Source: Botryllus schlosseri (Eukaryota). From it: a DNA stretch of 60,000 nucleotides. The notes under the pieces were generated by a model. It made no database searches. It saw only the letters and a program-made list of their open reading frames with translations, and was not told where the DNA came from. Location: assembly GCA_051294905.1 (NCBI GenBank), contig CM119371.1, forward strand, positions 38,256,001 through 38,316,000. The letters run 5' to 3'. A program made the translations under genes and the position numbers. Of the stretch, positions 1 to 60,000 are shown one piece after another. Each line of letters begins with the position of its first letter. Position 1 is the first letter of the stretch.

Positions 1-100
1 CAAGCAGAGTAATCGCTCTTGGTACTCCGGCAAACGTACCGTCGTGAATTTATACTCAAGAAGCTGCTGGTTCGTAATACAGAACTCGAAGATGGCCTTC

Positions 101-1575
101 AATACAACATCCATTGTAATAAAATATTTATTGAACTCGAATACTTTTCGGGTGCCTCTTTTCAAGAGGTATATGGTGAAAGTATACATCACAAAGATTG
201 TTTGAACGAATAACGCAACAAATCCTCAAATCGATTCGCTCAAAAACTTGCGCAAATGACCGCAAGCGTTCGCGCGCCAATTCAAGTTGACTGCAAAACC
301 TGACTCATCTGACGATTATCAAACATACGCTTCGTCGAGCGGTCAACATTTAAGTGAAAATCCTTCTTGCGCTCAAAACTATAAGGACGAAAAGTTTACT
401 GTCATTGCGCGAGGCAGATTTCTGTTTCATTTAAAAGTGTTAGAATCAACCAGTATTCAATTGACCAAGCCTATTCTAAGTGACAGACAGACAGACAGAC
501 AGACAGAAGTTTATTTTCATGTGTAAGACAGTAATGCTGTAAAATGGTGGCCAGCGATACGACCTTCAGGTCTTCAAGTCAGCTGGTCACCTCATACATT
601 AAACAGACAGTCAATATAGGTCAACATGCAATACCAATTACATATAGGCTAACCCATATATGTATATCTATAGTTAATGATTTGGCATATCACTGCTGTC
701 AATCTAGCTACATAATAACAAGTAACTAAACAGTTGGTAAAATAACAAGTAAACAATACAAACGGTACCAAACTCTCAATGGTATGAGAATGAAGAAACT
801 AAACAGTAGCCATTAGGTTATGATTGGAAGAGCTGCTTTTATAATGATATTTAAGTTCGTTAAAAGACATACTTTTCAATTCAGTTGGAGTCTCACCCCA
901 TAGTTTTGGTCCTGAAAAGACAATGGATCTTTGAGCCATTGAAGACACACGTGGAATAAAATAGTTGTTAGAAGAAGCAGATCTGGTATTATAAGTATGG
1001 ACGTCTTTTTGGAGAAGAAATAGGCCTAGCAATGCATCGGAAATATTGCCATTATGGTATCTATGCATCAACTTTGCAATTTCTAAAGAGCACATTTTGG
1101 AACTGCTAATATGTTGAGGGATCTGTTTGCTTGCTGAGCACTATCCTAGACGGCATATTGATCGGATAGCTCTATTTTGTTGAACAGATAAGGCTTGCAA
1201 GTACGTTTTGAAAGATGTGCCCCAAAAAATAACACCATAAAGGTGAGGATGAATAATGGAAAAGTATAGAGTTCTTAGAACTGATCTGGGAAGTAAACGA
1301 GATACCCGTGACAGCACACCACAAGCACGAGAAACTTTTGACACTAGCAATTCGATATGTGAACAAAAGGATTTTCTGTATTGCGTTGTTACTATAGCTG
1401 CACTGTTACATTGCGGACTTCATGGTGTGCAATTCTGATTGTACGCCATATTTTGCCTTTTTGCTTTAGATTTTCCGTCTGTTTAAATCCCTATAGTGTG
1501 CCGTTAACTCTTGAAAAAGGGCTCATGAAAAGTCTTCGAGTTCAATAAATATTTTATTACAATGGATGTTGTATT
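101..1575. mobile_element. Inverted-repeat-bounded element hosting the LINE fragment
   Basis: 49-bp inverted repeats at 101-149 and 1527-1575 with one mismatch; no clear TSD. Confidence 0.6.
482..1350 (-). mobile_element. 5'-truncated L2/Crack/CR1-clade LINE (ORF2 C-terminus, 3'UTR, (TCTG)n tail)
   Basis: Frameshifted ORFs KVSRACGVLSR...LRTLYFSIIHPHL-YGVIFWG...QNRAIRSI and HTYNTRS...SGPKLW; AATAAA followed by a microsatellite tail at 482-506. Confidence 0.85.
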
Positions 1576-1989
1576 AAAATCAATTACAAGTAGAAGTAGG
1601 TGAAGAGAAGGTGATTTAGAGCTGCTAAGTTGAAGTAATCTTAAATTGTTAACACTTGAGTAATTAGTGCAGCTAGATCAGATCTACTTGAGTAGAGCAG
1701 TATATACTTCGTGACTGACCACCATTGCTCCCACGTGTCCATGTGCAGGCTTTATAGTTCATTACATATCCAACAATGGCTGAATTCAGAGGAGAAGTGT
1801 TATCATATTTTGAGAGCCGTCAATGAGGACACTTTTCACACGGTGCAAAATATTCTATAGTGGACGAGAAAACGAGTCATTTTCCAATACAGCTAATGAC
1901 ATTGGGTCAATTCCCCCAATAACCGCTTATAGTTTAGATTAGGCAAGTTGACTAGGAGTAAAACAGGGCACTTTTAGTACTCGTATACC

Positions 1990-3810
1990 TATGGCTGTGT
2001 TTAAAACAAAAATCAATTTGAAACAAACATGTTTAAAACAAGGTCCCTTTATTGTGTTTTGACTAAGCCAGTGGTTCCCAACGTGGGCGATTTGTCGGTC
2101 CAGGGGGGCGAAAATAGCCAAGGGGGCGATATGGGGGCGAAAATGGACGAAGGGGGCAATAGGGGGGCGATGGCGCGTTGAAATGACTATATTGGCGTCC
2201 ATGACCGTAACTGCCACGCCCAAACTCCCAATTAGCATGGGGGGCCCCGAGCTCAAAGGAGGCCGCACAATTTTTTTTGTGAATTAACAATAATTATAGA
2301 GTATTATTTTGGAAATTTAGGCAACTTTTTCAAAAGATTTTCGCGCTGCGCGCCATTTCGTGGTCACATGTTTCTTTCTTATTGCATCTCCTTCCTCCAA
2401 GAAATAATACGCATGAGTTACAGAAATGGGCATCTCGGCGTCAGCGATTATCACACCATGACGCACCAAGACATATGAAGTTTCAGGCCATGTAATATGC
2501 GACTCCGAGAAGTGTGCCAGAACGAGAAAACCTTGGCGGAAAAGGACTGCCCTCATGCTGACCGACTTCGATATATATACGAAATACATATATATTTAAT
2601 TGTCCATAGGCACCTAAATGCCTGGCGCCGAATGTTCATGTCCTGGCAATCAGAACCCCACAAAATTCCATCTCGCTGAGAAAAATTAATTGCCTGTGCA
2701 GAAATACCAATTTAAAATTGTGTGCGTCATTTAGTTTAGTACGTATGGACGATGTGAATATCTATTGACATAGCAGACAGGCCACGAAATTTAATTAAGT
2801 AACAAAGTAATTATACCCACACGTCCGCCCGAATATGTTCAATTGTACGATTATTTTTTACGGGCCCTACATTTTCCAAGACACCTCGCTCAGCTTTACC
2901 GGTAAATCTGAATACATGAGCAGAGAGAAGATAAAAATCGACAGCAATATATATGCAATTCCCGTTCGTATTGACCGATTCAATCATGAATTATAGATAT
3001 CTTTCGCGCGAATTAAACCGACTAACTAAAGAATCCAACAATTGTGCTGAGAAGTATCGGTTAGAAGTATCGGGGGAGTTTGGTCTGAGGGGTGCAGAAG
3101 TTTGCTTTATCGCCCTATGGAGCAGCGGGGATCAATACCAACGTATCGGGGGGGGGGGGGGGGCTGACGAAGTGCTGTTACGGTCCTTTGGGAATCAAGT
3201 CGGAGAAATTACCTTTTTTTAAAGTCAACTCACCAAAATTCAGCTGGAAAAGTGTAATTTCGAGGTCGAGACGAGAAGTTGACCTTTTTTCTTAGTAAAG
3301 TCGTCGGTGATTTCAGTCTGTATGCCCATTTTCCGGTTCCCAATATTTGGGGGGCGATGATCGGTGTGGAGTTTGAAAAGGGGGCGATGAGCCGAAAAAG
3401 GTTGGGAACCACTGGTCTAAGCAATGACGTCACGCATATTTAATAGTGACGTCATACTGGATTGATATTCAAAATTGAAAATATGGGGTAGATATAGCTC
3501 CTTTGACCAATAGGCATCCAACCGCTGTCATATACGCACCAAAATATCTTTAACCAGGACTACATCGTCATGTAGCATTTTTAAGGTCGGCGGTCATCAT
3601 CATCAGATCATTCATTCCGTATCAATGATCTATATCGATGTACTAAAGCTGTTGAACCGACTATTTCGAGGGTTCCAACCATGCCATATCGTATACCTCG
3701 GCTATATCGGGTGGTAATCGTCGTCCGTAGGCTCATACAACATGTTTTTGTAAAGTATTGACACAATTATACAACTTGAAGAAACACAATTTTTTAAAAG
3801 ACCTTTGTTC
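1990..3810 (+). mobile_element. Non-autonomous hAT MITE family F1 (TAGGGTTGCATTTAAAACAAA ends), interrupted, right end lost
   Basis: Homologous to copies at 16758, 29085 and 41631. Confidence 0.75.
2069..3414. mobile_element. Non-autonomous hAT element nested in F1
   Basis: TIRs CAGTGGTTCCCAAC/GTTGGGAACCACTG, TSD gactaagc/gtctaagc, GGGGGCGA subterminal repeats. Confidence 0.85.
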
Positions 3811-4463
3811 AAAACGGATTTTATGGTCGTTTTTTGGTATTTTAAGCTAAAAAAGAGGACAAATTGCCGAAAAGGAGAACATTTGCGCGAAGTAAGGACA
3901 TGTCTTCAAAAAAAGGTCATCTCTTTCCGAAAGAAGACGGTGGGGTTATCAGCCACGGTGCTAGTTTTTAGAGCTTTGCTTTAATAATCCAAGGATCGTA
4001 TATCCATCGGATTTATTTATTCTTGGCTGGAGCCGGATTCATACTTCCGGTGATAAGACCGTTTCCGGATTAACATTTTTCTACTACGGCCGGATTCACA
4101 ATTTGAAACCTCGTATTTTAGCAGACGTTTTTCATTGAAATATGAAAAGTTGGCATGATATTGACAGGTTGTTTTCGGACTTTGAATTGGAAATTTATCA
4201 GTCGCATTTTTTCGGACTCCATATTTCAAATTGTGTGCCTAATTAGTACTTTTCCTCGTACGACCAGAGTGGGATCGGGGCTGGATTCCATTAAAAAAAC
4301 ACGATCAGAGTCGAACTAGGCCAGGGAATTTGTCGTTCGGATAGCGGTCGTTCTTTATTCATGATTCAGATTCGATTAAAGTCCGCTCGTCTTAAATATT
4401 TTCAAGACCGACCGTTACAAATTCCAGAGTTTAGTCAGCTTCCTACGCATGACGTTAGCTTAC

Positions 4464-6879
4464 CGGCACAACTGTCGGTGTCGTAGTCCCCGCCGTCGTC
4501 GTTGTCCCCGCCGTCGTTGTTGTTGCCGTCGTGTTCCTCATTTCTGTGTGCGGAAGACAAAGAGTCGGTTCAGCGAAACCAGAAATTTGCCTCCTTCAGA
4601 CTTTTACATGCTACTGGATTTTCGGGACGCACAACTAGAACGAGAACTAGGATTACTCACTTTCAAAACAGGCCACAAATTACTAAAACACCGCTAATTC
4701 TATTCAATTACGAAACTAATATATTCGTTTATATTTTTTTATCGGAATTGCGTCGGCTTCAATTTTCGGGTTTCAAATGGGAGGGTTCCGACTAGGGCTG
4801 GGCAAAATCGAGCAACTGAGTGATTCAATTCTGAGTCACGTAATATGCTTCGAGTCGAGTCGAGTAATCGAGTATCACACGTTATGACGTCATATATGAA
4901 TGTAATACGTCAAAGTTCAAATATGTACCGTTTATGCCCCCACAACGAATATAATGCATTTTATCCATGTCTTAAATGGTATTTCGGTATTGTTTCTACC
5001 ATACCGATTTCATTCCATTTGGTGACAATGTTGTGAAATAATCATGACTTCGGAAATGTGCTACATCCAGTAACCTTCGTAGCTTCGTACCATATGTTTC
5101 GTATGCTATGATACCGCCAATCAAGGTTTCAAGGCTTCAGCAGTGAAAATTAGTATCGAAACTATAATTCTTGTTGATAAATTAACTTTCAGTGGCGAGA
5201 AGCGTATAATTTCAGTACTCGAAAAAATCGTATTTTACTACTCGACTCGAATCATTAAAATCAATACTCGATTCAGATTCGAGTACTCGAATCATAGTGC
5301 CCAGCCCTAGTTTCGACCCCGAAAACCCATCCGCTACGCCAGTGCTAGTGCGGTGATGAATTTGAGTTAGCCATCGCTGTGAGAACACCACACAGCAGAA
5401 CGCCGGTATTCACGCCAAACGACGACAGTCGAACAGTGTAGTCTATTTCATCTACGACAATTTTGCGGACTCGTAACTACAGATTTAGAACTATACTTAA
5501 TTCTGGAAATCATCCACTACAACTACAAATTAGAGCTAAAACTACTATGAGAATCAGTAATTAATTTACCACCAACCAAACTGGATTGGTAGTTCGTACA
5601 AGTATGGCCTCGTTTCCCCCCGATACTCACGTTGAATCAGTTGTAGCAGCACGATGGTTCTTATCAATTCCTGCAACCGATTGTTAGGTGGCGGAGCATA
5701 TCGAACTGGCACGTATTGACTCCCTTGTGCGACGTACGCGCTCGCTTGCTGGATCGTAGAAAACTTGTTAATTCGGCGAAATTGTGCTCACGCATATGTT
5801 GAAAGAGATTGTATATATCGTGAAAAGTCAGAAGCCACCTGAGCATTACCACCAGACTTACAGATCCAGCGACGGAGGAAGACCGTCGCTCAGCCATCAA
5901 AGCCGAGTCACCATGGACAGTCGCGTATCGCTACACTCAAAACCTTACAATAACTAAAAAAGATACAGCTTGAAAAAATATATTCGTATTGAAATAAATC
6001 CAGATATATTCGGTAATCGTCAGTAACTATAGTAAAGAATTGAAACTCTGCATTTCAAATTGCCTCCTATAGTGTCTTCGCCATTACTCCTGACGAGTGT
6101 CAGCCGAAAATCCTCGGGTTTATTTCAATGTGAGTATATTATTCGATTGTATATTGAGGTTCTGCACCTCGATAAGCCTCTCGAAGGGTACGGATGTACG
6201 GAAAAACAGCGCCATTGAAAATATGTAGATGATAAATGATTACGGTAGGGTCAGTGATTTGTTGATTAATACAATTTAGTGGTATATGAACAGGCTCTTG
6301 GAGGTACAGAACTTCAATATACAATTGAATAGTATATTCATATTGAAATGAACCCGAATATTTTCGGCTGACACTCGTCAGGGGTAATCGTCAGCAACTA
6401 GTAGAGAATTCAAAAGAACAGCGTATATCAACAATCGTAACACGTCATATTTTGTGTTACGATTGTTGATATACGATGTTCTATTCAATTTAGTGGTAAT
6501 ATGATAGCCCTGAGTCAAACACAACTTTTTTCGAAAAACTCTCAAGAAGGCAAATTACGGAGATTAGACTATAAACTTAGTTCATATACTGACATCGCTA
6601 CACCCGATTGAGTTCTGCAAACGATTAGTGAAATGATGGTGATGCTCATACATGCGCAATCAACAGCGAGTGTTCGCCTGTATGTGGAACAAATTATCAA
6701 AAATGGTTGGGCTGACTTACTTCTCCCTGGTGGGTTGTCGGCCCCTGTCCAGCTTGTTCACCAGTAACTGCAATATCAACAAGTTCAAAAAGACCAATAG
6801 AGACAAATAGTCAGCAAAGATTCCCACCTCCGACGTAAGCGACTGCCACGAGCAGGATGAAACTAGGAACGAATCGCAT
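4464..6879 (-). CDS. Gene A (partial): secreted Thr-rich stalk / C-type-lectin-family paralog. Exons 6828-6879, 6721-6767, 5631-5748, 4464-4543; lectin exons 5-6 not found in window
   Basis: GT-AG exons of 52/47/118/80 nt with phases 1/0/1/0, matching paralogs B and C. Translation: MRFVPSFILLVAVAYVG-VTGEQAGQGPTTHQGE-QASAYVAQGSQYVPVRYAPPPNNRLQELIRTIVLLQLIQ-QMRNTTATTTTAGTTTTAGTTTPTVVP. Confidence 0.85.
4793..5309. mobile_element. hAT MITE family F3 (TAGGGCTGGGCA ends) in gene A intron 3
   Basis: TIRs with TSD gttccgac/gtttcgac; near-identical to 34317-34833 in the opposite orientation. Confidence 0.9.
6086..6119 (+). ncRNA. Minimal hammerhead copy with altered stem III
   Basis: ACUC-CUGACGA-GUGUCAGCC-GAAA-AUCC-UC-GGGU; core intact, stem III palindrome broken. 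Confidence 0.6.
6352..6385 (-). ncRNA. Minimal type I hammerhead ribozyme (intact core)
   Basis: Minus strand reads ACCC-CUGACGA-GUGUCAGCC-GAAA-AUAU-UC-GGGU: full CUGANGA/GAAA/UH core, stem I ACCC/GGGU, palindromic stem III. Confidence 0.8.
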
Positions 6880-8256
6880 AATAGTCCTATTGACTAATAC
6901 CACCTATCTGCTGTTGGAAGAGAATATTTCCTCGGAAATTGTAGAGCATCCTGACTGTAAGTTCACTAATAAATCCACCATAACGGTTCTACCGAGAAAG
7001 CGGCATCACAAGAGAACGAATTACACGAAAACAAATTGTTCTATCACATGGCTTCTCAAACTTGGGTACGCGAGCTATGTCATTTATATGACACTAGGAC
7101 AATTTTCTACAGCAGTGAATTTAGGAAGTATATGGGAATTGGGTTTAAGATCATAAAATGCAGTGTTTATTAAGGTTTAATACCATCATAATTTCACATT
7201 TACTTGTGCATTTTCCGTAGTGAATTTCTGCTTCTCTGTCCGTGTTATGAGAGTTATTACCATAGTCCACTGTATATTTCACATTATTTATATTCAAATC
7301 AGTATCATCTGCTTATTAGCCTATGAAGGCTGCTTGATTAGCGCTATTGTGGTTTATGATATTTATGTACAATGATGAGCTGGGTATAGTTTATGGAATA
7401 AGTCGTATGGCAAAGTCGCATCCAGGAATGTCAGAAATTGTGTGGACAGTCGTTTTCTCTTCGCCTCCACAGACTTACTAGCAAAGCATTGTCAAGCTCA
7501 TCCATCGCAGTGGAATGATGTTTGAAAATGTAAATACATAGTCTGTGGGGATTCGTCTTTCAATTCGGCATACTTTATACAGCATCATTTCTAAGGGGTA
7601 TAGGCCTACGCCATACATGCAAATAACTCGTAACGAAAAAAAAGTTTGAGAAATCCCGTTCTGTCAAGAATATCAGATCGCGATCGCGGAGCAGCATTTC
7701 GCGGGTAATCCAAACTCCAAGTATGTATACACTCGTGACAAAACAATCAGATTTTACTGGATGAATACAATTCCGCGATTGAGATTACCAGACCACTATC
7801 TCACACATCGATTACGCCTACCGCAACACGCCACTTCAATTCCCCTGCTTTTACTTTCCATGGTATCTCTTGTTACTTTTCATTCCGTGTCCATGCACGT
7901 TGTATACATGTTCGAGGCAAAAGCGGCAGTCTTATTGAAAGACTAGTCCAAGTTGGTTCGGAGGCCACATATCCCTTGACCTTTGCACGATCTTGTGATG
8001 AGATGAAGCGATAGAATCATGACTGACTTAAACTGGGCTGAGCGGAGCAAGCTGGCGGTGTCGATTTTGTTGAATACTGCGTGGTTATTTTGACTTACGA
8101 ATATGGGGCTGGTCACAATGATTGGCATACTCGTATCTGATTCGAGCATCTATTTTACATATTCGAGTCGGTATAGTGAGAAATTAACCTTTTGATTACT
8201 GAAATGATGTGCTTGTCGTTATGAGTTCATTTATCCCCGTAAATTATGGTTTAGAG

Positions 8257-9158
8257 CAGGGGTGTCAAGCATAAGGCCGGCGGTCCCCATTTACATTTCA
8301 TCCGGCCCGCGAAGCAAGTCTGAGAATAGATTGAAATATACTTTTATGTTTCAGAAAATTGTCTAACAAATTTTCCATTAAATAATTCCTCATGGCGGAA
8401 AATGTGGAGTAGATTCTTAGGCCAAATTATAACTATCCGACACCGGGGTTATGGTTGCACCCAAGTCACGAAGAGGAACGAATCGCTGACATTGACACCC
8501 ACTCACTACCAGGAAGGCACAAATAATCGCTTTCAATTCAGAGTTATATTTAAAAAAAATGGAGAAGTAGTTATTCACAGAAGCAGAAACGTGAATGCAA
8601 AACGGTTATATGCAGGTTACATGTAGAATATAATAATAGTTACACAACAATAGAATCCAAACATCTGTAGTCGCACTTCTTTGACACTTACGTCTCAACA
8701 GGTTTACGGTTATCAGAGCAACCCGGATTGCGATTTACTGAGAATTAACCAAATCAAACGTCGCATTAACAGTTAAATTTTTTGTACTCCTCACAATGCA
8801 CATACAGGGCTAACGTCTGATTACGACTGAAATAAAGAGAGGACGGAGATACCAACTTATATCGTCGTTACATCCACTGTTTTGACGGTTTATAACTGTA
8901 GGCTACTCAGACAGCCAATAATCGTATTTTGTCAATTCCATTGCTTGCTAATGAAGGTGTTGCTGGAATAGAGCCCCCATGATCCACAATATTATGTAAA
9001 TTACTATTATGTTAATAGGCTTGATAATAATTTATTCATGTGAAAGCAAGGGCATGGATATTAAGGTAACATTTTGCAATCACTTGACTGGCCCGACCCG
9101 CATGCGATCAGAAGGTTTGAATCCGGCCCGCGACGCAAGTTGAGTTTGACAGCCCTCT
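8257..9158. mobile_element. Non-autonomous hAT element
   Basis: CAGGGGTGTCAA...TTTGACAGCCCT ends with CGGCCCGCG subterminal motifs; TSD degenerate. Confidence 0.7.
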
Positions 9159-10282
9159 TTTATAGAGTATTTTCCACTGTCTGAAACCCCGAATGATCGC
9201 ATCGCAGAATATATAAAATGTATTACCAAGATTCGTACGGCAGTGGGAATGACATATCTAAGTCGTGATCAATCCCAAGCATTGTCAAAAAGTGCAATAA
9301 AGTTGGAACGGTTGAAAAAATAACAAATTATCTTCATTGCGATGTAGAACATGCACTATGTTCTGTGTGGTAGCGTAAAAGGTACATATTTGAACTTTCC
9401 ACGTCGCTCAAGCAGTGGTGACGTCATTATGAGCGACGCTCAGGTAGCCTACTCGATTTAAGACAGCCCTACCTGTATGAACAAACGCCCTAACAAACAG
9501 CCCTTCCACTCACCAGAATAGAATCTAATCAAACTGAGCCGTTTCGGCATCAGGAAACGTCGTAAACAGAATAATCTCCCATATAGTATATCAATGGCCT
9601 CAGGGAGAGTCGTCCCATCGTGACAAGGCCCCGACATCGTCATCGGGATATTTCAAACGAAGCTCTCCGGTGTTTTCCGATGATTTTAAAATTCAGCGAC
9701 TATCGCATCTATCAACCAATATGCTTTCTAATCAAATATGTATGCACCCACGCTTTCTGGCCACATACGATTCAACGCTCTGCTTTCGAGTATCGGCTAT
9801 ACATAAGTATCTGACAGCCTATCAGATTTGCGAAAGCGAGAGCTTGCGACGACATTCTAATGCGCACACGGCCGAGCCTGTAATCGCCAGTAATCGTCAG
9901 TAATTGGCCTCGTTTGACAGATTACAAGCACCCGAATCAGAAGAAAATATGTTCATTGAGGCAGTGATCATTCGGGCCGAAGGTCCCCAAACTTTTTAGA
10001 CTCAACGCCCCCTTATTAAGCACGCGTTTTATCTTTATCTCCCCGTAAAAGCTAGGGGTTATCAGTTACGAAGTATCCATACTTTTCTGGGTACTCAATT
10101 AGGTTTTATCTACGTGTCTCATTTACCGAAGTAGTTCGAAATGTATACTACTTCTACTTCATAAGTGTTTTGATGTTGAAATGTTATATCTGGATGCTTA
10201 TAGTTGTAGTTTGCAAAGTAGTTTTCGGATGCACTTCAACGATGCGTCGAGCGAAGTTGTGAGATTTCGCAAACGTGTTCAG

Positions 10283-10677
10283 TAGGGATGTTCATTGATT
10301 AAATTGTCAGGTTACCCTAAAAACACTGCACACCAAATTTGGTTCAATTCTAGCAAGTATAAGACTCCGCAGATCTAATTAAAAAAAATAATTTATTAGA
10401 GAAAATTAAAAAAACTAATTCAAATTTTTCTGTCAATCCTATGAAATTGTTGAGCTGTCTTCAAAGACGATGCTAAACCAATTTGATTCAATTCCAAGTA
10501 GTAGTAGCGGAGTTATTTGAGTTTTTTGTTGGTAATTCTCGGATTATCCACCAATCAAGGAGTCTTATACTTGTTAGAATTGAACCAAATTTGGTGTGCA
10601 GCGTCTTTAAGGTGACCTAACAATTTGATCAGTGAATGGCTGGAATCCATAGAAAAAGTTATTTTTTAACAGCCCTA
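10283..10677. mobile_element. hAT MITE with internal inverted repeat
   Basis: TAGGGATGTT/AACAGCCCTA ends, perfect TSD gtgttcag; internal inverted arms about 10300-10368 and 10559-10630. Confidence 0.85.
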
Positions 10678-11641
10678 GTGTTCAGTTTGATTGGCGTAAT
10701 GTGATACAAATTTCCTTGATTCGACTCTCTTCACCTTTCGCGGGCTGGGATGAGTCACGCCGCTTATTTATCATCATCGGTCTATCATAAATTGAATTTA
10801 CCAAGTAAACCAAACAGGTAATCAGATGTAATTGACTAGACTTTCTAAGATTTCTGTTCTACGTATCGCCCCTTTCGCACTCGGCACTAAAATGGATAAT
10901 AGGCGCTCCATCGGTGTCGCGATCAATATACACCGCAAGGTTTGTCAGCTGTAGAGTCGAACTAGTCGGAACTGTAGGCAATTACATAAGTTTTTCCCGT
11001 CGTACCATCCGTAGCTATAGGCCTACATCAATTTTGAATATTGCCGGGTGTTGGAGCGGCCAGAAAAGACCTCCGACTTAAAAGTAATATGTAACCTCAA
11101 TATCCATTCACCAGAGTGCGCAAAAAGAGGTAATGTTATAGTGATATTATATAAATACTTATATGGTCACGTTTAATGCAATGTGACTGGTGAATTTACG
11201 AAGCAAACATTTCAATCTAAGTTGTTTACAACGTAGCAACCAATCAGTACACTTGGAGTTCCACTCCGATAAAGCAGCGTGATTTCAGTAAGCTACTACA
11301 CAGAATGACCCTCTTACCAAATCACTGGGCCAAATACGAATCCGCTAAACATATAGCCAAATTCCGAGATCGTGTAAAATATGGGACTTATCTGCTATGT
11401 CGTCGAGGCACGCGTAGAATCGTTTGAGCCCGCGAAATCGGATGCTAATTTAGCTTATGATCTGGTACGTCTGAGCTAAGGTGAGGTGTGCTAATGCAAG
11501 GGACAACATGTTGAATATGAATTACCGGAAAATTTCGATATAATCTCGGTCCTGGAAATTGTTGAGTGAATTCCGATATCTCATTTTATATCCTAATCTC
11601 GCTATCACCTTCACCAATTTGTATTGCGATAATGAACCTTC

Positions 11642-11915
11642 GTTGTTGTTGTTTGTATATTCATGGTGTTTGTCGACTACGAGGGTCATTTACACCAGGC
11701 CGATATTCCTTATTTTTGATTCCGTATCTGCGGTCTCGTAGCAGGGCCCACTTCTAGGCTCTTTGTACCACACCGCTTACGAGGACGAGATGGCGAGGAG
11801 AGGAGCCTAGATAAACCTCCGACACTTAGGCCGGGATTCTGGACTTGACCTCGGTCGGACTCAAACCCACAATCCATTGTTGTTGTAGATGTGGATTATA
11901 CCATTACACGCTGTC
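11642..11915 (-). mobile_element. tRNA-derived SINE (family S1)
   Basis: Reverse-complement homolog of 47763-48035; degenerate A/B boxes, (CAA)n tail. Confidence 0.8.
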
Positions 11916-12198
11916 TTGCCATCATAATGAACCTTTCACACCTATACAGAGGCATGCCCGATCGCTTAGCAAAAACGTCACACACCCACGGGCTACGGAG
12001 TTGAGCTTGACTTCTGAAAACACATTACAGCGTTGTACACCATAAGACAATATGTTTGGATTACAAACACCTTGATCGCACTTATTAATGCTTCTAGATA
12101 CGAGTATAATGGAGCAGAACGTGTGCTACTGTCATCAAGGGGGCGCGTTTTAAAAAGTTTAAGATCCAATACATTATGGCTGTTCTCAATAAGTTGCA

Positions 12199-12226
12199 GT
12201 TGTTGTTGTTGTTGTTGTTGTTGTTG
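12199..12226. repeat. (TTG)n microsatellite
   Basis: About nine tandem TTG units. Confidence 0.9.
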
Positions 12227-12479
12227 CCTACCTGTGCTCTCGCCATCCAGCTAATTCAAAAGCATGCACATATTGCACATGGACTTCCATAAATTCTGTA
12301 TCGGTTATTATGGCATTGATACAAGAAAATTGGCGAGTACTATTATGTCGTGATGTGATAGCTCTTCCTACATCTGCACTTAATGCACACGTTTGCGGAG
12401 AATTATACGCTGAGCAATGTTGGACTTATTGCAATTTCTCCTTGTCTATGAGCCTTCATTTTGATGTTAGTAAAATTAT

Positions 12480-13116
12480 GTCGAAATTTACTCTTCACAG
12501 AGACGATTTATAAAGGCCTATGACCAGCAGAACGCAAGATACATCCTTGTCTGACGGTTATATCCATCCATGCGTTTGACTCCAGTCTGCAGGAATTCTC
12601 TTTCCCAGTTTTCAGAAGCGGCCTTGGACGGCTTTAGACATAACTAATATCCCTCATTTTAGCATTCATATAGACAAATCGCCTATGGCTATTCATGGAA
12701 ACAAACAGCAACTGTCGTCTATTTTATTTTGTGGCATATTTAGAGGTCAATCAGAGCCGCAAAAAGGCTTCCTTGAAGCCGCATGTGGCTCTGAGAGTCA
12801 CAGTTGGACTAAATCACTGGCCCAAACGTATACTAGAAACAATTTCTTTCGTGATATGCACACTATTCCAAGTTGGTATGTCTATACGGGGCGCATCATT
12901 TTTATCTGTTCTTCACGTCTGTACTGCTGTGGGGTTCAGATTGCAAACTTTGATAGCATTAAATCGCGCTCGGCGCGAAGAAAATTTCAAGATTATTTAA
13001 AATTGAATCAATCAAAAATTCAATTTGCCCGTCGACGGCCGCCAACACATACTAATTAAATTACGTGTCACCGCTGCACAAATGTCCGTCTACGGCCGCA
13101 GGTTGCCCACCCTTGA
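12480..13116. mobile_element. Degenerate hAT MITE family F2
   Basis: Right end CAGGTTGCCCACCCTTG; body homologous to 17010-17800 and 51865-52688; left boundary approximate. Confidence 0.65.
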
Positions 13117-13238
13117 TTTAAAGCATTTATAGGTAAATGATTGGTGACTTGTCATACGAAATTTTTGCCGTGGCGCACCAGACCGATATGGTGATAAGCG
13201 TCACAATGTCTCACTTCACAACTAATAATAATACATAG

Positions 13239-14234
13239 TAGAGATGGTGCGATCCCCTGAAAGGTTCAGATTCGCGTGAACGCGAACCTTTTCGAAAGGT
13301 TCTGTGTGGACGAGAACGTGAACCTATGACGTCACGTGACGTCATACTGTATTGCTAACTCCGACCCTACATTTCAGTGGAAAGTGAAACCTAGCGACGA
13401 CTCGGGCCATATTAGGGCACAACGCTGAAGTACATACTGACTTTTTAAACGGTACTAAATGTATCAACTGGAGCAATCAAATGCTCTAATAATCCCATAA
13501 AATCAATATCTTTTGTCGTATTGCCAGCAATTTCTCGGAGGACTTGCAAAGGAAACTAAGCTTATACGCCTTAACGCCTTACGCCTTAATGTGTTTGGCG
13601 TCTGAGTATTGCTACGTTGATATTAAGCAGAGTGTCAAACGGGTTTCCATGTAGTTGCTACCGATATACTCCATAAACTAGTTATAAAGTAGCCAACACC
13701 CAGATTGCACGGATTTGTTTTTTTACGGTACAATAAACATATCAAATCAAGATGGATCCCTAAAGCCTGCTAGATTTTTTACATTTGACAACGATGAATT
13801 ATTTATATCAATTTCATTGATTGGTTGAATAAGCATAATTCACTGACGTCTTACATGTAGTGTATTTCTTTCTTGAAGTTGTGTGATTGCGGGTCAAGCT
13901 CACAGCAGAGAGTCACTAAATATTCACAAACGGAAAGCTGAATATTTCGAGGAAACTTTTGTAACAAAGGAAGTAAAATCTTGAGATTGGCCAGGTGCAC
14001 GTTAGCTTGGTGTTAATATTTTTATGCTGCCAGCGCCATGCGTAGAGGGGTTCAAAGTTGAAATGTATAGAATTTATACGAGAGGTGTTATGATGACGAA
14101 CGTGAAAAATTGTAATAAATGAAAAATCTTCTCAGTGCGGAACCTACTAAGCTTCGTTGGTGAATGTGAGCCTTTAAATTGCTGAGGTTCACACACAGAA
14201 CGCGAGCGTGAATCTCGCGTTCACACCATTCCTA
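13239..14234. mobile_element. Non-autonomous hAT element
   Basis: TAGAGATGGTG/CACCATTCCTA ends, TSD atacatag/atacatac, GTGAAC subterminal repeats. Confidence 0.8.
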
Positions 14235-15473
14235 ATACATACGCCTGTGACGGACAGAATACGATTGACATTTGGTGTATTGATGTATTTTTAATGGATG
14301 TTTCTACTATTTCCTACTAAAATTCTCAACAATGTAACAATTTTCAGAGATGCGCTGAATTATACAGACATTTTCTTCAATCTATACTCAGAATTGCTTT
14401 GCGGGCCGGACGAGATCGTCGGGCGGGCCGTATGTTTAACCCCCCTGCTCTAGGGTCTACAGAGTCTTAGGTCATAATTTTCGTGCGGGAAAACACATTG
14501 TTTGGTAGAAATGCAGGAAACATGACCCATAACCTTTGACTGACTAGGATTATGGTTGGACAAAATGGCGTACCTGGTTGACTCAATTCTGAAGCGAGTG
14601 CCAAGCATAGAGTCGAATCGAATGTTCGAGTATCCCTCAATATCATGTCATAACAACATGAAAGATGTGGCAATAAGAACGGTTGAATAGAATGCCATTT
14701 TCAAATCAAATTTAATGCTGTTTGGTATTTTTGACCATGCCCATTTCATTACACTTTGTGCCAACGCTACGGGTTGATCACAACTTCCCGTAAATGTCAT
14801 TTCAACTAACGCGCGTAGATTTGTATGCTTACTTCATGTTTCATACGCTGCGATGCGACCAATTGAGCTTTCAAGTTTTCCACAGTGGAAAATACTATCG
14901 AAACTATAGTTCTCATAAAAAAAACAACTCTTAGTGGCAAGGCGCGGATAACTCAGATACTGACACTACTCGACTAGAATCATTATAAAATAATCTGTGG
15001 AGATTCGAGCACTTAAATAACTGACCTTAGCCGTAATCGCCGCCCTGACAATATTCTCCAAATTAGAGAACTCGCATCAAGACCAGAAATCTTTCCTGAA
15101 AGTGCGCTCCGAATTATATACGCGAAAAATCGCTTGCTACCCTGCCCAAGTCGTGCCTGTCGCCACCGTTTGTAATTGACTTGATAAGGTCGGATTAGGC
15201 AAAGATTCGCATATCTCCACTCATGTCTATACCGCGACAGAATCGATTTATCTCCATCGCCGTGCTTCATTCTCCCGGTATTATGTTCTTCATAAACACG
15301 CCGGGTAATGATACCCGTGACGTCAGGCCAAATATTATATTTCGCGACATAGATTGTCAAAGTGTCATTCAATCGCAGGAAAGGAAATGGCTGAGCCTGT
15401 ATTTGGAAAATAAATTTTCAGCACCTTGAGCGAAATTTCGTTGCGTAGACCGGGTCACGTATACACTGTAATC

Positions 15474-16018
15474 CAGGGACGGGTAACATACGGCCCGCGA
15501 AGGGATTTTGACCGGCCCGCAGATAGTTTCCACCCTGGAAGTGATGTTCTATTCAGAAAGTATTGACAAATTTTATGCGTCACAGAATGAATCCAAGCTT
15601 GCGAACATAAGAAATATGGACATGAAACTACTCTGTTCGGGTGCACCCTGCACATATTGTACGTATATTTTCGACCATGAACATTAACGAGACAACGCTG
15701 CGTTCCAATATAACTGATATTCACGTGCAGTCTTTTCTAAGGGTTTCTACATACGACATGCAGTTCAAAGAACTTTTTAACAACTCTGACTAACCACATA
15801 TTTCTGATTGACTTACTGACACCTAGTGTTTATAAATTCATTAAATACTGTTTTTGGTCTCTATGCTTTAAACTTAAAGATTACATTGAATAAGATTCAT
15901 TCCTTGTATGGGTGGATAAATACGCGATTAATGTACATATTCTATTCTGTAATCCGGCCCGCCAAGTGTTTCATTTTCCGACATCCGGCACGTCAACGGG
16001 AGAAGTTGCCCGCCTTTT
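15474..16018. mobile_element. Non-autonomous hAT element
   Basis: CAGGGACGGGTAAC left end, perfect TSD ctgtaatc. Confidence 0.8.
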
Positions 16019-16757
16019 CTGTAATCCCATGGCTGGAAAATGGTTGCATTAAACAGATTTTCACCGGGTTATGAATTGTGCCTTCACATCCTTCCGATCG
16101 ATTAATTTGTGTCAAATACACCAATCCTTAGGGAGATATATCTTCAAGGTACTGGAGGTTTTGTTTTCGTTTATCACCCCAAGATATCACGACAAGAAAA
16201 AAAAGGCCACGATACCCGTATTCTGTGACAACAGAGGTATGTTGTGTACCATCGATCATCTAAAAATAGTGCATTGAGTTTAAGGTATCTGTTCGCCTCG
16301 ATTATTAGAATTTCAACGCCGGTGACGTGATATTCGGCAATACGATTGATGATATACCATGTTCTTTTCAAGTCTCTTCCAATTACTGAAGATTACCCCT
16401 GACGAGTGTAAGCCGTTTACATCAATATTAATATATTATCCAATTGTGTACTGAAGTTAAATCGTAGCGATTCTCATTACATGCCAAAGCTACTTCAAGT
16501 GGAAGGGGAGACTGACATGCTCCAGTATAGGTGACAATGGTAATCGACAAGGTGATCAGTGAGTGAGCAAATCATTGATGCTCAAAACTACAGTGACTGT
16601 GTCAAACAATGGATACAGAGAATATAATGCCATGCAGGTGCAATAAATCGAAGATAATTTGACATCCCCCGCCATATCTATTTCACGGCGCCTTGTGACG
16701 ATGCTGTTAGCTGATCACGACTACATAGAAGTATCATTTGTACTCACGATGCGTATG

Positions 16758-18089
16758 CATGGTTGCATTTAAAACAAATGGTTGTTTAAAAGAGTTTGTT
16801 TGAAACACTTTGATTACGGAACATGTTTTAAGCAGTTTCTTAAACTATGGCCTTTAAATTCTTTTTAAGTGGTTTAATTATGCCATAAATGTGTAAATAC
16901 TTTCCGAGCCCACGGACGATTACCACCTGATATAGCCGACGTATACGATATGGGATAGTTGGAACCGGCGAAGTAGTCGGTTCAACAGCTATAGCACGTA
17001 GATATAGATCAGGGGTGGCCAACCTGCGGCCGTAGAAGGAAATTTGTGCAGCCGTGGACACGTAATTAAAGTGGCATGTGTGTTGGCTGCCGTCGAAATA
17101 AAAATTGAATTTACGAATTGACCCCCGAAGTTTTAAGAAATTTTATTCAACCTTGAAATTTTCTTCTCGCTGCGCGCGATTCAATGCGACTTGATTTTTC
17201 GATTTTAATATAGTAGCACGCTTTGCGATCTGAGAACGACAGTACAGATGTGAACTACAGAGAAAAATGATGCGCCCCATATAGAAAGAAATTTGTTTCT
17301 GGTGCGTTTGCGCGATTTCATTATCTTTCCACTATACCGACAATCCTGATGGGAGGTCATGAAACGGCATGAAATAAAATGACTAATTACAATTGGCCCA
17401 CCCGAATATACATAATCATATATAACTGGCCTCAAACTTTCTAAAACACACCCTCCATCATCTTTACCGGGGAAATCGATCACATGGGCTGATAAAGGAA
17501 AAATGTTTGATAAGAATATGTGAAACTACTAATATTAATGACGAAATGCATTCGTGAATCATTGCCAATCCACGAATCGATTCATAATATGCCCACTCGC
17601 GATTTCGGTGCGTATACTAAGCCGGTATGAATAAATAGATTAGTCTGGCACTCACCGAAAATGGACATGGACACTGGACAGCTCAAAATGGGTATTTGGC
17701 GTCCAGTTTGTTCATAATGAACTATGACCTGGAATGCGGCCGTAGGCTACATGGCATATCGAAATGCAGCCGTGTATAGCAAAAGGGTTGGCCTCCCCCG
17801 ATATAGATCATTGGTACGGAATGAATGTTGTCATGATGATTTCTGCAAAAATGCTGCATGACGATCTAGTCCTGGTTAAAGATATTCTTGGTCCGTATAT
17901 GGCAGGGGTGGGAATCCTATTTCGTGAAAGGAGCTATATTTACCCTATATTTTCAATGGTGAACGTCATTCCATTATGACGTCAAAATGGAATATTCGTG
18001 GCGCCATTGTTTTAAAAAAATGTTTCAAACAAGGGTTTTGTTTCAAACATGTTTGTTTTAAATTGATTTTTGTTTTAAACGCAGCCCTA
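16758..18089 (-). mobile_element. hAT MITE F1 with nested F2
   Basis: TIRs present, TSD tgcgtatg/tgggtatg. Confidence 0.85.
17010..17800. mobile_element. hAT MITE F2 nested in F1
   Basis: CAGGGGTGGCCAACC/GGTTGGCCTCCCCCG ends, perfect TSD atatagat. Confidence 0.88.
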
Positions 18090-18565
18090 TGGGTATGTTT
18101 GCTAAGTGTTTTGCATGCTGTGATACGAACGAGTGAGGTTTCCTGTCGTACAAGTTGGATAAAGTAGCATCGGACTCTACTGTTGCGATGATTACTACAG
18201 CCCTCCATCGAATTGTTAACCAATAGAGATAAACCGATAACTTGCGCGTTCACCTTCGCCGATCACCCGATATATTTATCCGGCATCTGAAAGATATGGT
18301 ATCTGGCTTAAGACGCGCCTTCAAAACTTCAGAGCAATTATTTGAACCACGCTTCAGCAATTGATATGTTTGGACTTGAAATAAGCTATGGAAATAGTGC
18401 ACCTGGACACCAGTAACCACAGTGGTCAGTAACGAAGCCCTTTCACCCCTTTTCTAGAACTCAAGTAGCTTTTTCCTACTTGCAGTAATGACCCAAGTGC
18501 TCATAACGTTAGATTGCCTCCACTTCTACTTGAACAATATTCAGTTTTCAGCTATAAGTCTAGGC

Positions 18566-19262
18566 CAGGGGTAACCAACACGCGGCCCGTCCGCCCGGTC
18601 ATATTTTGCTGCTCGCAGATTTCGATAGAAATGCTGAAATGCTGAAATTCATTTCAGTTTCGAAATGGTGTTTTTGTTTTAGTTGTTGTTGTTTCAAAAT
18701 AATCTATTCGCCTGTCCTCAACATTACCATTCCCACTAGCTTAAAAGCCTTCGACGCTGCCAACAGCATGTCATCGAGGGGGAGCCAGCCGATATGAATG
18801 GCAATATTGCCTTGACGTGCAATGAACCAAACACTGTCAAGAGCAAGACTCTTTGAAAACGGCTCAGGGCCTTTTCATAAGATCAAGCTTTAGGAGGAGA
18901 CAGTCTTTCAGCGATATTAACGTATCTCGCCTGTCCCAATATTGATTCCTTAATGCTCGGTCGATGAAAAGCGTTGTCAGCTATCCTGCGCGGCTCATAG
19001 TTCAAAACAACATGAAATTGAATATCATAATATTTCTTGTTGCATTTGTACTACTTTTATAATGTAGGCCTATTGCTTCTTATGTGGAAACTATGACGGT
19101 CTCCGTCGTTAGGGAGCACTGCAGTGTTTTGACGTAAAGTTTTAAAAACGTGGTTGCTAAAACTGTGTGGCATTTTTGTCTTAATATATTCATTCTTGCG
19201 TCACAGGGCCTCGACGAAATTTGAAAAGCGACCCGCTACCCGTTTTGAGTTGGTGACCCGTG
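18566..19262. mobile_element. Non-autonomous hAT element
   Basis: CAGGGGTAACCAAC/GTTGGTGACCCGTG ends, perfect TSD gtctaggc. Confidence 0.88.
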
Positions 19263-20491
19263 GTCTAGGCCTATCATACTTACTATTTTTACTCATTTTG
19301 AAATCGCTGATCTACTTGCAGTCGAGTAGAAACGTACGATATTACTTTTAAGGCTCCTTCGAGATCAAACTCGAATGACGTAGCGAGGCTTGCCGGTAGT
19401 CAACGCGCACCACAACCAAACCACACTTTATATATCCTTTAAATATATTCGTTGACCAAGCCAAGGCATATTAATCTCTTGCAGTAGTGGGATGAGGCAG
19501 TGACACGGCGAATTAAAAGTTACACAAAAACAGACTCAAATGCTAGCCTAGTTGTGTCCTATCTAACAGTGCAAATCTGACCATTTTTCCACAAACGACA
19601 TTTATAGTACGCATTACCCCAGTCGAAAGGTAAATAACTACTTGATATGCCAATTAAAAAACATCAAACACATACTAAGAGCATGGCTTGGTGAATGCCC
19701 GAATGGCTTTATACTTCTAAATAACGATGGTTATATGCTATCGTTACAATTACTTCTACTTGACGTACGACGGCGACCGCTTCAACCGAATCTGCTAATA
19801 ATTTATTAGAAGGATATCAATATCCCGAGTCCAGCAGTCAGCATATTCTAGACTCCCTGAGTAACCTGTTTTTACGGCTAATGTCCGATACCAATAGTTC
19901 TTTCTATGTACACTAGCGACTCGATATTATAGACAACCCATTAATTTTATCTCTATTCAGATTCGCATCTAACTCGATTTGGATTCGTATTCGATTCACT
20001 GCCGCTGCGTGTTCACTACGAATACGACCAACCAGTTAACTTTCGTTGTCAAATTGGACCAATTGGTGCGAAATGCCGGTAATCCAGTTCTAATCCTACC
20101 TGCGAAATGTTTCTATCATCGAATTTTAATTCTTGTCTATTCTCTGGTTTTCCTGAAAATGCTACAGCGGAACTGTGTAGTGCGAAACGTGCCAGCCATG
20201 TTGCATACAGACAGTTGTCATTCTCGTACTTACGAGGATTAACTCTTATTTGATATGATATGAACAGAAATTGATTTCGTTGTATTTCTTTCTAAGTCGA
20301 GATATGATTGAATTTTCAGGCCTTTATCGAATTCGCTAATTCCAATTCCTAACTAATTTGGACAATCTGAAGATTTTCTACTTTTCTAACTTTGACTCTG
20401 TCAGCCGAAAATATTCGGGCTCATTTCAATATGAATATACTATTTAATTGTAAATTAAAGTTCTCTACCTCCAAGAAGCTCTTGACCTGAC

Positions 20492-20497
20492 TTTATT
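20492..20497 (-). promoter_or_regulatory. Putative polyadenylation signal (AATAAA) of gene B
   Basis: AATAAA on the minus strand about 95 nt after the TAG stop. Confidence 0.5.
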
Positions 20498-20589
20498 AAC
20501 AGACTAGTATGCAACAAGCAGCGACTGTATTCGTCTCGTCATTTATCAAAATGGCTATCACCGCTACGTAACGACTGCTCCATTCGTCA

Positions 20590-23500
20590 CTAGGGGCAAT
20601 ATTCGCACACGTAGAACTTGGTGGCGGAGCCAGAGGTAGCCGACAAGTCGATGTTGTTGAAGGTGGGTGCGATCGCAGAGCCGCTAGACGAAGCTGTACC
20701 GTCCGAGTACGTCTCACTGACGCCGGACTCGGTGGCGTAGACTGTGCCATCCGTCCACTTCGCGGTGGTAGTGCCATCGCCGTCTGTGTCCGTCAGCCCC
20801 AGCCAGACTGAGCCTGTGAGTCCCAGGTGGGTTTGGAAGAGCGCCCTGGAAGAGTGAAGAAACGCATTGACAACGCGCTGCGAAATCGTGGCGAACAGGA
20901 TCGCCGAAATAGCGGCATGGTAGAACAGCATGCTAATTGGACGCAGGGCTTGTATCTCTCATGCGACCATAAAGAATATTATGCCAATTCTAAACCACGT
21001 TAAAAATAGTTTGGTATTTTTAAGTCAAGACTAGCACACTGTACCACGCGACAATGGTTGATCACGACTACATAGAAATGTAATTTCGATTCAATCACGT
21101 GAATTAGTACTTCATGATTCGCATTTTGCGATCCGACCGATCGAGGCTTCAAGAAATACTATCGAATATACAGCTTTCATTGATAAATCAGCTAATAGTG
21201 GTAAATAGCATCATCATCATCTTTGGTTTATTAGCAATTTTATCAGTTCAATACACCACAAAAAATGCGATACAATGAAAAGAAAGGAAGATGCCGAAGC
21301 GACTAGGAGTTGTCTATGGAATCGGACACCCACCTATATAATTTCAGAAATACCATCTCTCACTGCTCCACTCGAATCATGAAAATTAATATTCGATTCT
21401 GATTCGAGTGCTCGAATCATTTTTGCCAGACCCAGTCAGTAGTCAGAGAACTGTAATCTTAAATCGCTATACCGGTGTTATTGACATATTTCTTATAGTT
21501 TGTTGCAGTGGCTCCCAACCTTTTCCGACTCATCGCCCCCTCATCAAGCTCGACATATATTTATCGCAGGGTTGTAACCAAGTCACAAGGCTCCGAGTCA
21601 CAAGTCAATCTCACTTTCCTAGTTTTGAGTCGAGTCAAGTCGAGTCATTTTCAATTCACCACCGAGCCAAGTCCAAGTCCGAGTCATCGAGCAGAGGTTC
21701 GAGTCGGAGTCATGGTGTTATGATTCGAGTCCGAGTCCAAGTCATTGTGCTGACTGCTCAGTTTCCAGTTAAGGTCTTTTACAGCTCTTTTGGTGATATC
21801 GAATGCTTCGCATAATATACCAATTATCCCCACAGTTTCTGGTCGCATTTTGAAGTACCAGTACCAATAGACAAAATCCCAATAAGGTGGTTACCCTACT
21901 CTTCTTCGAAACTTCAATGAAATGGCGGAGTCGAGTCGAGTCATATGACTTGGTTCGAGTCATGTGCAATGACTCGAGTCCAAGTCAAGTCAATACACAG
22001 GTTGACTCGAGTCGAGTCGAGTAATTTCCGTATTTTGAGAAAATGACTCGAGTCATTAGAAATTCGTGACTTGAGTTGGACTCGAGTGGAGACTCGAGTC
22101 ATTACAACCCAGATCTATCACCCCCTCTTTTTTCGGATGCGAGAATGACATATTAAGGGGAAATTTGTACTGATGACTCTGATCGCTGGTAAATTGACCA
22201 AGTAAAACAGGCAACTTTTGCGGCGATCCCTAAAAATTCCGGTATCTGATTATACTTTGTGGCGAGTTGACCTATTTTAGTCAATTTTCGCGGTGGTACG
22301 AGAATAACCCGATTTTCACGTGCATTTTGTGGCGGCATTCGGTTGCTGGTTAATTAAATAAATGCATGAATAATCAGAGGTGGTCATAGTAACGAAGTAC
22401 TTCCACATTTAAGAAATACTCAAATAGTTTGTCGCTACTTGGGTACTTACTAAAGTAGATCTAATTTCCCGCTACTTCTACTCGCTATTTCAGTTTCTCA
22501 AGTAGAAGTAGTTGAATTCTCCAATCATACAGAATGGCAGAGGAATTTCAGGGCTGTTTTGACGAAGTATCAACATTTAATTTTCAAGAAAGTTACAAAG
22601 TATCGACGAATATAATTTAGGAAGCGGGTTGCGTGGTTCCGTTTATACCACATTGTCGCCCATATGAAGTATTTCATCACAGTAAATATGGCCCATAATA
22701 ACGTTCCAAACTAAAATTTTGAAATGTAGCATTTACTTATATCTGGAAAAGTGGACTTTGTCTTTTCTTAGCTTTACACCTGTTTTAGCAGGGAGTAAAT
22801 AGGTTCCCGACCCCTGTTCTAGACTATACTTCCGTTTGTGGTTAACAGTCTTCAGCTTTTAGTCGAAACTAGGAATAGAATACTTAGTCAGACAACTCTC
22901 GCGTGTAAGTAAATGGACAACATTACGTCTACTTGAGTACGTACGATGTCTACTTTGATCACCTTTGTCTCCACGTATGGTCAACCTTGAACACGCTTTA
23001 CAAATCTCGAATATTCGATTAGTAATCAAAGCATACATTCGAGTCGAGGTGTTCGGTAGCTTACATAGAGAGGGGTCGTAATTCGTGCGTTGCATTCAAA
23101 TATTTTGTTCGTCTGTACCATGAAGAATGTCGTATTTTTCTGACGGTTCAGTTGCAAAAAGTCTGCACTCACAGCCGGTCCGCCGCGGTCCTGACGTTCT
23201 TATGCGCGAGACCCACTTTGGGGCCGAATGCTGCGCACGCAGCCGCTGCAACTGTCCCAGTCGCCGGAAAGTTACTGGCTTCGTACTGACATCCTTTGTA
23301 GGTTTTCCAGTCGGCCTGCAATGTAGATCAACATTTTGAATAACAGGCGTTTATATCGAACGAGTGCGCGTACCGACTCCTGATAACACACCTATGCTAT
23401 CACACCTACTTTTGAATGTTTTAAATGAGTTTATTTAACTTAGGGATGACGGTCGGTTTCGCTGATTGCTAAAGAAAATGAAAATTTGAATCTATGAGCA

Positions 23501-26500
23501 TTGAGAAGCGATCTGATAGATATGCTGATTCTACTTTTGATTGAATTTTCGGACATACAATCCTGGTGGCATTATAACCATGTTACTGTTTAACACGCTT
23601 TACAATTGAATAGTATATTCATATTTAAATGAACACGAAATGAGCAACTAGGTGAGAATCTCACCCTTGACTCATCCGGTAAACCTTGATGCTTGGCAAT
23701 CAAAGGCCATAAATTCTGCCATTGGCTAACATCTGTTGGATAATCCAGCTTGTGCGAAAAACTATTGAGACTACAGATTTCGATACGCTGGGAGGGGCCG
23801 TTCACACTTTCAAATGTGTGCCGTGGAGTCGAATTTCATCAAAATGCACCAGCCCAGACTGTGTCTACAAAAAGAGTATGTGTAGGCCTACCATCTAAAA
23901 TAGTACATTGAAATCTCTCGTATTTGAATTTTCATGCTGGTGACGTCGTATTTTGTGATACGATTGTTGATATGCAATGTTCTTTTCCAATTCTCTACTA
24001 GTTCAGTTTGTTTCATTAGCAATTTTTATCAGTTCAATACACCACAAAAATTGCGATACAATGAAAAGATAGGAAGGTGTCGAAACGACAAGGAGTAGTC
24101 TTTAGAATCAGACACCCACCTTGGCCTAGACCAGGGGTTCTCATAGGGTGGGCCATGGCCCACTGGTGGGCCACAGAGCATTTTTAGGTGGGCCACAGAG
24201 CTATTTAGAAAAATCAAAATTAATGTAAGTTCAGTTATATTTCTTATGTTTTTGCTAAATATACATTCGTATTATCTAATTATACGTAGGCTATATACAT
24301 AAAGCTTTTCATCCGACTCTGATTAGACGTAGTGGCACGTATGAAGTCAGCTTGTACAAATCGAAAACGTAAGGGAGAAACGGTGGCTTTTTCTACTGGC
24401 TATGACAACCTACAGCTAACAGGACCTAAAATAATTTCAATCGTATAATAGGTCTAACTGGAAGATAATGCTGAAGTAACCAAGTATTCAAGCAGGGTCA
24501 TATGTCGTATGCCGTTGAATGGGATATGTAATGAACTTGCAATGAAGTGGAATTGATGTACAGATTTACTGTACTTCGGCAGGCCGTATTATTGCAAGCT
24601 AAAATTAGCCATAATTGCAAATTATTAGCAACTTCTGGCCGGGGTATACTGCACCACCGCAACGAATCTTAATGGATTGAGGATTTAACGGAGCGCATTA
24701 ATCTTGGAAGTCGGTTTAAAATGTCCGGCCTGGAAATCATTGTACATAATGAAAGAGTCACAGGAATTGATTGTATCATTGGATTGAATATTCTGACATC
24801 GCAACTTTGGTTGTTTTGGTACAAGACGTACAAAGTAGCCTACATCATGCATATGGAAAAATCTTTCTCCACTTCTCTGTAGTACTCCATTCACCAATTA
24901 ATTGTTCGATGCTGGCCCAGAATGATTTTAATATTCCCCACAATAGTATCACTCAAGTCCTAATCGCACAGTGCGGGGATCTCATCATTGTCTTTCGCGA
25001 CGCGAATGGAGCAGCGGACGAAAATAATCTACTTAGGAGTTTTAGCATATGATCTACCAGGGCCGTAACTGGAGGATATTTATTCAACTAGAATTTTTTT
25101 TCGCGCTTCGCGCGATTTCGTATCCCGGGAGATCGGGATTTAAATATCATCACTTAGAGAAAATGCATGCGCATATTTTAGAGAAATAGGCATATCGGCG
25201 CTGTCCATGACCATGCATTAAACAGGATTATGACTGTAAGATATCAGGTGGGCCACAGCACATTTTTAAACCGGAAAATGGGTCACGGCCAAGAAAGGGC
25301 TGAGAACCCCTGGCCTAGACGATGTAAAGAGAAGGCATGTACGCTGAATGAAAAGTAAAAGAATATAGAAAAGAAGAACCAAACTACAAAAAGTTGCTGA
25401 CAATTACCTCTGACGAGTGTCAGCCGAAAATATTCAGGTTCAGTTCAATATGAACATACTGTTTGATCGTATATTGAAGTTCTGTACCTCCAAGAAGCTA
25501 TTCTAATACGCTTTAGCAAATATCCAACACTGTTGTTGTGTAAAACATGCCTTCGTCACATTTTAGCGATAACGACAGCAGCACAATGTAATGGTGTCTT
25601 AAAAATTTTTCCGATTCCGCAGCTCATAATTTGATAAATTGTACCTATTATAATTAGGACGTGAGGTTGAAGGGAAGTGTTCCAAAGTGCAGTGACCTGT
25701 TCGCTGTATGTAAACTGATACTTATTGAAATACCTCTAACGTCGAAATATATTTTACCAAAGGCAGCACTGAAATTAATAAAATTGATGGAGTTTTAGGT
25801 TTACAATCACAGTCGTAATTCGAATTGAGTCATTTCCGTTTTGACCGGTAATAAATTAAAAAAATACACTATAATAAGATCATGGTATCATGGTGAAATA
25901 AATTTCAAAAACGCTCATTCGCTGCAGTAATTAGATTTTCAAGTCGCAGTTTATCAATAGTTTGAGGCTTTTTTGGGGCCGCACAAAATGTTGACGGGCA
26001 ATAGTTTGTCAACTTTCATATTACAGACACCTATGATGTGAACCGTGATGTAACAATAGCAACAAAGACGGATTGAACTGTACTATAGTACAGAATACAG
26101 TTATTCAGAAGTTACACAACTAAAAACAACAAGACTAATATGAGAATTGCAAGTTATAACGAATTACTTCCGTCTGCATAAATTTGATTGTTCAACATGA
26201 TATAGATGGTAACATCAGTTTCTTCAGTAACTTCGGTGTTACCAGGTCGGTGTTGCGTTCGTAAAATCTATGTTTGTTGCAAGCTATTGTTACATTGCGA
26301 ATTTTACGGTCTGCGATTGTAATAACGATCATAGTTTTGTTGTAAATAAACTCTTACGAAGATAACACACGTCACCCACCGATTATTCGCCGTGTCGTTA
26401 CAGACACGGGCATTAAGCGGTAACGCAGTACTTCGATTTTTTGAGTGTGTTTTGCCAATCTGCGTTACATCATGTAGCCTATCTCTGTGCTATTTCAACC

Positions 26501-27358
26501 TTTCTTTTTAAACGTGGGCTCGTATAGTGTGTATAATGTATTTCATGAGCTGGTTTGCATCCGTTTTACGAGTGAAATTGTCATGATAATTTATGGCCGA
26601 AATAGCCCCATCATCAAGCTAAAGTGATATACGTAAAATGCCGGTGGTTGGATTCATCCTACTCGTTGGAAGTGATCCAAATTACTCGTGCATAATTTTT
26701 TAAGCAACTCAACAATGCGATGAAGTTGACAGCAACATTTTAAAGCATATTTTTTTTATCAAATTTATGATTTTCAAACTCTATTAGCTTCACCTCTACA
26801 GGTTGAAACCGAGCCGAATTCGGTGTGCAGCGTTTCATTACCCAAACGAATGCTTTTATAGAGCAGTCAGTAAAATTTGATAAAAAAACGTGTATTTCAG
26901 CAACTGTAAGGTAGGCCACAATTTTGTGTAAACACTAAAAATATGTATCATTCTGAAAACGGTTGAATATCACTGATCTATACTAGCACTCGAATATTGG
27001 GACAAGGGCACTTACCGGAACAACAGTTGTCGTTACCGGTCCCGCCGTTGTTGTCGTTGTTCTTGTTAGCAACCTGCTGATCACTGTATGAGAAGATAAC
27101 CAGTTGGTAATGGTCGTCGAGTCATTTGCCTGGTTAATATATTACACTCACATTTGACAACTTCTACCGTCAGGAGGAGTTGAACCAATCTCTGCGTCTG
27201 ATAATTTGGAGGATACACATATCCGGCGGGAGCGGCTTGTCTCCCGACTACGACTCCCGGGTTGTTGTACTGAATGATAAGAAAGTAGTTATTGCCGGAA
27301 TATCGGAATATGAAGGAATATAGCAGCAAGATAGAGAAGTCCAAATCCACACACACCC

Positions 27359-27410
<52 letters not shown>

Positions 27411-28406
27411 AAGAGGTGGAGAGAGAGAGAGAATCGTTATTTATAAACCGTGCGGTACAACATACATAACAAAAATGCAATTGTGTCAAATATGATACAC
27501 AGATGAGTTTTGCTGCAGTTTCTTCGGACAGGTGTGCGGACCTAGGAGTTTTGGGGTGTGGCATTTGAGGTTTTATACGGGGTATTGATTTGCTGTTTAG
27601 AAATTTGCGGAATATTATTTCCGAATTGCGTTCTTTTCTTGCTGCATAGCGGCAAAATAAAAATTTCGCGGTCATGTCAGGCCGTCCCTGAAAACGAAAT
27701 GTACCGAATTCGACAGCTCTGCAGGAGCTGACAGCGAAATGCTGTCATGTATGTTTCAAACATGATGAACATAAAAATGCATGCGTGATCGATTAAATAG
27801 CGAAGAAAGAAACGAAACAAGCAGACACCTTGTAAATCCTAAAGGTGAACCGTTGGTTTATACAGCGGAACCTTCCAAGTATCTCATACCTTGATAATTT
27901 TAAGAACTGATATATTCGACTTTTTATTGCAACTTTTGTTAAAATTAAGTGCAACTTTCTCACGATTTTAGCGTGACAAAAACTTGCCCTAGTCATAACC
28001 TAACGATATGAATTGCAACCCTATGTCCGAATTAAGCGGAGAATTGTCCGAATGAGCTGTAGTGCAATTGAGCGGAAGATAATGAGTTCAAACGGAGAGG
28101 TATTTCAAATACTGACACCGATATACGTGATAGAATGTTGCACAAGACTTGTACAGTGTTCTTGCGAACACAGTCGCTAGATGTTGTTGACTATCCGCAG
28201 GAATGTAGGACAGATATTCAAAATAAGCCGCGGCGCACTTACCGATCCCTGGTGAGTGCCTGGCTCTTCTCCAGCTTCTTCGCCAATGACTGCAATTAAA
28301 ACCAGCTTAAGAAAAGCAACGCTAACAAACAGTCCCAAAGGCTAAGTTGCTTACCTCCGACATAAGCCACTGCAACAAGGAGGATGAAGCTTGGAACGAA
28401 TCGCAT
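20590..28406 (-). CDS. Gene B: secreted protein with divergent C-type lectin domain, 227 aa. Exons 28355-28406, 28243-28289, 27152-27269, 27016-27083, 23173-23315, 20590-20845
   Basis: Six canonical GT-AG exons (52+47+118+68+143+256 = 684 nt) splice in frame. Signal peptide MRFVPSFILLVAVAYVG, Thr-rich stalk, CTLD motifs WKTYKGCQY, helix Cys, VWLGL, KWTDG, FYVCEYCP*. Confidence 0.9.
21567..22112. mobile_element. hAT MITE rich in GACTCGAGTC repeats, nested in an older CAGTGG element starting about 21506 (gene B intron 5)
   Basis: CAGGGTTGTAA/TTACAACCCAG ends, TSD atttatcg/atctatca. Confidence 0.78.
24132..25312. mobile_element. Non-autonomous hAT element in gene B intron 4
   Basis: CAGGGGTTCTCA/TGAGAACCCCTG TIRs, perfect TSD gcctagac, GGTGGGCCA subterminal repeats. 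Confidence 0.9.
25406..25439 (+). ncRNA. Minimal type I hammerhead ribozyme (intact core, compensatory stem I)
   Basis: ACCU-CUGACGA-GUGUCAGCC-GAAA-AUAU-UC-AGGU; a stem I C-G pair is replaced by U-A relative to the 6352 copy. Confidence 0.8.
27361..27432. repeat. (GA)n microsatellite in gene B intron 2
   Basis: Long GA run; the paralogous site in gene C (about 51568-51585) is a short GA-rich stretch. Confidence 0.95.
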
Positions 28407-29084
28407 GCTGGTCTATCTTGACTAGCACGACCGATCTACTTAAGGAAGAAAAGAAACTGTGATTATTATTATTATTAACAATGACAATAGTTAATTAACA
28501 ATCACCAACCAATACCAACAATTAAAAGTAGTAATATAGACTGAGAATAACAAAATGTGGGGATTATCGATGTGCACCACGGCCAAAGTTTAGAATCACA
28601 ATTCAGTTGGCAAGAAATGTGTTAAATTATCGCATTGCTGGCTCAGACGATCTCAAAGTACGCTGGTAACAGTTCTGGCCGCAGCGGGAGGTGGTGTGCT
28701 GTGAATTCAGCGATTTAAAAACGTCTCATGAATTTGATGTGATCGGTACATCCACACAATGTACCAGATACGAATTCACTGAGCCTTATTACTTGGATTC
28801 AGATTTTTGAAATATGAAGATGCACTATTGCATTTTTGACGGGGTTCAATAGCATGGCTCAAGCCTCATTAGATCGATTCCTTTTAATCAGTGCTGACGG
28901 TCATTCGCGTGATTGGAATAGCTGATGATGCAAGGTACCTCATATCGCCGAGAAAAGACGCCAGCGTTGGTTAATCACCTCGATTCCCATTTTTGAAATA
29001 TCGAGATGCACTGCTGCATTTTGGAGGGTACAATAGCTTAGCTCAAGCCTTATCAGATCGCCCTTTTTAACCAGCAGTTTCGTC

Positions 29085-29520
29085 TAGAGTTGCATTTAAA
29101 ACAAAAATCAATCTAAAACAAACATGCTTAAAACAATGCCTTGTTTGAAACATGTTTTTATTGTTTTTCTTCAAAGTCATGACGTCATGAATATTCAATT
29201 GCGACGTCATTGTGGATTGACATTGAAAATTGAAAATATAAGGGTAAATATGGCTCCTTTGACGAAATATCTGTACTATTGCTGTTGAACCGACTATTTT
29301 GAGGGTCCGAACCATCCCATATCCATGTACGTCGTCTATATTGAGTGGTAATTGTCCGTAGGTTCATACAACATGTTTTGGGAAAATATTTACACAATTA
29401 CGGCACAATTTTACAGCTTATTAAAAAGACAATTAAAAAATGGCATTTCTTCGAAACACTGTTTAAAACATGCTTTAAACAAAGTGCTTTAAAACACCGT
29501 TTGTTTTAAATGCAATCCTA
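29085..29520 (+). mobile_element. hAT MITE F1, uninterrupted copy of about 436 bp
   Basis: TAGAGTTGCATTTAAAACAAA/TTTGTTTTAAATGCAATCCTA TIRs. Confidence 0.85.
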
Positions 29521-32500
29521 CTTCTGTCCATTACTCGTGTGATTTAAATATGGCTGGTGAATGGTGACGCAAAGAATCCAGTATCCCAGGGACAAGACGC
29601 CCGCGCTGGTTTAGACTGGATTCGAACCCACACCGATCTATGAGCGAAAGGAGCCCTTATTCAGTACGAGGCAACATTACTTTATCGCCCGGGGGCAGGT
29701 CGTACCGGCGCTGACTTTTCTGGGCTGTCACTCGCGTCGCGAGACAACGCCACTCGACACACCTCTGCATACCAATTTCAGCGCGCTGTGCTGCAGTGTT
29801 ACATAATTTTCAGGAGTCTGGGGACTTGAAATTCGAGTTGCCAGCTTGTCATGCTCATTCAAATCGATGGAGAGTCACTATTTGTTGGGTTTGGAGTTCC
29901 GACAATTGCAAACCACACGCAGCTTCTCCGATGGATAATAATCGTTGATAAGATAGATGATATTGTCAACATTACAACATGTGATGTCTCAACGATACCC
30001 ACATCAAAGTAATGCCTTCGGATTGAATACCGTTAGCAAAGGCGTTAGTTTAGTACGACGTGTGTATCTCGCAGTCTTCATCGGAATGATACCACCACTA
30101 AGCAGCAAACATTTGCTGTTTTAGTTCTAGTCGATATTAGCCACCCATCACGAACACATGAATGATGAGCCCAGTTCCGATCGCAGCACTCCAATGGTTA
30201 GATTCAGATGCGATATGCAAAATCAAGGCCGCACGATTAAAAATCTTTCTTCTTATCATGTGGCCCCAAGATTTTTTCTCGACACTGTATAGGTAACCCC
30301 TTTTGATATGTTATTTTGTTACAATTTCAAGGGAAATGATACGGTTAATATGATATACATCTCGGCACAATAACACCATCAATAGTCTCGTTCCTATGGC
30401 AAATATCCAGTGAAGATGTGACTTCTACGAGTACTTCAAGCGTGTTCTTTGCGAACATTATATGGCCAATCAAATTCATCGACAGAGATGATAGTTTCGC
30501 GATATATAAATGCTACAGCATTGTTGAAGATATGTTTGTCCAAAATTGTTCGCAGTAGGCCCAATGGCGTTGGTCAATCGTTGAAACGATTATATTGATA
30601 TTTCAATCGCGAGCTACTATAACTCACCGTTCAAATTATTTTTGGACACCGGGTACGCCCAATTACTACCCGTTGCCTGTATTATAATTGCTTCCGACTC
30701 AAGCCATTTGGCAATAATTCGAGATTAAGTTGGCAAAAGATTACCGGTAAGTTATCAACTTATTTTATAAATTCAAACGGCCGTATTCATTTTCGACGTA
30801 ACAAGAAACGGACTAGCATTGCATGTCACACTAGAACTGCTTCGCCTACGCACATAATTCAAAATAAATGGTCGTTATCTCCCGAATAAACTTGTATCAA
30901 TTCGTGTGAAATTGGTTTACTCTCTGCGCCCCCGGTGCGGAATGCCGCGATCTAAATAGCTCAGGCTACCCTCAAAAGTTTGCAGCACGCCTATCTCATC
31001 AAATAACCCAAGCGGGGAGTCGCTATACTTTAAAACGCGAGTGATTCGCGAGAGAACGTTTTTCGCCGTGTCTGTCGACGACAAGTCATGATTCGAATCA
31101 AATTTCAATATCGAACAAGATTAGACACCGTATCAAGGGCGTGTAATCTCAACTTCAAAATCGTCAGGTACGGTTTGGCGTTTTACGACATGCATGCATG
31201 CCTCACTTTGGCATGTTTTTTAAAATTAATATCTGTAGGACAAAGTGGGTATTCGTTGCTCAACTGACTATGCAGATACTTTCAATCTCCTCACTGTCTT
31301 ATTATTATATAGCAATCTTGCGGCGTATTGGTCTTGGACAAAACAGTCATGAAACTTGTTATCTCCGCCGAGCATCTAGTAAATGTTGTCGGTTACATTT
31401 TAAACTACTAAGAGGATGATTCGTTGCGAAGACGCGAGTAGAATTAATGTTTTAGTTGTTGCTAGTTTCAATTTCAACGCCATCATATTCCATATCTAAT
31501 TCCGATTACACAGTGAAAGGGAAATATTTGGATAGTTCTCTATGATAATACAACCGTTCCGCTCTGTTAATTTGTTCATAATTGCATGGTGGCAGAAGTT
31601 TTCCTCACACACAGTAACTGAGTGATTCGATTTCGAATCTAGTAGTAGCCCACAAGTCGAGCCCTCGGGTATACTGATTATGACTTCGTAACAGCATGAA
31701 TGATTTGGGAGGTTTAAATATGTATCTATTAAACGACCACAAATAATATAATGCCAGTTACACAACATTGTATCAAGTCTTGTACTACATGTTTTGATGC
31801 TAGGATGGTTTCAAGGATTCCATGATGAGTAGAAAGTATCGAAACTTTAATTCTAGTCAATAAAATATCTCGCAGTAGGCTACCCATAGGGGCGCAAAAA
31901 TTCAGTACTCAAACATATCAGTTCCCGTCAACCGAATCGGAAAAATGGTGGGGCGTCCGGCTTTTTTTATCGGTAGATCCTGGGTTCAATCCCCGATCGG
32001 GTCACATCAAAAACCTGACCAGTAAAATTGGTATCTGTGACTTCCTGTTTGGCGCTGAGCAATTCCTATATAGCATGATGCAAGACTATAGGAAAGCCTT
32101 ACGAGGCTATTTTTGCACCTTCCTGGTCCAGTGACATATGCGCCTCATGATTTCAGGGTATGTATATGCAATTATGCACGGATCGTTTGTATGTACAATG
32201 TACATCATAAGCCGGTGTATATGCCGCAAAAACATCAACCGCAAAACTATACAACGTTGCATCGTGTCCTAATTAAAACACGATTCCTATTCGGGTACTC
32301 AAATCATTTAGCTTAGCTCTAATTATGGAGTCTGTGACAGAGATGGTCTGGCTTGTAGGCGTGAATTAAATTTACCCATAACATTCGCTATCGTTATGGG
32401 CAGATCTGACATAGCAAAAGCTTGCTAGCTTTTAAACCCCATCGATCAAAGCAAAATTATATATTTGTTATCGGATTTAAAAGGACCGCAACACGTCGCG

Positions 32501-33479
32501 GCATATCTTCAGCTTTACATATCACGGTATGATTTGAAGGAAAATGACACCGACGCTATACTTCGAGTTTCACAGACACCCTTTCGACATAGTATACTTT
32601 GGCGTTTTTCGCCGTAGGGCCGTTCAATATAAAGCGAGATATCTCCTCCAAGTTGCGACGGAATCTCAAGCGCAGCGCGAGCTTATCATGAGGCTTGCAA
32701 AGATATTTGATTTCATACATACATTGAAGATTCATCAGCACGCAACATCCAAGTCACCTCACGCATTGATACACAGAAAAGGAAAGGTTCTTCTGAGATT
32801 TGTTTGGCGCCACTTTCATATAGCGATGTTGCTGCGTGTTTGAGGATTTGGATCAACGTTTAAGTCGTTAGCTCAGGAATCATGAAAAGGATCACTAGCC
32901 TGGTGTAAATGGCCATAGCAGTCGCAACACCCTGAATAACTAAAATTACAACAGCAACAACAATACATTAATCGAAATTGACTGGCAAACTTCATCATGC
33001 TTGAGCGAATTCACCTAATCACAGCGAATTGCTGCCTATCCATCAGCATTGGTCTCTTCTCTTAAATGTCACTGATAGCAGATGTGAATCATGTCAAGTT
33101 TAAGCAAATAATTATAGCGGTGGCTTCGCACCTCCAAGCAGTATTGATTTTCTTATGAAAGCCCCATTCGCAGCGCGGACGAAATGAACGTGCCGGAATG
33201 AAAGTACCGCTATGCCGTCTAGCTAGGACTAGTAAGCTCGTCGGACGAGACATGTCGGGAAGATTCCGTTTCTACCTCTCTCTCCTATTTTGTTGCTCGG
33301 TACGGATCACTGCCTCGCTACACTCGTTCTCGCATCTATCAATTTTCACACCCGCAGTTCCGTATGCAATGCAGTCAGCTGACGTCACACAGTCCGTAAA
33401 TATTGCACCTCAATTGTTAATTATCTAAAGTCCTGGTGTCAAGATTACAATCTGAAGGCACTTGAATAAAATTTCGAAC

Positions 33480-33690
33480 GACACTCTTGGAGATATATAA
33501 CTTTAATTTACAGTTGAATGGTATATTCATATTGAAATAAACCGGGATACTTTTGGCTGATACTCGTCAGTGGTAATCTTCAGTCAATAAGAACGACTGA
33601 AATTAACATCGCACATTAACAACCGTAACGCCAAATACGACGTCGAAGGCCCGAAAATTCGTGTAGGTTAATCGAGACGAACAGATGGCT
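33480..33690 (-). mobile_element. Degenerate copy of the hammerhead-bearing repeat
   Basis: Same flanks; core mutated (GAAA>AAAA, UC>CC) at 33541-33574. Other partial copies at about 16280-16460, 20398-20478, and 23915-24003 plus 25391-25500. Confidence 0.7.
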
Positions 33691-34316
33691 CACTGTAATA
33701 TTTTCAGATTATACAAGAACGTTGTCAGAGATTTGGTTTAACGAATTTTGATTAAAAGTGAATTCGACACACGTGAATGAGACAACGAACGGCCTCTCTC
33801 GACAACGGCCGTTTCCCGCTTTAAATACGAACCTGATTCTTTACAATAACTCGAAAGAGAAACCTGGCCGTCAGAAGCTTCCCGTCCATTATCATGCGGT
33901 CAGCAAACTAAAACGTTTTAACCAATCTAAATCCGTTATTTTACAGGGAAATCCTCATCTCGGATTTCAATTTCGTGTTCCATCATTGTAGCCTACTCCG
34001 TGCGAAGAATACAGTAAGATATGTTGCGCGTTACTGCGCAAGCTACGGTATTGAGCGATACGAATTTACGGACGATAACCGTCGCTCAGCAATATTGTAC
34101 TTCATGAAACAATACGTTTTCCGTATCTCCTCTCGAATGCATACGGTTTAGGTACTTATAAGTTTCATAATTTAGTGGCAACTCCTAGTATTAATATGAA
34201 GGTAGAAAAGCTACATCAAGATGCCTTATTGAATGTTTCAGTCCACTGTGCAAATTATGCATTTGTTATGGGATTTAAAATCAACGCCCGGGATCGTCGC
34301 ACAGATTGCTCGCAAC

Positions 34317-34833
34317 TAGGGCTGGGCACAATGATTCGAGTACTCGAATCTGAATCGAGTATTAATTTTAATGATTCGAGTCGAGTAGTAAAATACGATT
34401 TTTTCGAGTACTGAAATTATAAGCTTCTCGCCACTGAAAGTTAATTTATCAACGAGAATTATAGTTTCGATACTATTTTTCACTGGTGAAGCCTTGAAAC
34501 GTTGATTGGCGGTATCGTAGCATACGAAACATATGGTATGAAGCTACGAAGGTTACTGGACGTAGCACATTTCCGAAGTCATGATTATTCCACAAAATTG
34601 TAACCAAGTGGAATGAAATCGGTATGGTCGAAAAAATACCAAATTATCATTTATGAGATGGATAAAAGGCATTATATTCCTTGTGGGGGCATACACGGTA
34701 CATATTTGACCTTTGACGTATTACATTCTTTTATGACGTCATAATAAGTGATACTCGATTACTCGACTCGACTCGAAGCATATTACGTGATTCAGAATCG
34801 AATCACTCAGGTACTCGATTTTGCCCAGCCCAA
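34317..34833. mobile_element. hAT MITE F3
   Basis: TIRs present, perfect TSD ctcgcaac. Confidence 0.9.
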
Positions 34834-36029
34834 CTCGCAACAAGGGAGAATTGACTTAAACGCATAGCTTCGAATTTCCCGGACGTCCCTTCGACACATA
34901 TTTCTCTGATTCACAGAGCGCCGTTATTCGCGGCAATCGCAGGAGGGCCGTTCGACCTGAAGCGGGATATCTCCGTCATGTTGTGACGTAATCTCAATTG
35001 AAGAGCGACATATATGCCTTTTACAAACTGTTGAAATCTGTAAGCTTTGAAACCAAGTTTCCATTTAAACCAGATTCCACGCAATGGTTAACGCGGTTTG
35101 ACGTAATTGGGTTTAAGGTTGCGCTCAATCACACCCGTCAGCATTAACGCGGTCTACTGGCGTCCCTGATATAAGCTCTGAAAGATTAACTGTCACAAAT
35201 TACTGTGAGTAAAATCTTCACTCAGCTTGCTATATACAGAGGTTATCATAGTCTGCCTCATTTTCCCTCGACTACATGTAGAAGTGGCGATTTTCCACAA
35301 TAAGCATCGTGTCGGAGTTACCCGGATCTGGCTACATTAGAAATTGTCAGATGTATCCACGCGCTTAACGCGAACAGACTATAATAACGCTACAAATTGG
35401 TGAAAGTATGAAAACGATAGTAAGTTACCGTGGTGCAGCTGTATTACGCCCAGTTTGCACGGCGATCCTCATCATAAATGCGATTCTATGATATCTCCAA
35501 ACGACTGTCTACTTTACAGATTGCCAGGTGTGAAAATAAGTAGTTTTGCATGAAGAATTGTTAAGTAGATGCGGAAGTAGTCAAATCTCAAATGCAATAC
35601 ATTGCCCGAGCCGATAGAGAACAGAGAATGTGCATTACTAGGAGACTTAACAGGTTGCTTCATTTCGTATGGACTGTATAGCACAGGCGGAACTGCACTG
35701 TAAAAAATAAAGGTGGGTTTTTGGCAAAAATGGAGGAAGAAACTATAATCCTTCCTTTTACGAGAGGTAGATTATGCCATACACCTGTCAAGAAGGTATA
35801 ATACATTTTCCTACCTCCAGAAATACATATTCCACCTCCCAAAACCCTCCTATAAAGTGATATATACGATACATTACTTTATAGGAGGGTTTTGGGAGGT
35901 GGAAGATATATTTAAAAAACTGCATCGCGCATAATAGCTCCGATAGTTATCATGCATATTCCAGTCAAAATACATACAATTTCTACTGAATCAATACCAT
36001 AGTCAGATCAAGATTACCGGACCATCGAC

Positions 36030-36495
36030 CTGACGGTTCTATACCAATACCGAGAAAACCATTACCGAGAATGGACATTACCGAGAATGCCATTACCGAG
36101 AATGGATATTACCGAGAACGGACATTACCGAGAATGGTCATTACCGAGAATGGTCATTACCGAGAATGGACACCACCGAGAATGGACATTACCGAGAATG
36201 GTCAATGTCAAGAATATAGATTACTGGGACTGACGTTGTCGAGAAATTTATACCTGAGCATCGATACCGAATGTGGCAACGCCGTGATGCACTCACGGCA
36301 CGACCTGTGCATATGCATAACATGCCTGTATTGCATATATTGCATTCTCGGTAATGTCCATTATCGGTGGTGTCCATTCTAGGTAATGTCCATTCTCGGT
36401 GGTGTCCATTCTCGGTAATGTCCATTCTCGGTGGTGTCCATTCTCGGTAATGGCATTCTCGGTAATGGTTTTCTCGGTATTGTCCGGACACCCGA
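36030..36495. mobile_element. Foldback-like palindromic element with arms of tandem 16-bp units (ACCGAGAATGGACATT)
   Basis: About 10 direct units at 36047-36205 and about 9 inverted units at 36343-36482 around a unique core. Confidence 0.85.
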
Positions 36496-36503
36496 CCTGA
36501 CAT

Positions 36504-37019
36504 TAAGGCTGCTGGGCACAATGATTCGAGTACTCGAATCTGAATCGAGTATTAATTTTAATGATTCGAGTCGAGTAGTAAAATACGATTTTTTCGAGTA
36601 CTGAAATTATACGCTCTTCGCAACTGACAGTTAATTTATCAACGAGAATTCTAGTTTTGACACTATTTTCCACCGAGAAAGCCTTGAAACCTTGATTGGC
36701 CGTGTCGCAGCATACCAGACATAGTACAAAGCTACGAACGATACTGGAAAAACATATTTCCGAAGTCATGATCATCGCAAAACATTGTCAAGAAGTGTAA
36801 TGAAATCGGTATGGTCGAAAAATACCAAAGTATCTTTAATGTGACGGATAACAGCCATTATGTTCTTTGCGATGGCATAAAAGGTACATATTTGAACTTC
36901 GACATAGTACAGTCTTTTGTGACGTCATAATGAGTGATACTCGATTACTCGACTCGACTCGAAGCATATTACGTGATTCAGAATCGAATCACTCAGGTAC
37001 TCGATTTTGCCCAGCCCTA
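36504..37019. mobile_element. hAT MITE F3
   Basis: TIRs present, perfect TSD cctgacat. Confidence 0.9.
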
Positions 37020-37905
37020 CCTGACATATCGATCCAATTTTTTTTATCACCTGCATGTCCTTTTATATCATCATTCTTTTACTCTTCGCATGCAGTGCAT
37101 ATATACTGCTCCGACTCCGGACTGTGGCCACCTCTGCACGTGGCCCATGCACAGATATCGATCTATAGTCTTTGAAGAGTTGCAGTCGCTGCAGTTGGTG
37201 GTGTTGGGCGATAGTTGCTCGGTTTATGATTATGGAATGGAATTGTCCCGTTGAGTCGTGCAAGATAAAAGCATTCTCTAGCCGACTATATCTATTAGAT
37301 CATTTACGAAGCATTAGGTTACCGTTACGCGTTACTGATTTTTCTGAGATTCGTAGTAAACAACCAATGCATCACTGTGACATCACAAGCAGCGTCTGGT
37401 TACGTCAGTACGGTAAGTAGTGACATCACATGGAATAAATATCAATTTATACGCAATTAGATGGGAAAGAAAGGGACTAGATGTAATGATAAATGTTTCT
37501 GTAAAAAAAACGACCTAAATCAAACATTATAACGCAGTGGCCTGTAAATATTATTGGTGGCATGTCAGCGGATGAATACCACTTATTTTGAAATCGTTAG
37601 AGTGGCGTATCGTCGTCTGGCCATTATAGAGATTTGAGCAAAGGGTGGAGCGAAGCTTGTGCTTGAAGAAAGTGGGCACGATCGTTGAAGATTCCTAGGA
37701 ATGCTGATTGGGATACGCATCGTAAAAGGTACGTTTAGTAAACCATTTCGAAATGCCGAAATTGATTTCAGTTTAAACATATTGCTGTTGTTGTTCACAG
37801 TAAGCCATTCTGATTCTACTGTGCCCAATATCACTATTCCTTCATCGGTATCCTTCATCGGTATCCTTCATCACTATTCCTTCATCTTCACTTAATTTTG
37901 TACAG

Positions 37906-38538
37906 AATCTAAAGATCTTGGCTGGATGGCTGCTTTACCCACCATTTTTAATGAAGCATATTCACATTTTTACTGGTTGACGAGAAGGTATGAATACTTA
38001 TCAATATTATATGTTACCAATGCGGACAACTATTCTAGTCGAATAGAGTTATACAATGTTTGCCAAATTTGATTCGCAAGGAAATTGGATTAGATTTAAA
38101 TTAACAAAAATTTCAGCAATGAGATTAGAATTTTATTACCGACGGCATCTGTTTGTCAAATCCGCATTACTACGCTAAATATAGATATGGTGACTGAGAA
38201 CTGATCTATAGAACGTGTGTGTGTATTTGACCTGATTCTTTTTCACATACTAACAGACACCAAAGTCTGGATACCCTATCATCTGCTTCAACACTGAAAA
38301 GCAAGAGTGGAAAGTCTGTTTTGATGGGGAGCAGGTGCACAACATCCATAACTTTCAAGAGGCATTGGCAGTGATGTTATCCATTCAATGGATCTTCGAT
38401 ATGGAGTTCTCACCCAAAATTAAAAATTCCCTGACGTTCTTGTCAGTGATTCTGGAACATTTGCCTGGTGTGCACATCACCAATGCTGTGAAGAAGAAAC
38501 TCCGTGCAATGCACCACCAAATAAAATCTTTCGACTGA
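37906..38538 (+). pseudogene. Last two exons (37906-37987, 38257-38538) of a CMC-element accessory ORF, SAMD3-like C-terminus
   Basis: GT-AG exons SKDLGWMAALPTIFNE and TPKSGYPIIC...FQEALAVMLSIQWIFDMEFSPKIKNSLTFL; a phase mismatch suggests a 1-nt deletion; family recognised by motif only. Confidence 0.55.
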
Positions 38539-38842
38539 CTAATGACGTCTTGAATTGTAAATAATAAATCCAATGTCATGTCAACATGTGATGCATTATA
38601 TATGTATGTTGCTGTTTGACGAGGATATGCGTATGCCATAATAGGATGGGTTGGTCGGATAGAGGTGTAAGGTAGAAAGATAAGGTAGAAAAATACCTAC
38701 CTGTGAAATAAGGTAGAAAAATACCTACCTGTGAAAAAAGGTAGAAAAATACCTACCTATGTGAAAAAAGGTAGAAAATTTTCCTCCTGTCTGTAAGGTA
38801 GACCGTGAACCACCTCTAAAGGTGGGCACAGTTTTTACAGTG

Positions 38843-39722
38843 TGAGGGAACTTCGCGCGATGGGATGCGGTTTCGTGGCCCGCCCGCCACCATGCCATGG
38901 GAGTGGAATGAAGCAGAGGTGCTAGGGTTGTAGTGGTAATGGCTGTTTGCCTCCGCTAGCTGATATTTGTTTGCATTCAGCCGCAGGTATGCCTTAAAGC
39001 GCAAAGGGGTTCCGAATGTGTGGGCCATTAGGGGGCGGATTGCACTTAGAAATATTTCCAAGGGGGGAACGGTGTAAAAAGGTTCGGAACCTCTGCCTTA
39101 AAGGGTCACTCCGCTCTATATATGATGCGATCTCAAATTATAATTGCACGCAAGAATGGTCATCCTCCCTTAATTAGACGTCGTATTCGAAATGCAGTTA
39201 AGAGACCAATCGATCTAGTGCAGTGGTTGCCAAACTTTCTCTGCTTGCGGCACACTGGAAAAATTATATTACGCTTAAAGGGACTGAGGGAACTTCGCGC
39301 GATGGGATGCGGTTTCGTGGCCCGCCCGCCACCATGCCATGGGGGTGGGATGAAGCAGAGGTGCTAGGGTTGTAGTGTTAATGGCTGTTTGCCTCCGCTA
39401 GCTGATATTTGTTTTCGTTCAGCCGCAGGTATGCCTTAAAGCGCAAAGGGGTTCTCAATGTGTGGGCCATTAGGGGGTGGATTGATTTTAGAAATATTTA
39501 CAAGGGGGGAACGGTGTAAAAAGGTTCGGAACCTTTGCCTTAAAGGGTCACGTCACTCTATATATGATGCGATCTCAAATTAAAATTGCACGCAAGAAGG
39601 GTCATCCCCCTTAATTAGACGTCGTATTCGAAATGCAGTTGAGAGACCAATCGATCTAGTGCAGTGGTTGCCAAACTTTCTCTGCTTGCGGCACACTGGA
39701 AAATTATATTACGCTTAAAGGG
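38843..39722. repeat. Head-to-tail tandem duplication with a unit of about 442 bp
   Basis: 38843-39284 and 39285-39722 are near-identical. Confidence 0.92.
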
Positions 39723-39929
39723 GCGCTGCACTCTAAAAATGATGTGGTCTCAAATTGAAGGGTAAAACGAAATAAAAATTTTGGTCGCAGCCGTTTGCTT
39801 CAGAACGTCACCGTTATGGAGCTACAGTTTATTGAAATTTCGATAACAACTTCACGCTCCAGCAGTCACGAAGATATCGAACTTTATATAGTTGTCAGCC
39901 GATTAGGTGTTTTCGCACATAATGTTAGA

Positions 39930-40585
39930 ATTTCATTACTTATCTTCATTTCTGGTTGGAACTGTCTGACCTTACAAAGTAGTTTGACCTGACAAACTTT
40001 TTGCCTTATTTTAACCAAATCTGGACCTATGAAGAATTCTAGTAGTTACATCACGCATTATGGTGGAAATAATTAAAATTTGTTGTAGTACAACGAAAGA
40101 TGCTTTCCTACATTATCGGGTGGAAAGTATCGGTCCTTACTAAGTAGCTTGCCAAGAATGGAGTAAGAACGTGCCACACTGAACTTGTGCGTACGCTGCT
40201 GGTGACACACCGTGATGCTTCATTCTGGCAATGCTGTCTACATCACGATTTTTCATCATGCGCTTCTTGATATAAGCAACAAAACCCACACAGTCTTGCT
40301 GCAGTTACGATATTGCGGTACGTTGGGCATAGCACCATGTCTACATATTTGTTTCATTTGACTATTTATGATTCACAATGAGCAGACAATGGGCAGACTA
40401 CAACGGTAGGCCTATGAAGTAGGCTACAAGACGTAAAATGTCAAATGATAAGTTCACCGACATTGCAAACATCTACGATACAAACGAAATTTTACCTATA
40501 TAAACAACTTTAACAGACTTTTATACTATCGCTTCAATTTCGACATACTTTTGAGCTTTTTTACCTTGCCAAAAAAATCACCCTA
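39930..40585. mobile_element. Partial copy of the 46284-47168 hAT family
   Basis: Colinear homology; right end AAAAAAATCACCCTA. Confidence 0.75.
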
Positions 40586-41321
40586 CTAATCACCTTCATG
40601 ACGAAAGTGAAAAATTTCATTCGGATGACTGCCCCGATTGTATCGCATGCCACGACAGTGTCAGCTGACCGATGAAATACACAGATATCGACAACAGATT
40701 CTATATTTCCTTGTCTTTCTAGGGTCCACGATTAGAAACGCATCATCGCGAATACTATCTCCGCGGGGACGCAATATTAACTGCGAATGATCCCATGTTT
40801 AAGCGATGTATGCTGCCTTTGGCATCACACCACTACGCGGTATTGCCTTCCCAAGTAAACCCCGTTGTGATGCACAGAAAATACCACGAAATAGGATCGC
40901 GAACAAGATATTTACTGTTCGAGGAAACTGCGAAGTACCGAAACAATTTACGGGAATATATCAGTATAACAAACGCACCAAAATGATATCAATATCGAAC
41001 AATATGGCATAATGTTCCGCACTATACCAGACATTGTAAAGTTGCAGCAATGTAGTCCACACCGATTACAATTGAGAACTTGGAATGGACACGAAAATGT
41101 CGCTTTGAGTCTCGAATCAATCCGCATTTATGAAAAAACCAGTCCAAGACAAGTATTAGTATCGATTTTATAGCTAGACATTTATCTCTTATTTGGCGAA
41201 GCAAATGAGAGAGAAATTCCGGAACCATGTCAGTAACAAACGCACGAAATACGCAATCAAAAGGAAATATGAATTGCCTGCGCCCTAATAGTGTGATTGA
41301 ACGCGACCTTATCATCTATGC

Positions 41322-44300
41322 TTACGGAGGACAGAACTCGCAAACGTAGAAGGCCGTCGATAAACTCATTGGGAACTGAATGGTACTGTAGCTGCTACCG
41401 ATAGCAGTGGCGCCCCCGGAATTATCTCCATCCCCGATCAGAGTCGTGTCGCTGTCTGGGAGGTAATCTGATGAGACATCGCCGTCGAAATTCTCAACCC
41501 ACTGAAAATCGATTTCGTTTACCTCTCCGTCGTCGTCGAGAAGAGGCAACCAAACGGTACCCGTCAATCCTAAGTGGTTCCGGAACAGCGCTCTAATATT
41601 GGAAAGGAATCGTGATGTCATGGTGTCAAGTAGGGTTGCATTTAAAACAATAATCAATTTAAGACAAACAGCTTTAAATCAAGGCCCTTGTTCAAAACAT
41701 GTTTTCTCGTTGTTAGGTGTTTGTTTGTTTAAGCCCCGTCGTCACGAATATTCAATTGTGACGTTATAGTGTGCTGACATTCACAATTGAAAATATAGGG
41801 AAAATATAGCTCCTTTGACGAAATAGGCTTCTAACCTCTGTAGTACACGGACCACAAATATCTTAAACCAAGACTACATCGCCATGAGAGAGAGAGAGTC
41901 TTTATTTTCATCGAACCAAAATACATAACAAACGGCAGTGATGGTGGTACAGAAAACATGCATGCACAGTATTCGGTATTAGATAGGAATGATCGATAAG
42001 ACCGTGAAGGTCATCTAGTCTGATCACACCAGCATCAAACAGGTACACTTGACTCTGAACAGTCTGGCTGTAAAGAAATGTTTAGTTAAAGGAAAATAGA
42101 AAAAAAAATTAAACAATGGTGGCAAATGATCAATGAAGCAATGTCTGGGCGAGGTAGGGCAACAGTGTTAGTGTAACGACAAGAGGTGATCAAGTAGGGC
42201 TTTTTTGAATCTATTATAAGGCAATTCACGGATATGTGGTGGTAATGCATTCCAGATGATAGGTCCCGCATTTTTACGGTCGGCGATCATCATCATCAGA
42301 ACATTCGTTCCGTACCAGCTATCTATATATCTACGTACTATAGCCGGTAAAGGAGAGAGAGAGAGATGTGGTATTCTTTTTCGCCTGCACCATCGAGATG
42401 CTCTGACGACGGAGATGCGATACGGCCTTTATAGTAAGATCATCCAGACTGCACCCCCGGGTTTTTTCTCCTCCATGCCATCCGTGATTGCTGGGCGCCT
42501 AACAGGACAGCCGCGGATACCAGCTTTCGAGTCTTTGGTCTGACTCGGCCGGGGATCGAGCCCACGACCTACCGATCGAGAAGCCGGACGCACAACCATT
42601 ACACTATCTCGCTCGGTTGAACAGGGTATTCCGAGGGTTCCAACCATTCCATCTCGTATACGTCCGCTATATCGGGAGGTAATCGTTCGTAGGCTCATAC
42701 AAAATGTTTTTTGGAAAGTATGTACATACAATTATGGCATCATTATACAACTTGAATAAAACACAATTTTATTTCATATGAAACGGCTTTTGTTTCAAAC
42801 ACTGTTCAAAACACGTTTCAAACAAAGTGTTGTAAACAACCATTTGTTTTGAATGCAGCCCTAGTGTCATGACTAAGGCTGAGTACAATGACTCGAGCAC
42901 GCGGATCTGAATAGAGCAGCGGTTCTCAAAATGTTCAAGACACGCCCCCCTTTATGATGATGGAAAATTTCGCGCGTTCCCTCGTCATGATATTACAAAA
43001 TATTAGAAATAACGCACAGAATGCAGCAACCCTAACGGTTAGGTTGATGGCATGGAAGGTTATGGCTGTTGATGAGAGAGTTCTCGGATATGAAATTTGG
43101 ACTACACTCAGAGCAGTTACTAGGAAACAGACGTAAATCGTGCACAGCGCGAAAAATCCTTCAGTTGACTGCAGTTTCGCGCCCCCTTCAGATGGTTCCA
43201 CACCCGCCAAGGGGGTCCCGCCCCCAGTTTGAGAACCACAGTAACAGCGTATTATTTCCTTTGAATCGCGTCGATTAGTGAGAGACAATTCCTTCGAGGA
43301 ACGAAATTATGCGCTCGCAGCCACTAATGGCTATATCAGACGTAGCTTGCGAAGGTGGCGTTTTCGTTTGCTTCAACAGACTTGTCTGGGACAATGCTGA
43401 AGAAGCAAACAAAATTACTATTGGGTAGCAGATAGCGGAGAAGCCTAAGCAGATTTTTAATCTCTGTGTGCCTATTACGTATTATATATCTTGATGAATA
43501 TTGACGCTCTTACACACAACGCAGTTTACTACCATACGTCTTACTTTCTTTCGTTGCTGCTATCCGTTGCAATGAAAACTATGCTCCAGCTGAGCGAGTC
43601 CGCTTGACTCTCGGTGATGTCAATCAATCCTTGTTAAACCATAGTGTCCTATATCGTGCGGACACGAGCAAATATCACGGTTCAGTGAAATTGGTCTACG
43701 TCACACTTTCCATTTGGTCAAAGGTAACTTTACGGCCATATTTGACCGACTTGCCGAGCGCTAAATTCGATGAAACGGGTATCAATGGAAAGCCGCTGGT
43801 GTACTGATGATTAAAATATAGATTTATTCTGCTCATGGTCATGGAACCCTAAAAAATCAGCCTCGAATTTGGCCTTGTGATAGAGTTTTGACATTGTGAC
43901 GCAACCATTCTGTCTCGAAAAACGACAGTAAATTTAAGAAGAAAGAGCCAGACAGCATTATTGCGTCACAATTCAAAACTCGATTACAATGCCAAATTCG
44001 AGGCTGATTTTGGGGGGTTTCAGGCCTTGACATCTCAATTTCTCGTATCCCAACATATGAAACATGTTGTCCAAAGCTACGCACGTCAGTAAAATCAGAT
44101 GTCTGTGAAGTCGCGTTGATTCCACAGCATGGCCAGAATACACCGTAGTAAAATCAAATGGGCGTGATTGCAAAGATAGCAAATTAGCTTTAATCTGATG
44201 TAGAGCTTGCATTATCAGTCTCAAAAAGGCATATATTTGTACTGGCGTCATAATGGGTGAAATTCGTAGCGTAATACTCTATTCCAGGTGTCGCCAACCT

Positions 44301-47300
44301 TTTTACCACCAATGGCTACTAGGTACTGATTAACAGTGTTGGGATGACTCGAGTCATGACTTGAATCGAGTCAGATTCGGGTCAACTTTTTTGTATGACT
44401 TGACTTGACTTGAGTCACTTTGCAAAAATGACTTGACTTGACTTGACTTGGTGCTCCAGAAATGTGGATTGACTCGTGACTCGGAGGAAAATTTACGAGT
44501 CAATTTCAAGTCATTATAAGTAAACCGTGTCAATTAAATCACAGTGACTTATGCATGTTCAGTTTTGTTCGCAATACGACGGTGTCACTTGTGAGAGCAA
44601 CCAGTCATTCACTGATTGTACGTTTCACTGATCTTCCATTGTTACATCACAAATAACTTGACTGCAAACGAAACGATCACAGCTTATGTTGTCGTAGTAG
44701 CAGTAGGTAACTCTAATAGAAACGTATCTTTGCTTCTTAGACGGCTCAGTGCTTGCAGGCAGTGCCACCTCTTCACCAACACTCGTGTAAGCTTTTTCTT
44801 CAAGTCTAACGAATATATGTAATTTTTGCGTTTTTGTCGTCACGGATATGTAGATGGGTAGTGTATTGCACCACATCAATTTGTTCAACTTCTCGAGGCT
44901 TCGTATTCGATCCAGTGTATTGACTGATAATAACAGACTGTAGCATGTAGGTATACAGTTACTCGCGTATTTTATTAGCAGTTCTAGGTGTGCGTGAGCG
45001 ATACCACACCTTTTTGCATGTATGTTTAACTTTATATTTGTTATATGATTCAAGATAAATCACCAATTAATCTGTACTTCACCCAGTTAGTCAAATATAA
45101 TGACTTCGCATCTTTACTCATACTTCTAAAATTCAATTTGACTTGACTTGTGACTTGACTTGTCTGACTCGACTTGACTCGAGTCACCTTTAATATTCGA
45201 TTGACTTGACTTGACTCGAGTCAAAATGTGCAATGACTTGAGATGACTCGGGACTCGAAGGTAGTGACTTGATCCCAACACTGATGATTAATGCGACTGG
45301 CTACCAGTTACGCCCGATATTTATAAGTTTTCAGTTGAATTTCTTCATTTAGACCAGTTGTTAAAACTTTTGTAGACACGCCCCCTTTATGATAGTGAAA
45401 AATGTCGCACCCCATGTCGCCAAATGCAACCGGAATGCTAGCAATCCCAACGGATAGTTTGATGGGCATGGAAGGTTATGACTGTTGATGAGAGATTTCC
45501 CCAAATACGAAGTATGAAAATAAATATGAAATTCAGACTATACACAGAGCAATAAGTATAAATTGCAGATACATAAATCTTCCGTTGACCGTTTTCACAC
45601 CCCGAGGGATTAGGCATCAACATCGTTAAATATTTATACGCTACGTGCAACCATTGCACATGGCTATGTTTAAAAAACATTCAACTGGTATTCTTTTCGA
45701 TTTTCGCGCGATGTACCCCCAGCTCTATGTATAGTCTAAATCCCATATTTGAGACGTGTCTCAACAGACATAACATCTTCCATGCCACAAAACAATGCGT
45801 TGGGATTGCAAATATTCTGTTGTTACTGTTTTCATTAATGTTTGATACCACGATAAGGGGAGGCCAAAGTGTTCACCGTCAACAAGGTGCATGCATCGAA
45901 AAAGGGTCCACAACCACTGCTCTATTCAAAACGAATACCTCAGTTACTCGATTTAGCCAAAGCCTATTCCTGACAGTCGCCACATACGTTGAAGCAAATT
46001 ACATTACTCACTGACGATCGGGTGCCGTCCTCACGTTCTTATGGGCAAGAACGGAGCCTTTATCCTTGCAATCTACACTAGCTTCAAATAAAAAGTTTGG
46101 AGTCATCGTTGTATGATAGCGACATCCTTTGTATTCGTTCCAATCCTCGAAATCTTCCTGGAATATCAGAGAGTTTTCTGAGATTCTGACCGCAATTTTC
46201 GAGATCGTGAACCCCTGGCCTGTACCAATACTCTCGCACAGTCCTGATATTTATCCCTAACTAGTACCGTAATGACTTATGAGTGGGGCGATTTTTTTGA
46301 CATAAAAACGAAAGATTTTGATCTAAAAAATTATACTTTTGACTTTTTTTGACATTAAAAACTCAATTTTGACCAAATTTTGAACTCACGTAGGTAAATT
46401 AGGAGTTTTCTCACAAAATGGTAGAATTGTGCTACTTATCGTCATTTCTGGTTGGAACTGTCAGTCATGACGAGGTAGTTAGGCCTGAGCTAGCTTTTTT
46501 GACTTGAAAAATAATAAATTTTTACATGAAAAAACTTTATATCCACTAAATCTGGACCGATGAAGAATTCCAGTGGGTGCATCACGCATTATGGAAGACA
46601 TAATAAAAATTTGTATTAGTTATACGAAAAATACTTTCCTTACATTCCGAGGGTAGGAAGTGCCTGCCTTACTAAGTTGATTGCCAAGAATGGAGAAAGA
46701 ACGTTCAACAGTTGCAGATGTTAGCTGGTAACACTGAAGTTGCGTGTACAGTACACAACTGGTGACACGCCGTGTTTCTTCATTCCGGCAATTTTGTCTG
46801 CATCATAATTTTTCATCATGCGCTTGTTGATTTGAAAACCAATGCCCATTGCCCACGCAGACTTGCTTCAGTTAGGAAATTGCGGCACGATGAGCATAAC
46901 ACCACGCTAACCAATTTGTTTCATTTGGCCGTTTATGATTCGCAATGAGCAGATAATGGGCTGTTTACAACGGTAGGCCGATAAATTGGGCTACAAGCTA
47001 TAACATATCAATGATAAAAGTTCATCCACAGTGCAAACATCTACGATACAAACGAAATGGTGGTTGAAAGAAAATTTTGACTCTGTACACAATTTTGACA
47101 TTTTTTGACCTATCGCTACAATTTTGACAAAACTGACTTTTTTCGACATGTCAAAAAAAATCGCCCTATTTCTGAGTATAAAAATGAATTTATCCGATGT
47201 AAGTTGCATTTGATATTGCTTGCACCCCAGCAGGTACCCCTACGATTCACCCTATTGAAGAGCACTGCTAGTTTAGATATATAAGCAACATAGATGCAAA

Positions 47301-50300
47301 CACGTGATTGCATGGTTGGACAACCGTAGTCTGCTACCAATTTATCGCAGATTCGTAAACAAATATAGTAATGTTATAACTTGCGAACAGAGGTAAAATG
47401 TATTTGAACTGGTTGCTATTGTCGCATTGATATATACTATTATCTGCTCAAGGCACTGCAGACATCCTGAAATTGTCCTTAAATGTGTAATATCGTCAAT
47501 GCTCGGATTGTTCGCACCAATTACTATTTCCTGCTGTGGACCAACTGTGCAGTTTTGTTTTGCGAATCTACTAGTAGGTTATTTATCTATAGTGCAAGAA
47601 ACTTCAGGTAACATCAGTAATAGCAGATATAGCAGCCTTGAAATCGAACTTGCCACGGGATTGTCGGTACTCGGGCAGACAAAAAGAAGTATCTCCGAAT
47701 ATTTCGGCTCAATTGCAAGTACAAACAGCGATTTCTGAGACCTGTCAATAATGCTTCCAGTTGCGAGATAGCGCAGTGGTATAACCCACAGCTGCAACAT
47801 CAATGGGTCGCGGGTTCGAGTCCGACCGAGGTCGACTCCGGAATGCCTACCTTAGTCTTGGAGGTTTATCTAGTCTCCTCCTCGCCAACTCATACGTGTA
47901 AACGGTGTCTTATAAAAGCCTCGAAGTGGACCGTGCTACAAGTCGGCAGACTCGGAATAAAAATAAAGAAAATTGACCTGGTGTAAATGACCATAATAGT
48001 CGACAAGCACCTTGAATACCGCAAACAACAACAAAAATAATGCTTCAGGCGGGAGTTTAGAATTAAGATACGAATAGCACTCTTGTGATAAGTTTAATCA
48101 AGTCGATTTTATCGAGACGTGTGGGATTCAAGTTTCATGTAAACCTGTTTAGTTAAGTTTGTCATATTTTCAGTCGGTTCGGTACCAAAATCATTCATTG
48201 ATAGCAACCAGTAATGCTAACCGGTTCGCTGATCTCAAAACAATTCGTTAGACGGTTGAATAGCAAAAGCGCTAACCGCTTTAATCCGACCTCAAAAGTA
48301 TATCAATTAATCGTCCTTATTATAGGCACAATTATTCAAATATTGAGATGCTTTGATACACCATGCAGTAACTTATGTTACTAAATACGTGAATAAGGAC
48401 AAGTTTCGCAATATAACACTGTTTTCCAATTGCGAAAGAGTTTTCAAGGGTAACATAGTTAGGCCTATGATTCTGTCAGCATCGTGTGTCCGAAAGCTCG
48501 AGCAAATGCAGTAACAGAAAATCAATTACCTGATCGCTGCACACCGATTCAAATTTTTAGCTTGTTGTCAGAATCGGCGCATCGGACTGTCATCTCTAAT
48601 TTTGATAAATTCCTTCAAAACATTCAAAAGTAGGCGCGATAGTATAGGTGCGTCATCAGGAATCAGTACTCGCACTCGTTCGTTATAAACGACAGTCACT
48701 TAAAAATGTTGATCTACATTTCAGCCCGATTGAAAAACCTATACAAAGGATGTAAGTACGAAGCCAGTAAATCACCCGCGACTGACATAGTTGCAGAGAA
48801 CACGTTACCGGATATCGGCCCCCTAGTGGGACTCATGGAGGTGAGCGCCAGGATAGCGGGGGGTCGGCTGTGAGTGACGAGATTTTTGTAACATCACCGG
48901 CCAAATAGGTGTATCTACGATTTTAATCCAACCCCCTATATGAGACGCCTCGATAAAATCGACTTGTTTAGACTTTTCAATAAAGTGCTAGTCGTATCTT
49001 AATTTTCTACTCCCATTTGAAGCAGTTTTGACAGGTCTCAGAAATCGCTGTTTGTCTTGAGAATTGAGTTGAAATATAGGGACTTATATGGACTCTAATA
49101 CTGTCTCGGTAATCACTATATTTGTACTTGCATTTGAACGGGAATTTACTTCTTCTGTACTTAATTACCAACAATGTCTAGTGTCGCCAAATCCAGTTTT
49201 CAATAATGGTGTAGCAGCTAAGACATAGTCGTGACCAATCACGGGGCAAGTTCGATTTCATGTCTGCTATACCGGCTATTACTTATGCTACCTAAAGGTT
49301 CTTGTACTATAGATAAGTAATCTACTGATAGATTCGCATAACGTAATTTCACAGTTGGCCAACCTGATACTGCTGGAAGTAGGAAATGGAGCAAAAATCC
49401 GAGCATTGCCGATATTCAACATTTAAGGACTCTATTTCGGGTTGACTTCATTGCCCCGAGCAGACATTGATATATATTTCAGGAATCAGTGCTGGAGTAG
49501 CTTTCGGGAAAGACCAGTTCTAATACATTTTGCGCTTTGTTCGCATGTTATAATATTACCATATTTGTTTGCGAAGCTACGATAAATTGGTAGTGGACTT
49601 CGGTTGCCCAACCATACAGTCACGTGTTTGCATGTATCTGAGGATTAGTAACCTGAAGTACTGCTCTTCAACAGGCTGTATCGTAGGGGTACCTGTTAGG
49701 ATGTAACAGAACTGTCCAACGGTGTACCAATTCTATGAGAGGAGGTGCAAGGGTGTCCCTGTTACCGCAACCAGTATACACAATCCATATTGCATCTAAT
49801 GATCTCATTTCTTACTGATTACAGTGCTAGTTAGAGCGGAATATCAGGACTGGGCGAGAGTATTGATGCAAACCTGGGGTTCTCAAGCTATTTTTTTTTA
49901 TCGTGGACCCGTTCAAGTATTGTGGGCGGTTGCGCACGCCCCCAAAAAATTGAGAATTTAATGACATGCCTGAAATCAGCTAACTAATAACTTGGCAAGG
50001 TAGTCACTAAACTAGTGAGGGTTAAACATTATAATATACTTGTTAGTCATCATATTCTCGCACATGTTAGTCATGCACATTAATCGTGCACTTTTACAGT
50101 TTTTGTGTAAACATTAACAATATGTAACCTTCCGAAAATGATTGAAGAACACGCTTGATACACCCCCTCGAATACTGCGGGGATGCAGCCCCTTACCGGA
50201 ATCACAGTAGTTGCCATTGTCGATTCCGTTGTTGTCGTGGTTGTTCTCACGAGAATGTCACTGATTACTGTATAAAAGATATCCAGTTAGTAATGGTGGA

Positions 50301-53178
50301 CACCAGGGATTTAAGAAAATAATTAGACAACCCGAATCGAATAAATGGACATAATAATTCGCATGATTCGAGTCAAGTAAGGAGCGTTGTGTTTTACGAG
50401 TATATTGAATTTATACGCTCTTTGTCACGAAGAGTTCATTATTGAACGAGAATTATAGGTTCAATACCATTTACCAGTCTCAAAGGCTGTTAACCTAGAT
50501 CAGTGATTCCCAACCTTTTTTCTTCATTCCCCACTACCAAAAACTGCTATTCTTTAAAATAGGGTTCCAATATTTTGAGATCCTAAAAAAGGATCTGAAA
50601 AATCCAGGAAAACTAGTGATTTTGAAAACTTTTCAACCGATGGTATTGCGATGACTAAAAAAATGTTATCACTTCGACTCGACTTTTTACGAAACTGTTT
50701 ACTGCGTTGCTGTTTTCGTGGCATTCAAATTCTTTTCAGAGAAGAAGATGACAATTTGCCAAAAAAGAGAACATTTAGGCGTCCTCTGAGGACACTTCAA
50801 ATCTGTTATGCTCGATACATACATCCCAGAGCAGGTAACTGGTAACGGTAATCCCGCAATTGTCTCCGTAAATATGCAGATAGACTATCGTGTAGGCCTA
50901 TATAATGTTTAAAAAACACGACTATTTCCCACCGGAAACCATTGAATTCCCCGCCGGTCGAGAACCACTGACCTAGATTGTTCTTATGGTAGCATATACG
51001 GAACATGTAGTACAAAGATATGCACGTTAACTGAAATGACATATCGTGATTAACTCACAGCACTGTCGCGAAGTGCCATGGAATAGATATGGTCGAAAAA
51101 TACCAAATGATCTAAGAAATGCACGACTGCAGTTGCCATGGCATGAAATCCTTGTGGTGGCATAACAGGTATATATTTGAATTTTACACGTCTTTCATAC
51201 TTTCATGTCGTCATGATTAGTGATACTCGAACTCCCGAAGCGTGACACTTGATTCAGAAACGAATACCTCAGTTACTGGATTTTACCCATAACTTTAACC
51301 GCCACCGATTGCTTCCCTACATGAATAACGATGTGTCCGGTATCATGTTACTCACATTTGATCATTTCCACCCTCAGGAGGAGTTGGATAATGTTCTGAA
51401 ACTGATTGTTAGGAGGGGGAACATATCCGGCTGGAGCGGGTTGTCTCTCTTCAACGACCCCCGGAGTGTCGTACTGAATGAAAAGAAACTTGTTAATGCC
51501 GTAAAGTTGCACTCGCGCAAATATTAGGCGAGATAGTGAGAACGTATAGAGAACCATACAGACACCTGAGAGAGACAGGGAGAGAATATTTTTTTGTCAA
51601 CCGTGTATTATACAACAACAAAGCAAAATTCGATTGCGGGCACACGGTATACGGATATGCAACCTATTAACGTTAACTGTCTTCCAAAGTATTTTGTAAC
51701 CGATAGTAATTACAGACAGTCTTTCATAGGTGATGAGCACCACTAGAGTTTTACAATACTGCTGCTATTACTCCTAATAACAGTAAGACTGGATTCCCGA
51801 TGAAGCAAAGCCATCAAAGCTGAGCCAATCAATATACTAGATAAATACAATATAATATGTAATGCAGGCGTCGCCAACCCTTTTTTCTATTCCCGGCCGC
51901 ATTTCGATTACTTATGTAGCCTACGGCCGCATTCCATGGCATCGTCGCAATGGAATAACTGGACGCCCATACCAATGTGAAACTTATCATGTCCATTTCC
52001 GGTGAACCCCTGACTAATGTAGTGTTTCGTATCGGGTTACCAAGCGCACCGAAGTCCATAGTATACAACTGTTCATGTTCGATGTTCGTGTTATGAATAG
52101 TTACTGGGATCGGTCGGATTCAAGAATGAATTTCGTCATTATTATTAGTAGTTTCACATATTATTATCAAACATTTATCCATTGTCAGCCCATGTGATCA
52201 GATTCACCGGAAGATTTGATGGGGGGAGTGTTTCGAAAATTTAGGGCAGGTGATAAATAACGATGCATCTTCGGATGGACCGATTGTTATTAGTCACTTT
52301 GTTGCATGCTCATACGTCTTGACCTCCAATCAGGACTGTCGGTATAATGAAAAGATACTGAAATCGGCCTAACGAATTTCTTTCGTGACGAGCAAACGAT
52401 TGCAAGTTGGTATTCCTCTATAGGGTGCATCATTTTCTTATGCTGTGCGCATTTGTACTGGGGGTATCAGATTGTTTAGGGTGCTATTACATTAAAATCG
52501 AAATATGTAGTCGCATTGAGTCGCGACTAGCGCGATGAAAATTTCGAGATGATTTTACATCTCTCAAAAATTCGAGAGTTAATTCGTAAATTCAATCTGC
52601 ATGTTGATGGCAGCGAACACATATTAATTCAATTACGTATCCACGGTCGCACAAATTTCCTTACACAGCCACAGGTTGGCCACCCCTGCTATAATGTAAT
52701 AAAAATCCAAAGTCGGGTAAAATACCAGTATTACAGTAAAATAATTCGAATTAAATTAATAGTGTAGGGATACGGTTATTTGGAATATTTCATATAGAAT
52801 TTAGCGGTAGCTTGATTGTAGAGAGTCAAAGTATGTAAACTAAGAAGCTCAGCCGGTAAGGTATTTCATATACTGACGCCGATGTACGTGACTGAATTTC
52901 GCAAAATGCTCGGACGGTGTTCCTGCAAACGCAAGGACAAGATGAATGGAAAATCGTGTTTTATGCTTGTCGGTTTCCGAAGGAATGTGGGACAGAGTAT
53001 CAAAATATAGCAACGGCATACTTACTGATCCCTGATTGGTACATGGCTCTCTTTCAGCTTCCTCGCCGATAACTGCAATGCGAACGAGTTTAGAAAGTCA
53101 TGCAAACAGTCACCAGAGACACTTACCTCCGACATAAGCCACCGCTACAAGGAGAATGAAGCTTGGAACTAATCGCAT
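41322..53178 (-). CDS. Gene C: secreted protein with divergent acidic C-type lectin domain, 234 aa. Exons 53127-53178, 53026-53072, 51356-51473, 50197-50267, 46012-46157, 41322-41592
   Basis: Six GT-AG exons (52+47+118+71+146+271 = 705 nt) in frame, same phases as gene B. MRLVPSFILLVAVAYVG...DWNEYKGCRY...DC...LAHKNVRTAPDRQALFRNHLGLTGTVWLPL...FQW...FYVCEFCPP*. Confidence 0.88.
41886..42270 (-). mobile_element. 5'-truncated L2/Crack-like LINE 3' end
   Basis: Encodes AGPIIWNALPPHIRELPYNRFKKALLDHLLSLH*; AATAAA followed by a (CT)n tail. Confidence 0.8.
42348..42617 (-). mobile_element. tRNA-derived SINE (family S2); related fragment at about 31940-32060 (+)
   Basis: A box TAGTGTAATGG, B-box-like GGCTCGATCCC, (CT)n tail. 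Confidence 0.75.
42917..43241. mobile_element. hAT-like MITE; related copy at about 45355-45760
   Basis: CAGCGGTTCTCAAA/TTTGAGAACCACAG ends; TSD not evident. Confidence 0.65.
44334..45283. mobile_element. hAT MITE with (GACTT)n subterminal repeats
   Basis: CAGTGTTGGGAT/ATCCCAACACTG TIRs, TSD ctgattaa/atgattaa. Confidence 0.88.
46284..47168. mobile_element. Non-autonomous hAT-like element in gene C intron 4
   Basis: TGGGGCGATTTTTTTGACAT/ATGTCAAAAAAAATCGCCCTA TIRs, TSD cttatgag/tttctgag. Confidence 0.8.
47763..48035 (+). mobile_element. tRNA-derived SINE S1, full length
   Basis: A box TAGCGCAGTGG, B box GGTTCGAGTCC, (CAA)n tail, flanking direct repeat aataatgcttc. Confidence 0.88.
48725..48869 (+). 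pseudogene. Inverted pseudo-exon homologous to gene B exon 5 (N-terminal half of the CTLD)
   Basis: Aligns with the reverse complement of 23173-23315 and about 200 nt of adjacent intron. Retains cag/ and /gtgagt sites; TGG>TGA stop, 2-nt insertion, second Cys lost. Confidence 0.88.
50501..50970. mobile_element. hAT MITE nested in an old F3 copy (about 50325-51290), gene C intron 3
   Basis: CAGTGATTCCCAACC/GGTCGAGAACCACTG ends, perfect TSD acctagat. Confidence 0.85.
51865..52688. mobile_element. hAT MITE F2 in gene C intron 2
   Basis: CAGGCGTCGCCAACC/GGTTGGCCACCCCTG ends; homologous to 17010-17800. Confidence 0.82.
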
Positions 53179-56100
53179 GCTGGCTTACGTTGACTAGCAC
53201 CGCCGGTCTGATTTAGGAAGAGAAGCGACTGCGATTATTACTGATCTTGAAAATAAAAAATAAAATGTGGTGCTTATCGGTAGTGCGCGATGCGGCTGAA
53301 AATTTAGTATTAAAGTCAATTGATGACAAATGGGTTAAATTATCGCATTGCTAGGCAGGACGGACTCAATGTGTTGTGGTCGAAGTTCTGGAAGGTGATC
53401 TATCTTGTGAATACAACGACAATTCTTATTTAAATGTGCCATATAAATTTAATATGATCGTCACATCAACACAACGACTTCGATACGAATTCACTTAACT
53501 TTAATCTGAATTCTAACCAACAGATCAGTTTTCGACATGCTGCCTTATTCGACACGAGACAACTTCGCCCTATCGCCGGCGGGCCGGTCGTAACCGCCGT
53601 TGCCTGATGTTAGCTCTCACAGCCGGCACAAGGCAGTGGCCCTCGACAACCCTTCGGATTTCAGTGCGCTGTGTTATAATCTTACAAATTGTTGAGCAAT
53701 AGAGGAACTTGAAATTCAGGTGGCAAACGCGTCGTGTTCATTCTAAATTAGGGATCTGAAACTCAAATGTTATCGCAGGCCGGATTCGTAGGTTTTGATG
53801 ATGCCGCGGGCCGCAGCGCCGAAAATAGGGGTATTTGCTGTATTTCCAAGTAGGCCTCATTTGACGGAACCTTGCAGATGTGATGTACTATGGTAATATT
53901 CACGCCTGGCACGATAAAAATCGCATTTTCAATTATTTGAATACAATCGTTGTTGTCCTTGACATAACTTGTCAAAATAATGAGATACAGATATACAAGG
54001 GGGAAAATGCATCATGACATCGTAAAAGCTGTCGCGTTACAACTTTGCAGCTAGCGGACATTTGACGTGCCTCAATTATAGGTAGAAAACTGTAGAATTT
54101 AACAACTGTAACTCAATACTGGTTATGGGCATACTGCTCATAAGTGGGCTATTGATCATGTCAATGCCAAAGTCAAATTAAATCAGCGTTAGAATTACTT
54201 CCGAATATTGGAACAGATAAATAACAGCACAAATATAAAATTAATGTGTCACAGTAAAGAAATCCAATCGCTCCACAATCCATAGTGTTACAGCTGTCGA
54301 TCGTACCACTTTGTTACTTGCCACGTCGAATTGGCGATAATTACATGGATAGACGGACCCAAGCTATATCTAACTATACATCAAGGCAACAGAACGCCAA
54401 TGGTTGCCATACCGAGCTGCTTAGATAGCGGAACCAGCTACGCTACGTATCGCCCGCTACGTAACTCCCGTCACGTCCTTTTGATAGATTACTATTCCTC
54501 ATAACAGTTTGATGGTTTGTTTCGTCGACGGCATTTCAAAACCACGGCGCTCCGAATCACAAGTCCTGCTCTGATTTCAACGTTTGAACCGATTCAACTC
54601 CAGTCATTTTCATTTCATGACCCAGTCAGTCCGAGTTCGAGTAATTCTACGAAAGATCGCGCAAAATCGAAATCACAATTTTCAGTCACGAATCATCAAC
54701 TTAGTCATGTTTTATAATCATGAACAGGTAATGTGACGTAATAGCAAATCATCCACCACATGAGGCCCGCGTGCCGCGTGTTTGAGACTACAGTTTTAAA
54801 TGATGTCAAATGATCCGGCCACGCCCGAATCACCATTTCCCGAGTTTAGAGCACCTACAAATTGATGGCAAAAACAAAGAGAAGTTGATTGAGCTCGGCG
54901 TTTTCTGATGGATAATAATACATGTCGATGAGAATATACTGTCAGTAACGTGCGTAGGCTTGCACGGCATGTTTTGGATGTCGCAATCGGACCAATTGAC
55001 GTCTCCAGGCCTCCACGATGGAAACTTCGATCGAAACTATAATTTTCGTGGAAACATTAACTCCAGTGGCAAAGAACGCATAATCTTCGTACTCGAAAAA
55101 ATCATCTACATACTCGACTCGTTAGGATTAATGCTAGATTCACATTCGAGTTCTGGAATCTTCGAAGAGCCCAGCGCTATTTAAGACTTGACTCTCGGCA
55201 AAATATCGAACAGAAACTTGGCCGTCAAACTTCCACGCCGAAGTATCGTCACGTCGGATAGCCAGCAGGTTATAAGCAATCGCGGCCTTTTTGTATTTTT
55301 AATGCAATTACTTTTCTTCTTCTTTCTGGCGAACTTTCTCGTTAAGGATTTCCACAGTTGCGGTAAATAACGCTTTTGACACAACCTCAAAATATTGTTA
55401 TTGCGAAATAATGCCACCGGTCGTCCGTCGAACATCATATTTCCCGTGTATCCTTTCCTATATGCTTTAATTTGAGAAAACACAGGGAATCATTGTACGA
55501 AAACTCAGAGTTGGACGACTAGAAATTCTTCACCTACTTCATATTTGATGATGACTAGAATTATACCGACACGTTTATTTTTCAAATTGTGTTAGAATTA
55601 GAATGACTGAATTCGCATAAACTCGAAAGTTGATTTTAATTTCGAATAAGAAAGAAATACAACACTCAAGTTCACAGCACATCAAATCAGACATCAATCT
55701 CATAATCACGGCAGCTGCAAATGTCTGTAGACCAAGCTGTGTACGTTTCTCACAATACAGTCCTTCTGCAGCATCTCCAGGAAAGCCCAAAATTGCAATT
55801 GGATTCGAATTAGACTCTAGAAGAATGTTACAAATTCGATTAGAATTATAGTATCCACGTCTGCTCTGAACGTCCGAATGTTTATCAATCTGAACCATTG
55901 TTTCATAACATGGCGACAGTGCCCCCCTGCAAGGGGCGATTTGGATTTTGAACGGGTCGGAAACGCTCAGCGGTCGATATGGGGGGCGCTGAAGAAAAAT
56001 GGCGTCGCATTGGAAGGCGCAGTAGTACCTTTTGATTATACAGCAGTAGAACAACAGTTTTGCATATCCATGAGTTCTCATTGCAATTTAACAGTCAACA

Positions 56101-57349
56101 AAATCTGACAAATCTTTAAAAAGTTTCGTCGCGCCACGTCAATGTTTGATGCATATGTCCATGAATGCAGTGGTTTGTTATAAGTCATGCAGAATTAATT
56201 GCGCGTATACGCAGTATATACTTTTATCTCGCCAATTACCCGTTAAAATATTCCCGTCCCGTTAGCTCGGGTTACTTTCCCCTATTTTCTTCCGCAGCGC
56301 ACAGCGTCTCTATATCGAAGAAGAAGGCGCTGTACCACTTTCGAGTGTGAGAGCCCTTTTGCCATTAAAAATGCTTTGAAGGCATCTGGTCAAAATGATT
56401 AACTACATATATTTGTATTTGAGAGTTACAAAGTAAATCTTCATAGTATTTCTTCATGGTATCATAAAGGATGATACTGCTCAGTGTGGTGACCCACAAC
56501 ATCACATGTACGTTATATGATATGGATTGCTTTGTTTGGAAAACACTGGGTGCAGTACTAAATTCAATTTGAGCAAAGGTCACTACCACTATGTCAGTTG
56601 ATTTACTAGTCACAAGAATGCCATAAAACAAAATCCAACTTAGTTCATGTCCTGGTATTGCCAGTCGCAGATGTGAATTCGGGATGTGCACACCTGGCTC
56701 GAACCAGATGGTATGAGCCCGTACCTGATGGTTGTTGCAACGACCTTGATTTGATCCCGAATATAGCACATGCAAATATTATAGCGTTAATTAGTCAAGT
56801 GGTCCTCGGGCACGATTCAAGCTATTTCCAATAGTGAAGTCCCGACCCGAAAAGACCGACCGAACTTCTAACTCTTACGCCTTGTTTTTACTACCGTCCT
56901 CAAAATATGGGGGGAGGGTCGCCAGACCTAAGGAATCTTCGCAAAGTGCCACTGAAGGAAAAAAGGTTAAGATCTAATCGAACATAGGATCGTGTACCGT
57001 AACCAGGATGGAGTAGCGAGGATAATGATGTTCATTTGCCTTTCCACGATGTGACTCAATAATGGAAACTAGAATTTTTTTCATTTCGTTTTAATGTGGA
57101 CGTATCTTCAGGATACTTACCGATCGACAAGAAAGAACGTTTAACCGGAATGATATACAGTCAGATATCAGTAATTGTCAAACTGTTGTCTGGCCTTTTT
57201 CCCGTTTATATTTTTAAATCGAGTACGAGGAATCAAATTAATTTTTGTGGCGCAGGAAAGCTCTTGTGCACTGATTCTTTATCTTCTGAAGTATCTGTCA
57301 AATAATTTCATAATTAAACGCGTTCCGGTGAACAACCCTTGGGCTGGAC

Positions 57350-58134
57350 TGTTGTTATCGAAATAATGACCGAGGTGACTCGAGTCAAGTCGAGTCAAGT
57401 CAAGTCAAGTCACGAGTCAAGTCACAATTCAAGTCAAGTTGATTTTTAGCTTTACGAGGCATAATTACGTCATTGCGTTTTGATATCTATTACAACCTCT
57501 AAGTAACTGCATAGCCTCAGTCTATAATTATCAGCCAAAATAGAGAATAGAAAACGAAACCTCAGAAAGTTGAAACGAATCGATATGATGCAATGCACTA
57601 GCCACCTACACATCCGTGAGATGCAATTTAAGCCTGCGCCGATGTTCGACGAGTAATAAACTTATAAACTATATTAAATTTCGTTTAAAATCATACAAGA
57701 GGTTTGGTTAAGGTGGATATCGACCACAATGAGCAGTCTATAGAACGGAGATGATTACTTTGCCATAATATTACCTTACTACTAGTTTACGACAACGTAA
57801 GCTGTAAGCTCCGATCACTTCGTTTGCTGTCAATTTGTTTGTGATAGAACCATTGAGGCTCAGTGAAACGCACAATCATTGAGTGATTGCTCTAAATGTA
57901 CACTCTCACAGGTCGCACCAGCGTATCGAGAACAATCTGTAGGTATGCAAGATCAGCCATTTTTATCGACACCGTTACTTGATTACTTGAAATTGACTCG
58001 TAAATTTTGCTCCGAGTCACAAGTCAATCCACTTTTCCAATACGCCAAGTCAAATCAAGTCAAGTCATATTTGCAAAGTAATTCGAGTCAAGTCAAGTCG
58101 TACGAAAAAAGTGACTTGAGTCATCCCAACACTG
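57350..58134. mobile_element. Inverted copy of the 44334-45283 MITE family
   Basis: (AAGTC)n repeats and right TIR CATCCCAACACTG; left end degenerate. Confidence 0.78.
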
Positions 58135-60000
58135 TCTTACACCATTGCTTTTAAAACTGAGCCGAGTTACCAAGATGGTATTCAAGGAGTTTCAGTCTCC
58201 ATTACTTGCAAGCTATAATCTTATGACGATGTACTCTCTATACCCGGTGTTCTACTCTTATTTCCAGCACAAGATGTGGATCTGAGCCATGTGTTGCTGT
58301 ATTATGTCAAAGATTTCGTAACAACACCGAAATATTGAATCGCATGATATTGGGTTCGGCAACATTATAATGTATAGGGTCACCATACGTCTTGCTTTGA
58401 GAAGATTTGTCCTCCTGATCAAGGAAATCAAGATTGTCTTCCGAGGACGCCCAAATGTCCTCGTCCTTGGCAGTATGTCTTCCTTTATAGCCTTGACAGC
58501 CAGCCGAAGGGACAGGGACAAAAGGTACGCCATAAATGACGCCAAACCTGGAATCAGGACGTTCGAGCGGTTCTTTCGTGAGTTAAACTGGAAAATTGAC
58601 TAATTACAATCACCCCACTACCGTATTTCCGTAAAAAATTTCAAATTATCCGTTTTCTAGTCCGATAATCCAACTTCTGTGCTCTGTAAAAGTGTCCCCT
58701 TATCCGGATATCACATGACTCGGGTAATATCAAACCAAATTCAAATTCCATTCTTTTCGTCGGCAGGGTCAGACTAGCCAATGACTTCCAATGAAGTGAG
58801 ATTTAACGTAGAACGTTAGAATATTTATCGAATCGATCATTGGATTAATTCAAGAATACGTACAGACTGAATTCTGATATCGACATAATTGGTGAATTGT
58901 CCTGCAAGAGTGCAAGCCGGATCCTTCAATATTCAAACTACGCAGCTGGATACTATTGTTTTTTGGAAATTTAAATTTTTCGCACAATTAGGATTATCCA
59001 TTAAATGTTTGCCAGTGGTAGACTTTATGGTCCTTGCCTGCTTGTGTTCAAGATTCAGGTTATAAATCGAGGGCGACATTTTTACCGAGCGTAATGCGCC
59101 TGTTCCAATACACGCAAGGACGTGCTGTTTTAGGAGTAGAAAATGTGGCAGTGTTACGTCTTTACGAGTCTGTAGAATGTAGATTGAGTATCATCATAAA
59201 GAATTACGTCCTATGGTGTTAACAACGATCAAGGGTGAAGAAAAGCAAAGAATACCATACTATAAGGCAGTGGTCGGTCGGTAACCTTTTTTGTCCGAAG
59301 AGCGATATTTGCCCTATTTTTTCCATCTCAACTCCCAAAGAGCCATACATGTGAATCAACTGTTACGTCACAATTGAAAATCAGTGACGTCATGGTAGCA
59401 CTAATTCGAGCTCACTACATTGGATTCCTCGTGTGCGCCATATTTTCTCTGTAAAAACTGGCATTAATTGTTCGAAAATGAAGCTCGAAACGACAGGTAA
59501 GGCACAGGCGGGCCAAGCCTCGCCATTGATAACGCAATTCATCGTAAGTAGCTTAGAATTTATTATAACTGATATTAATCGAATGTGACTCTCCCAGTGA
59601 TTCCGAAAATCTAAATACTGATAGACTTCTCAATTCTAAAAGTATTCGGCGGAACATAACGTTGCGCTACACGCATACATTTTATCGTCCGTACTACAAA
59701 GAGCTATATACTTATCAATCAAGAACGTGGATAGCTATGGCGTTGTTTGTAATTCGAGTTAGTAATTGTGAATGTCACATCCACAACAGTTCATCGCGCC
59801 GTACATCAGGAAGACAATGTGTATTTGAAAACTGCGTTTGAAATGGGCCTCGCCATGTCTGGTATATGCTCTTCGATTATTCAACGTATCGCACAATGCA
59901 AGATTTCGAGTCGGGTTCATAGAATTCGCGAGTGATATTGGCCGCCTGCGTGACAGTAACTTAAATTCAATGATTTTGAAAAGAGGGCGTCCAAGCCCCT

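What the first reader, a model, noticed from the sequence alone, without database searches (positions are those of the whole stretch)
6352..6385. Intact minimal hammerhead ribozyme in sense orientation inside intron 2 of gene A
Seen: the minus strand, which is the strand of gene A, reads ACCC CUGACGA GUGUCAGCC GAAA AUAU UC GGGU. This is a complete hammerhead core with a 4-bp stem I, a 1-bp stem II and a palindromic AAUAUU stem III; predicted cleavage falls between 6356 and 6355. Established: such minimal type I hammerheads occur in Penelope-like elements and metazoan retrozymes, and cleave mainly as dimers through the palindromic stem III. Inference: gene A pre-mRNA could be cut in intron 2 by dimerisation with another transcript. 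The inverted copy at 6086-6175 could pair with this one and mask it.
Basis: partly seen in the sequence, partly recalled or inferred. Interest (0 to 1): 0.75.

Follow-up and report, generated by a model that had tools for sequence, protein, structure and literature searches.

The report
Penelope-element hammerhead, passenger in an intron
The hammerhead ribozyme motif is really there, but it belongs to a short leftover end of a very common Penelope-type jumping gene that is missing from this intron in another sample of the species, so it is likely a harmless passenger and not a switch for the gene; its one unusual trait is a predicted RNA knot in place of one stem.

Summary
The motif is confirmed letter for letter on the minus strand (6385-6352), in sense orientation in intron 2 of a spliced, expressed gene. 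It lies in a ~200-bp remnant of the terminal repeat (pLTR) of a Penelope-like retroelement. The copy has a head-to-head inverted 5' piece, a ~13-19-bp target duplication and the first 18 codons of the element's ORF. A sister copy in the window still carries the C-terminal endonuclease end. About 20,000 contigs per DNA run hold the motif, and this copy is their majority form. Another sample has the empty site but keeps the inverted copy, so the two are separate insertions. Catalytic positions vary like the flanks. Folding predicts inactive hairpins, then full masking by the inverted copy. Gene regulation is therefore unlikely. The scan has already noted this design several times elsewhere in this genome. 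Cleavage is not shown.

The parts
6352..6385 (-). Type I hammerhead: 4-bp stem I, intact core, 1-bp stem II with 7-nt loop, palindromic stem III; predicted cut 6356|6355
   Evidence: majority form of the family
6389..6395 (-). 5' strand GCUGACG, predicted to pair (7 of 7, one G-U) with loop II 6373-6367 as a pseudoknot; 3-nt linker to stem I
   Evidence: weak RF03152 match; predicted only
6289..6443 (-). Direct, 5'-truncated piece of the Penelope-like terminal repeat (pLTR)
6444..6485 (+). Inverted head-to-head 5' piece of the same insertion (hairpin 6407-6490); outer edge uncertain by about 5 nt
6486..6504 (-). Target-site duplication, upstream copy (13 nt exact; 18 of 19 with one gap)
   Evidence: empty allele in run X13 record 10
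6272..6289 (-). Target-site duplication, downstream copy
6288..6341 (-). First 18 codons of the element's ORF; ATG 14 nt after the predicted cut
   Evidence: best of 119,888 positions with a profile of 71 full-length relatives' N-termini
6083..6179 (+). Separate, probably older family copy, antisense to gene A; core intact, stem III no longer palindromic, 5' knot strand missing
   Evidence: present in the sample that lacks the 6289-6485 insertion
5979..6045 (-). Third, decayed family copy in the same intron, sense, with the hammerhead core deleted
5749..6720 (-). Intron 2 of gene A (972 nt)
   Evidence: RNA joint
6828..6879 (-). Gene A first coding exon (signal-peptide-like start; read by eye)
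6721..6767 (-). Gene A exon 2
5631..5748 (-). Gene A exon 3
23655..24003 (+). Longer family copy: stop-broken C-terminal end of the endonuclease, then the 3' UTR shared with the 6381 copy; head-to-head inverted piece at 23599-23650
25392..25509 (+). Second intact copy of the motif in the window (stem I pair U-A instead of C-G; knot 7 of 7)
16287..16462 (+). Decayed family copy (GAAA and stem III lost)
20399..20483 (+). Family copy truncated inside loop II
33484..33686 (-). Decayed family copy (G12 changed, stem III broken)

Best explanation
The motif sits in a ~200-bp 5'-truncated terminal-repeat fragment of an endonuclease-bearing Penelope-like retroelement that is present in intron 2 of gene A in this sample and absent in another, and it is likely a silent passenger there. 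Shown: the motif, the spliced intron, the inverted 5' piece, the target duplication, the empty allele, the element's ORF start 14 nt after the predicted cut, and the endonuclease end on a sister copy. Inferred for the parent element: tandem element RNA would fold stem I and a 7-bp pseudoknot between the 5' strand and loop II, close stem III with a second copy, and cut just before the start codon, possibly only with the element's own protein. Inferred for this copy: the nascent intron first folds into two inactive hairpins. Within about 300 more bases it pairs with the antisense copy and is spliced out, so pre-mRNA cleavage would be negligible.
For: Family of 8 copies in 60 kb; 19,616 and 20,514 contigs laid in two DNA runs, with only 9 and 15 places reaching 3% variation. 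Empty allele: X13 record 10 runs 7061->6486 and then 6269->6114 with 4 letters between. Target duplication. The family's ORF end matches P0002 at 57 of 80 residues and P0048 at 28 of 56; P0048 has 841 aa with RVT_1 at 365-546. The ORF start ranks first of 119,888 positions. The anatomy matches PMC3846280 and PMC8557442 (passages). Variant shares in X1, core versus other positions: non-CpG 1.4% vs 1.6%, CpG 3.5% vs 3.2%; G12 5.3% (from 40 of 74 rows). Monomer MFE is two inactive hairpins at -10.5 kcal/mol; the intron fold pairs the core with the inverted copy at probability about 1. No family copy lies in 26000-28600 or 50200-53400, which hold the two paralogs. Penelope hammerheads cleave weakly as dimers (PMC4209133) or only with the element's protein (PMC11167929).
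Against: The copy is intact and close to the family majority, and family RNA is present on both strands, so a dimer partner exists in principle. ViennaRNA cannot model the pseudoknot, so the active fold is not in the computed ensemble. A pseudoknot could make this ribozyme faster than the tested ones (PMC3088659 passages). The RNA runs come from other samples and are not known to carry the insertion; intron-unique bins have depth 0-0.2, so the pre-mRNA was not seen. Only 6 of 13 core positions entered the variant comparison; C3, U4, G5, A14, A15.1 and U16.1 are not among the rows shown. Equal decay among dead copies says nothing about selection on the parent element. No full-length element of this family was recovered. 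The empty allele rests on one contig of one sample that is about 8-10% diverged in this intron.
Confidence: 0.85

Rival explanations
1. The intronic ribozyme cuts gene A pre-mRNA by pairing with another family transcript, lowering or altering expression of the filled allele; the inverted copy tunes this.
For: Sense orientation, intact core and a 7-bp knot partner. Family RNA is present in all three RNA runs laid. The motif is transcribed about 170-270 nt before the masking copy, which leaves a short time window.
Against: The insertion is absent in sample X13 and from both paralogs. Stem I pairing probability is at most 0.04 in all 8 nascent prefixes, computed without pseudoknots. The palindrome alone gives about -0.2 kcal/mol, against about -108 for pairing with an antisense family RNA and -123 with the inverted copy. 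Published rates for Penelope hammerheads are low.
Confidence: 0.05
2. The repeat is a non-autonomous, self-amplifying retrozyme or SINE-like unit of about 200 bp that makes circular RNA, rather than a truncated end of an autonomous element.
For: Very high abundance and short copies; a few 'goes back' joints in DNA contigs show short tandem arrangements. A preprint derives retrozymes from pLTRs (10.64898/2026.07.22.740005; part 1 and passages).
Against: Copies end at variable 5' positions, and one runs straight into the endonuclease-coding end. All 8 window copies are solo, not tandem arrays. Inverted head-to-head joints dominate the rows shown. No 'goes back' joint is shown for the RNA runs in the rows displayed.
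Confidence: 0.06
3. The sequence does not self-cleave even in the parent element. The two alternative hairpins, not the hammerhead fold, are the working structure around the start codon, and the 5' 'knot' strand is just a short duplication of the core.
For: Both hairpins are more stable than any computed piece of the active fold (-10.5 vs +0.1 for stem I plus the 1-bp stem II). The 5' strand repeats the core's CUGACG. Hammerhead mutants of the Anolis element still insert in vitro. Two older copies pair only 4 and 5 of 7 in the knot.
Against: A second Penelope family in the window keeps the same layout with different letters: a U3-A8 core, a 1-bp stem II with 7-nt loop and 5 of 7 pairs in the same register, and its loop is not complementary to its core. 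All catalytic nucleotides are in the family majority. This rival concerns the parent element and does not exclude the best explanation.
Confidence: 0.2

Closest known systems
Minimal and small-helix-III type I hammerheads in pLTRs of metazoan Penelope-like elements (Cervera and De la Pena 2014, PMC4209133)
   Same: Type I topology, short helix I, G10.1-C11.1, palindromic helix III, location in the pLTR, mostly solo truncated copies; the paper also describes pairs 100-700 bp apart on opposite strands and a U3-A8 core variant.
   Different: All 44 rows of the supplementary alignment that I read in full have a helix II of 3-8 bp, and the consensus has an extra base after A9. Here helix II is 1 bp, there is no extra base, and a 5' strand can pair with loop II. 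'Pseudoknot' has 0 hits in the supplement file searched (file 1 could not be searched).
RAGATH-1 / pseudoknot (PK) hammerhead (Rfam RF03152; Zhan et al. 2024, PMC11300833, PDB 8YDC)
   Same: G10.1-C11.1 closing a 7-nt loop that pairs with an upstream strand in place of helix II; AU just before helix I; model positions 24-77 align.
   Different: The score is far below gathering (14.8 vs 56.3 bits). There is no room for helix IV plus the AUA4 linker, because the knot strand is 3 nt from stem I. Helix III is a short palindrome rather than a long hairpin. The host is an animal retroelement.
pLTR insertions of endonuclease-bearing Penelope elements (Adineta vaga Pen2/Pen2a, PMC3846280; general scheme in PMC8557442)
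   Same: About 200-bp repeat that includes the first codons of the ORF, head-to-head inverted 5' piece, target duplication, empty allelic site.
   Different: The duplication here is 13-19 bp, against 8-10 bp in the passages read. The clade within the Penelope-like elements was not determined.
Hammerhead of the Anolis Poseidon element PAc (PMC11167929)
   Same: Hammerhead at the pLTR-ORF junction; no RNA-seq ends at the cut site.
   Different: The PAc cut lies 26 nt after the start codon; here the predicted cut lies 14 nt before it. Protein-assisted cleavage is shown there and untested here.

Membership tests
Endonuclease-bearing Penelope-like element | Repeat lies directly behind a C-terminal GIY-YIG endonuclease of an RT-EN ORF | tested here: met
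   Sister copy 23655-24003: 57/80 identity to P0002 and 28/56 to the C-terminus of the 841-aa RT protein P0048. Pfam GIY-YIG is weak and below cut-off in 3 of 10 hits tested, and absent on the fragment itself.
Endonuclease-bearing Penelope-like element | pLTR includes the first codons of the ORF | tested here: met
   6341-6288 ranks first of 119,888 positions; 4 of the top 6 are copies of this family and 1 more is the second family.
Endonuclease-bearing Penelope-like element | 5' truncation with inverted head-to-head piece and target duplication | tested here: met
Endonuclease-bearing Penelope-like element | Telomerase-like RT in a full-length copy of this family; clade assignment | not testable with these tools
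   No genome held; no RT piece of the clade in the window; no relative of this family in the collection scans.
Type I hammerhead ribozyme | CUGANGA, GAAA, UH core with stems I-III in type I order | tested here: met
Type I hammerhead ribozyme | Site-specific self-cleavage | not testable with these tools
   Needs a bench assay; RNA-seq tables show no pile-up of ends but cannot detect such a cut well.
Metazoan Penelope min-HHR (Cervera 2014) | Palindromic short helix III | tested here: met
   AAUAUU
Metazoan Penelope min-HHR (Cervera 2014) | Multi-pair helix II with an extra base between A9 and 10.1 | tested here: not met
   1 bp and no extra base here; 3-8 bp in 44 of 44 rows read
RAGATH-1 / PK hammerhead | Loop II pairs with an upstream strand, supported by covariation | tested here: inconclusive
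   7 of 7 pairs in 2 intact copies (chance 0.1% in fixed register, 0.6% over 8 offsets). Second family 5 of 7 with changed letters, chance 8%. Only two families were available.
RAGATH-1 / PK hammerhead | Helix IV with A-rich triplex linker, and a long helix III | tested here: not met
   3-nt linker between knot strand and stem I; Rfam model positions 1-23 unmatched, 14.8 bits
Non-LTR retrozyme | Tandem repeats with a hammerhead in each unit | tested here: not met
   All 8 window copies are solo; definition
Conserved host-regulatory intronic ribozyme | Fixed and conserved at the orthologous site, with excess core conservation | tested here: not met
   Empty allele in X13; absent in paralogs; no core excess in the rows shown

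The most novel reading that the evidence does not exclude
This Penelope clade uses a hybrid hammerhead: a pseudoknot replaces helix II as in RAGATH-1, without helix IV, and a palindrome closes helix III only in a dimer. Two built-in decoy hairpins keep it off until the 5' strand frees the core. It cuts fast, 14 nt before the element's start codon. With tens of thousands of near-identical genomic copies, sense intronic copies such as this one become targets that element RNA can cut in trans, which makes insertion polymorphisms allele-specific expression modifiers.
Probability: 0.12. Interest if true: 0.6.

Novelty: new variant of a known kind. Interest (0 to 1): 0.2.

Why it matters
At this locus it matters little. 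It is one of a very large number of Penelope-type ends and shows the known insertion signature cleanly, with the empty allele in hand. The part worth a bench test is family-wide. If the predicted pseudoknot is real, Penelope hammerheads include a compact design that search rules requiring a multi-pair helix II would miss. It might cleave faster than the weak variants tested so far, which bears on the open question of what these ribozymes do in retrotransposition. The filled/empty allele pair also gives a simple natural test of whether a sense intronic copy costs a host gene any mRNA.

Tried and rejected
Rfam: no hit at gathering score in 60 kb; with E<=10 on 4000-9000 only miRNA-like hairpin matches to the 6407-6490 palindrome and similar noise; the miRNA reading is rejected because the hairpin is the inverted junction of the insertion. 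No whole genome is held, so there is no true copy count. The summed contig depths give roughly 1-1.5 x 10^5 by division, but the tool says these are no copy number, so only the contig counts are used as evidence. The look-up of sequencing runs: no RNA holder listed. No pile-up of read ends at the cut site in 3 RNA runs; these are fragmented or tag libraries from other samples and the unique intron parts are uncovered, so this is weak. Searches for relatives with DNA: exact 20-mer, 0 hits in metagenomes. Degenerate layout pattern: 0 of 23 viral matches and 0 of 121 metagenome matches (19 of 64 parts scanned) have both a stem I of 3 or more pairs and a palindromic stem III; six stem-I-forming look-alikes lie in long bacterial-looking ORFs. 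Protein-led scans: none in viral contigs; 2 loci among 26 candidates in prokaryote genome contigs, of which only L146 was read; it carries a conventional long-helix-II hammerhead. Pfam on 134 of 146 listed window frames of 72 aa or more gave no RT or endonuclease; the broken endonuclease ends were found by alignment instead. A word-based protein search with the fragment found nothing. The Atlas gave only a lead (GIY-YIG in 17% of one cluster, score 0.86). My first chance test missed the real motif through a pattern error and was redone; one energy value failed on a 2-nt loop and was redone. Exon 3 and 4 ends were each off by one base and are corrected from the loose ends. The idea that 6083-6388 is one MITE-like element with terminal inverted repeats is rejected, because only one arm is missing in X13. 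The stem I change in copy 25410 was not taken as covariation: both changes are common transitions (2-5% each) and linkage cannot be read from the tables. Lunse et al. 2017 (PMC5785218), the most relevant paper on short-stem-III Penelope hammerheads, is not held; I saw only its title and a review's summary, so it may already show this layout.

Full report
Observation. It is a type I hammerhead layout with a 4-bp stem I, an intact core, G10.1-C11.1 closing a 7-nt loop, and the palindrome AAUAUU as stem III. The canonical cut would fall between 6356 and 6355. A descriptor for this layout finds 3 hits in the window (6090+, 6381-, 25410+), all copies of one repeat. In 1000 dinucleotide shuffles it found 5 hits, none with a palindromic stem III. 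Rfam has nothing at gathering score. On an 81-base stretch the RAGATH-1 hammerhead model matches weakly (14.8 bits, gathering 56.3, E 1.6).

Host gene. Bulk RNA reads (run X23, about 6% of the run) show joints 6767->6828 (218 reads) and 5748->6721 (182 reads), both GT..AG on the minus strand. The motif is thus in sense orientation in a 972-nt second intron. The protein starts with a signal-peptide-like stretch and has a Thr-rich fourth exon (read by eye; no family assigned). Two paralogs lie at about 27000-28450 and 51350-53220; the regions 26000-28600 and 50200-53400 contain no copy of the repeat.

The repeat. Eight copies lie in the 60 kb: 5979-6045, 6083-6179, 6289-6485, 16287-16462, 20399-20483, 23599-24003, 25392-25509 and 33484-33686. 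Only 2 of 8 keep core, stem I and palindrome. Laying two DNA runs on 6335-6415 placed 19,616 and 20,514 contigs, and only 9 and 15 places reach 3% variation. This copy is therefore the family's majority form, not a special variant.

What the repeat is. The copy at 23599-24003 continues upstream into a reading frame broken by stops. A profile of this fragment and a related one at 260-523 finds 996 proteins at E<=0.001. The fragment itself is 57 of 80 identical to P0002 and 28 of 56 to the C-terminus of P0048, an 841-residue protein with a reverse transcriptase domain. Pfam's GIY-YIG model scores weakly, below cut-off, on 3 of the 10 hits tested. Downstream of the hammerhead, an ATG at 6341 opens 18 codons that rank first of 119,888 positions against a profile of the N-termini of 71 full-length relatives. 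The repeat is thus the terminal repeat of an RT-endonuclease Penelope-like element, and the predicted cut lies 14 nt before the element's own start codon. No full-length member of this family was recovered, and the clade was not determined.

The insertion. The direct piece (6443-6289) is preceded by an inverted head-to-head piece (about 6485-6444). The unit is flanked by a direct repeat of 13 exact bases, or 18 of 19 with one gap. In sample X13 one contig runs from 7061 to 6486 and then from 6269 to 6114, with 4 letters between where an exact empty site would have 2. The insertion is absent there, while the inverted copy at 6083-6179 is present. The two copies are separate insertions and their pairing is an accident of this haplotype. 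This rests on one contig from a sample about 8-10% diverged in the intron. The same anatomy is described for rotifer Penelope elements (PMC3846280, passages) and in general (PMC8557442, passages). Opposite-strand hammerhead pairs 100-700 bp apart are described in PMC4209133 (main text parts 1-3 of 4 read; supplement file 2 part 2 read and the rest searched).

Conservation test. From the 40 of 74 rows shown, I took the commonest change at 33 places and set aside 6350, where the family is split (17-23%). In X1, core positions vary by 1.4% (non-CpG, n=3) and 3.5% (CpG, n=3); other positions vary by 1.6% (n=21) and 3.2% (n=5). G12, the general base, is among the most changed (5.3% in X1, 6.8% in X13). 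This is neutral, CpG-biased decay of dead copies. It says nothing about selection on the active parent.

Folding. The 34-nt motif folds best into two hairpins that bury both halves of the core (-10.5 kcal/mol). In 8 nascent prefixes of the intron, stem I never exceeds probability 0.04. Once the inverted copy is made, the core pairs with it at about 1.0. The palindrome alone gives about -0.2 kcal/mol, against about -108 for an antisense family RNA, and family reads come from both strands in the single-cell runs. These programs cannot form pseudoknots, so the active fold is under-counted. Published Penelope hammerheads cleave weakly as dimers, and the Anolis one cleaves only with the element's protein and is dispensable for insertion in vitro (PMC11167929, passages and second part of the main text).

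The unusual trait. Seven bases upstream of stem I (6395-6389) pair with all seven bases of loop II, also in copy 25410. The chance is 0.1% in fixed register and 0.6% over 8 offsets. A second Penelope family at 98-1578 has the same layout with a U3-A8 core and different loop letters, and pairs 5 of 7 in the same register; alone this has an 8% chance. Against it: two older copies pair only 4 and 5 of 7, and in this family the strand is also a near-copy of the core. The build resembles the pseudoknot hammerhead of PMC11300833 (parts 1-2 of 6 read) but has no room for helix IV and its A-rich linker. Pseudoknots between stems I and II, and one case of a 1-bp stem II, are already in PMC3088659 (passages). 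I did not find a pseudoknot described for Penelope hammerheads in searches (mostly listings) or in the passages read (also PMC6765202, PMC10085705 and the 2026 retrozyme preprint). The key paper, Lunse et al. 2017, is not held, and the preprint's supplements are closed. I had seen the pairing in the sequence, but the RAGATH-1 name and the structure paper came from the scan's notes, which report this design many times in the same genome; those notes are not independent support.

Verdict. A real hammerhead motif, carried by a polymorphic Penelope-type end, most likely inert in gene A (0.85). The element and its insertion pattern are known biology. The 1-bp stem II with a predicted knot makes it a variant of the described Penelope hammerheads. 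Cleavage is untested. Interest 0.2.

Noticed in passing
window 98-1578: Second Penelope-like family: inverted hammerhead piece (171-98, minus), endonuclease fragment (about 186-493, plus), then 3' UTR and hammerhead at 1511 with a U3-A8 core variant and a 1-bp stem II.
   Followed up: partly
window 480-1430, minus: 3' end of a LINE-like element with a (TGTC)n tail, inserted into the second Penelope family; the LINE label is recalled from the look of the peptide, and Pfam gave no hit.
   Followed up: no
window 58960-59130, minus: Third endonuclease fragment of the same Penelope clade.
   Followed up: partly
window 4464-6879, 27000-28450, 51350-53220, minus: Three paralogous genes for a probably secreted protein with a Thr-rich exon; gene A is expressed in bulk RNA but its exons have almost no reads in the single-cell run X21 over 5400-7200; no Pfam hit on the exon-3 frame.
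   Followed up: partly
window 5400-7061: Sample X13, labelled the same organism, differs by about 8-10% in this region (55 letters and 15 gaps in 698; 58 and 3 in 576): very high polymorphism or a cryptic lineage.
   Followed up: no
window 36075-36468: Two arrays of a 16-bp unit facing each other as an inverted repeat, inside a copy of another dispersed repeat.
   Followed up: no
window 4785-5316 and 34310-34841: 532-bp repeat, 93% alike in opposite orientation, with further copies at 36511-37020 and elsewhere; ends look like short inverted repeats (MITE-like).
   Followed up: no
window 6366-6395: A diverged family copy with several changes in the core and an inserted base makes up about a fifth of one strand's reads in run X22, probably one highly expressed locus.
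   Followed up: no
L146:1501-3620: A contig filed under a bacterial MAG carries a Penelope-like ORF with microsatellite flanks and a conventional long-helix-II hammerhead at 3573; likely animal DNA in the bin.
   Followed up: partly

What the first reader, a model, noticed from the sequence alone, without database searches (positions are those of the whole stretch)
25391..25500. Dispersed hammerhead-carrying repeat family with stem I covariation (Penelope-like pLTR or retrozyme)
Seen: at least seven copies or fragments of a non-coding repeat of about 200-300 bp lie in 60 kb (about 5985, 6085, 6300-6445, 16280, 20398, 23915 plus 25391, 33480). Stem I is ACCC/GGGU at 6352, ACCU/AGGU at 25406 (a compensatory double change) and ACUC/GGGU at 6086 (wobble), which is direct evidence of selection on the RNA fold. 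No TIR, tRNA head or ORF is visible. Inference: a non-autonomous ribozyme retroelement mobilised by a Penelope-like RT, possibly through circular RNA, and probably an undescribed family.
Basis: partly seen in the sequence, partly recalled or inferred. Interest (0 to 1): 0.75.

Follow-up and report, generated by a model that had tools for sequence, protein, structure and literature searches.

The report
Abundant Penelope-type repeat with knotted hammerhead
The scattered repeat is the tail end of a very abundant Penelope-type jumping gene and carries a small hammerhead ribozyme motif, a known arrangement in animals; only the motif's predicted knot looks unusual, and the claimed proof of selection on its fold does not hold up.

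Summary
The repeat and its type I hammerhead core are real: ten segments cover 2.3% of the window, three with an intact core, and the family is hugely abundant in this animal and a second organism. The covariation claim fails: one compensatory pair in six copies (186 of 500 shuffles reach it), one copy breaks that same pair, and the two changes differ in frequency across four public runs. [quoted passage not shown] No recurrent tandem or circle junction and no pile-up of RNA ends was seen, so a retrozyme is unlikely. The RT/GIY-YIG parent was not found; truncated tails versus a ~320-bp non-autonomous unit stays open. Unchecked scan notes describe similar PLE hammerhead repeats elsewhere, one 'knotted' in this genome.

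The parts
25392..25503 (+). Copy B, 3' part: ribozyme plus ORF-start tail (the flagged piece)
   Evidence: 88% to copy A
25396..25402 (+). Upstream arm, 7 nt, complementary to loop II (predicted pseudoknot)
   Evidence: sequence; 7 of 7 Watson-Crick in B, 6 plus one G-U in A; chance about 0.003
25406..25439 (+). Type I minimal hammerhead: stem I 25406-25409 with 25436-25439; CUGANGA 25410-25416; 1-bp stem II 25417:25425; loop II 25418-25424; GAAA 25426-25429; palindromic stem III/loop 25429-25434; predicted cut 25435/25436
   Evidence: descriptor scan; alignment; activity not tested
25450..25503 (+). Probable start of a PLE ORF (ATG plus 17 codons), ending at the family's shared 3' end
   Evidence: 12 of 29 substitutions synonymous, null mean 7.8, p 0.019 for this one frame; read-through hits stop matching here
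23792..24003 (+). Copy G: 5' part of the same insertion as B
   Evidence: colinear with B, 4-nt overlap; 7-bp direct repeat beside both outer ends, weak (p 0.055)
24004..25391 (.). 1,388-bp later insertion that splits G from B
6290..6449 (-). Copy A: intact core, 5'-truncated; predicted cut 6356/6355; ATG 6341-6339
6442..6490 (+). Inverted 5' piece abutting copy A (PLE-type inversion; makes the 6407-6490 palindrome)
6272..6289 (.). Target-site duplication of copy A, one side
   Evidence: 18 matches with 1 gap, score 16; 0 of 19,960 random pairs reach 15
6486..6504 (.). Target-site duplication of copy A, other side
6081..6180 (+). Copy C: core intact, truncated just before stem I (no upstream arm)
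5973..6052 (-). Fragment I, degenerate, head to head with C
   Evidence: E 6e-7
16216..16462 (+). Copy D: long 5' part, 12-nt deletion through GAAA and the cut site
20399..20485 (+). Copy E: truncated inside loop II
33479..33798 (-). Copy F: longest uninterrupted copy (about 320 bp), core mutated
23599..23639 (-). Fragment H, tail region only

Best explanation
These are decaying retroposed copies of the pseudo-LTR (pLTR) of an endonuclease-bearing Penelope-like element. A linear RNA that runs through the pLTR, the hammerhead and the start of the next ORF is bound by a PLE RT/GIY-YIG protein. The protein nicks AT-rich DNA and starts reverse transcription at a fixed internal site about 55 nt into the ORF, which sets the shared 3' end. 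Synthesis usually stops or switches strand early, giving 5'-truncated and inverted copies. The ribozyme is copied uncleaved. It has a 1-bp stem II, a palindromic stem III that would need a second copy (dimer), and an upstream arm that can pair with loop II. Shown: copy structure, fixed 3' end, inversions, one clear target duplication, abundance, motif sequence. Inferred: the PLE protein, the internal start, the ORF start, the pseudoknot, any cleavage. Within this reading, truncated tails of an autonomous PLE and a ~320-bp non-autonomous unit are about equally likely.
For: Shared 3' end: loose ends at 6295/6296 in all 4 runs laid (X1 231+736 contigs, X20 105+276, X23 125+351 reads, X21 592+1471), then heterogeneous flank with agreement 0.46-0.58; 9 gene-caller read-throughs of other copies match within this stretch and none shares sequence beyond it. 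5' limits differ among copies. 10 of the 15 joints shown change strand (235 not shown); copy A has an abutting inversion inside an 18-bp duplication. No TIR. Motif fits the published PLE consensus in core, G10.1-C11.1, short stem I and palindromic stem III, close to the Drosophila Penelope form. In the anole PLE the hammerhead sits at the ORF start, reverse transcription starts inside the ORF and fixes the genomic 3' ends, and no reads end at the cut site (PMC11167929); one search likewise lists no pile-up of ends.
Against: No RT or GIY-YIG was linked to any copy: none in the window, and no long protein with this N-terminus among 85 candidates or in the representative library. The reading-frame signal is weak (p 0.019 for one of six frames, chosen after seeing the ATG). 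A clear duplication was found for 1 of 5 copies tested and a weak one for G+B. Rfam gives no hammerhead match at E up to 1 for the window or up to 10 for copy A. Every one of the 56 published PLE motifs read has a hairpin stem II of 3 bp or more. Predicted lowest-energy folds bury the core in rival hairpins, z -0.3 to -1.0.
Confidence: 0.8

Rival explanations
1. Non-LTR retrozyme: tandem monomers of about 320 bp are cut out by the hammerhead, circularised and reinserted by a PLE protein; the window holds dispersed monomers.
For: Size (about 320 bp), low GC, type I hammerhead, long duplication on copy A. Retrozymes derive from PLE pLTRs and have dispersed monomers (bioRxiv 10.64898/2026.07.22.740005). 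F and G begin at the same point.
Against: No tandem copy in the window. Flanks after the 3' end are heterogeneous in DNA and RNA; the 3 'goes back' joints shown have single-locus depth (23-32) against millions for the family. The 3' end is fixed 66 nt past the cut site, not permuted or at the cut. The motif is minimal, not the canonical retrozyme type (PMC7229834). RNA reads are rare (4,200 of 12.9 million in X23) and 99% run on into unrelated sequence. Caveat: contigs collapse arrays, and these libraries may miss circles.
Confidence: 0.08
2. The motif is a dead or chance hammerhead look-alike in the tail of another retroposon (SINE or LINE 3' end); the conserved folds are the two small hairpins, not a ribozyme.
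For: No Rfam match; lowest-energy fold is two hairpins that bury the core; the hairpin model pairs 82.7% of cells, the ribozyme model 82.4%; core positions mutate as often as stem positions in the runs laid.
Against: All core nucleotides, G10.1-C11.1, A15.1-U16.1, a 4-bp stem I, a palindromic stem III and a 7-bp arm coincide in 45 nt; 0 descriptor hits in 6 Mb of simulated DNA. No tRNA head, no poly(A) or simple-repeat tail. The hairpin model has no varying pair at all.
Confidence: 0.08
3. Non-autonomous DNA transposon (MITE) with a variable core.
For: The window is rich in TIR elements, and copy A holds an 84-nt palindrome.
Against: No complementarity between the element's ends; one end fixed and the other ragged; the palindrome is private to copy A and lies inside its duplication.
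Confidence: 0.03

Closest known systems
Minimal type I hammerheads in pLTRs of metazoan Penelope-like elements (Cervera and De la Pena 2014, PMC4209133; read: text parts 1-2 of 4, supplement file 2 parts 1-2 of 3)
   Same: Core boxes, G10.1-C11.1, 4-bp stem I, palindromic stem III for dimer cleavage (nearest: the Drosophila Penelope form), mostly single dispersed motifs from truncated copies, pairs on opposite strands 100-700 bp apart.
   Different: Published motifs have a hairpin stem II of 3 bp or more and usually an extra base after A9; here stem II is 1 bp and its loop can pair upstream of stem I. The published Ciona motif is unrelated in stem II. No linked RT shown here.
Poseidon element PAc of Anolis (Frangieh et al. 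2024, PMC11167929; read: parts 1-2 of 4)
   Same: Hammerhead at the pLTR-ORF junction, genomic 3' ends fixed inside the ORF start, AT-rich targets, no RNA reads ending at the cut site.
   Different: PAc's ORF begins in stem II and its 3' ends lie 111-118 nt into the ORF; here the ATG is 14 nt after the cut and the end about 55 nt into it. PAc has a shown protein.
Pseudoknotted hammerheads, including one with a 1-bp stem II (Perreault et al. 2011, PMC3088659; read: passages)
   Same: A helix between the stem II region and the stem I region stands in for loop-loop contacts; a 1-bp stem II can support fast cleavage.
   Different: That example is a metagenomic type II ribozyme, not a PLE minimal motif with an unstable stem III; it was tested by mutation, this one is not.
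Non-LTR retrozymes (Cervera and De la Pena 2020, PMC7229834, read: part 2 of 6 and passages; Li et al. 2026 bioRxiv 10.64898/2026.07.22.740005, read: parts 1-3 of 5)
   Same: Short, AT-rich, non-coding, type I hammerhead, PLE-derived, dispersed monomers occur.
   Different: Defined by tandem units that each hold a hammerhead and by circular RNA; neither was seen here.
Naiad PLEs with 'HHR_core' (Craig et al. 2021, PMC8557442; read: passages, sections 7 and 11, supplement part 1 of 59 and searches)
   Same: Tens of thousands of 3' ends per genome in marine invertebrates; CUGANGA and GAAA 7-17 nt apart without canonical stems (9 nt here); by eye, three Darwinula Naiad 3' UTRs have an arm after CUGACGA that pairs upstream.
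   Different: Short strings of this family were not found in the Naiad consensus file; the Darwinula motifs lack a stem I partner; no Naiad protein is linked here.

Membership tests
EN+ Penelope-like element | ORF with telomerase-like RT and GIY-YIG endonuclease joined to the repeat | tested here: inconclusive
   None in the window (0 of 40 ORFs); no long protein with this N-terminus; no genome held; copies are too short to reach an ORF end
EN+ Penelope-like element | Fixed 3' end with frequent 5' truncation | tested here: met
EN+ Penelope-like element | Inverted 5'-truncated piece abutting the 5' end | tested here: met
   copy A inside its duplication; 10 of 15 joints shown change strand
EN+ Penelope-like element | Hammerhead core in the pLTR near the ORF start | tested here: met
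   core in 3 copies; ATG 14 nt after the cut, weak frame signal
EN+ Penelope-like element | Partial tandems forming two pLTRs around an ORF | not testable with these tools
   needs the genome; only single-locus 'goes back' joints seen
EN+ Penelope-like element | Optional 30-40 bp tail (two 3' end points) | tested here: inconclusive
   main end at 6295/6296; lesser loose-end sites at 6316-6333 have low agreement or come from single loci
PLE minimal hammerhead (Cervera 2014) | CUGANGA, GAAA, UH, G10.1-C11.1, short stem I, palindromic 15.2-16.2 region | tested here: met
PLE minimal hammerhead (Cervera 2014) | Hairpin stem II of several base pairs | tested here: not met
   1 bp here; 3 bp or more in 56 of 56 published rows read
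PLE minimal hammerhead (Cervera 2014) | Covariation across families or copies | tested here: not met
   1 of 14 pairs, 186 of 500 shuffles; unequal frequencies in 4 runs; only 6 copies, so little power
Hammerhead ribozyme | Self-cleavage after C17 | not testable with these tools
   needs an assay; no pile-up of RNA ends in 2 raw-read runs, which fragmented libraries may hide
Non-LTR retrozyme | Two or more head-to-tail units each with a hammerhead | tested here: not met
   none in 60 kb; no recurrent junction among joints shown; the genome could not be searched
Non-LTR retrozyme | Abundant monomeric linear and circular RNA | tested here: inconclusive
   0.033% and 0.060% of reads, diverged and embedded in other transcripts; libraries not made for circles
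Naiad clade | N-terminal GIY-YIG, CxC motif, C-terminal RT | not testable with these tools
   no protein linked to the repeat
MITE / DNA transposon | Terminal inverted repeats | tested here: not met

The most novel reading that the evidence does not exclude
This family carries a working PLE hammerhead of an undescribed build. Stem II is a single pair, and loop II has two possible partners: the CUGAC of the catalytic core (an off hairpin) and a duplicated CUGAC just upstream of stem I (an on pseudoknot that frees the core and docks stems I and II). The ribozyme would then be switchable by folding, by protein, or by splicing at the acceptor-like site just before the arm, and truncated copies without the arm would be locked off. 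If the same build explains the stem-less 'HHR_core' motifs of Naiad elements, the reported lack of hammerheads in some PLE clades is partly a gap in the search descriptors.
Probability: 0.25. Interest if true: 0.6.

Novelty: new variant of a known kind. Interest (0 to 1): 0.35.

Why it matters
As a family it is ordinary: one more very abundant PLE tail repeat, useful for annotating this genome (about 2% of this window). The ribozyme build could matter more. The role of PLE hammerheads is an open question, and reviews describe them as lacking the stem I-stem II contact (PMC7761336, passage). A 54-nt natural motif with a predicted pseudoknot and a rival off-hairpin gives a cheap, direct test of whether PLE ribozymes are regulated switches, and a descriptor for motifs that current searches miss.

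Tried and rejected
Stem I covariation as evidence: rejected; the changed G is in a CpG, and CpG sites are over-represented among the listed transitions (6 of 8 against 5 of 18, p 0.034), although the window as a whole is not CpG-depleted (o/e 1.11). Rfam: no hammerhead family matched; the microRNA hits are palindromes. Searches for the family in public collections found nothing: metagenome exact 26-mer 0, genome contigs 0, viral 0. A looser structural pattern gave 16 metagenome loci of 49-69% GC; none has BLAST similarity to the family, so they were dropped. Protein searches with the ORF-start translations gave 1 hit and 13 hits: 9 are gene-caller read-throughs of other copies, 4 are repeat-driven false hits; no polyprotein. 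Upstream of copies D, F and G no coding remnant is visible. TSD search: 4 of 5 copies negative. No RNA holder was listed for the 9-kb stretch, which is no evidence either way. The taxon could not be fixed from the lectin-like exons. Depth ratios from contigs (19 on the flank, 3-4.5 million on the element) were not used as a copy number. The strand skew in the single-cell run was not interpreted. Lunse et al. 2016/2017 (PMC5785218) is not held; I saw only its title and recall the rest, and its alignments may already hold this build. Supplement file 1 of PMC4209133 was not searchable, and bioRxiv supplements are closed.

Full report
What is there. The window is repeat-rich animal DNA of about 40% GC; 35% of it matches itself. 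No genome is held. An unchecked scan note calls the genome an ascidian (e1-7882894); I could not confirm this from the two lectin-like exons. The flagged 110 bp match four other places at 78-88% identity. A profile built from seven pieces finds ten segments at E<1e-4, 1,397 bp in all. The pieces at 23792-24003 and 25392-25503 are one copy of about 325 bp split by a 1,388-bp insertion: they cover positions 4-51 and 48-159 of copy A. Copy F (33479-33798) is the longest unbroken one.

The motif. Copies A (6385-6352, minus), B (25406-25439) and C (6086-6119) hold a complete type I hammerhead core: 4-bp stem I, CUGACGA, a single G-C pair closing a 7-nt loop II, GAAA, a 6-nt palindromic stem III region, and UC before the cut. 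The descriptor, written after seeing the motif, gave 3 hits in the window and 0 in 100 simulated windows. Rfam's hammerhead models do not match. D has lost GAAA to the cut site, E starts inside loop II, and F has AAAA for GAAA and CC for UC. The arm repeats the core's own CUGAC, so loop II has two partners: the core (hairpin, -5.4 kcal/mol) and the arm (-7.8 as a plain hairpin). Predicted lowest-energy folds are inactive and no more stable than shuffles (z -0.28 to -0.96).

Covariation. The three stem I variants quoted are real, but they are not evidence of selection. Of 14 pairs in 6 copies one changes on both sides, and 186 of 500 shuffles reach that; F carries an A-C mismatch at the same pair. 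In that alignment C's upstream columns are flank and D's 3' columns are misaligned by its deletion. In the four runs laid, G1.1>A stands at 19.5, 1.9, 8.3 and 5.8% and its partner C2.1>U at 2.4, 0.9, 3.2 and 11.2%; the neighbouring C2.2>U is about as common, and core positions G8, C11.1, G12 and C17 vary as much. These counts are not phased, so a small compensated subfamily is not excluded. A C-to-U change at a C-G pair always leaves a wobble. G1.1 lies in a CpG, and CpG sites are over-represented among listed transitions (6 of 8 against 5 of 18, p 0.034; the table hid 124 rows). The rival two-hairpin fold pairs as many cells but has no varying pair. The pseudoknot arm has no change on both sides either, and D and F weaken it.

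Abundance and ends. I laid 4 of the 24 listed runs on 6200-6446. In the DNA run X1, 88,561 of 23.8 million contigs were laid; summed depth is 19 on the unique flank and 3-4.5 million on the element. That is no copy number, but with nine loci in 60 kb it points to a family of at least tens of thousands of copies (inference). Organism B holds it too (6,821 of 8.75 million contigs). All four runs show the same 3' end, about 66 nt past the cut site, followed by heterogeneous AT-rich flanks. Nine proteins in public collections are gene-caller read-throughs of other copies; most match up to this point and none shares sequence beyond it. 5' limits vary. Ten of the 15 joints shown change strand, three go back and two skip; all have single-locus depth (235 not shown). 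Copy A has an inverted 5' piece and sits inside an 18-bp duplication (score 16; 0 of 19,960 random pairs reach 15). The other four copies tested gave none, and G+B has a weak 7-bp candidate (p 0.055). There are no TIRs and no tRNA head.

RNA. In the bulk run X23, 4,200 of 12.9 million reads were laid (0.033%), evenly in both directions, mostly diverged (178 at 99% or more), and 99% run on into unlike sequence. No place shows a pile-up of ends, and depth is flat across the cut site. This fits passive read-through of embedded copies. It does not exclude cleavage or circles, which such libraries can miss.

ORF start. An ATG lies 14 nt after the cut, and the shared 3' end falls about 18 codons later. 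Of 29 distinct substitutions among seven copies, 12 are synonymous in this frame against 6-9 in the other five; the permutation mean is 7.8, p 0.019 before allowing for six frames. No long protein begins this way among 85 candidates or in the library of representatives, and none of the 40 window ORFs matches RT or GIY-YIG. The ORF start is therefore probable, not shown.

Mechanism. PLE insertions are described as 5'-truncated, often with an abutting inverted copy and a hammerhead in the pLTR (PMC8557442). For the anole element, reverse transcription starts inside the ORF's first 120 nt and so fixes the genomic 3' ends; the ribozyme lies at the ORF start, cleaves only with protein, is not needed for insertion, and leaves no read ends in RNA-seq (PMC11167929). 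Every observable here fits that model. I put it at 0.8. Whether the copies are tails of an autonomous element or a ~320-bp non-autonomous unit is open: F and G start at the same point and G+B may be bounded by a duplication, but an alignment ends where the shorter copy ends, and the missing polyprotein is weak evidence.

Comparison. It works like a PLE pLTR with a minimal hammerhead. Membership of EN+ PLEs is likely, but the defining ORF was not linked. It fails the tandem test for retrozymes within the data at hand. The motif meets the published minimal consensus except in stem II: all 56 representative rows I read have a hairpin of 3 bp or more, and a review says PLE motifs lack the tertiary contact. 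A 1-bp stem II with a pseudoknot is known from a metagenomic type II ribozyme. Naiad elements are reported to hold stem-less cores with a 7-17 nt spacer, and by eye three Darwinula Naiad 3' UTRs have an arm after CUGACGA that pairs upstream; I did not test this by tool. Ten literature searches showed no description of this family or of a pseudoknotted PLE minimal hammerhead, but Lunse et al., the likeliest place, is not held. Unchecked scan notes report another PLE in this genome with a 'knotted second stem' before its start codon (e1-7786987), a head-to-head PLE insertion (e1-7856734), and similar truncated hammerhead tails in another genome (e1-7808612); I had written my reading before seeing them, and they are leads only.

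Verdict. Real feature, known kind of element, overstated covariation, with one untested structural variant worth a bench assay. Interest 0.35.

Noticed in passing
window 6398-6420 (-), also 23975-24003 (+): A pyrimidine tract ending in CUAG lies just before the pseudoknot arm and looks like a splice acceptor; in Drosophila Penelope an intron ends at the 5' side of stem I. D and F lack the AG. No spliced joint was seen, but the stretch laid reached only about 50 nt upstream.
   Followed up: partly
run X1 on window 6355 and 6381: In this DNA run G1.1>A reaches 19.5% of depth and a one-base loss in the C run before the core 7%, far above organism B (1.9%, 0.04%): perhaps a young subfamily with a weakened stem I that still amplified.
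   Followed up: no
run X21 on window 6290-6446: Single-cell reads are skewed about 2.7 to 1 between directions; several loose ends have high agreement, so a few expressed host loci probably dominate.
   Followed up: no
P0011: A predicted protein joins an SH3 domain to a read-through of this repeat: an exonised copy or an unspliced transcript.
   Followed up: no
PMC8557442 supplement, Naiad-1/2/3_Dst 3' ends: By eye, a C run plus CUGACGA is followed by an arm that pairs with sequence upstream, like the build seen here; only Naiad-1 has GAAA close by.
   Followed up: partly
window 34310-34841, 4785-5316, 36511-37020 and older copies: 532-bp MITE-like family with short TIRs; at least 12 pieces in the window.
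   Followed up: partly
window 47220-49706: 2.5-kb element with about 470-bp inverted ends at 75% identity; internal parts recur at 23151-23608 and 11643-11903.
   Followed up: no
window 24004-25391: The insert that splits copy G+B has short imperfect inverted ends, a 4-nt overlap at the junction and a nested MITE-like piece.
   Followed up: partly
window 36045-36485: Two arrays of a 16-bp unit facing each other as an inverted repeat.
   Followed up: no
window 38843-39722; 35821-35913; 43842-44022: A tandem 440-bp duplication and two long palindromes, the latter giving spurious microRNA matches.
   Followed up: no
window 20590-20955 (-) and 41325-41648 (-): Two paralogous exon-like frames, 38% identical, that resemble C-type lectin domains by recall; no Pfam match and no homolog among longer proteins.
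   Followed up: partly
window 41468 (+): A CUGAUGA...GAAA string with a 3-bp stem II, antisense to the second lectin-like frame; stem I is poor, so probably chance.
   Followed up: no
L001-L016: Sixteen metagenome loci with short-stem hammerhead-like strings, unrelated to this family.
   Followed up: no

What the first reader, a model, noticed from the sequence alone, without database searches (positions are those of the whole stretch)
48480..48900. Inverted dead copy of gene B's lectin exon inside gene C: exon replacement or chimeric gene
Seen: 48725-48869 (+) matches gene B exon 5, including both splice sites and about 200 nt of upstream intron, but is inverted and carries a stop and a frameshift. 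By eye it is much closer to B exon 5 than gene C's functional exon 5 (46012-46157) is. Exons 1-4 and their flanks align well between B and C. Inference: C arose as a B-like duplicate whose own exon 5 was flipped out of use, so exons 1-4 now splice to the lectin exons of a more divergent copy. That would be domain swapping by inversion.
Basis: partly seen in the sequence, partly recalled or inferred. Interest (0 to 1): 0.7.

Follow-up and report, generated by a model that had tools for sequence, protein, structure and literature searches.

The report
Hybrid lectin gene with flipped exon
One gene in a cluster of lectin-like genes has a front half like its neighbour's, a far more diverged back half, and a dead back-to-front copy of the neighbour's fifth exon inside an intron, which likely records a fusion of two genes plus a small inversion, but no RNA from the hybrid gene was found.

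Summary
48725-48869 (+) is a dead, inverted copy of gene B's exon 5 (104/143 identical; stop and 2-nt insertion) with about 310 nt of B-like upstream intron. It is as far from B (intron 76.6%) as C's introns 1-4 are (75.4%). C exons 5-6 are near saturation (pS 0.71 against 0.45), their flanks do not align with B, and other genomic paralogs match C exon 5 at 83-88%. So C is probably a hybrid. It implies the earlier order exon 4, dead exon, arm, exon 5. An inversion alone cannot remove B-type exon 6 or the donor's front half; a deletion, probably joining at about 46210, is needed. The inversion only removed an out-of-frame exon. C's frame is intact and its exons 1-3 show purifying selection, but 4 of 15 listed RNA runs (6-13% of each) gave no read from C exon 5, while B was well expressed in one. 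A short motif in exon 4 favours a rival history. The scan had no look-alike of this DNA; it noted other tandem fusions in this genome.

The parts
48725..48869 (+). P: dead, inverted B-type exon 5 (stop at codon 3, 2-nt insertion; AG and GT kept)
   Evidence: pS 0.24, pN 0.29 to B exon 5
48410..48724 (+). B-like 3' end of intron 4, inverted with P
   Evidence: 232/303 identical to B 23625-23316
48901..49889 (+). Right arm of the inverted duplication X; starts about 30 nt after P's donor site
   Evidence: single-copy-like depth at 90% likeness
46202..48152 (-). Left arm of X, interrupted by two later insertions
   Evidence: 527/650 identical to the right arm over four core blocks
46274..47219 (.). 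Insertion in the left arm; element with 24-nt terminal inverted repeats (46275-47177), second copy at 39894-40590
   Evidence: high contig depth
47758..48035 (.). Insertion in the left arm; short repeat with target-site-like duplication, second copy at 11643-11920
   Evidence: high depth
48153..48409 (.). Unassigned stretch between the left arm and P's upstream intron; inner inversion boundary
   Evidence: no other match in the window
46209..46211 (.). Candidate fusion joint between arm X and donor-type intron (inferred; 2-nt overlap by eye)
   Evidence: a paralog contig matches 46114-46210 at 84.5% and then departs
46158..46210 (-). Donor-type 3' end of intron 4
   Evidence: shared with paralog contigs of run X1; no match to B
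46012..46157 (-). Gene C exon 5, donor type, three extra codons at its start
   Evidence: paralogs at 83-88%
41322..41592 (-). Gene C exon 6, donor type, with stop codon
   Evidence: pS 0.70 to B exon 6
50197..50267 (-). Gene C exon 4 (Thr-rich linker)
51356..51473 (-). Gene C exon 3
53026..53072 (-). Gene C exon 2
53127..53178 (-). Gene C exon 1 (signal-peptide-like, by inspection)
20590..28406 (-). Gene B, six exons, 227 aa; exon 5 at 23173-23315; expressed
   Evidence: 614 reads run from exon 1 into B exon 2 in X12
4464..6879 (-). Gene A exons 1-4 (outgroup; exons 5-6 not in the window)

Best explanation
Gene C carries B-like exons 1-4, much more diverged exons 5-6 and a dead inverted B-type exon 5 between two inverted arms, and it likely arose when a deletion fused a B-like duplicate to the back half of an older paralog and a small inversion likely flipped the duplicate's own exon 5 out of the reading path. 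Shown: the three-part anatomy, equal age of P and C's introns 1-4, the arms, the open six-exon frame. Inferred: (1) tandem duplication gave a B-like gene upstream of a donor-type gene; (2) a non-homologous deletion from its intron 5 to about 52 nt before the donor's exon 5 removed its exon 6 and the donor's exons 1-4; (3) an inversion of about 0.75-1.7 kb with one staggered break copied segment X and turned P round. With both exons 5 in sense the product is out of frame, and skipping exon 5 is out of frame too, so the inversion would restore one clean splice path, exon 4 to donor exon 5 to exon 6. The order of steps 2 and 3 is not resolved. The product would be a secreted 234-aa protein with a C-type-lectin-like domain that lacks the usual sugar-binding motifs.
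For: Intron identity to B: P upstream 232/303, C introns 1-4 pooled 295/391, Fisher p 0.79. Same-exon control: 4-fold sites B5-P 2/15 differ, B5-C5 8/10, p 0.002; B-C exons 1-4 17/43 against exons 5-6 20/27, p 0.007. All 4 comparisons of C exon 5 or 6 flanks with B score no better than shuffles (34, 52, 140, 53 of 200 shuffles reach them). 8 of 13 contigs laid from run X1 are under 90% alike; the 7 non-self pieces shown are 83-88% to C exon 5, and one leaves C exactly where arm X begins. Arms 527/650 identical, slightly younger than the B-C split (p 0.024). P has dN/dS about 1.2. C branch of exons 1-3: dS 0.31, dN 0.07, dN below dS in 1964 of 2000 bootstraps. Neutral substitution keeps C's frame and splice sites in 0.4-0.9% of 3000 runs. 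Alternative paths stop at codon 128 and 161. A contig of another sample runs collinearly over 49248-50225.
Against: No RNA from C: 16, 2 and 2 reads on exon 5 in X12, X14, X15, all 90-95% alike, confined to 46115-46147 and from another paralog; depth 0 in bin 45651-46091 and about one partial read in the exon 4 bin for X12 and X16. The expressed paralog with a C-type exon 5 start has an exon 4 end closer to C's than to B's (10 of 11 nt plus the last 6, compared by eye), while A and B share the other motif. pS of B5-P (0.24) is lower than B-C exons 1-4 (0.45), though not significantly (p 0.11). The joint rests on one paralog contig, which may have its own insertion there; another leaves at 46185. 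For exons 5-6 alone the neutral simulation keeps the frame in 8-11% of runs. The 5' halves of the donor-type paralogs were not seen.
Confidence: 0.58

Rival explanations
1. C is an ordinary donor-type gene whose front and back halves have always belonged together. B is the hybrid, or 5' halves were homogenised by gene conversion, and the inverted cassette (arm, P, arm) is an insertion into C's intron 4.
For: The expressed paralog with a C-type exon 5 start has an exon 4 end resembling C's, not B's. B-C exon 4 is the least alike of exons 1-4 and A-B exon 4 is closer. Two donor-type paralogs differ from C exon 5 at 18-33% of third positions, no more than B and C exons 1-4 do (0.43), so they could share C's 5' half. 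P is, if anything, closer to B than C exons 1-4 are at synonymous sites.
Against: It needs P's age to equal the B-C split by coincidence or one complex event. P keeps the 3' end of B-type intron 4 and C keeps its 5' end at equal identity, the two halves of one intron. The exon 4 resemblance covers about 20 nt of a low-complexity exon and fits equally if that paralog descends from the hybrid.
Confidence: 0.2
2. The ancestor had one front half and two tandem back halves (alternative last exons). B kept the first pair; C lost the first exon 6 and inverted the first exon 5, so no second promoter or donor front half was ever deleted.
For: The inferred pre-inversion order is exon 4, P, X, exon 5, all in sense. 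An earlier unchecked note describes a headless back-half duplicate behind another lectin gene in this genome (e1-9825477).
Against: No donor-type exon 5 or 6 lies downstream of B in the 13.7 kb before gene A. An expressed donor-type paralog has its own exon 4.
Confidence: 0.08
3. The rearrangement is as described but C is not, or no longer, one transcribed gene: the two halves are neighbouring remnants or a recently silenced hybrid.
For: No C-derived read in the 4 RNA runs laid, including one where B gave 614 junction reads.
Against: Six open exons, all ten splice dinucleotides canonical; purifying selection on the C branch; 0.4-0.9% chance under neutral substitution alone. Only 4 of 15 RNA runs and 6-13% of each were read.
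Confidence: 0.11
4. No hybrid at all: C exons 5-6 are B's orthologous exons evolving fast under positive selection, and P is a later stray copy.
For: Lectin-like recognition domains often evolve fast (general knowledge). dN is higher in exons 5-6 (0.56) than in exons 1-4 (0.22).
Against: Synonymous sites are near saturation (dS about 2.2 against 0.68) and the flanks do not align; the same exon in P has dS 0.29 to B; other paralogs match C exon 5 at 83-88%.
Confidence: 0.03

Closest known systems
Chimeric genes from tandem duplication, including duplication followed by secondary deletion (Drosophila yakuba, PMC5460883; passages seen)
   Same: 5' part and promoter of one gene joined in frame to the 3' part of a neighbour, with a joint in non-coding DNA.
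   Different: Here both parents are members of one family, the event is old (about 25% intron divergence), a relic of the replaced exon survives inverted, and expression was not found.
Inversions with inverted duplications at the breakpoints, attributed to staggered breaks (PMC1885836; passages seen)
   Same: Inverted copies of apparently non-repetitive DNA at both ends of the flipped segment; only one break staggered; duplicates about 81% alike (88 +/- 5% in the paper).
   Different: Those are chromosome-scale inversions polarised with outgroup genomes; this one is under 2 kb, lies inside one intron and has no outgroup check.
Alternative transposition of hAT elements at maize p1/p2 (PMC8225341; passages seen)
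   Same: Deletions and inversions between tandem paralogs; a hAT-like terminus lies at the outer end of both arms.
   Different: The joint lies about 9 nt inside the terminus-like motif, not at its end; the likeness beyond the terminus is no better than shuffles.
Invertible domain switches such as phage Mu Gin and plasmid shufflons (recalled, no call)
   Same: Superficially: constant front part, an inverted alternative cassette, inverted repeats.
   Different: No short identical recombination sites, arms 19% diverged, the cassette is dead, and the live exon lies outside the invertible part. It is a one-way relic, not a switch.
C-type lectin-like domain proteins (RegIV, PDB 2kv3; Pfam PF00059)
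   Same: Exon 6 profile matches RegIV at E 0.0023 and its 3 of 3 hits are C-type lectin folds; atlas features point to Lectin_C.
   Different: No Pfam Lectin_C hit for any of 6 exon peptides; EPN/QPD, WND and the inner cysteine pair are absent in B and C (motifs recalled).

Membership tests
Chimeric gene from fusion of tandem paralogs | 5' and 3' parts have different histories | tested here: met
   pS 0.45 against 0.71; flanks align only for exons 1-4 and P
Chimeric gene from fusion of tandem paralogs | Parts join in frame with canonical splice sites | tested here: met
   234-codon frame, ten canonical sites
Chimeric gene from fusion of tandem paralogs | A definable joint | tested here: inconclusive
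   One paralog contig departs at 46210, where arm X begins; another departs at 46185
Chimeric gene from fusion of tandem paralogs | One transcript spans both parts | tested here: inconclusive
   No C exon 5 read in 4 of 15 RNA runs, 6-13% of each read; C is not seen expressed at all
Chimeric gene from fusion of tandem paralogs | The donor lineage has a different 5' half | not testable with these tools
   No genome held; three protein searches found no full-length relative; one 20-nt exon 4 end points the other way
Staggered-break inversion | Inverted duplication at the two breakpoints | tested here: met
   Arms 46202-48152 and 48901-49889, 527/650 identical
Staggered-break inversion | The duplicated DNA is not a dispersed repeat | tested here: inconclusive
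   Depth over the right arm 8-10 in X5 and 0-2 in X7, against thousands over repeats, but only at 90% likeness; one weak further hit in the window, E 0.001
Staggered-break inversion | Outgroup shows the uninverted, single-copy state | not testable with these tools
   No related genome available; B's intron 5 does not align with X
Invertible domain switch | Both orientations give a working product | tested here: not met
   P is broken; even an intact B-type exon 5 before C exon 5 stops at codon 161
Invertible domain switch | Identical recombination sites around the cassette | tested here: not met
   Arms are 81% alike and one holds two insertions
hAT alternative transposition | Breakpoint exactly at an element terminus | tested here: not met
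   Joint lies about 9 nt inside the motif; terminus likeness 30 of 2000 shuffles for the right arm, 252 of 2000 for the left
C-type lectin-like domain | Sequence profile or fold match | tested here: inconclusive
   E 0.0023 to RegIV; atlas 0.92 for B, 0.82 for C; no Pfam hit; exon-6-only model pLDDT 54 gave no fold match
Calcium-dependent sugar-binding C-type lectin | EPN or QPD and WND motifs, inner disulfide (recalled) | tested here: not met
   Absent from both translations

The most novel reading that the evidence does not exclude
A sub-2-kb inversion rescued the reading frame of a newly fused gene by turning a frame-breaking exon round, and the resulting hybrid then founded the donor-type branch of this lectin-like family, including the expressed paralog whose exon 4 resembles C's. 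Microinversion would then be a route of exon removal in gene-family birth, with the whole history still legible in one intron.
Probability: 0.15. Interest if true: 0.55.

Novelty: new variant of a known kind. Interest (0 to 1): 0.32.

Why it matters
Hybrid genes in tandem clusters and inversions with duplicated breakpoints are both known. What is unusual is that one intron keeps the replaced exon, the inversion's duplicated arms and a candidate fusion joint, so the steps of a domain exchange can be dated against each other. If C is expressed, it is a clear case of an inversion removing an exon and saving a fused gene, in an uncharacterised family of secreted lectin-like proteins. Without expression or function it stays a well-preserved local history, not a new mechanism. 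Two searches for this combination found no matching paper in the held open-access library, which lacks most subscription journals.

Tried and rejected
No whole genome is held, so no family tree. Three searches for full-length relatives gave none; the exhaustive search gave 2 unnamed single-exon proteins at about 40%. Pfam: no lectin hit in 6 exon peptides. The exon-6 model was poor (pLDDT 54) and its fold search uninformative. Rfam: 0 hits in 45900-50400. No RNA holder was listed by the run index; this is not used as evidence. In one search only 15 of 161 joints were shown, so the lack of a listed splice joint or strand change is not used; depth is. The idea that C exon 5 uses a cryptic acceptor was dropped: an expressed paralog has the same three extra codons. 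The idea that a hAT terminus orders the events was dropped as weak. Low depth of X7 over 48297-50060 was not taken as a deletion, since both X5 and X7 are patchy. Assembly artefact rejected: arms are 19% diverged, and contigs cross 46210 (X1, possibly the assembly's source) and 49889 (X5, another sample). The organism was not determined; 'sea squirt' comes from unchecked earlier notes. Papers, 51 other than the three read were seen as listings only; no supplements were opened.

Full report
Setting. The window is animal-type DNA of about 40% G+C, rich in repeats. No whole genome is held. I did not determine the organism; earlier unchecked notes call it sea-squirt-like. Three paralogs lie on the minus strand: A (exons 1-4 at 6879-4464; exons 5-6 not in the window), B (six exons, 28406-20590, 227 aa) and C (six exons, 53178-41322, 234 aa). 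All splice sites are AG/GT and phases match. A scan with every exon found no further copy in the window except P.

Observation. P (48725-48869, +) keeps both splice sites, is 104/143 identical to B exon 5, and has TGA at codon 3 and a 2-nt insertion. The inverted match to B spans 494 columns at 72%, E 2e-80, including about 310 nt of upstream intron (232/303; best of 200 shuffles 37 against 267). C exon 5 matches B exon 5 at 79/134 with 21 gap columns.

Ages. Intron stretches of B against C introns 1-4 give 41/53, 122/163, 62/82 and 70/93, pooled 75.4%, against 76.6% for P's intron (Fisher p 0.79). These stretches were chosen from local hits, so all are biased upward alike. Synonymous difference pS is 0.45 [0.33-0.56] for B-C exons 1-4, 0.71 [0.62-0.82] for exons 5-6, 0.24 [0.11-0.40] for B5-P and 0.71 for B5-C5. 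At 4-fold sites the contrasts give p 0.007 (exons 1-4 against 5-6) and p 0.002 (P against C5); P against exons 1-4 gives p 0.11. P is the internal control: exon 5 is not fast in itself. All 4 comparisons of C exon 5 or 6 flanks with B are at shuffle level. In DNA run X1, 13 contigs lay on the exon 5 region at 80% likeness, 8 of them under 90% alike; the 7 non-self pieces shown are 83-88% identical to C. So C exons 5-6 belong to a separate, multi-member branch, here called donor type.

P sits between two inverted arms, 46202-48152 and 48901-49889, 527/650 identical over four core blocks; the left arm holds two later repeat insertions. The right arm starts about 30 nt after P's donor site, where likeness to B ends. 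Read in C's sense the order is exon 4, inverted X, inverted P, X, exon 5. Under either a staggered break or recombination between two old copies of X, the earlier order was exon 4, P, X, exon 5 (inference). Depth over the right arm is 8-10 in X5 and 0-2 in X7, against thousands over repeats, so X is not a young repeat; older copies under 90% alike were not tested. The arms are slightly younger than the B-C split (81.1% against 75.9%, p 0.024), unless conversion between them lowered their divergence. P shows no purifying selection (dN 0.36, dS 0.29), which fits death soon after the duplication. The pattern matches the staggered-break model, in which 17 of 29 fly inversions carry inverted duplications, often from one breakpoint only (PMC1885836, 12 of 21 passages seen).

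Why inversion is not the swap. C exon 5 lies outside the arms, and neither a B-type exon 6 nor donor exons 1-4 lie between P and C exon 5 or elsewhere in the window. A deletion, or an insertion of the B-like block, is needed. One paralog contig matches C over 46114-46210 (84.5%) and then departs, exactly where the left arm begins; another departs at 46185. I take 46210 as the candidate joint, on one contig only. The join is out of register (intron 5 to intron 4), so it is not unequal crossing-over between aligned paralogs (inference). Frames explain why the inversion matters: exon 5 is phase 0 to 2, so an intact B-type exon 5 before C exon 5 stops at codon 161, and skipping exon 5 stops at codon 128. 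A hAT-like terminus lies at both outer ends, but the likeness is weak (30 and 252 of 2000 shuffles reach it; none beyond the terminus), so alternative transposition (PMC8225341, 12 of 30 passages seen) is not supported and the order of deletion and inversion stays open.

Is C alive? For: with A as outgroup, the C branch of exons 1-3 (72 codons) has dS 0.31 and dN 0.07; dN is below dS in 1964 of 2000 bootstraps; C-specific changes are 8 synonymous and 9 not (p 0.04). Neutral substitution at 0.11-0.14 per site leaves the frame and ten splice dinucleotides intact in 0.4-0.9% of 3000 runs for the whole gene, but in 8-11% for exons 5-6 alone. Against: 15 RNA runs were listed and 4 laid, 6-13% of each. 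In X12 and X16 the bin holding the 3' 80 nt of exon 5 has depth 0 and the exon 4 bin about one partial read. In X12, X14 and X15, 16, 2 and 2 reads touch exon 5; all are 90-95% alike, cover only 46115-46147 and continue into another paralog's sequence. The same X12 sample gave 614 reads running from exon 1 into B's exon 2 (30 of 30 letters equal to B). Low depth of about 1-2 in the exon 3 bins could not be assigned. So the exon 4 to exon 5 junction is not shown, and C is silent or rare in these samples.

A result against my reading. The expressed paralog has C's three extra codons at the start of exon 5, and its exon 4 end resembles C's more than B's (by eye, about 20 nt), while A and B share the other motif. 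Two donor-type exons differ from C exon 5 at only 18-33% of third positions. Either these paralogs descend from the hybrid, or C's halves always belonged together and B or conversion explains the pattern. I give the latter 0.2.

Other individuals. A contig of run X5 (another sample, library not on record) covers 49248-50225 with 3 differences and one gap, so the right arm and exon 4 have the same orientation there; it does not reach P. X1 crosses 46210 without a difference but may be the assembly's source.

The protein. By inspection: signal-like start, short N-terminal part, Thr-rich linker, and a domain with four cysteines and a WLGL or WLPL motif. A four-sequence exon 6 profile hits 3 solved sequences, all C-type lectin folds, best E 0.0023; atlas features agree for B (0.92, 137 of 256 shared) and weakly for C (0.82). 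Pfam gives no lectin hit, the fold test failed for low confidence, and the usual sugar-binding motifs (recalled) are absent. 'Lectin-like' is a fold label, not a shown activity.

Comparison and verdict. It works like a chimeric gene from tandem duplication plus secondary deletion (PMC5460883, 12 of 24 passages seen) with a staggered-break type microinversion inside it. It is not an invertible switch. Two searches for an inverted relic exon in such a hybrid found nothing relevant (0 papers; 3 unrelated). Earlier scan notes hold no look-alike of this DNA but do describe other tandem fusions in this genome (unchecked). New variant of a known kind; interest 0.32.

Noticed in passing
window 24133-25312: hAT-type element in B intron 4 with 12-nt terminal inverted repeats and an 8-nt target-site duplication.
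   Followed up: partly
window 41410-41450: 21 reads in X12 carry a variant at 41430 on a short stretch of C exon 6, also seen in one X7 contig: probably another expressed donor-type paralog.
   Followed up: partly
window 48297-50060: Run X7 has depth 0-2 here against 10-24 on nearby unique pieces; a haplotype without the inverted cassette is possible, but coverage is patchy.
   Followed up: no
window 47758-48035 and 11643-11920: Short repeat; in X16, 89 reads begin at 47763 behind an adapter-like end, as if repeat transcripts start there; no Rfam hit.
   Followed up: partly
window 38843-39722: Tandem duplication of 440 nt at 95% identity.
   Followed up: no
window 36043-36485: Short-period repeat array arranged as an inverted pair.
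   Followed up: no
window 28406-28243: Gene B is well expressed in X12 but gives no depth in X16, so it is likely tissue- or stage-specific.
   Followed up: no
window 6879-6828, 28406-28355, 53178-53127: The 17-residue first exon is identical in A and B and differs by one residue in C, far more conserved than the rest of the protein.
   Followed up: no
P0002: This distant relative keeps the inner cysteine pair that B and C lack.
   Followed up: no
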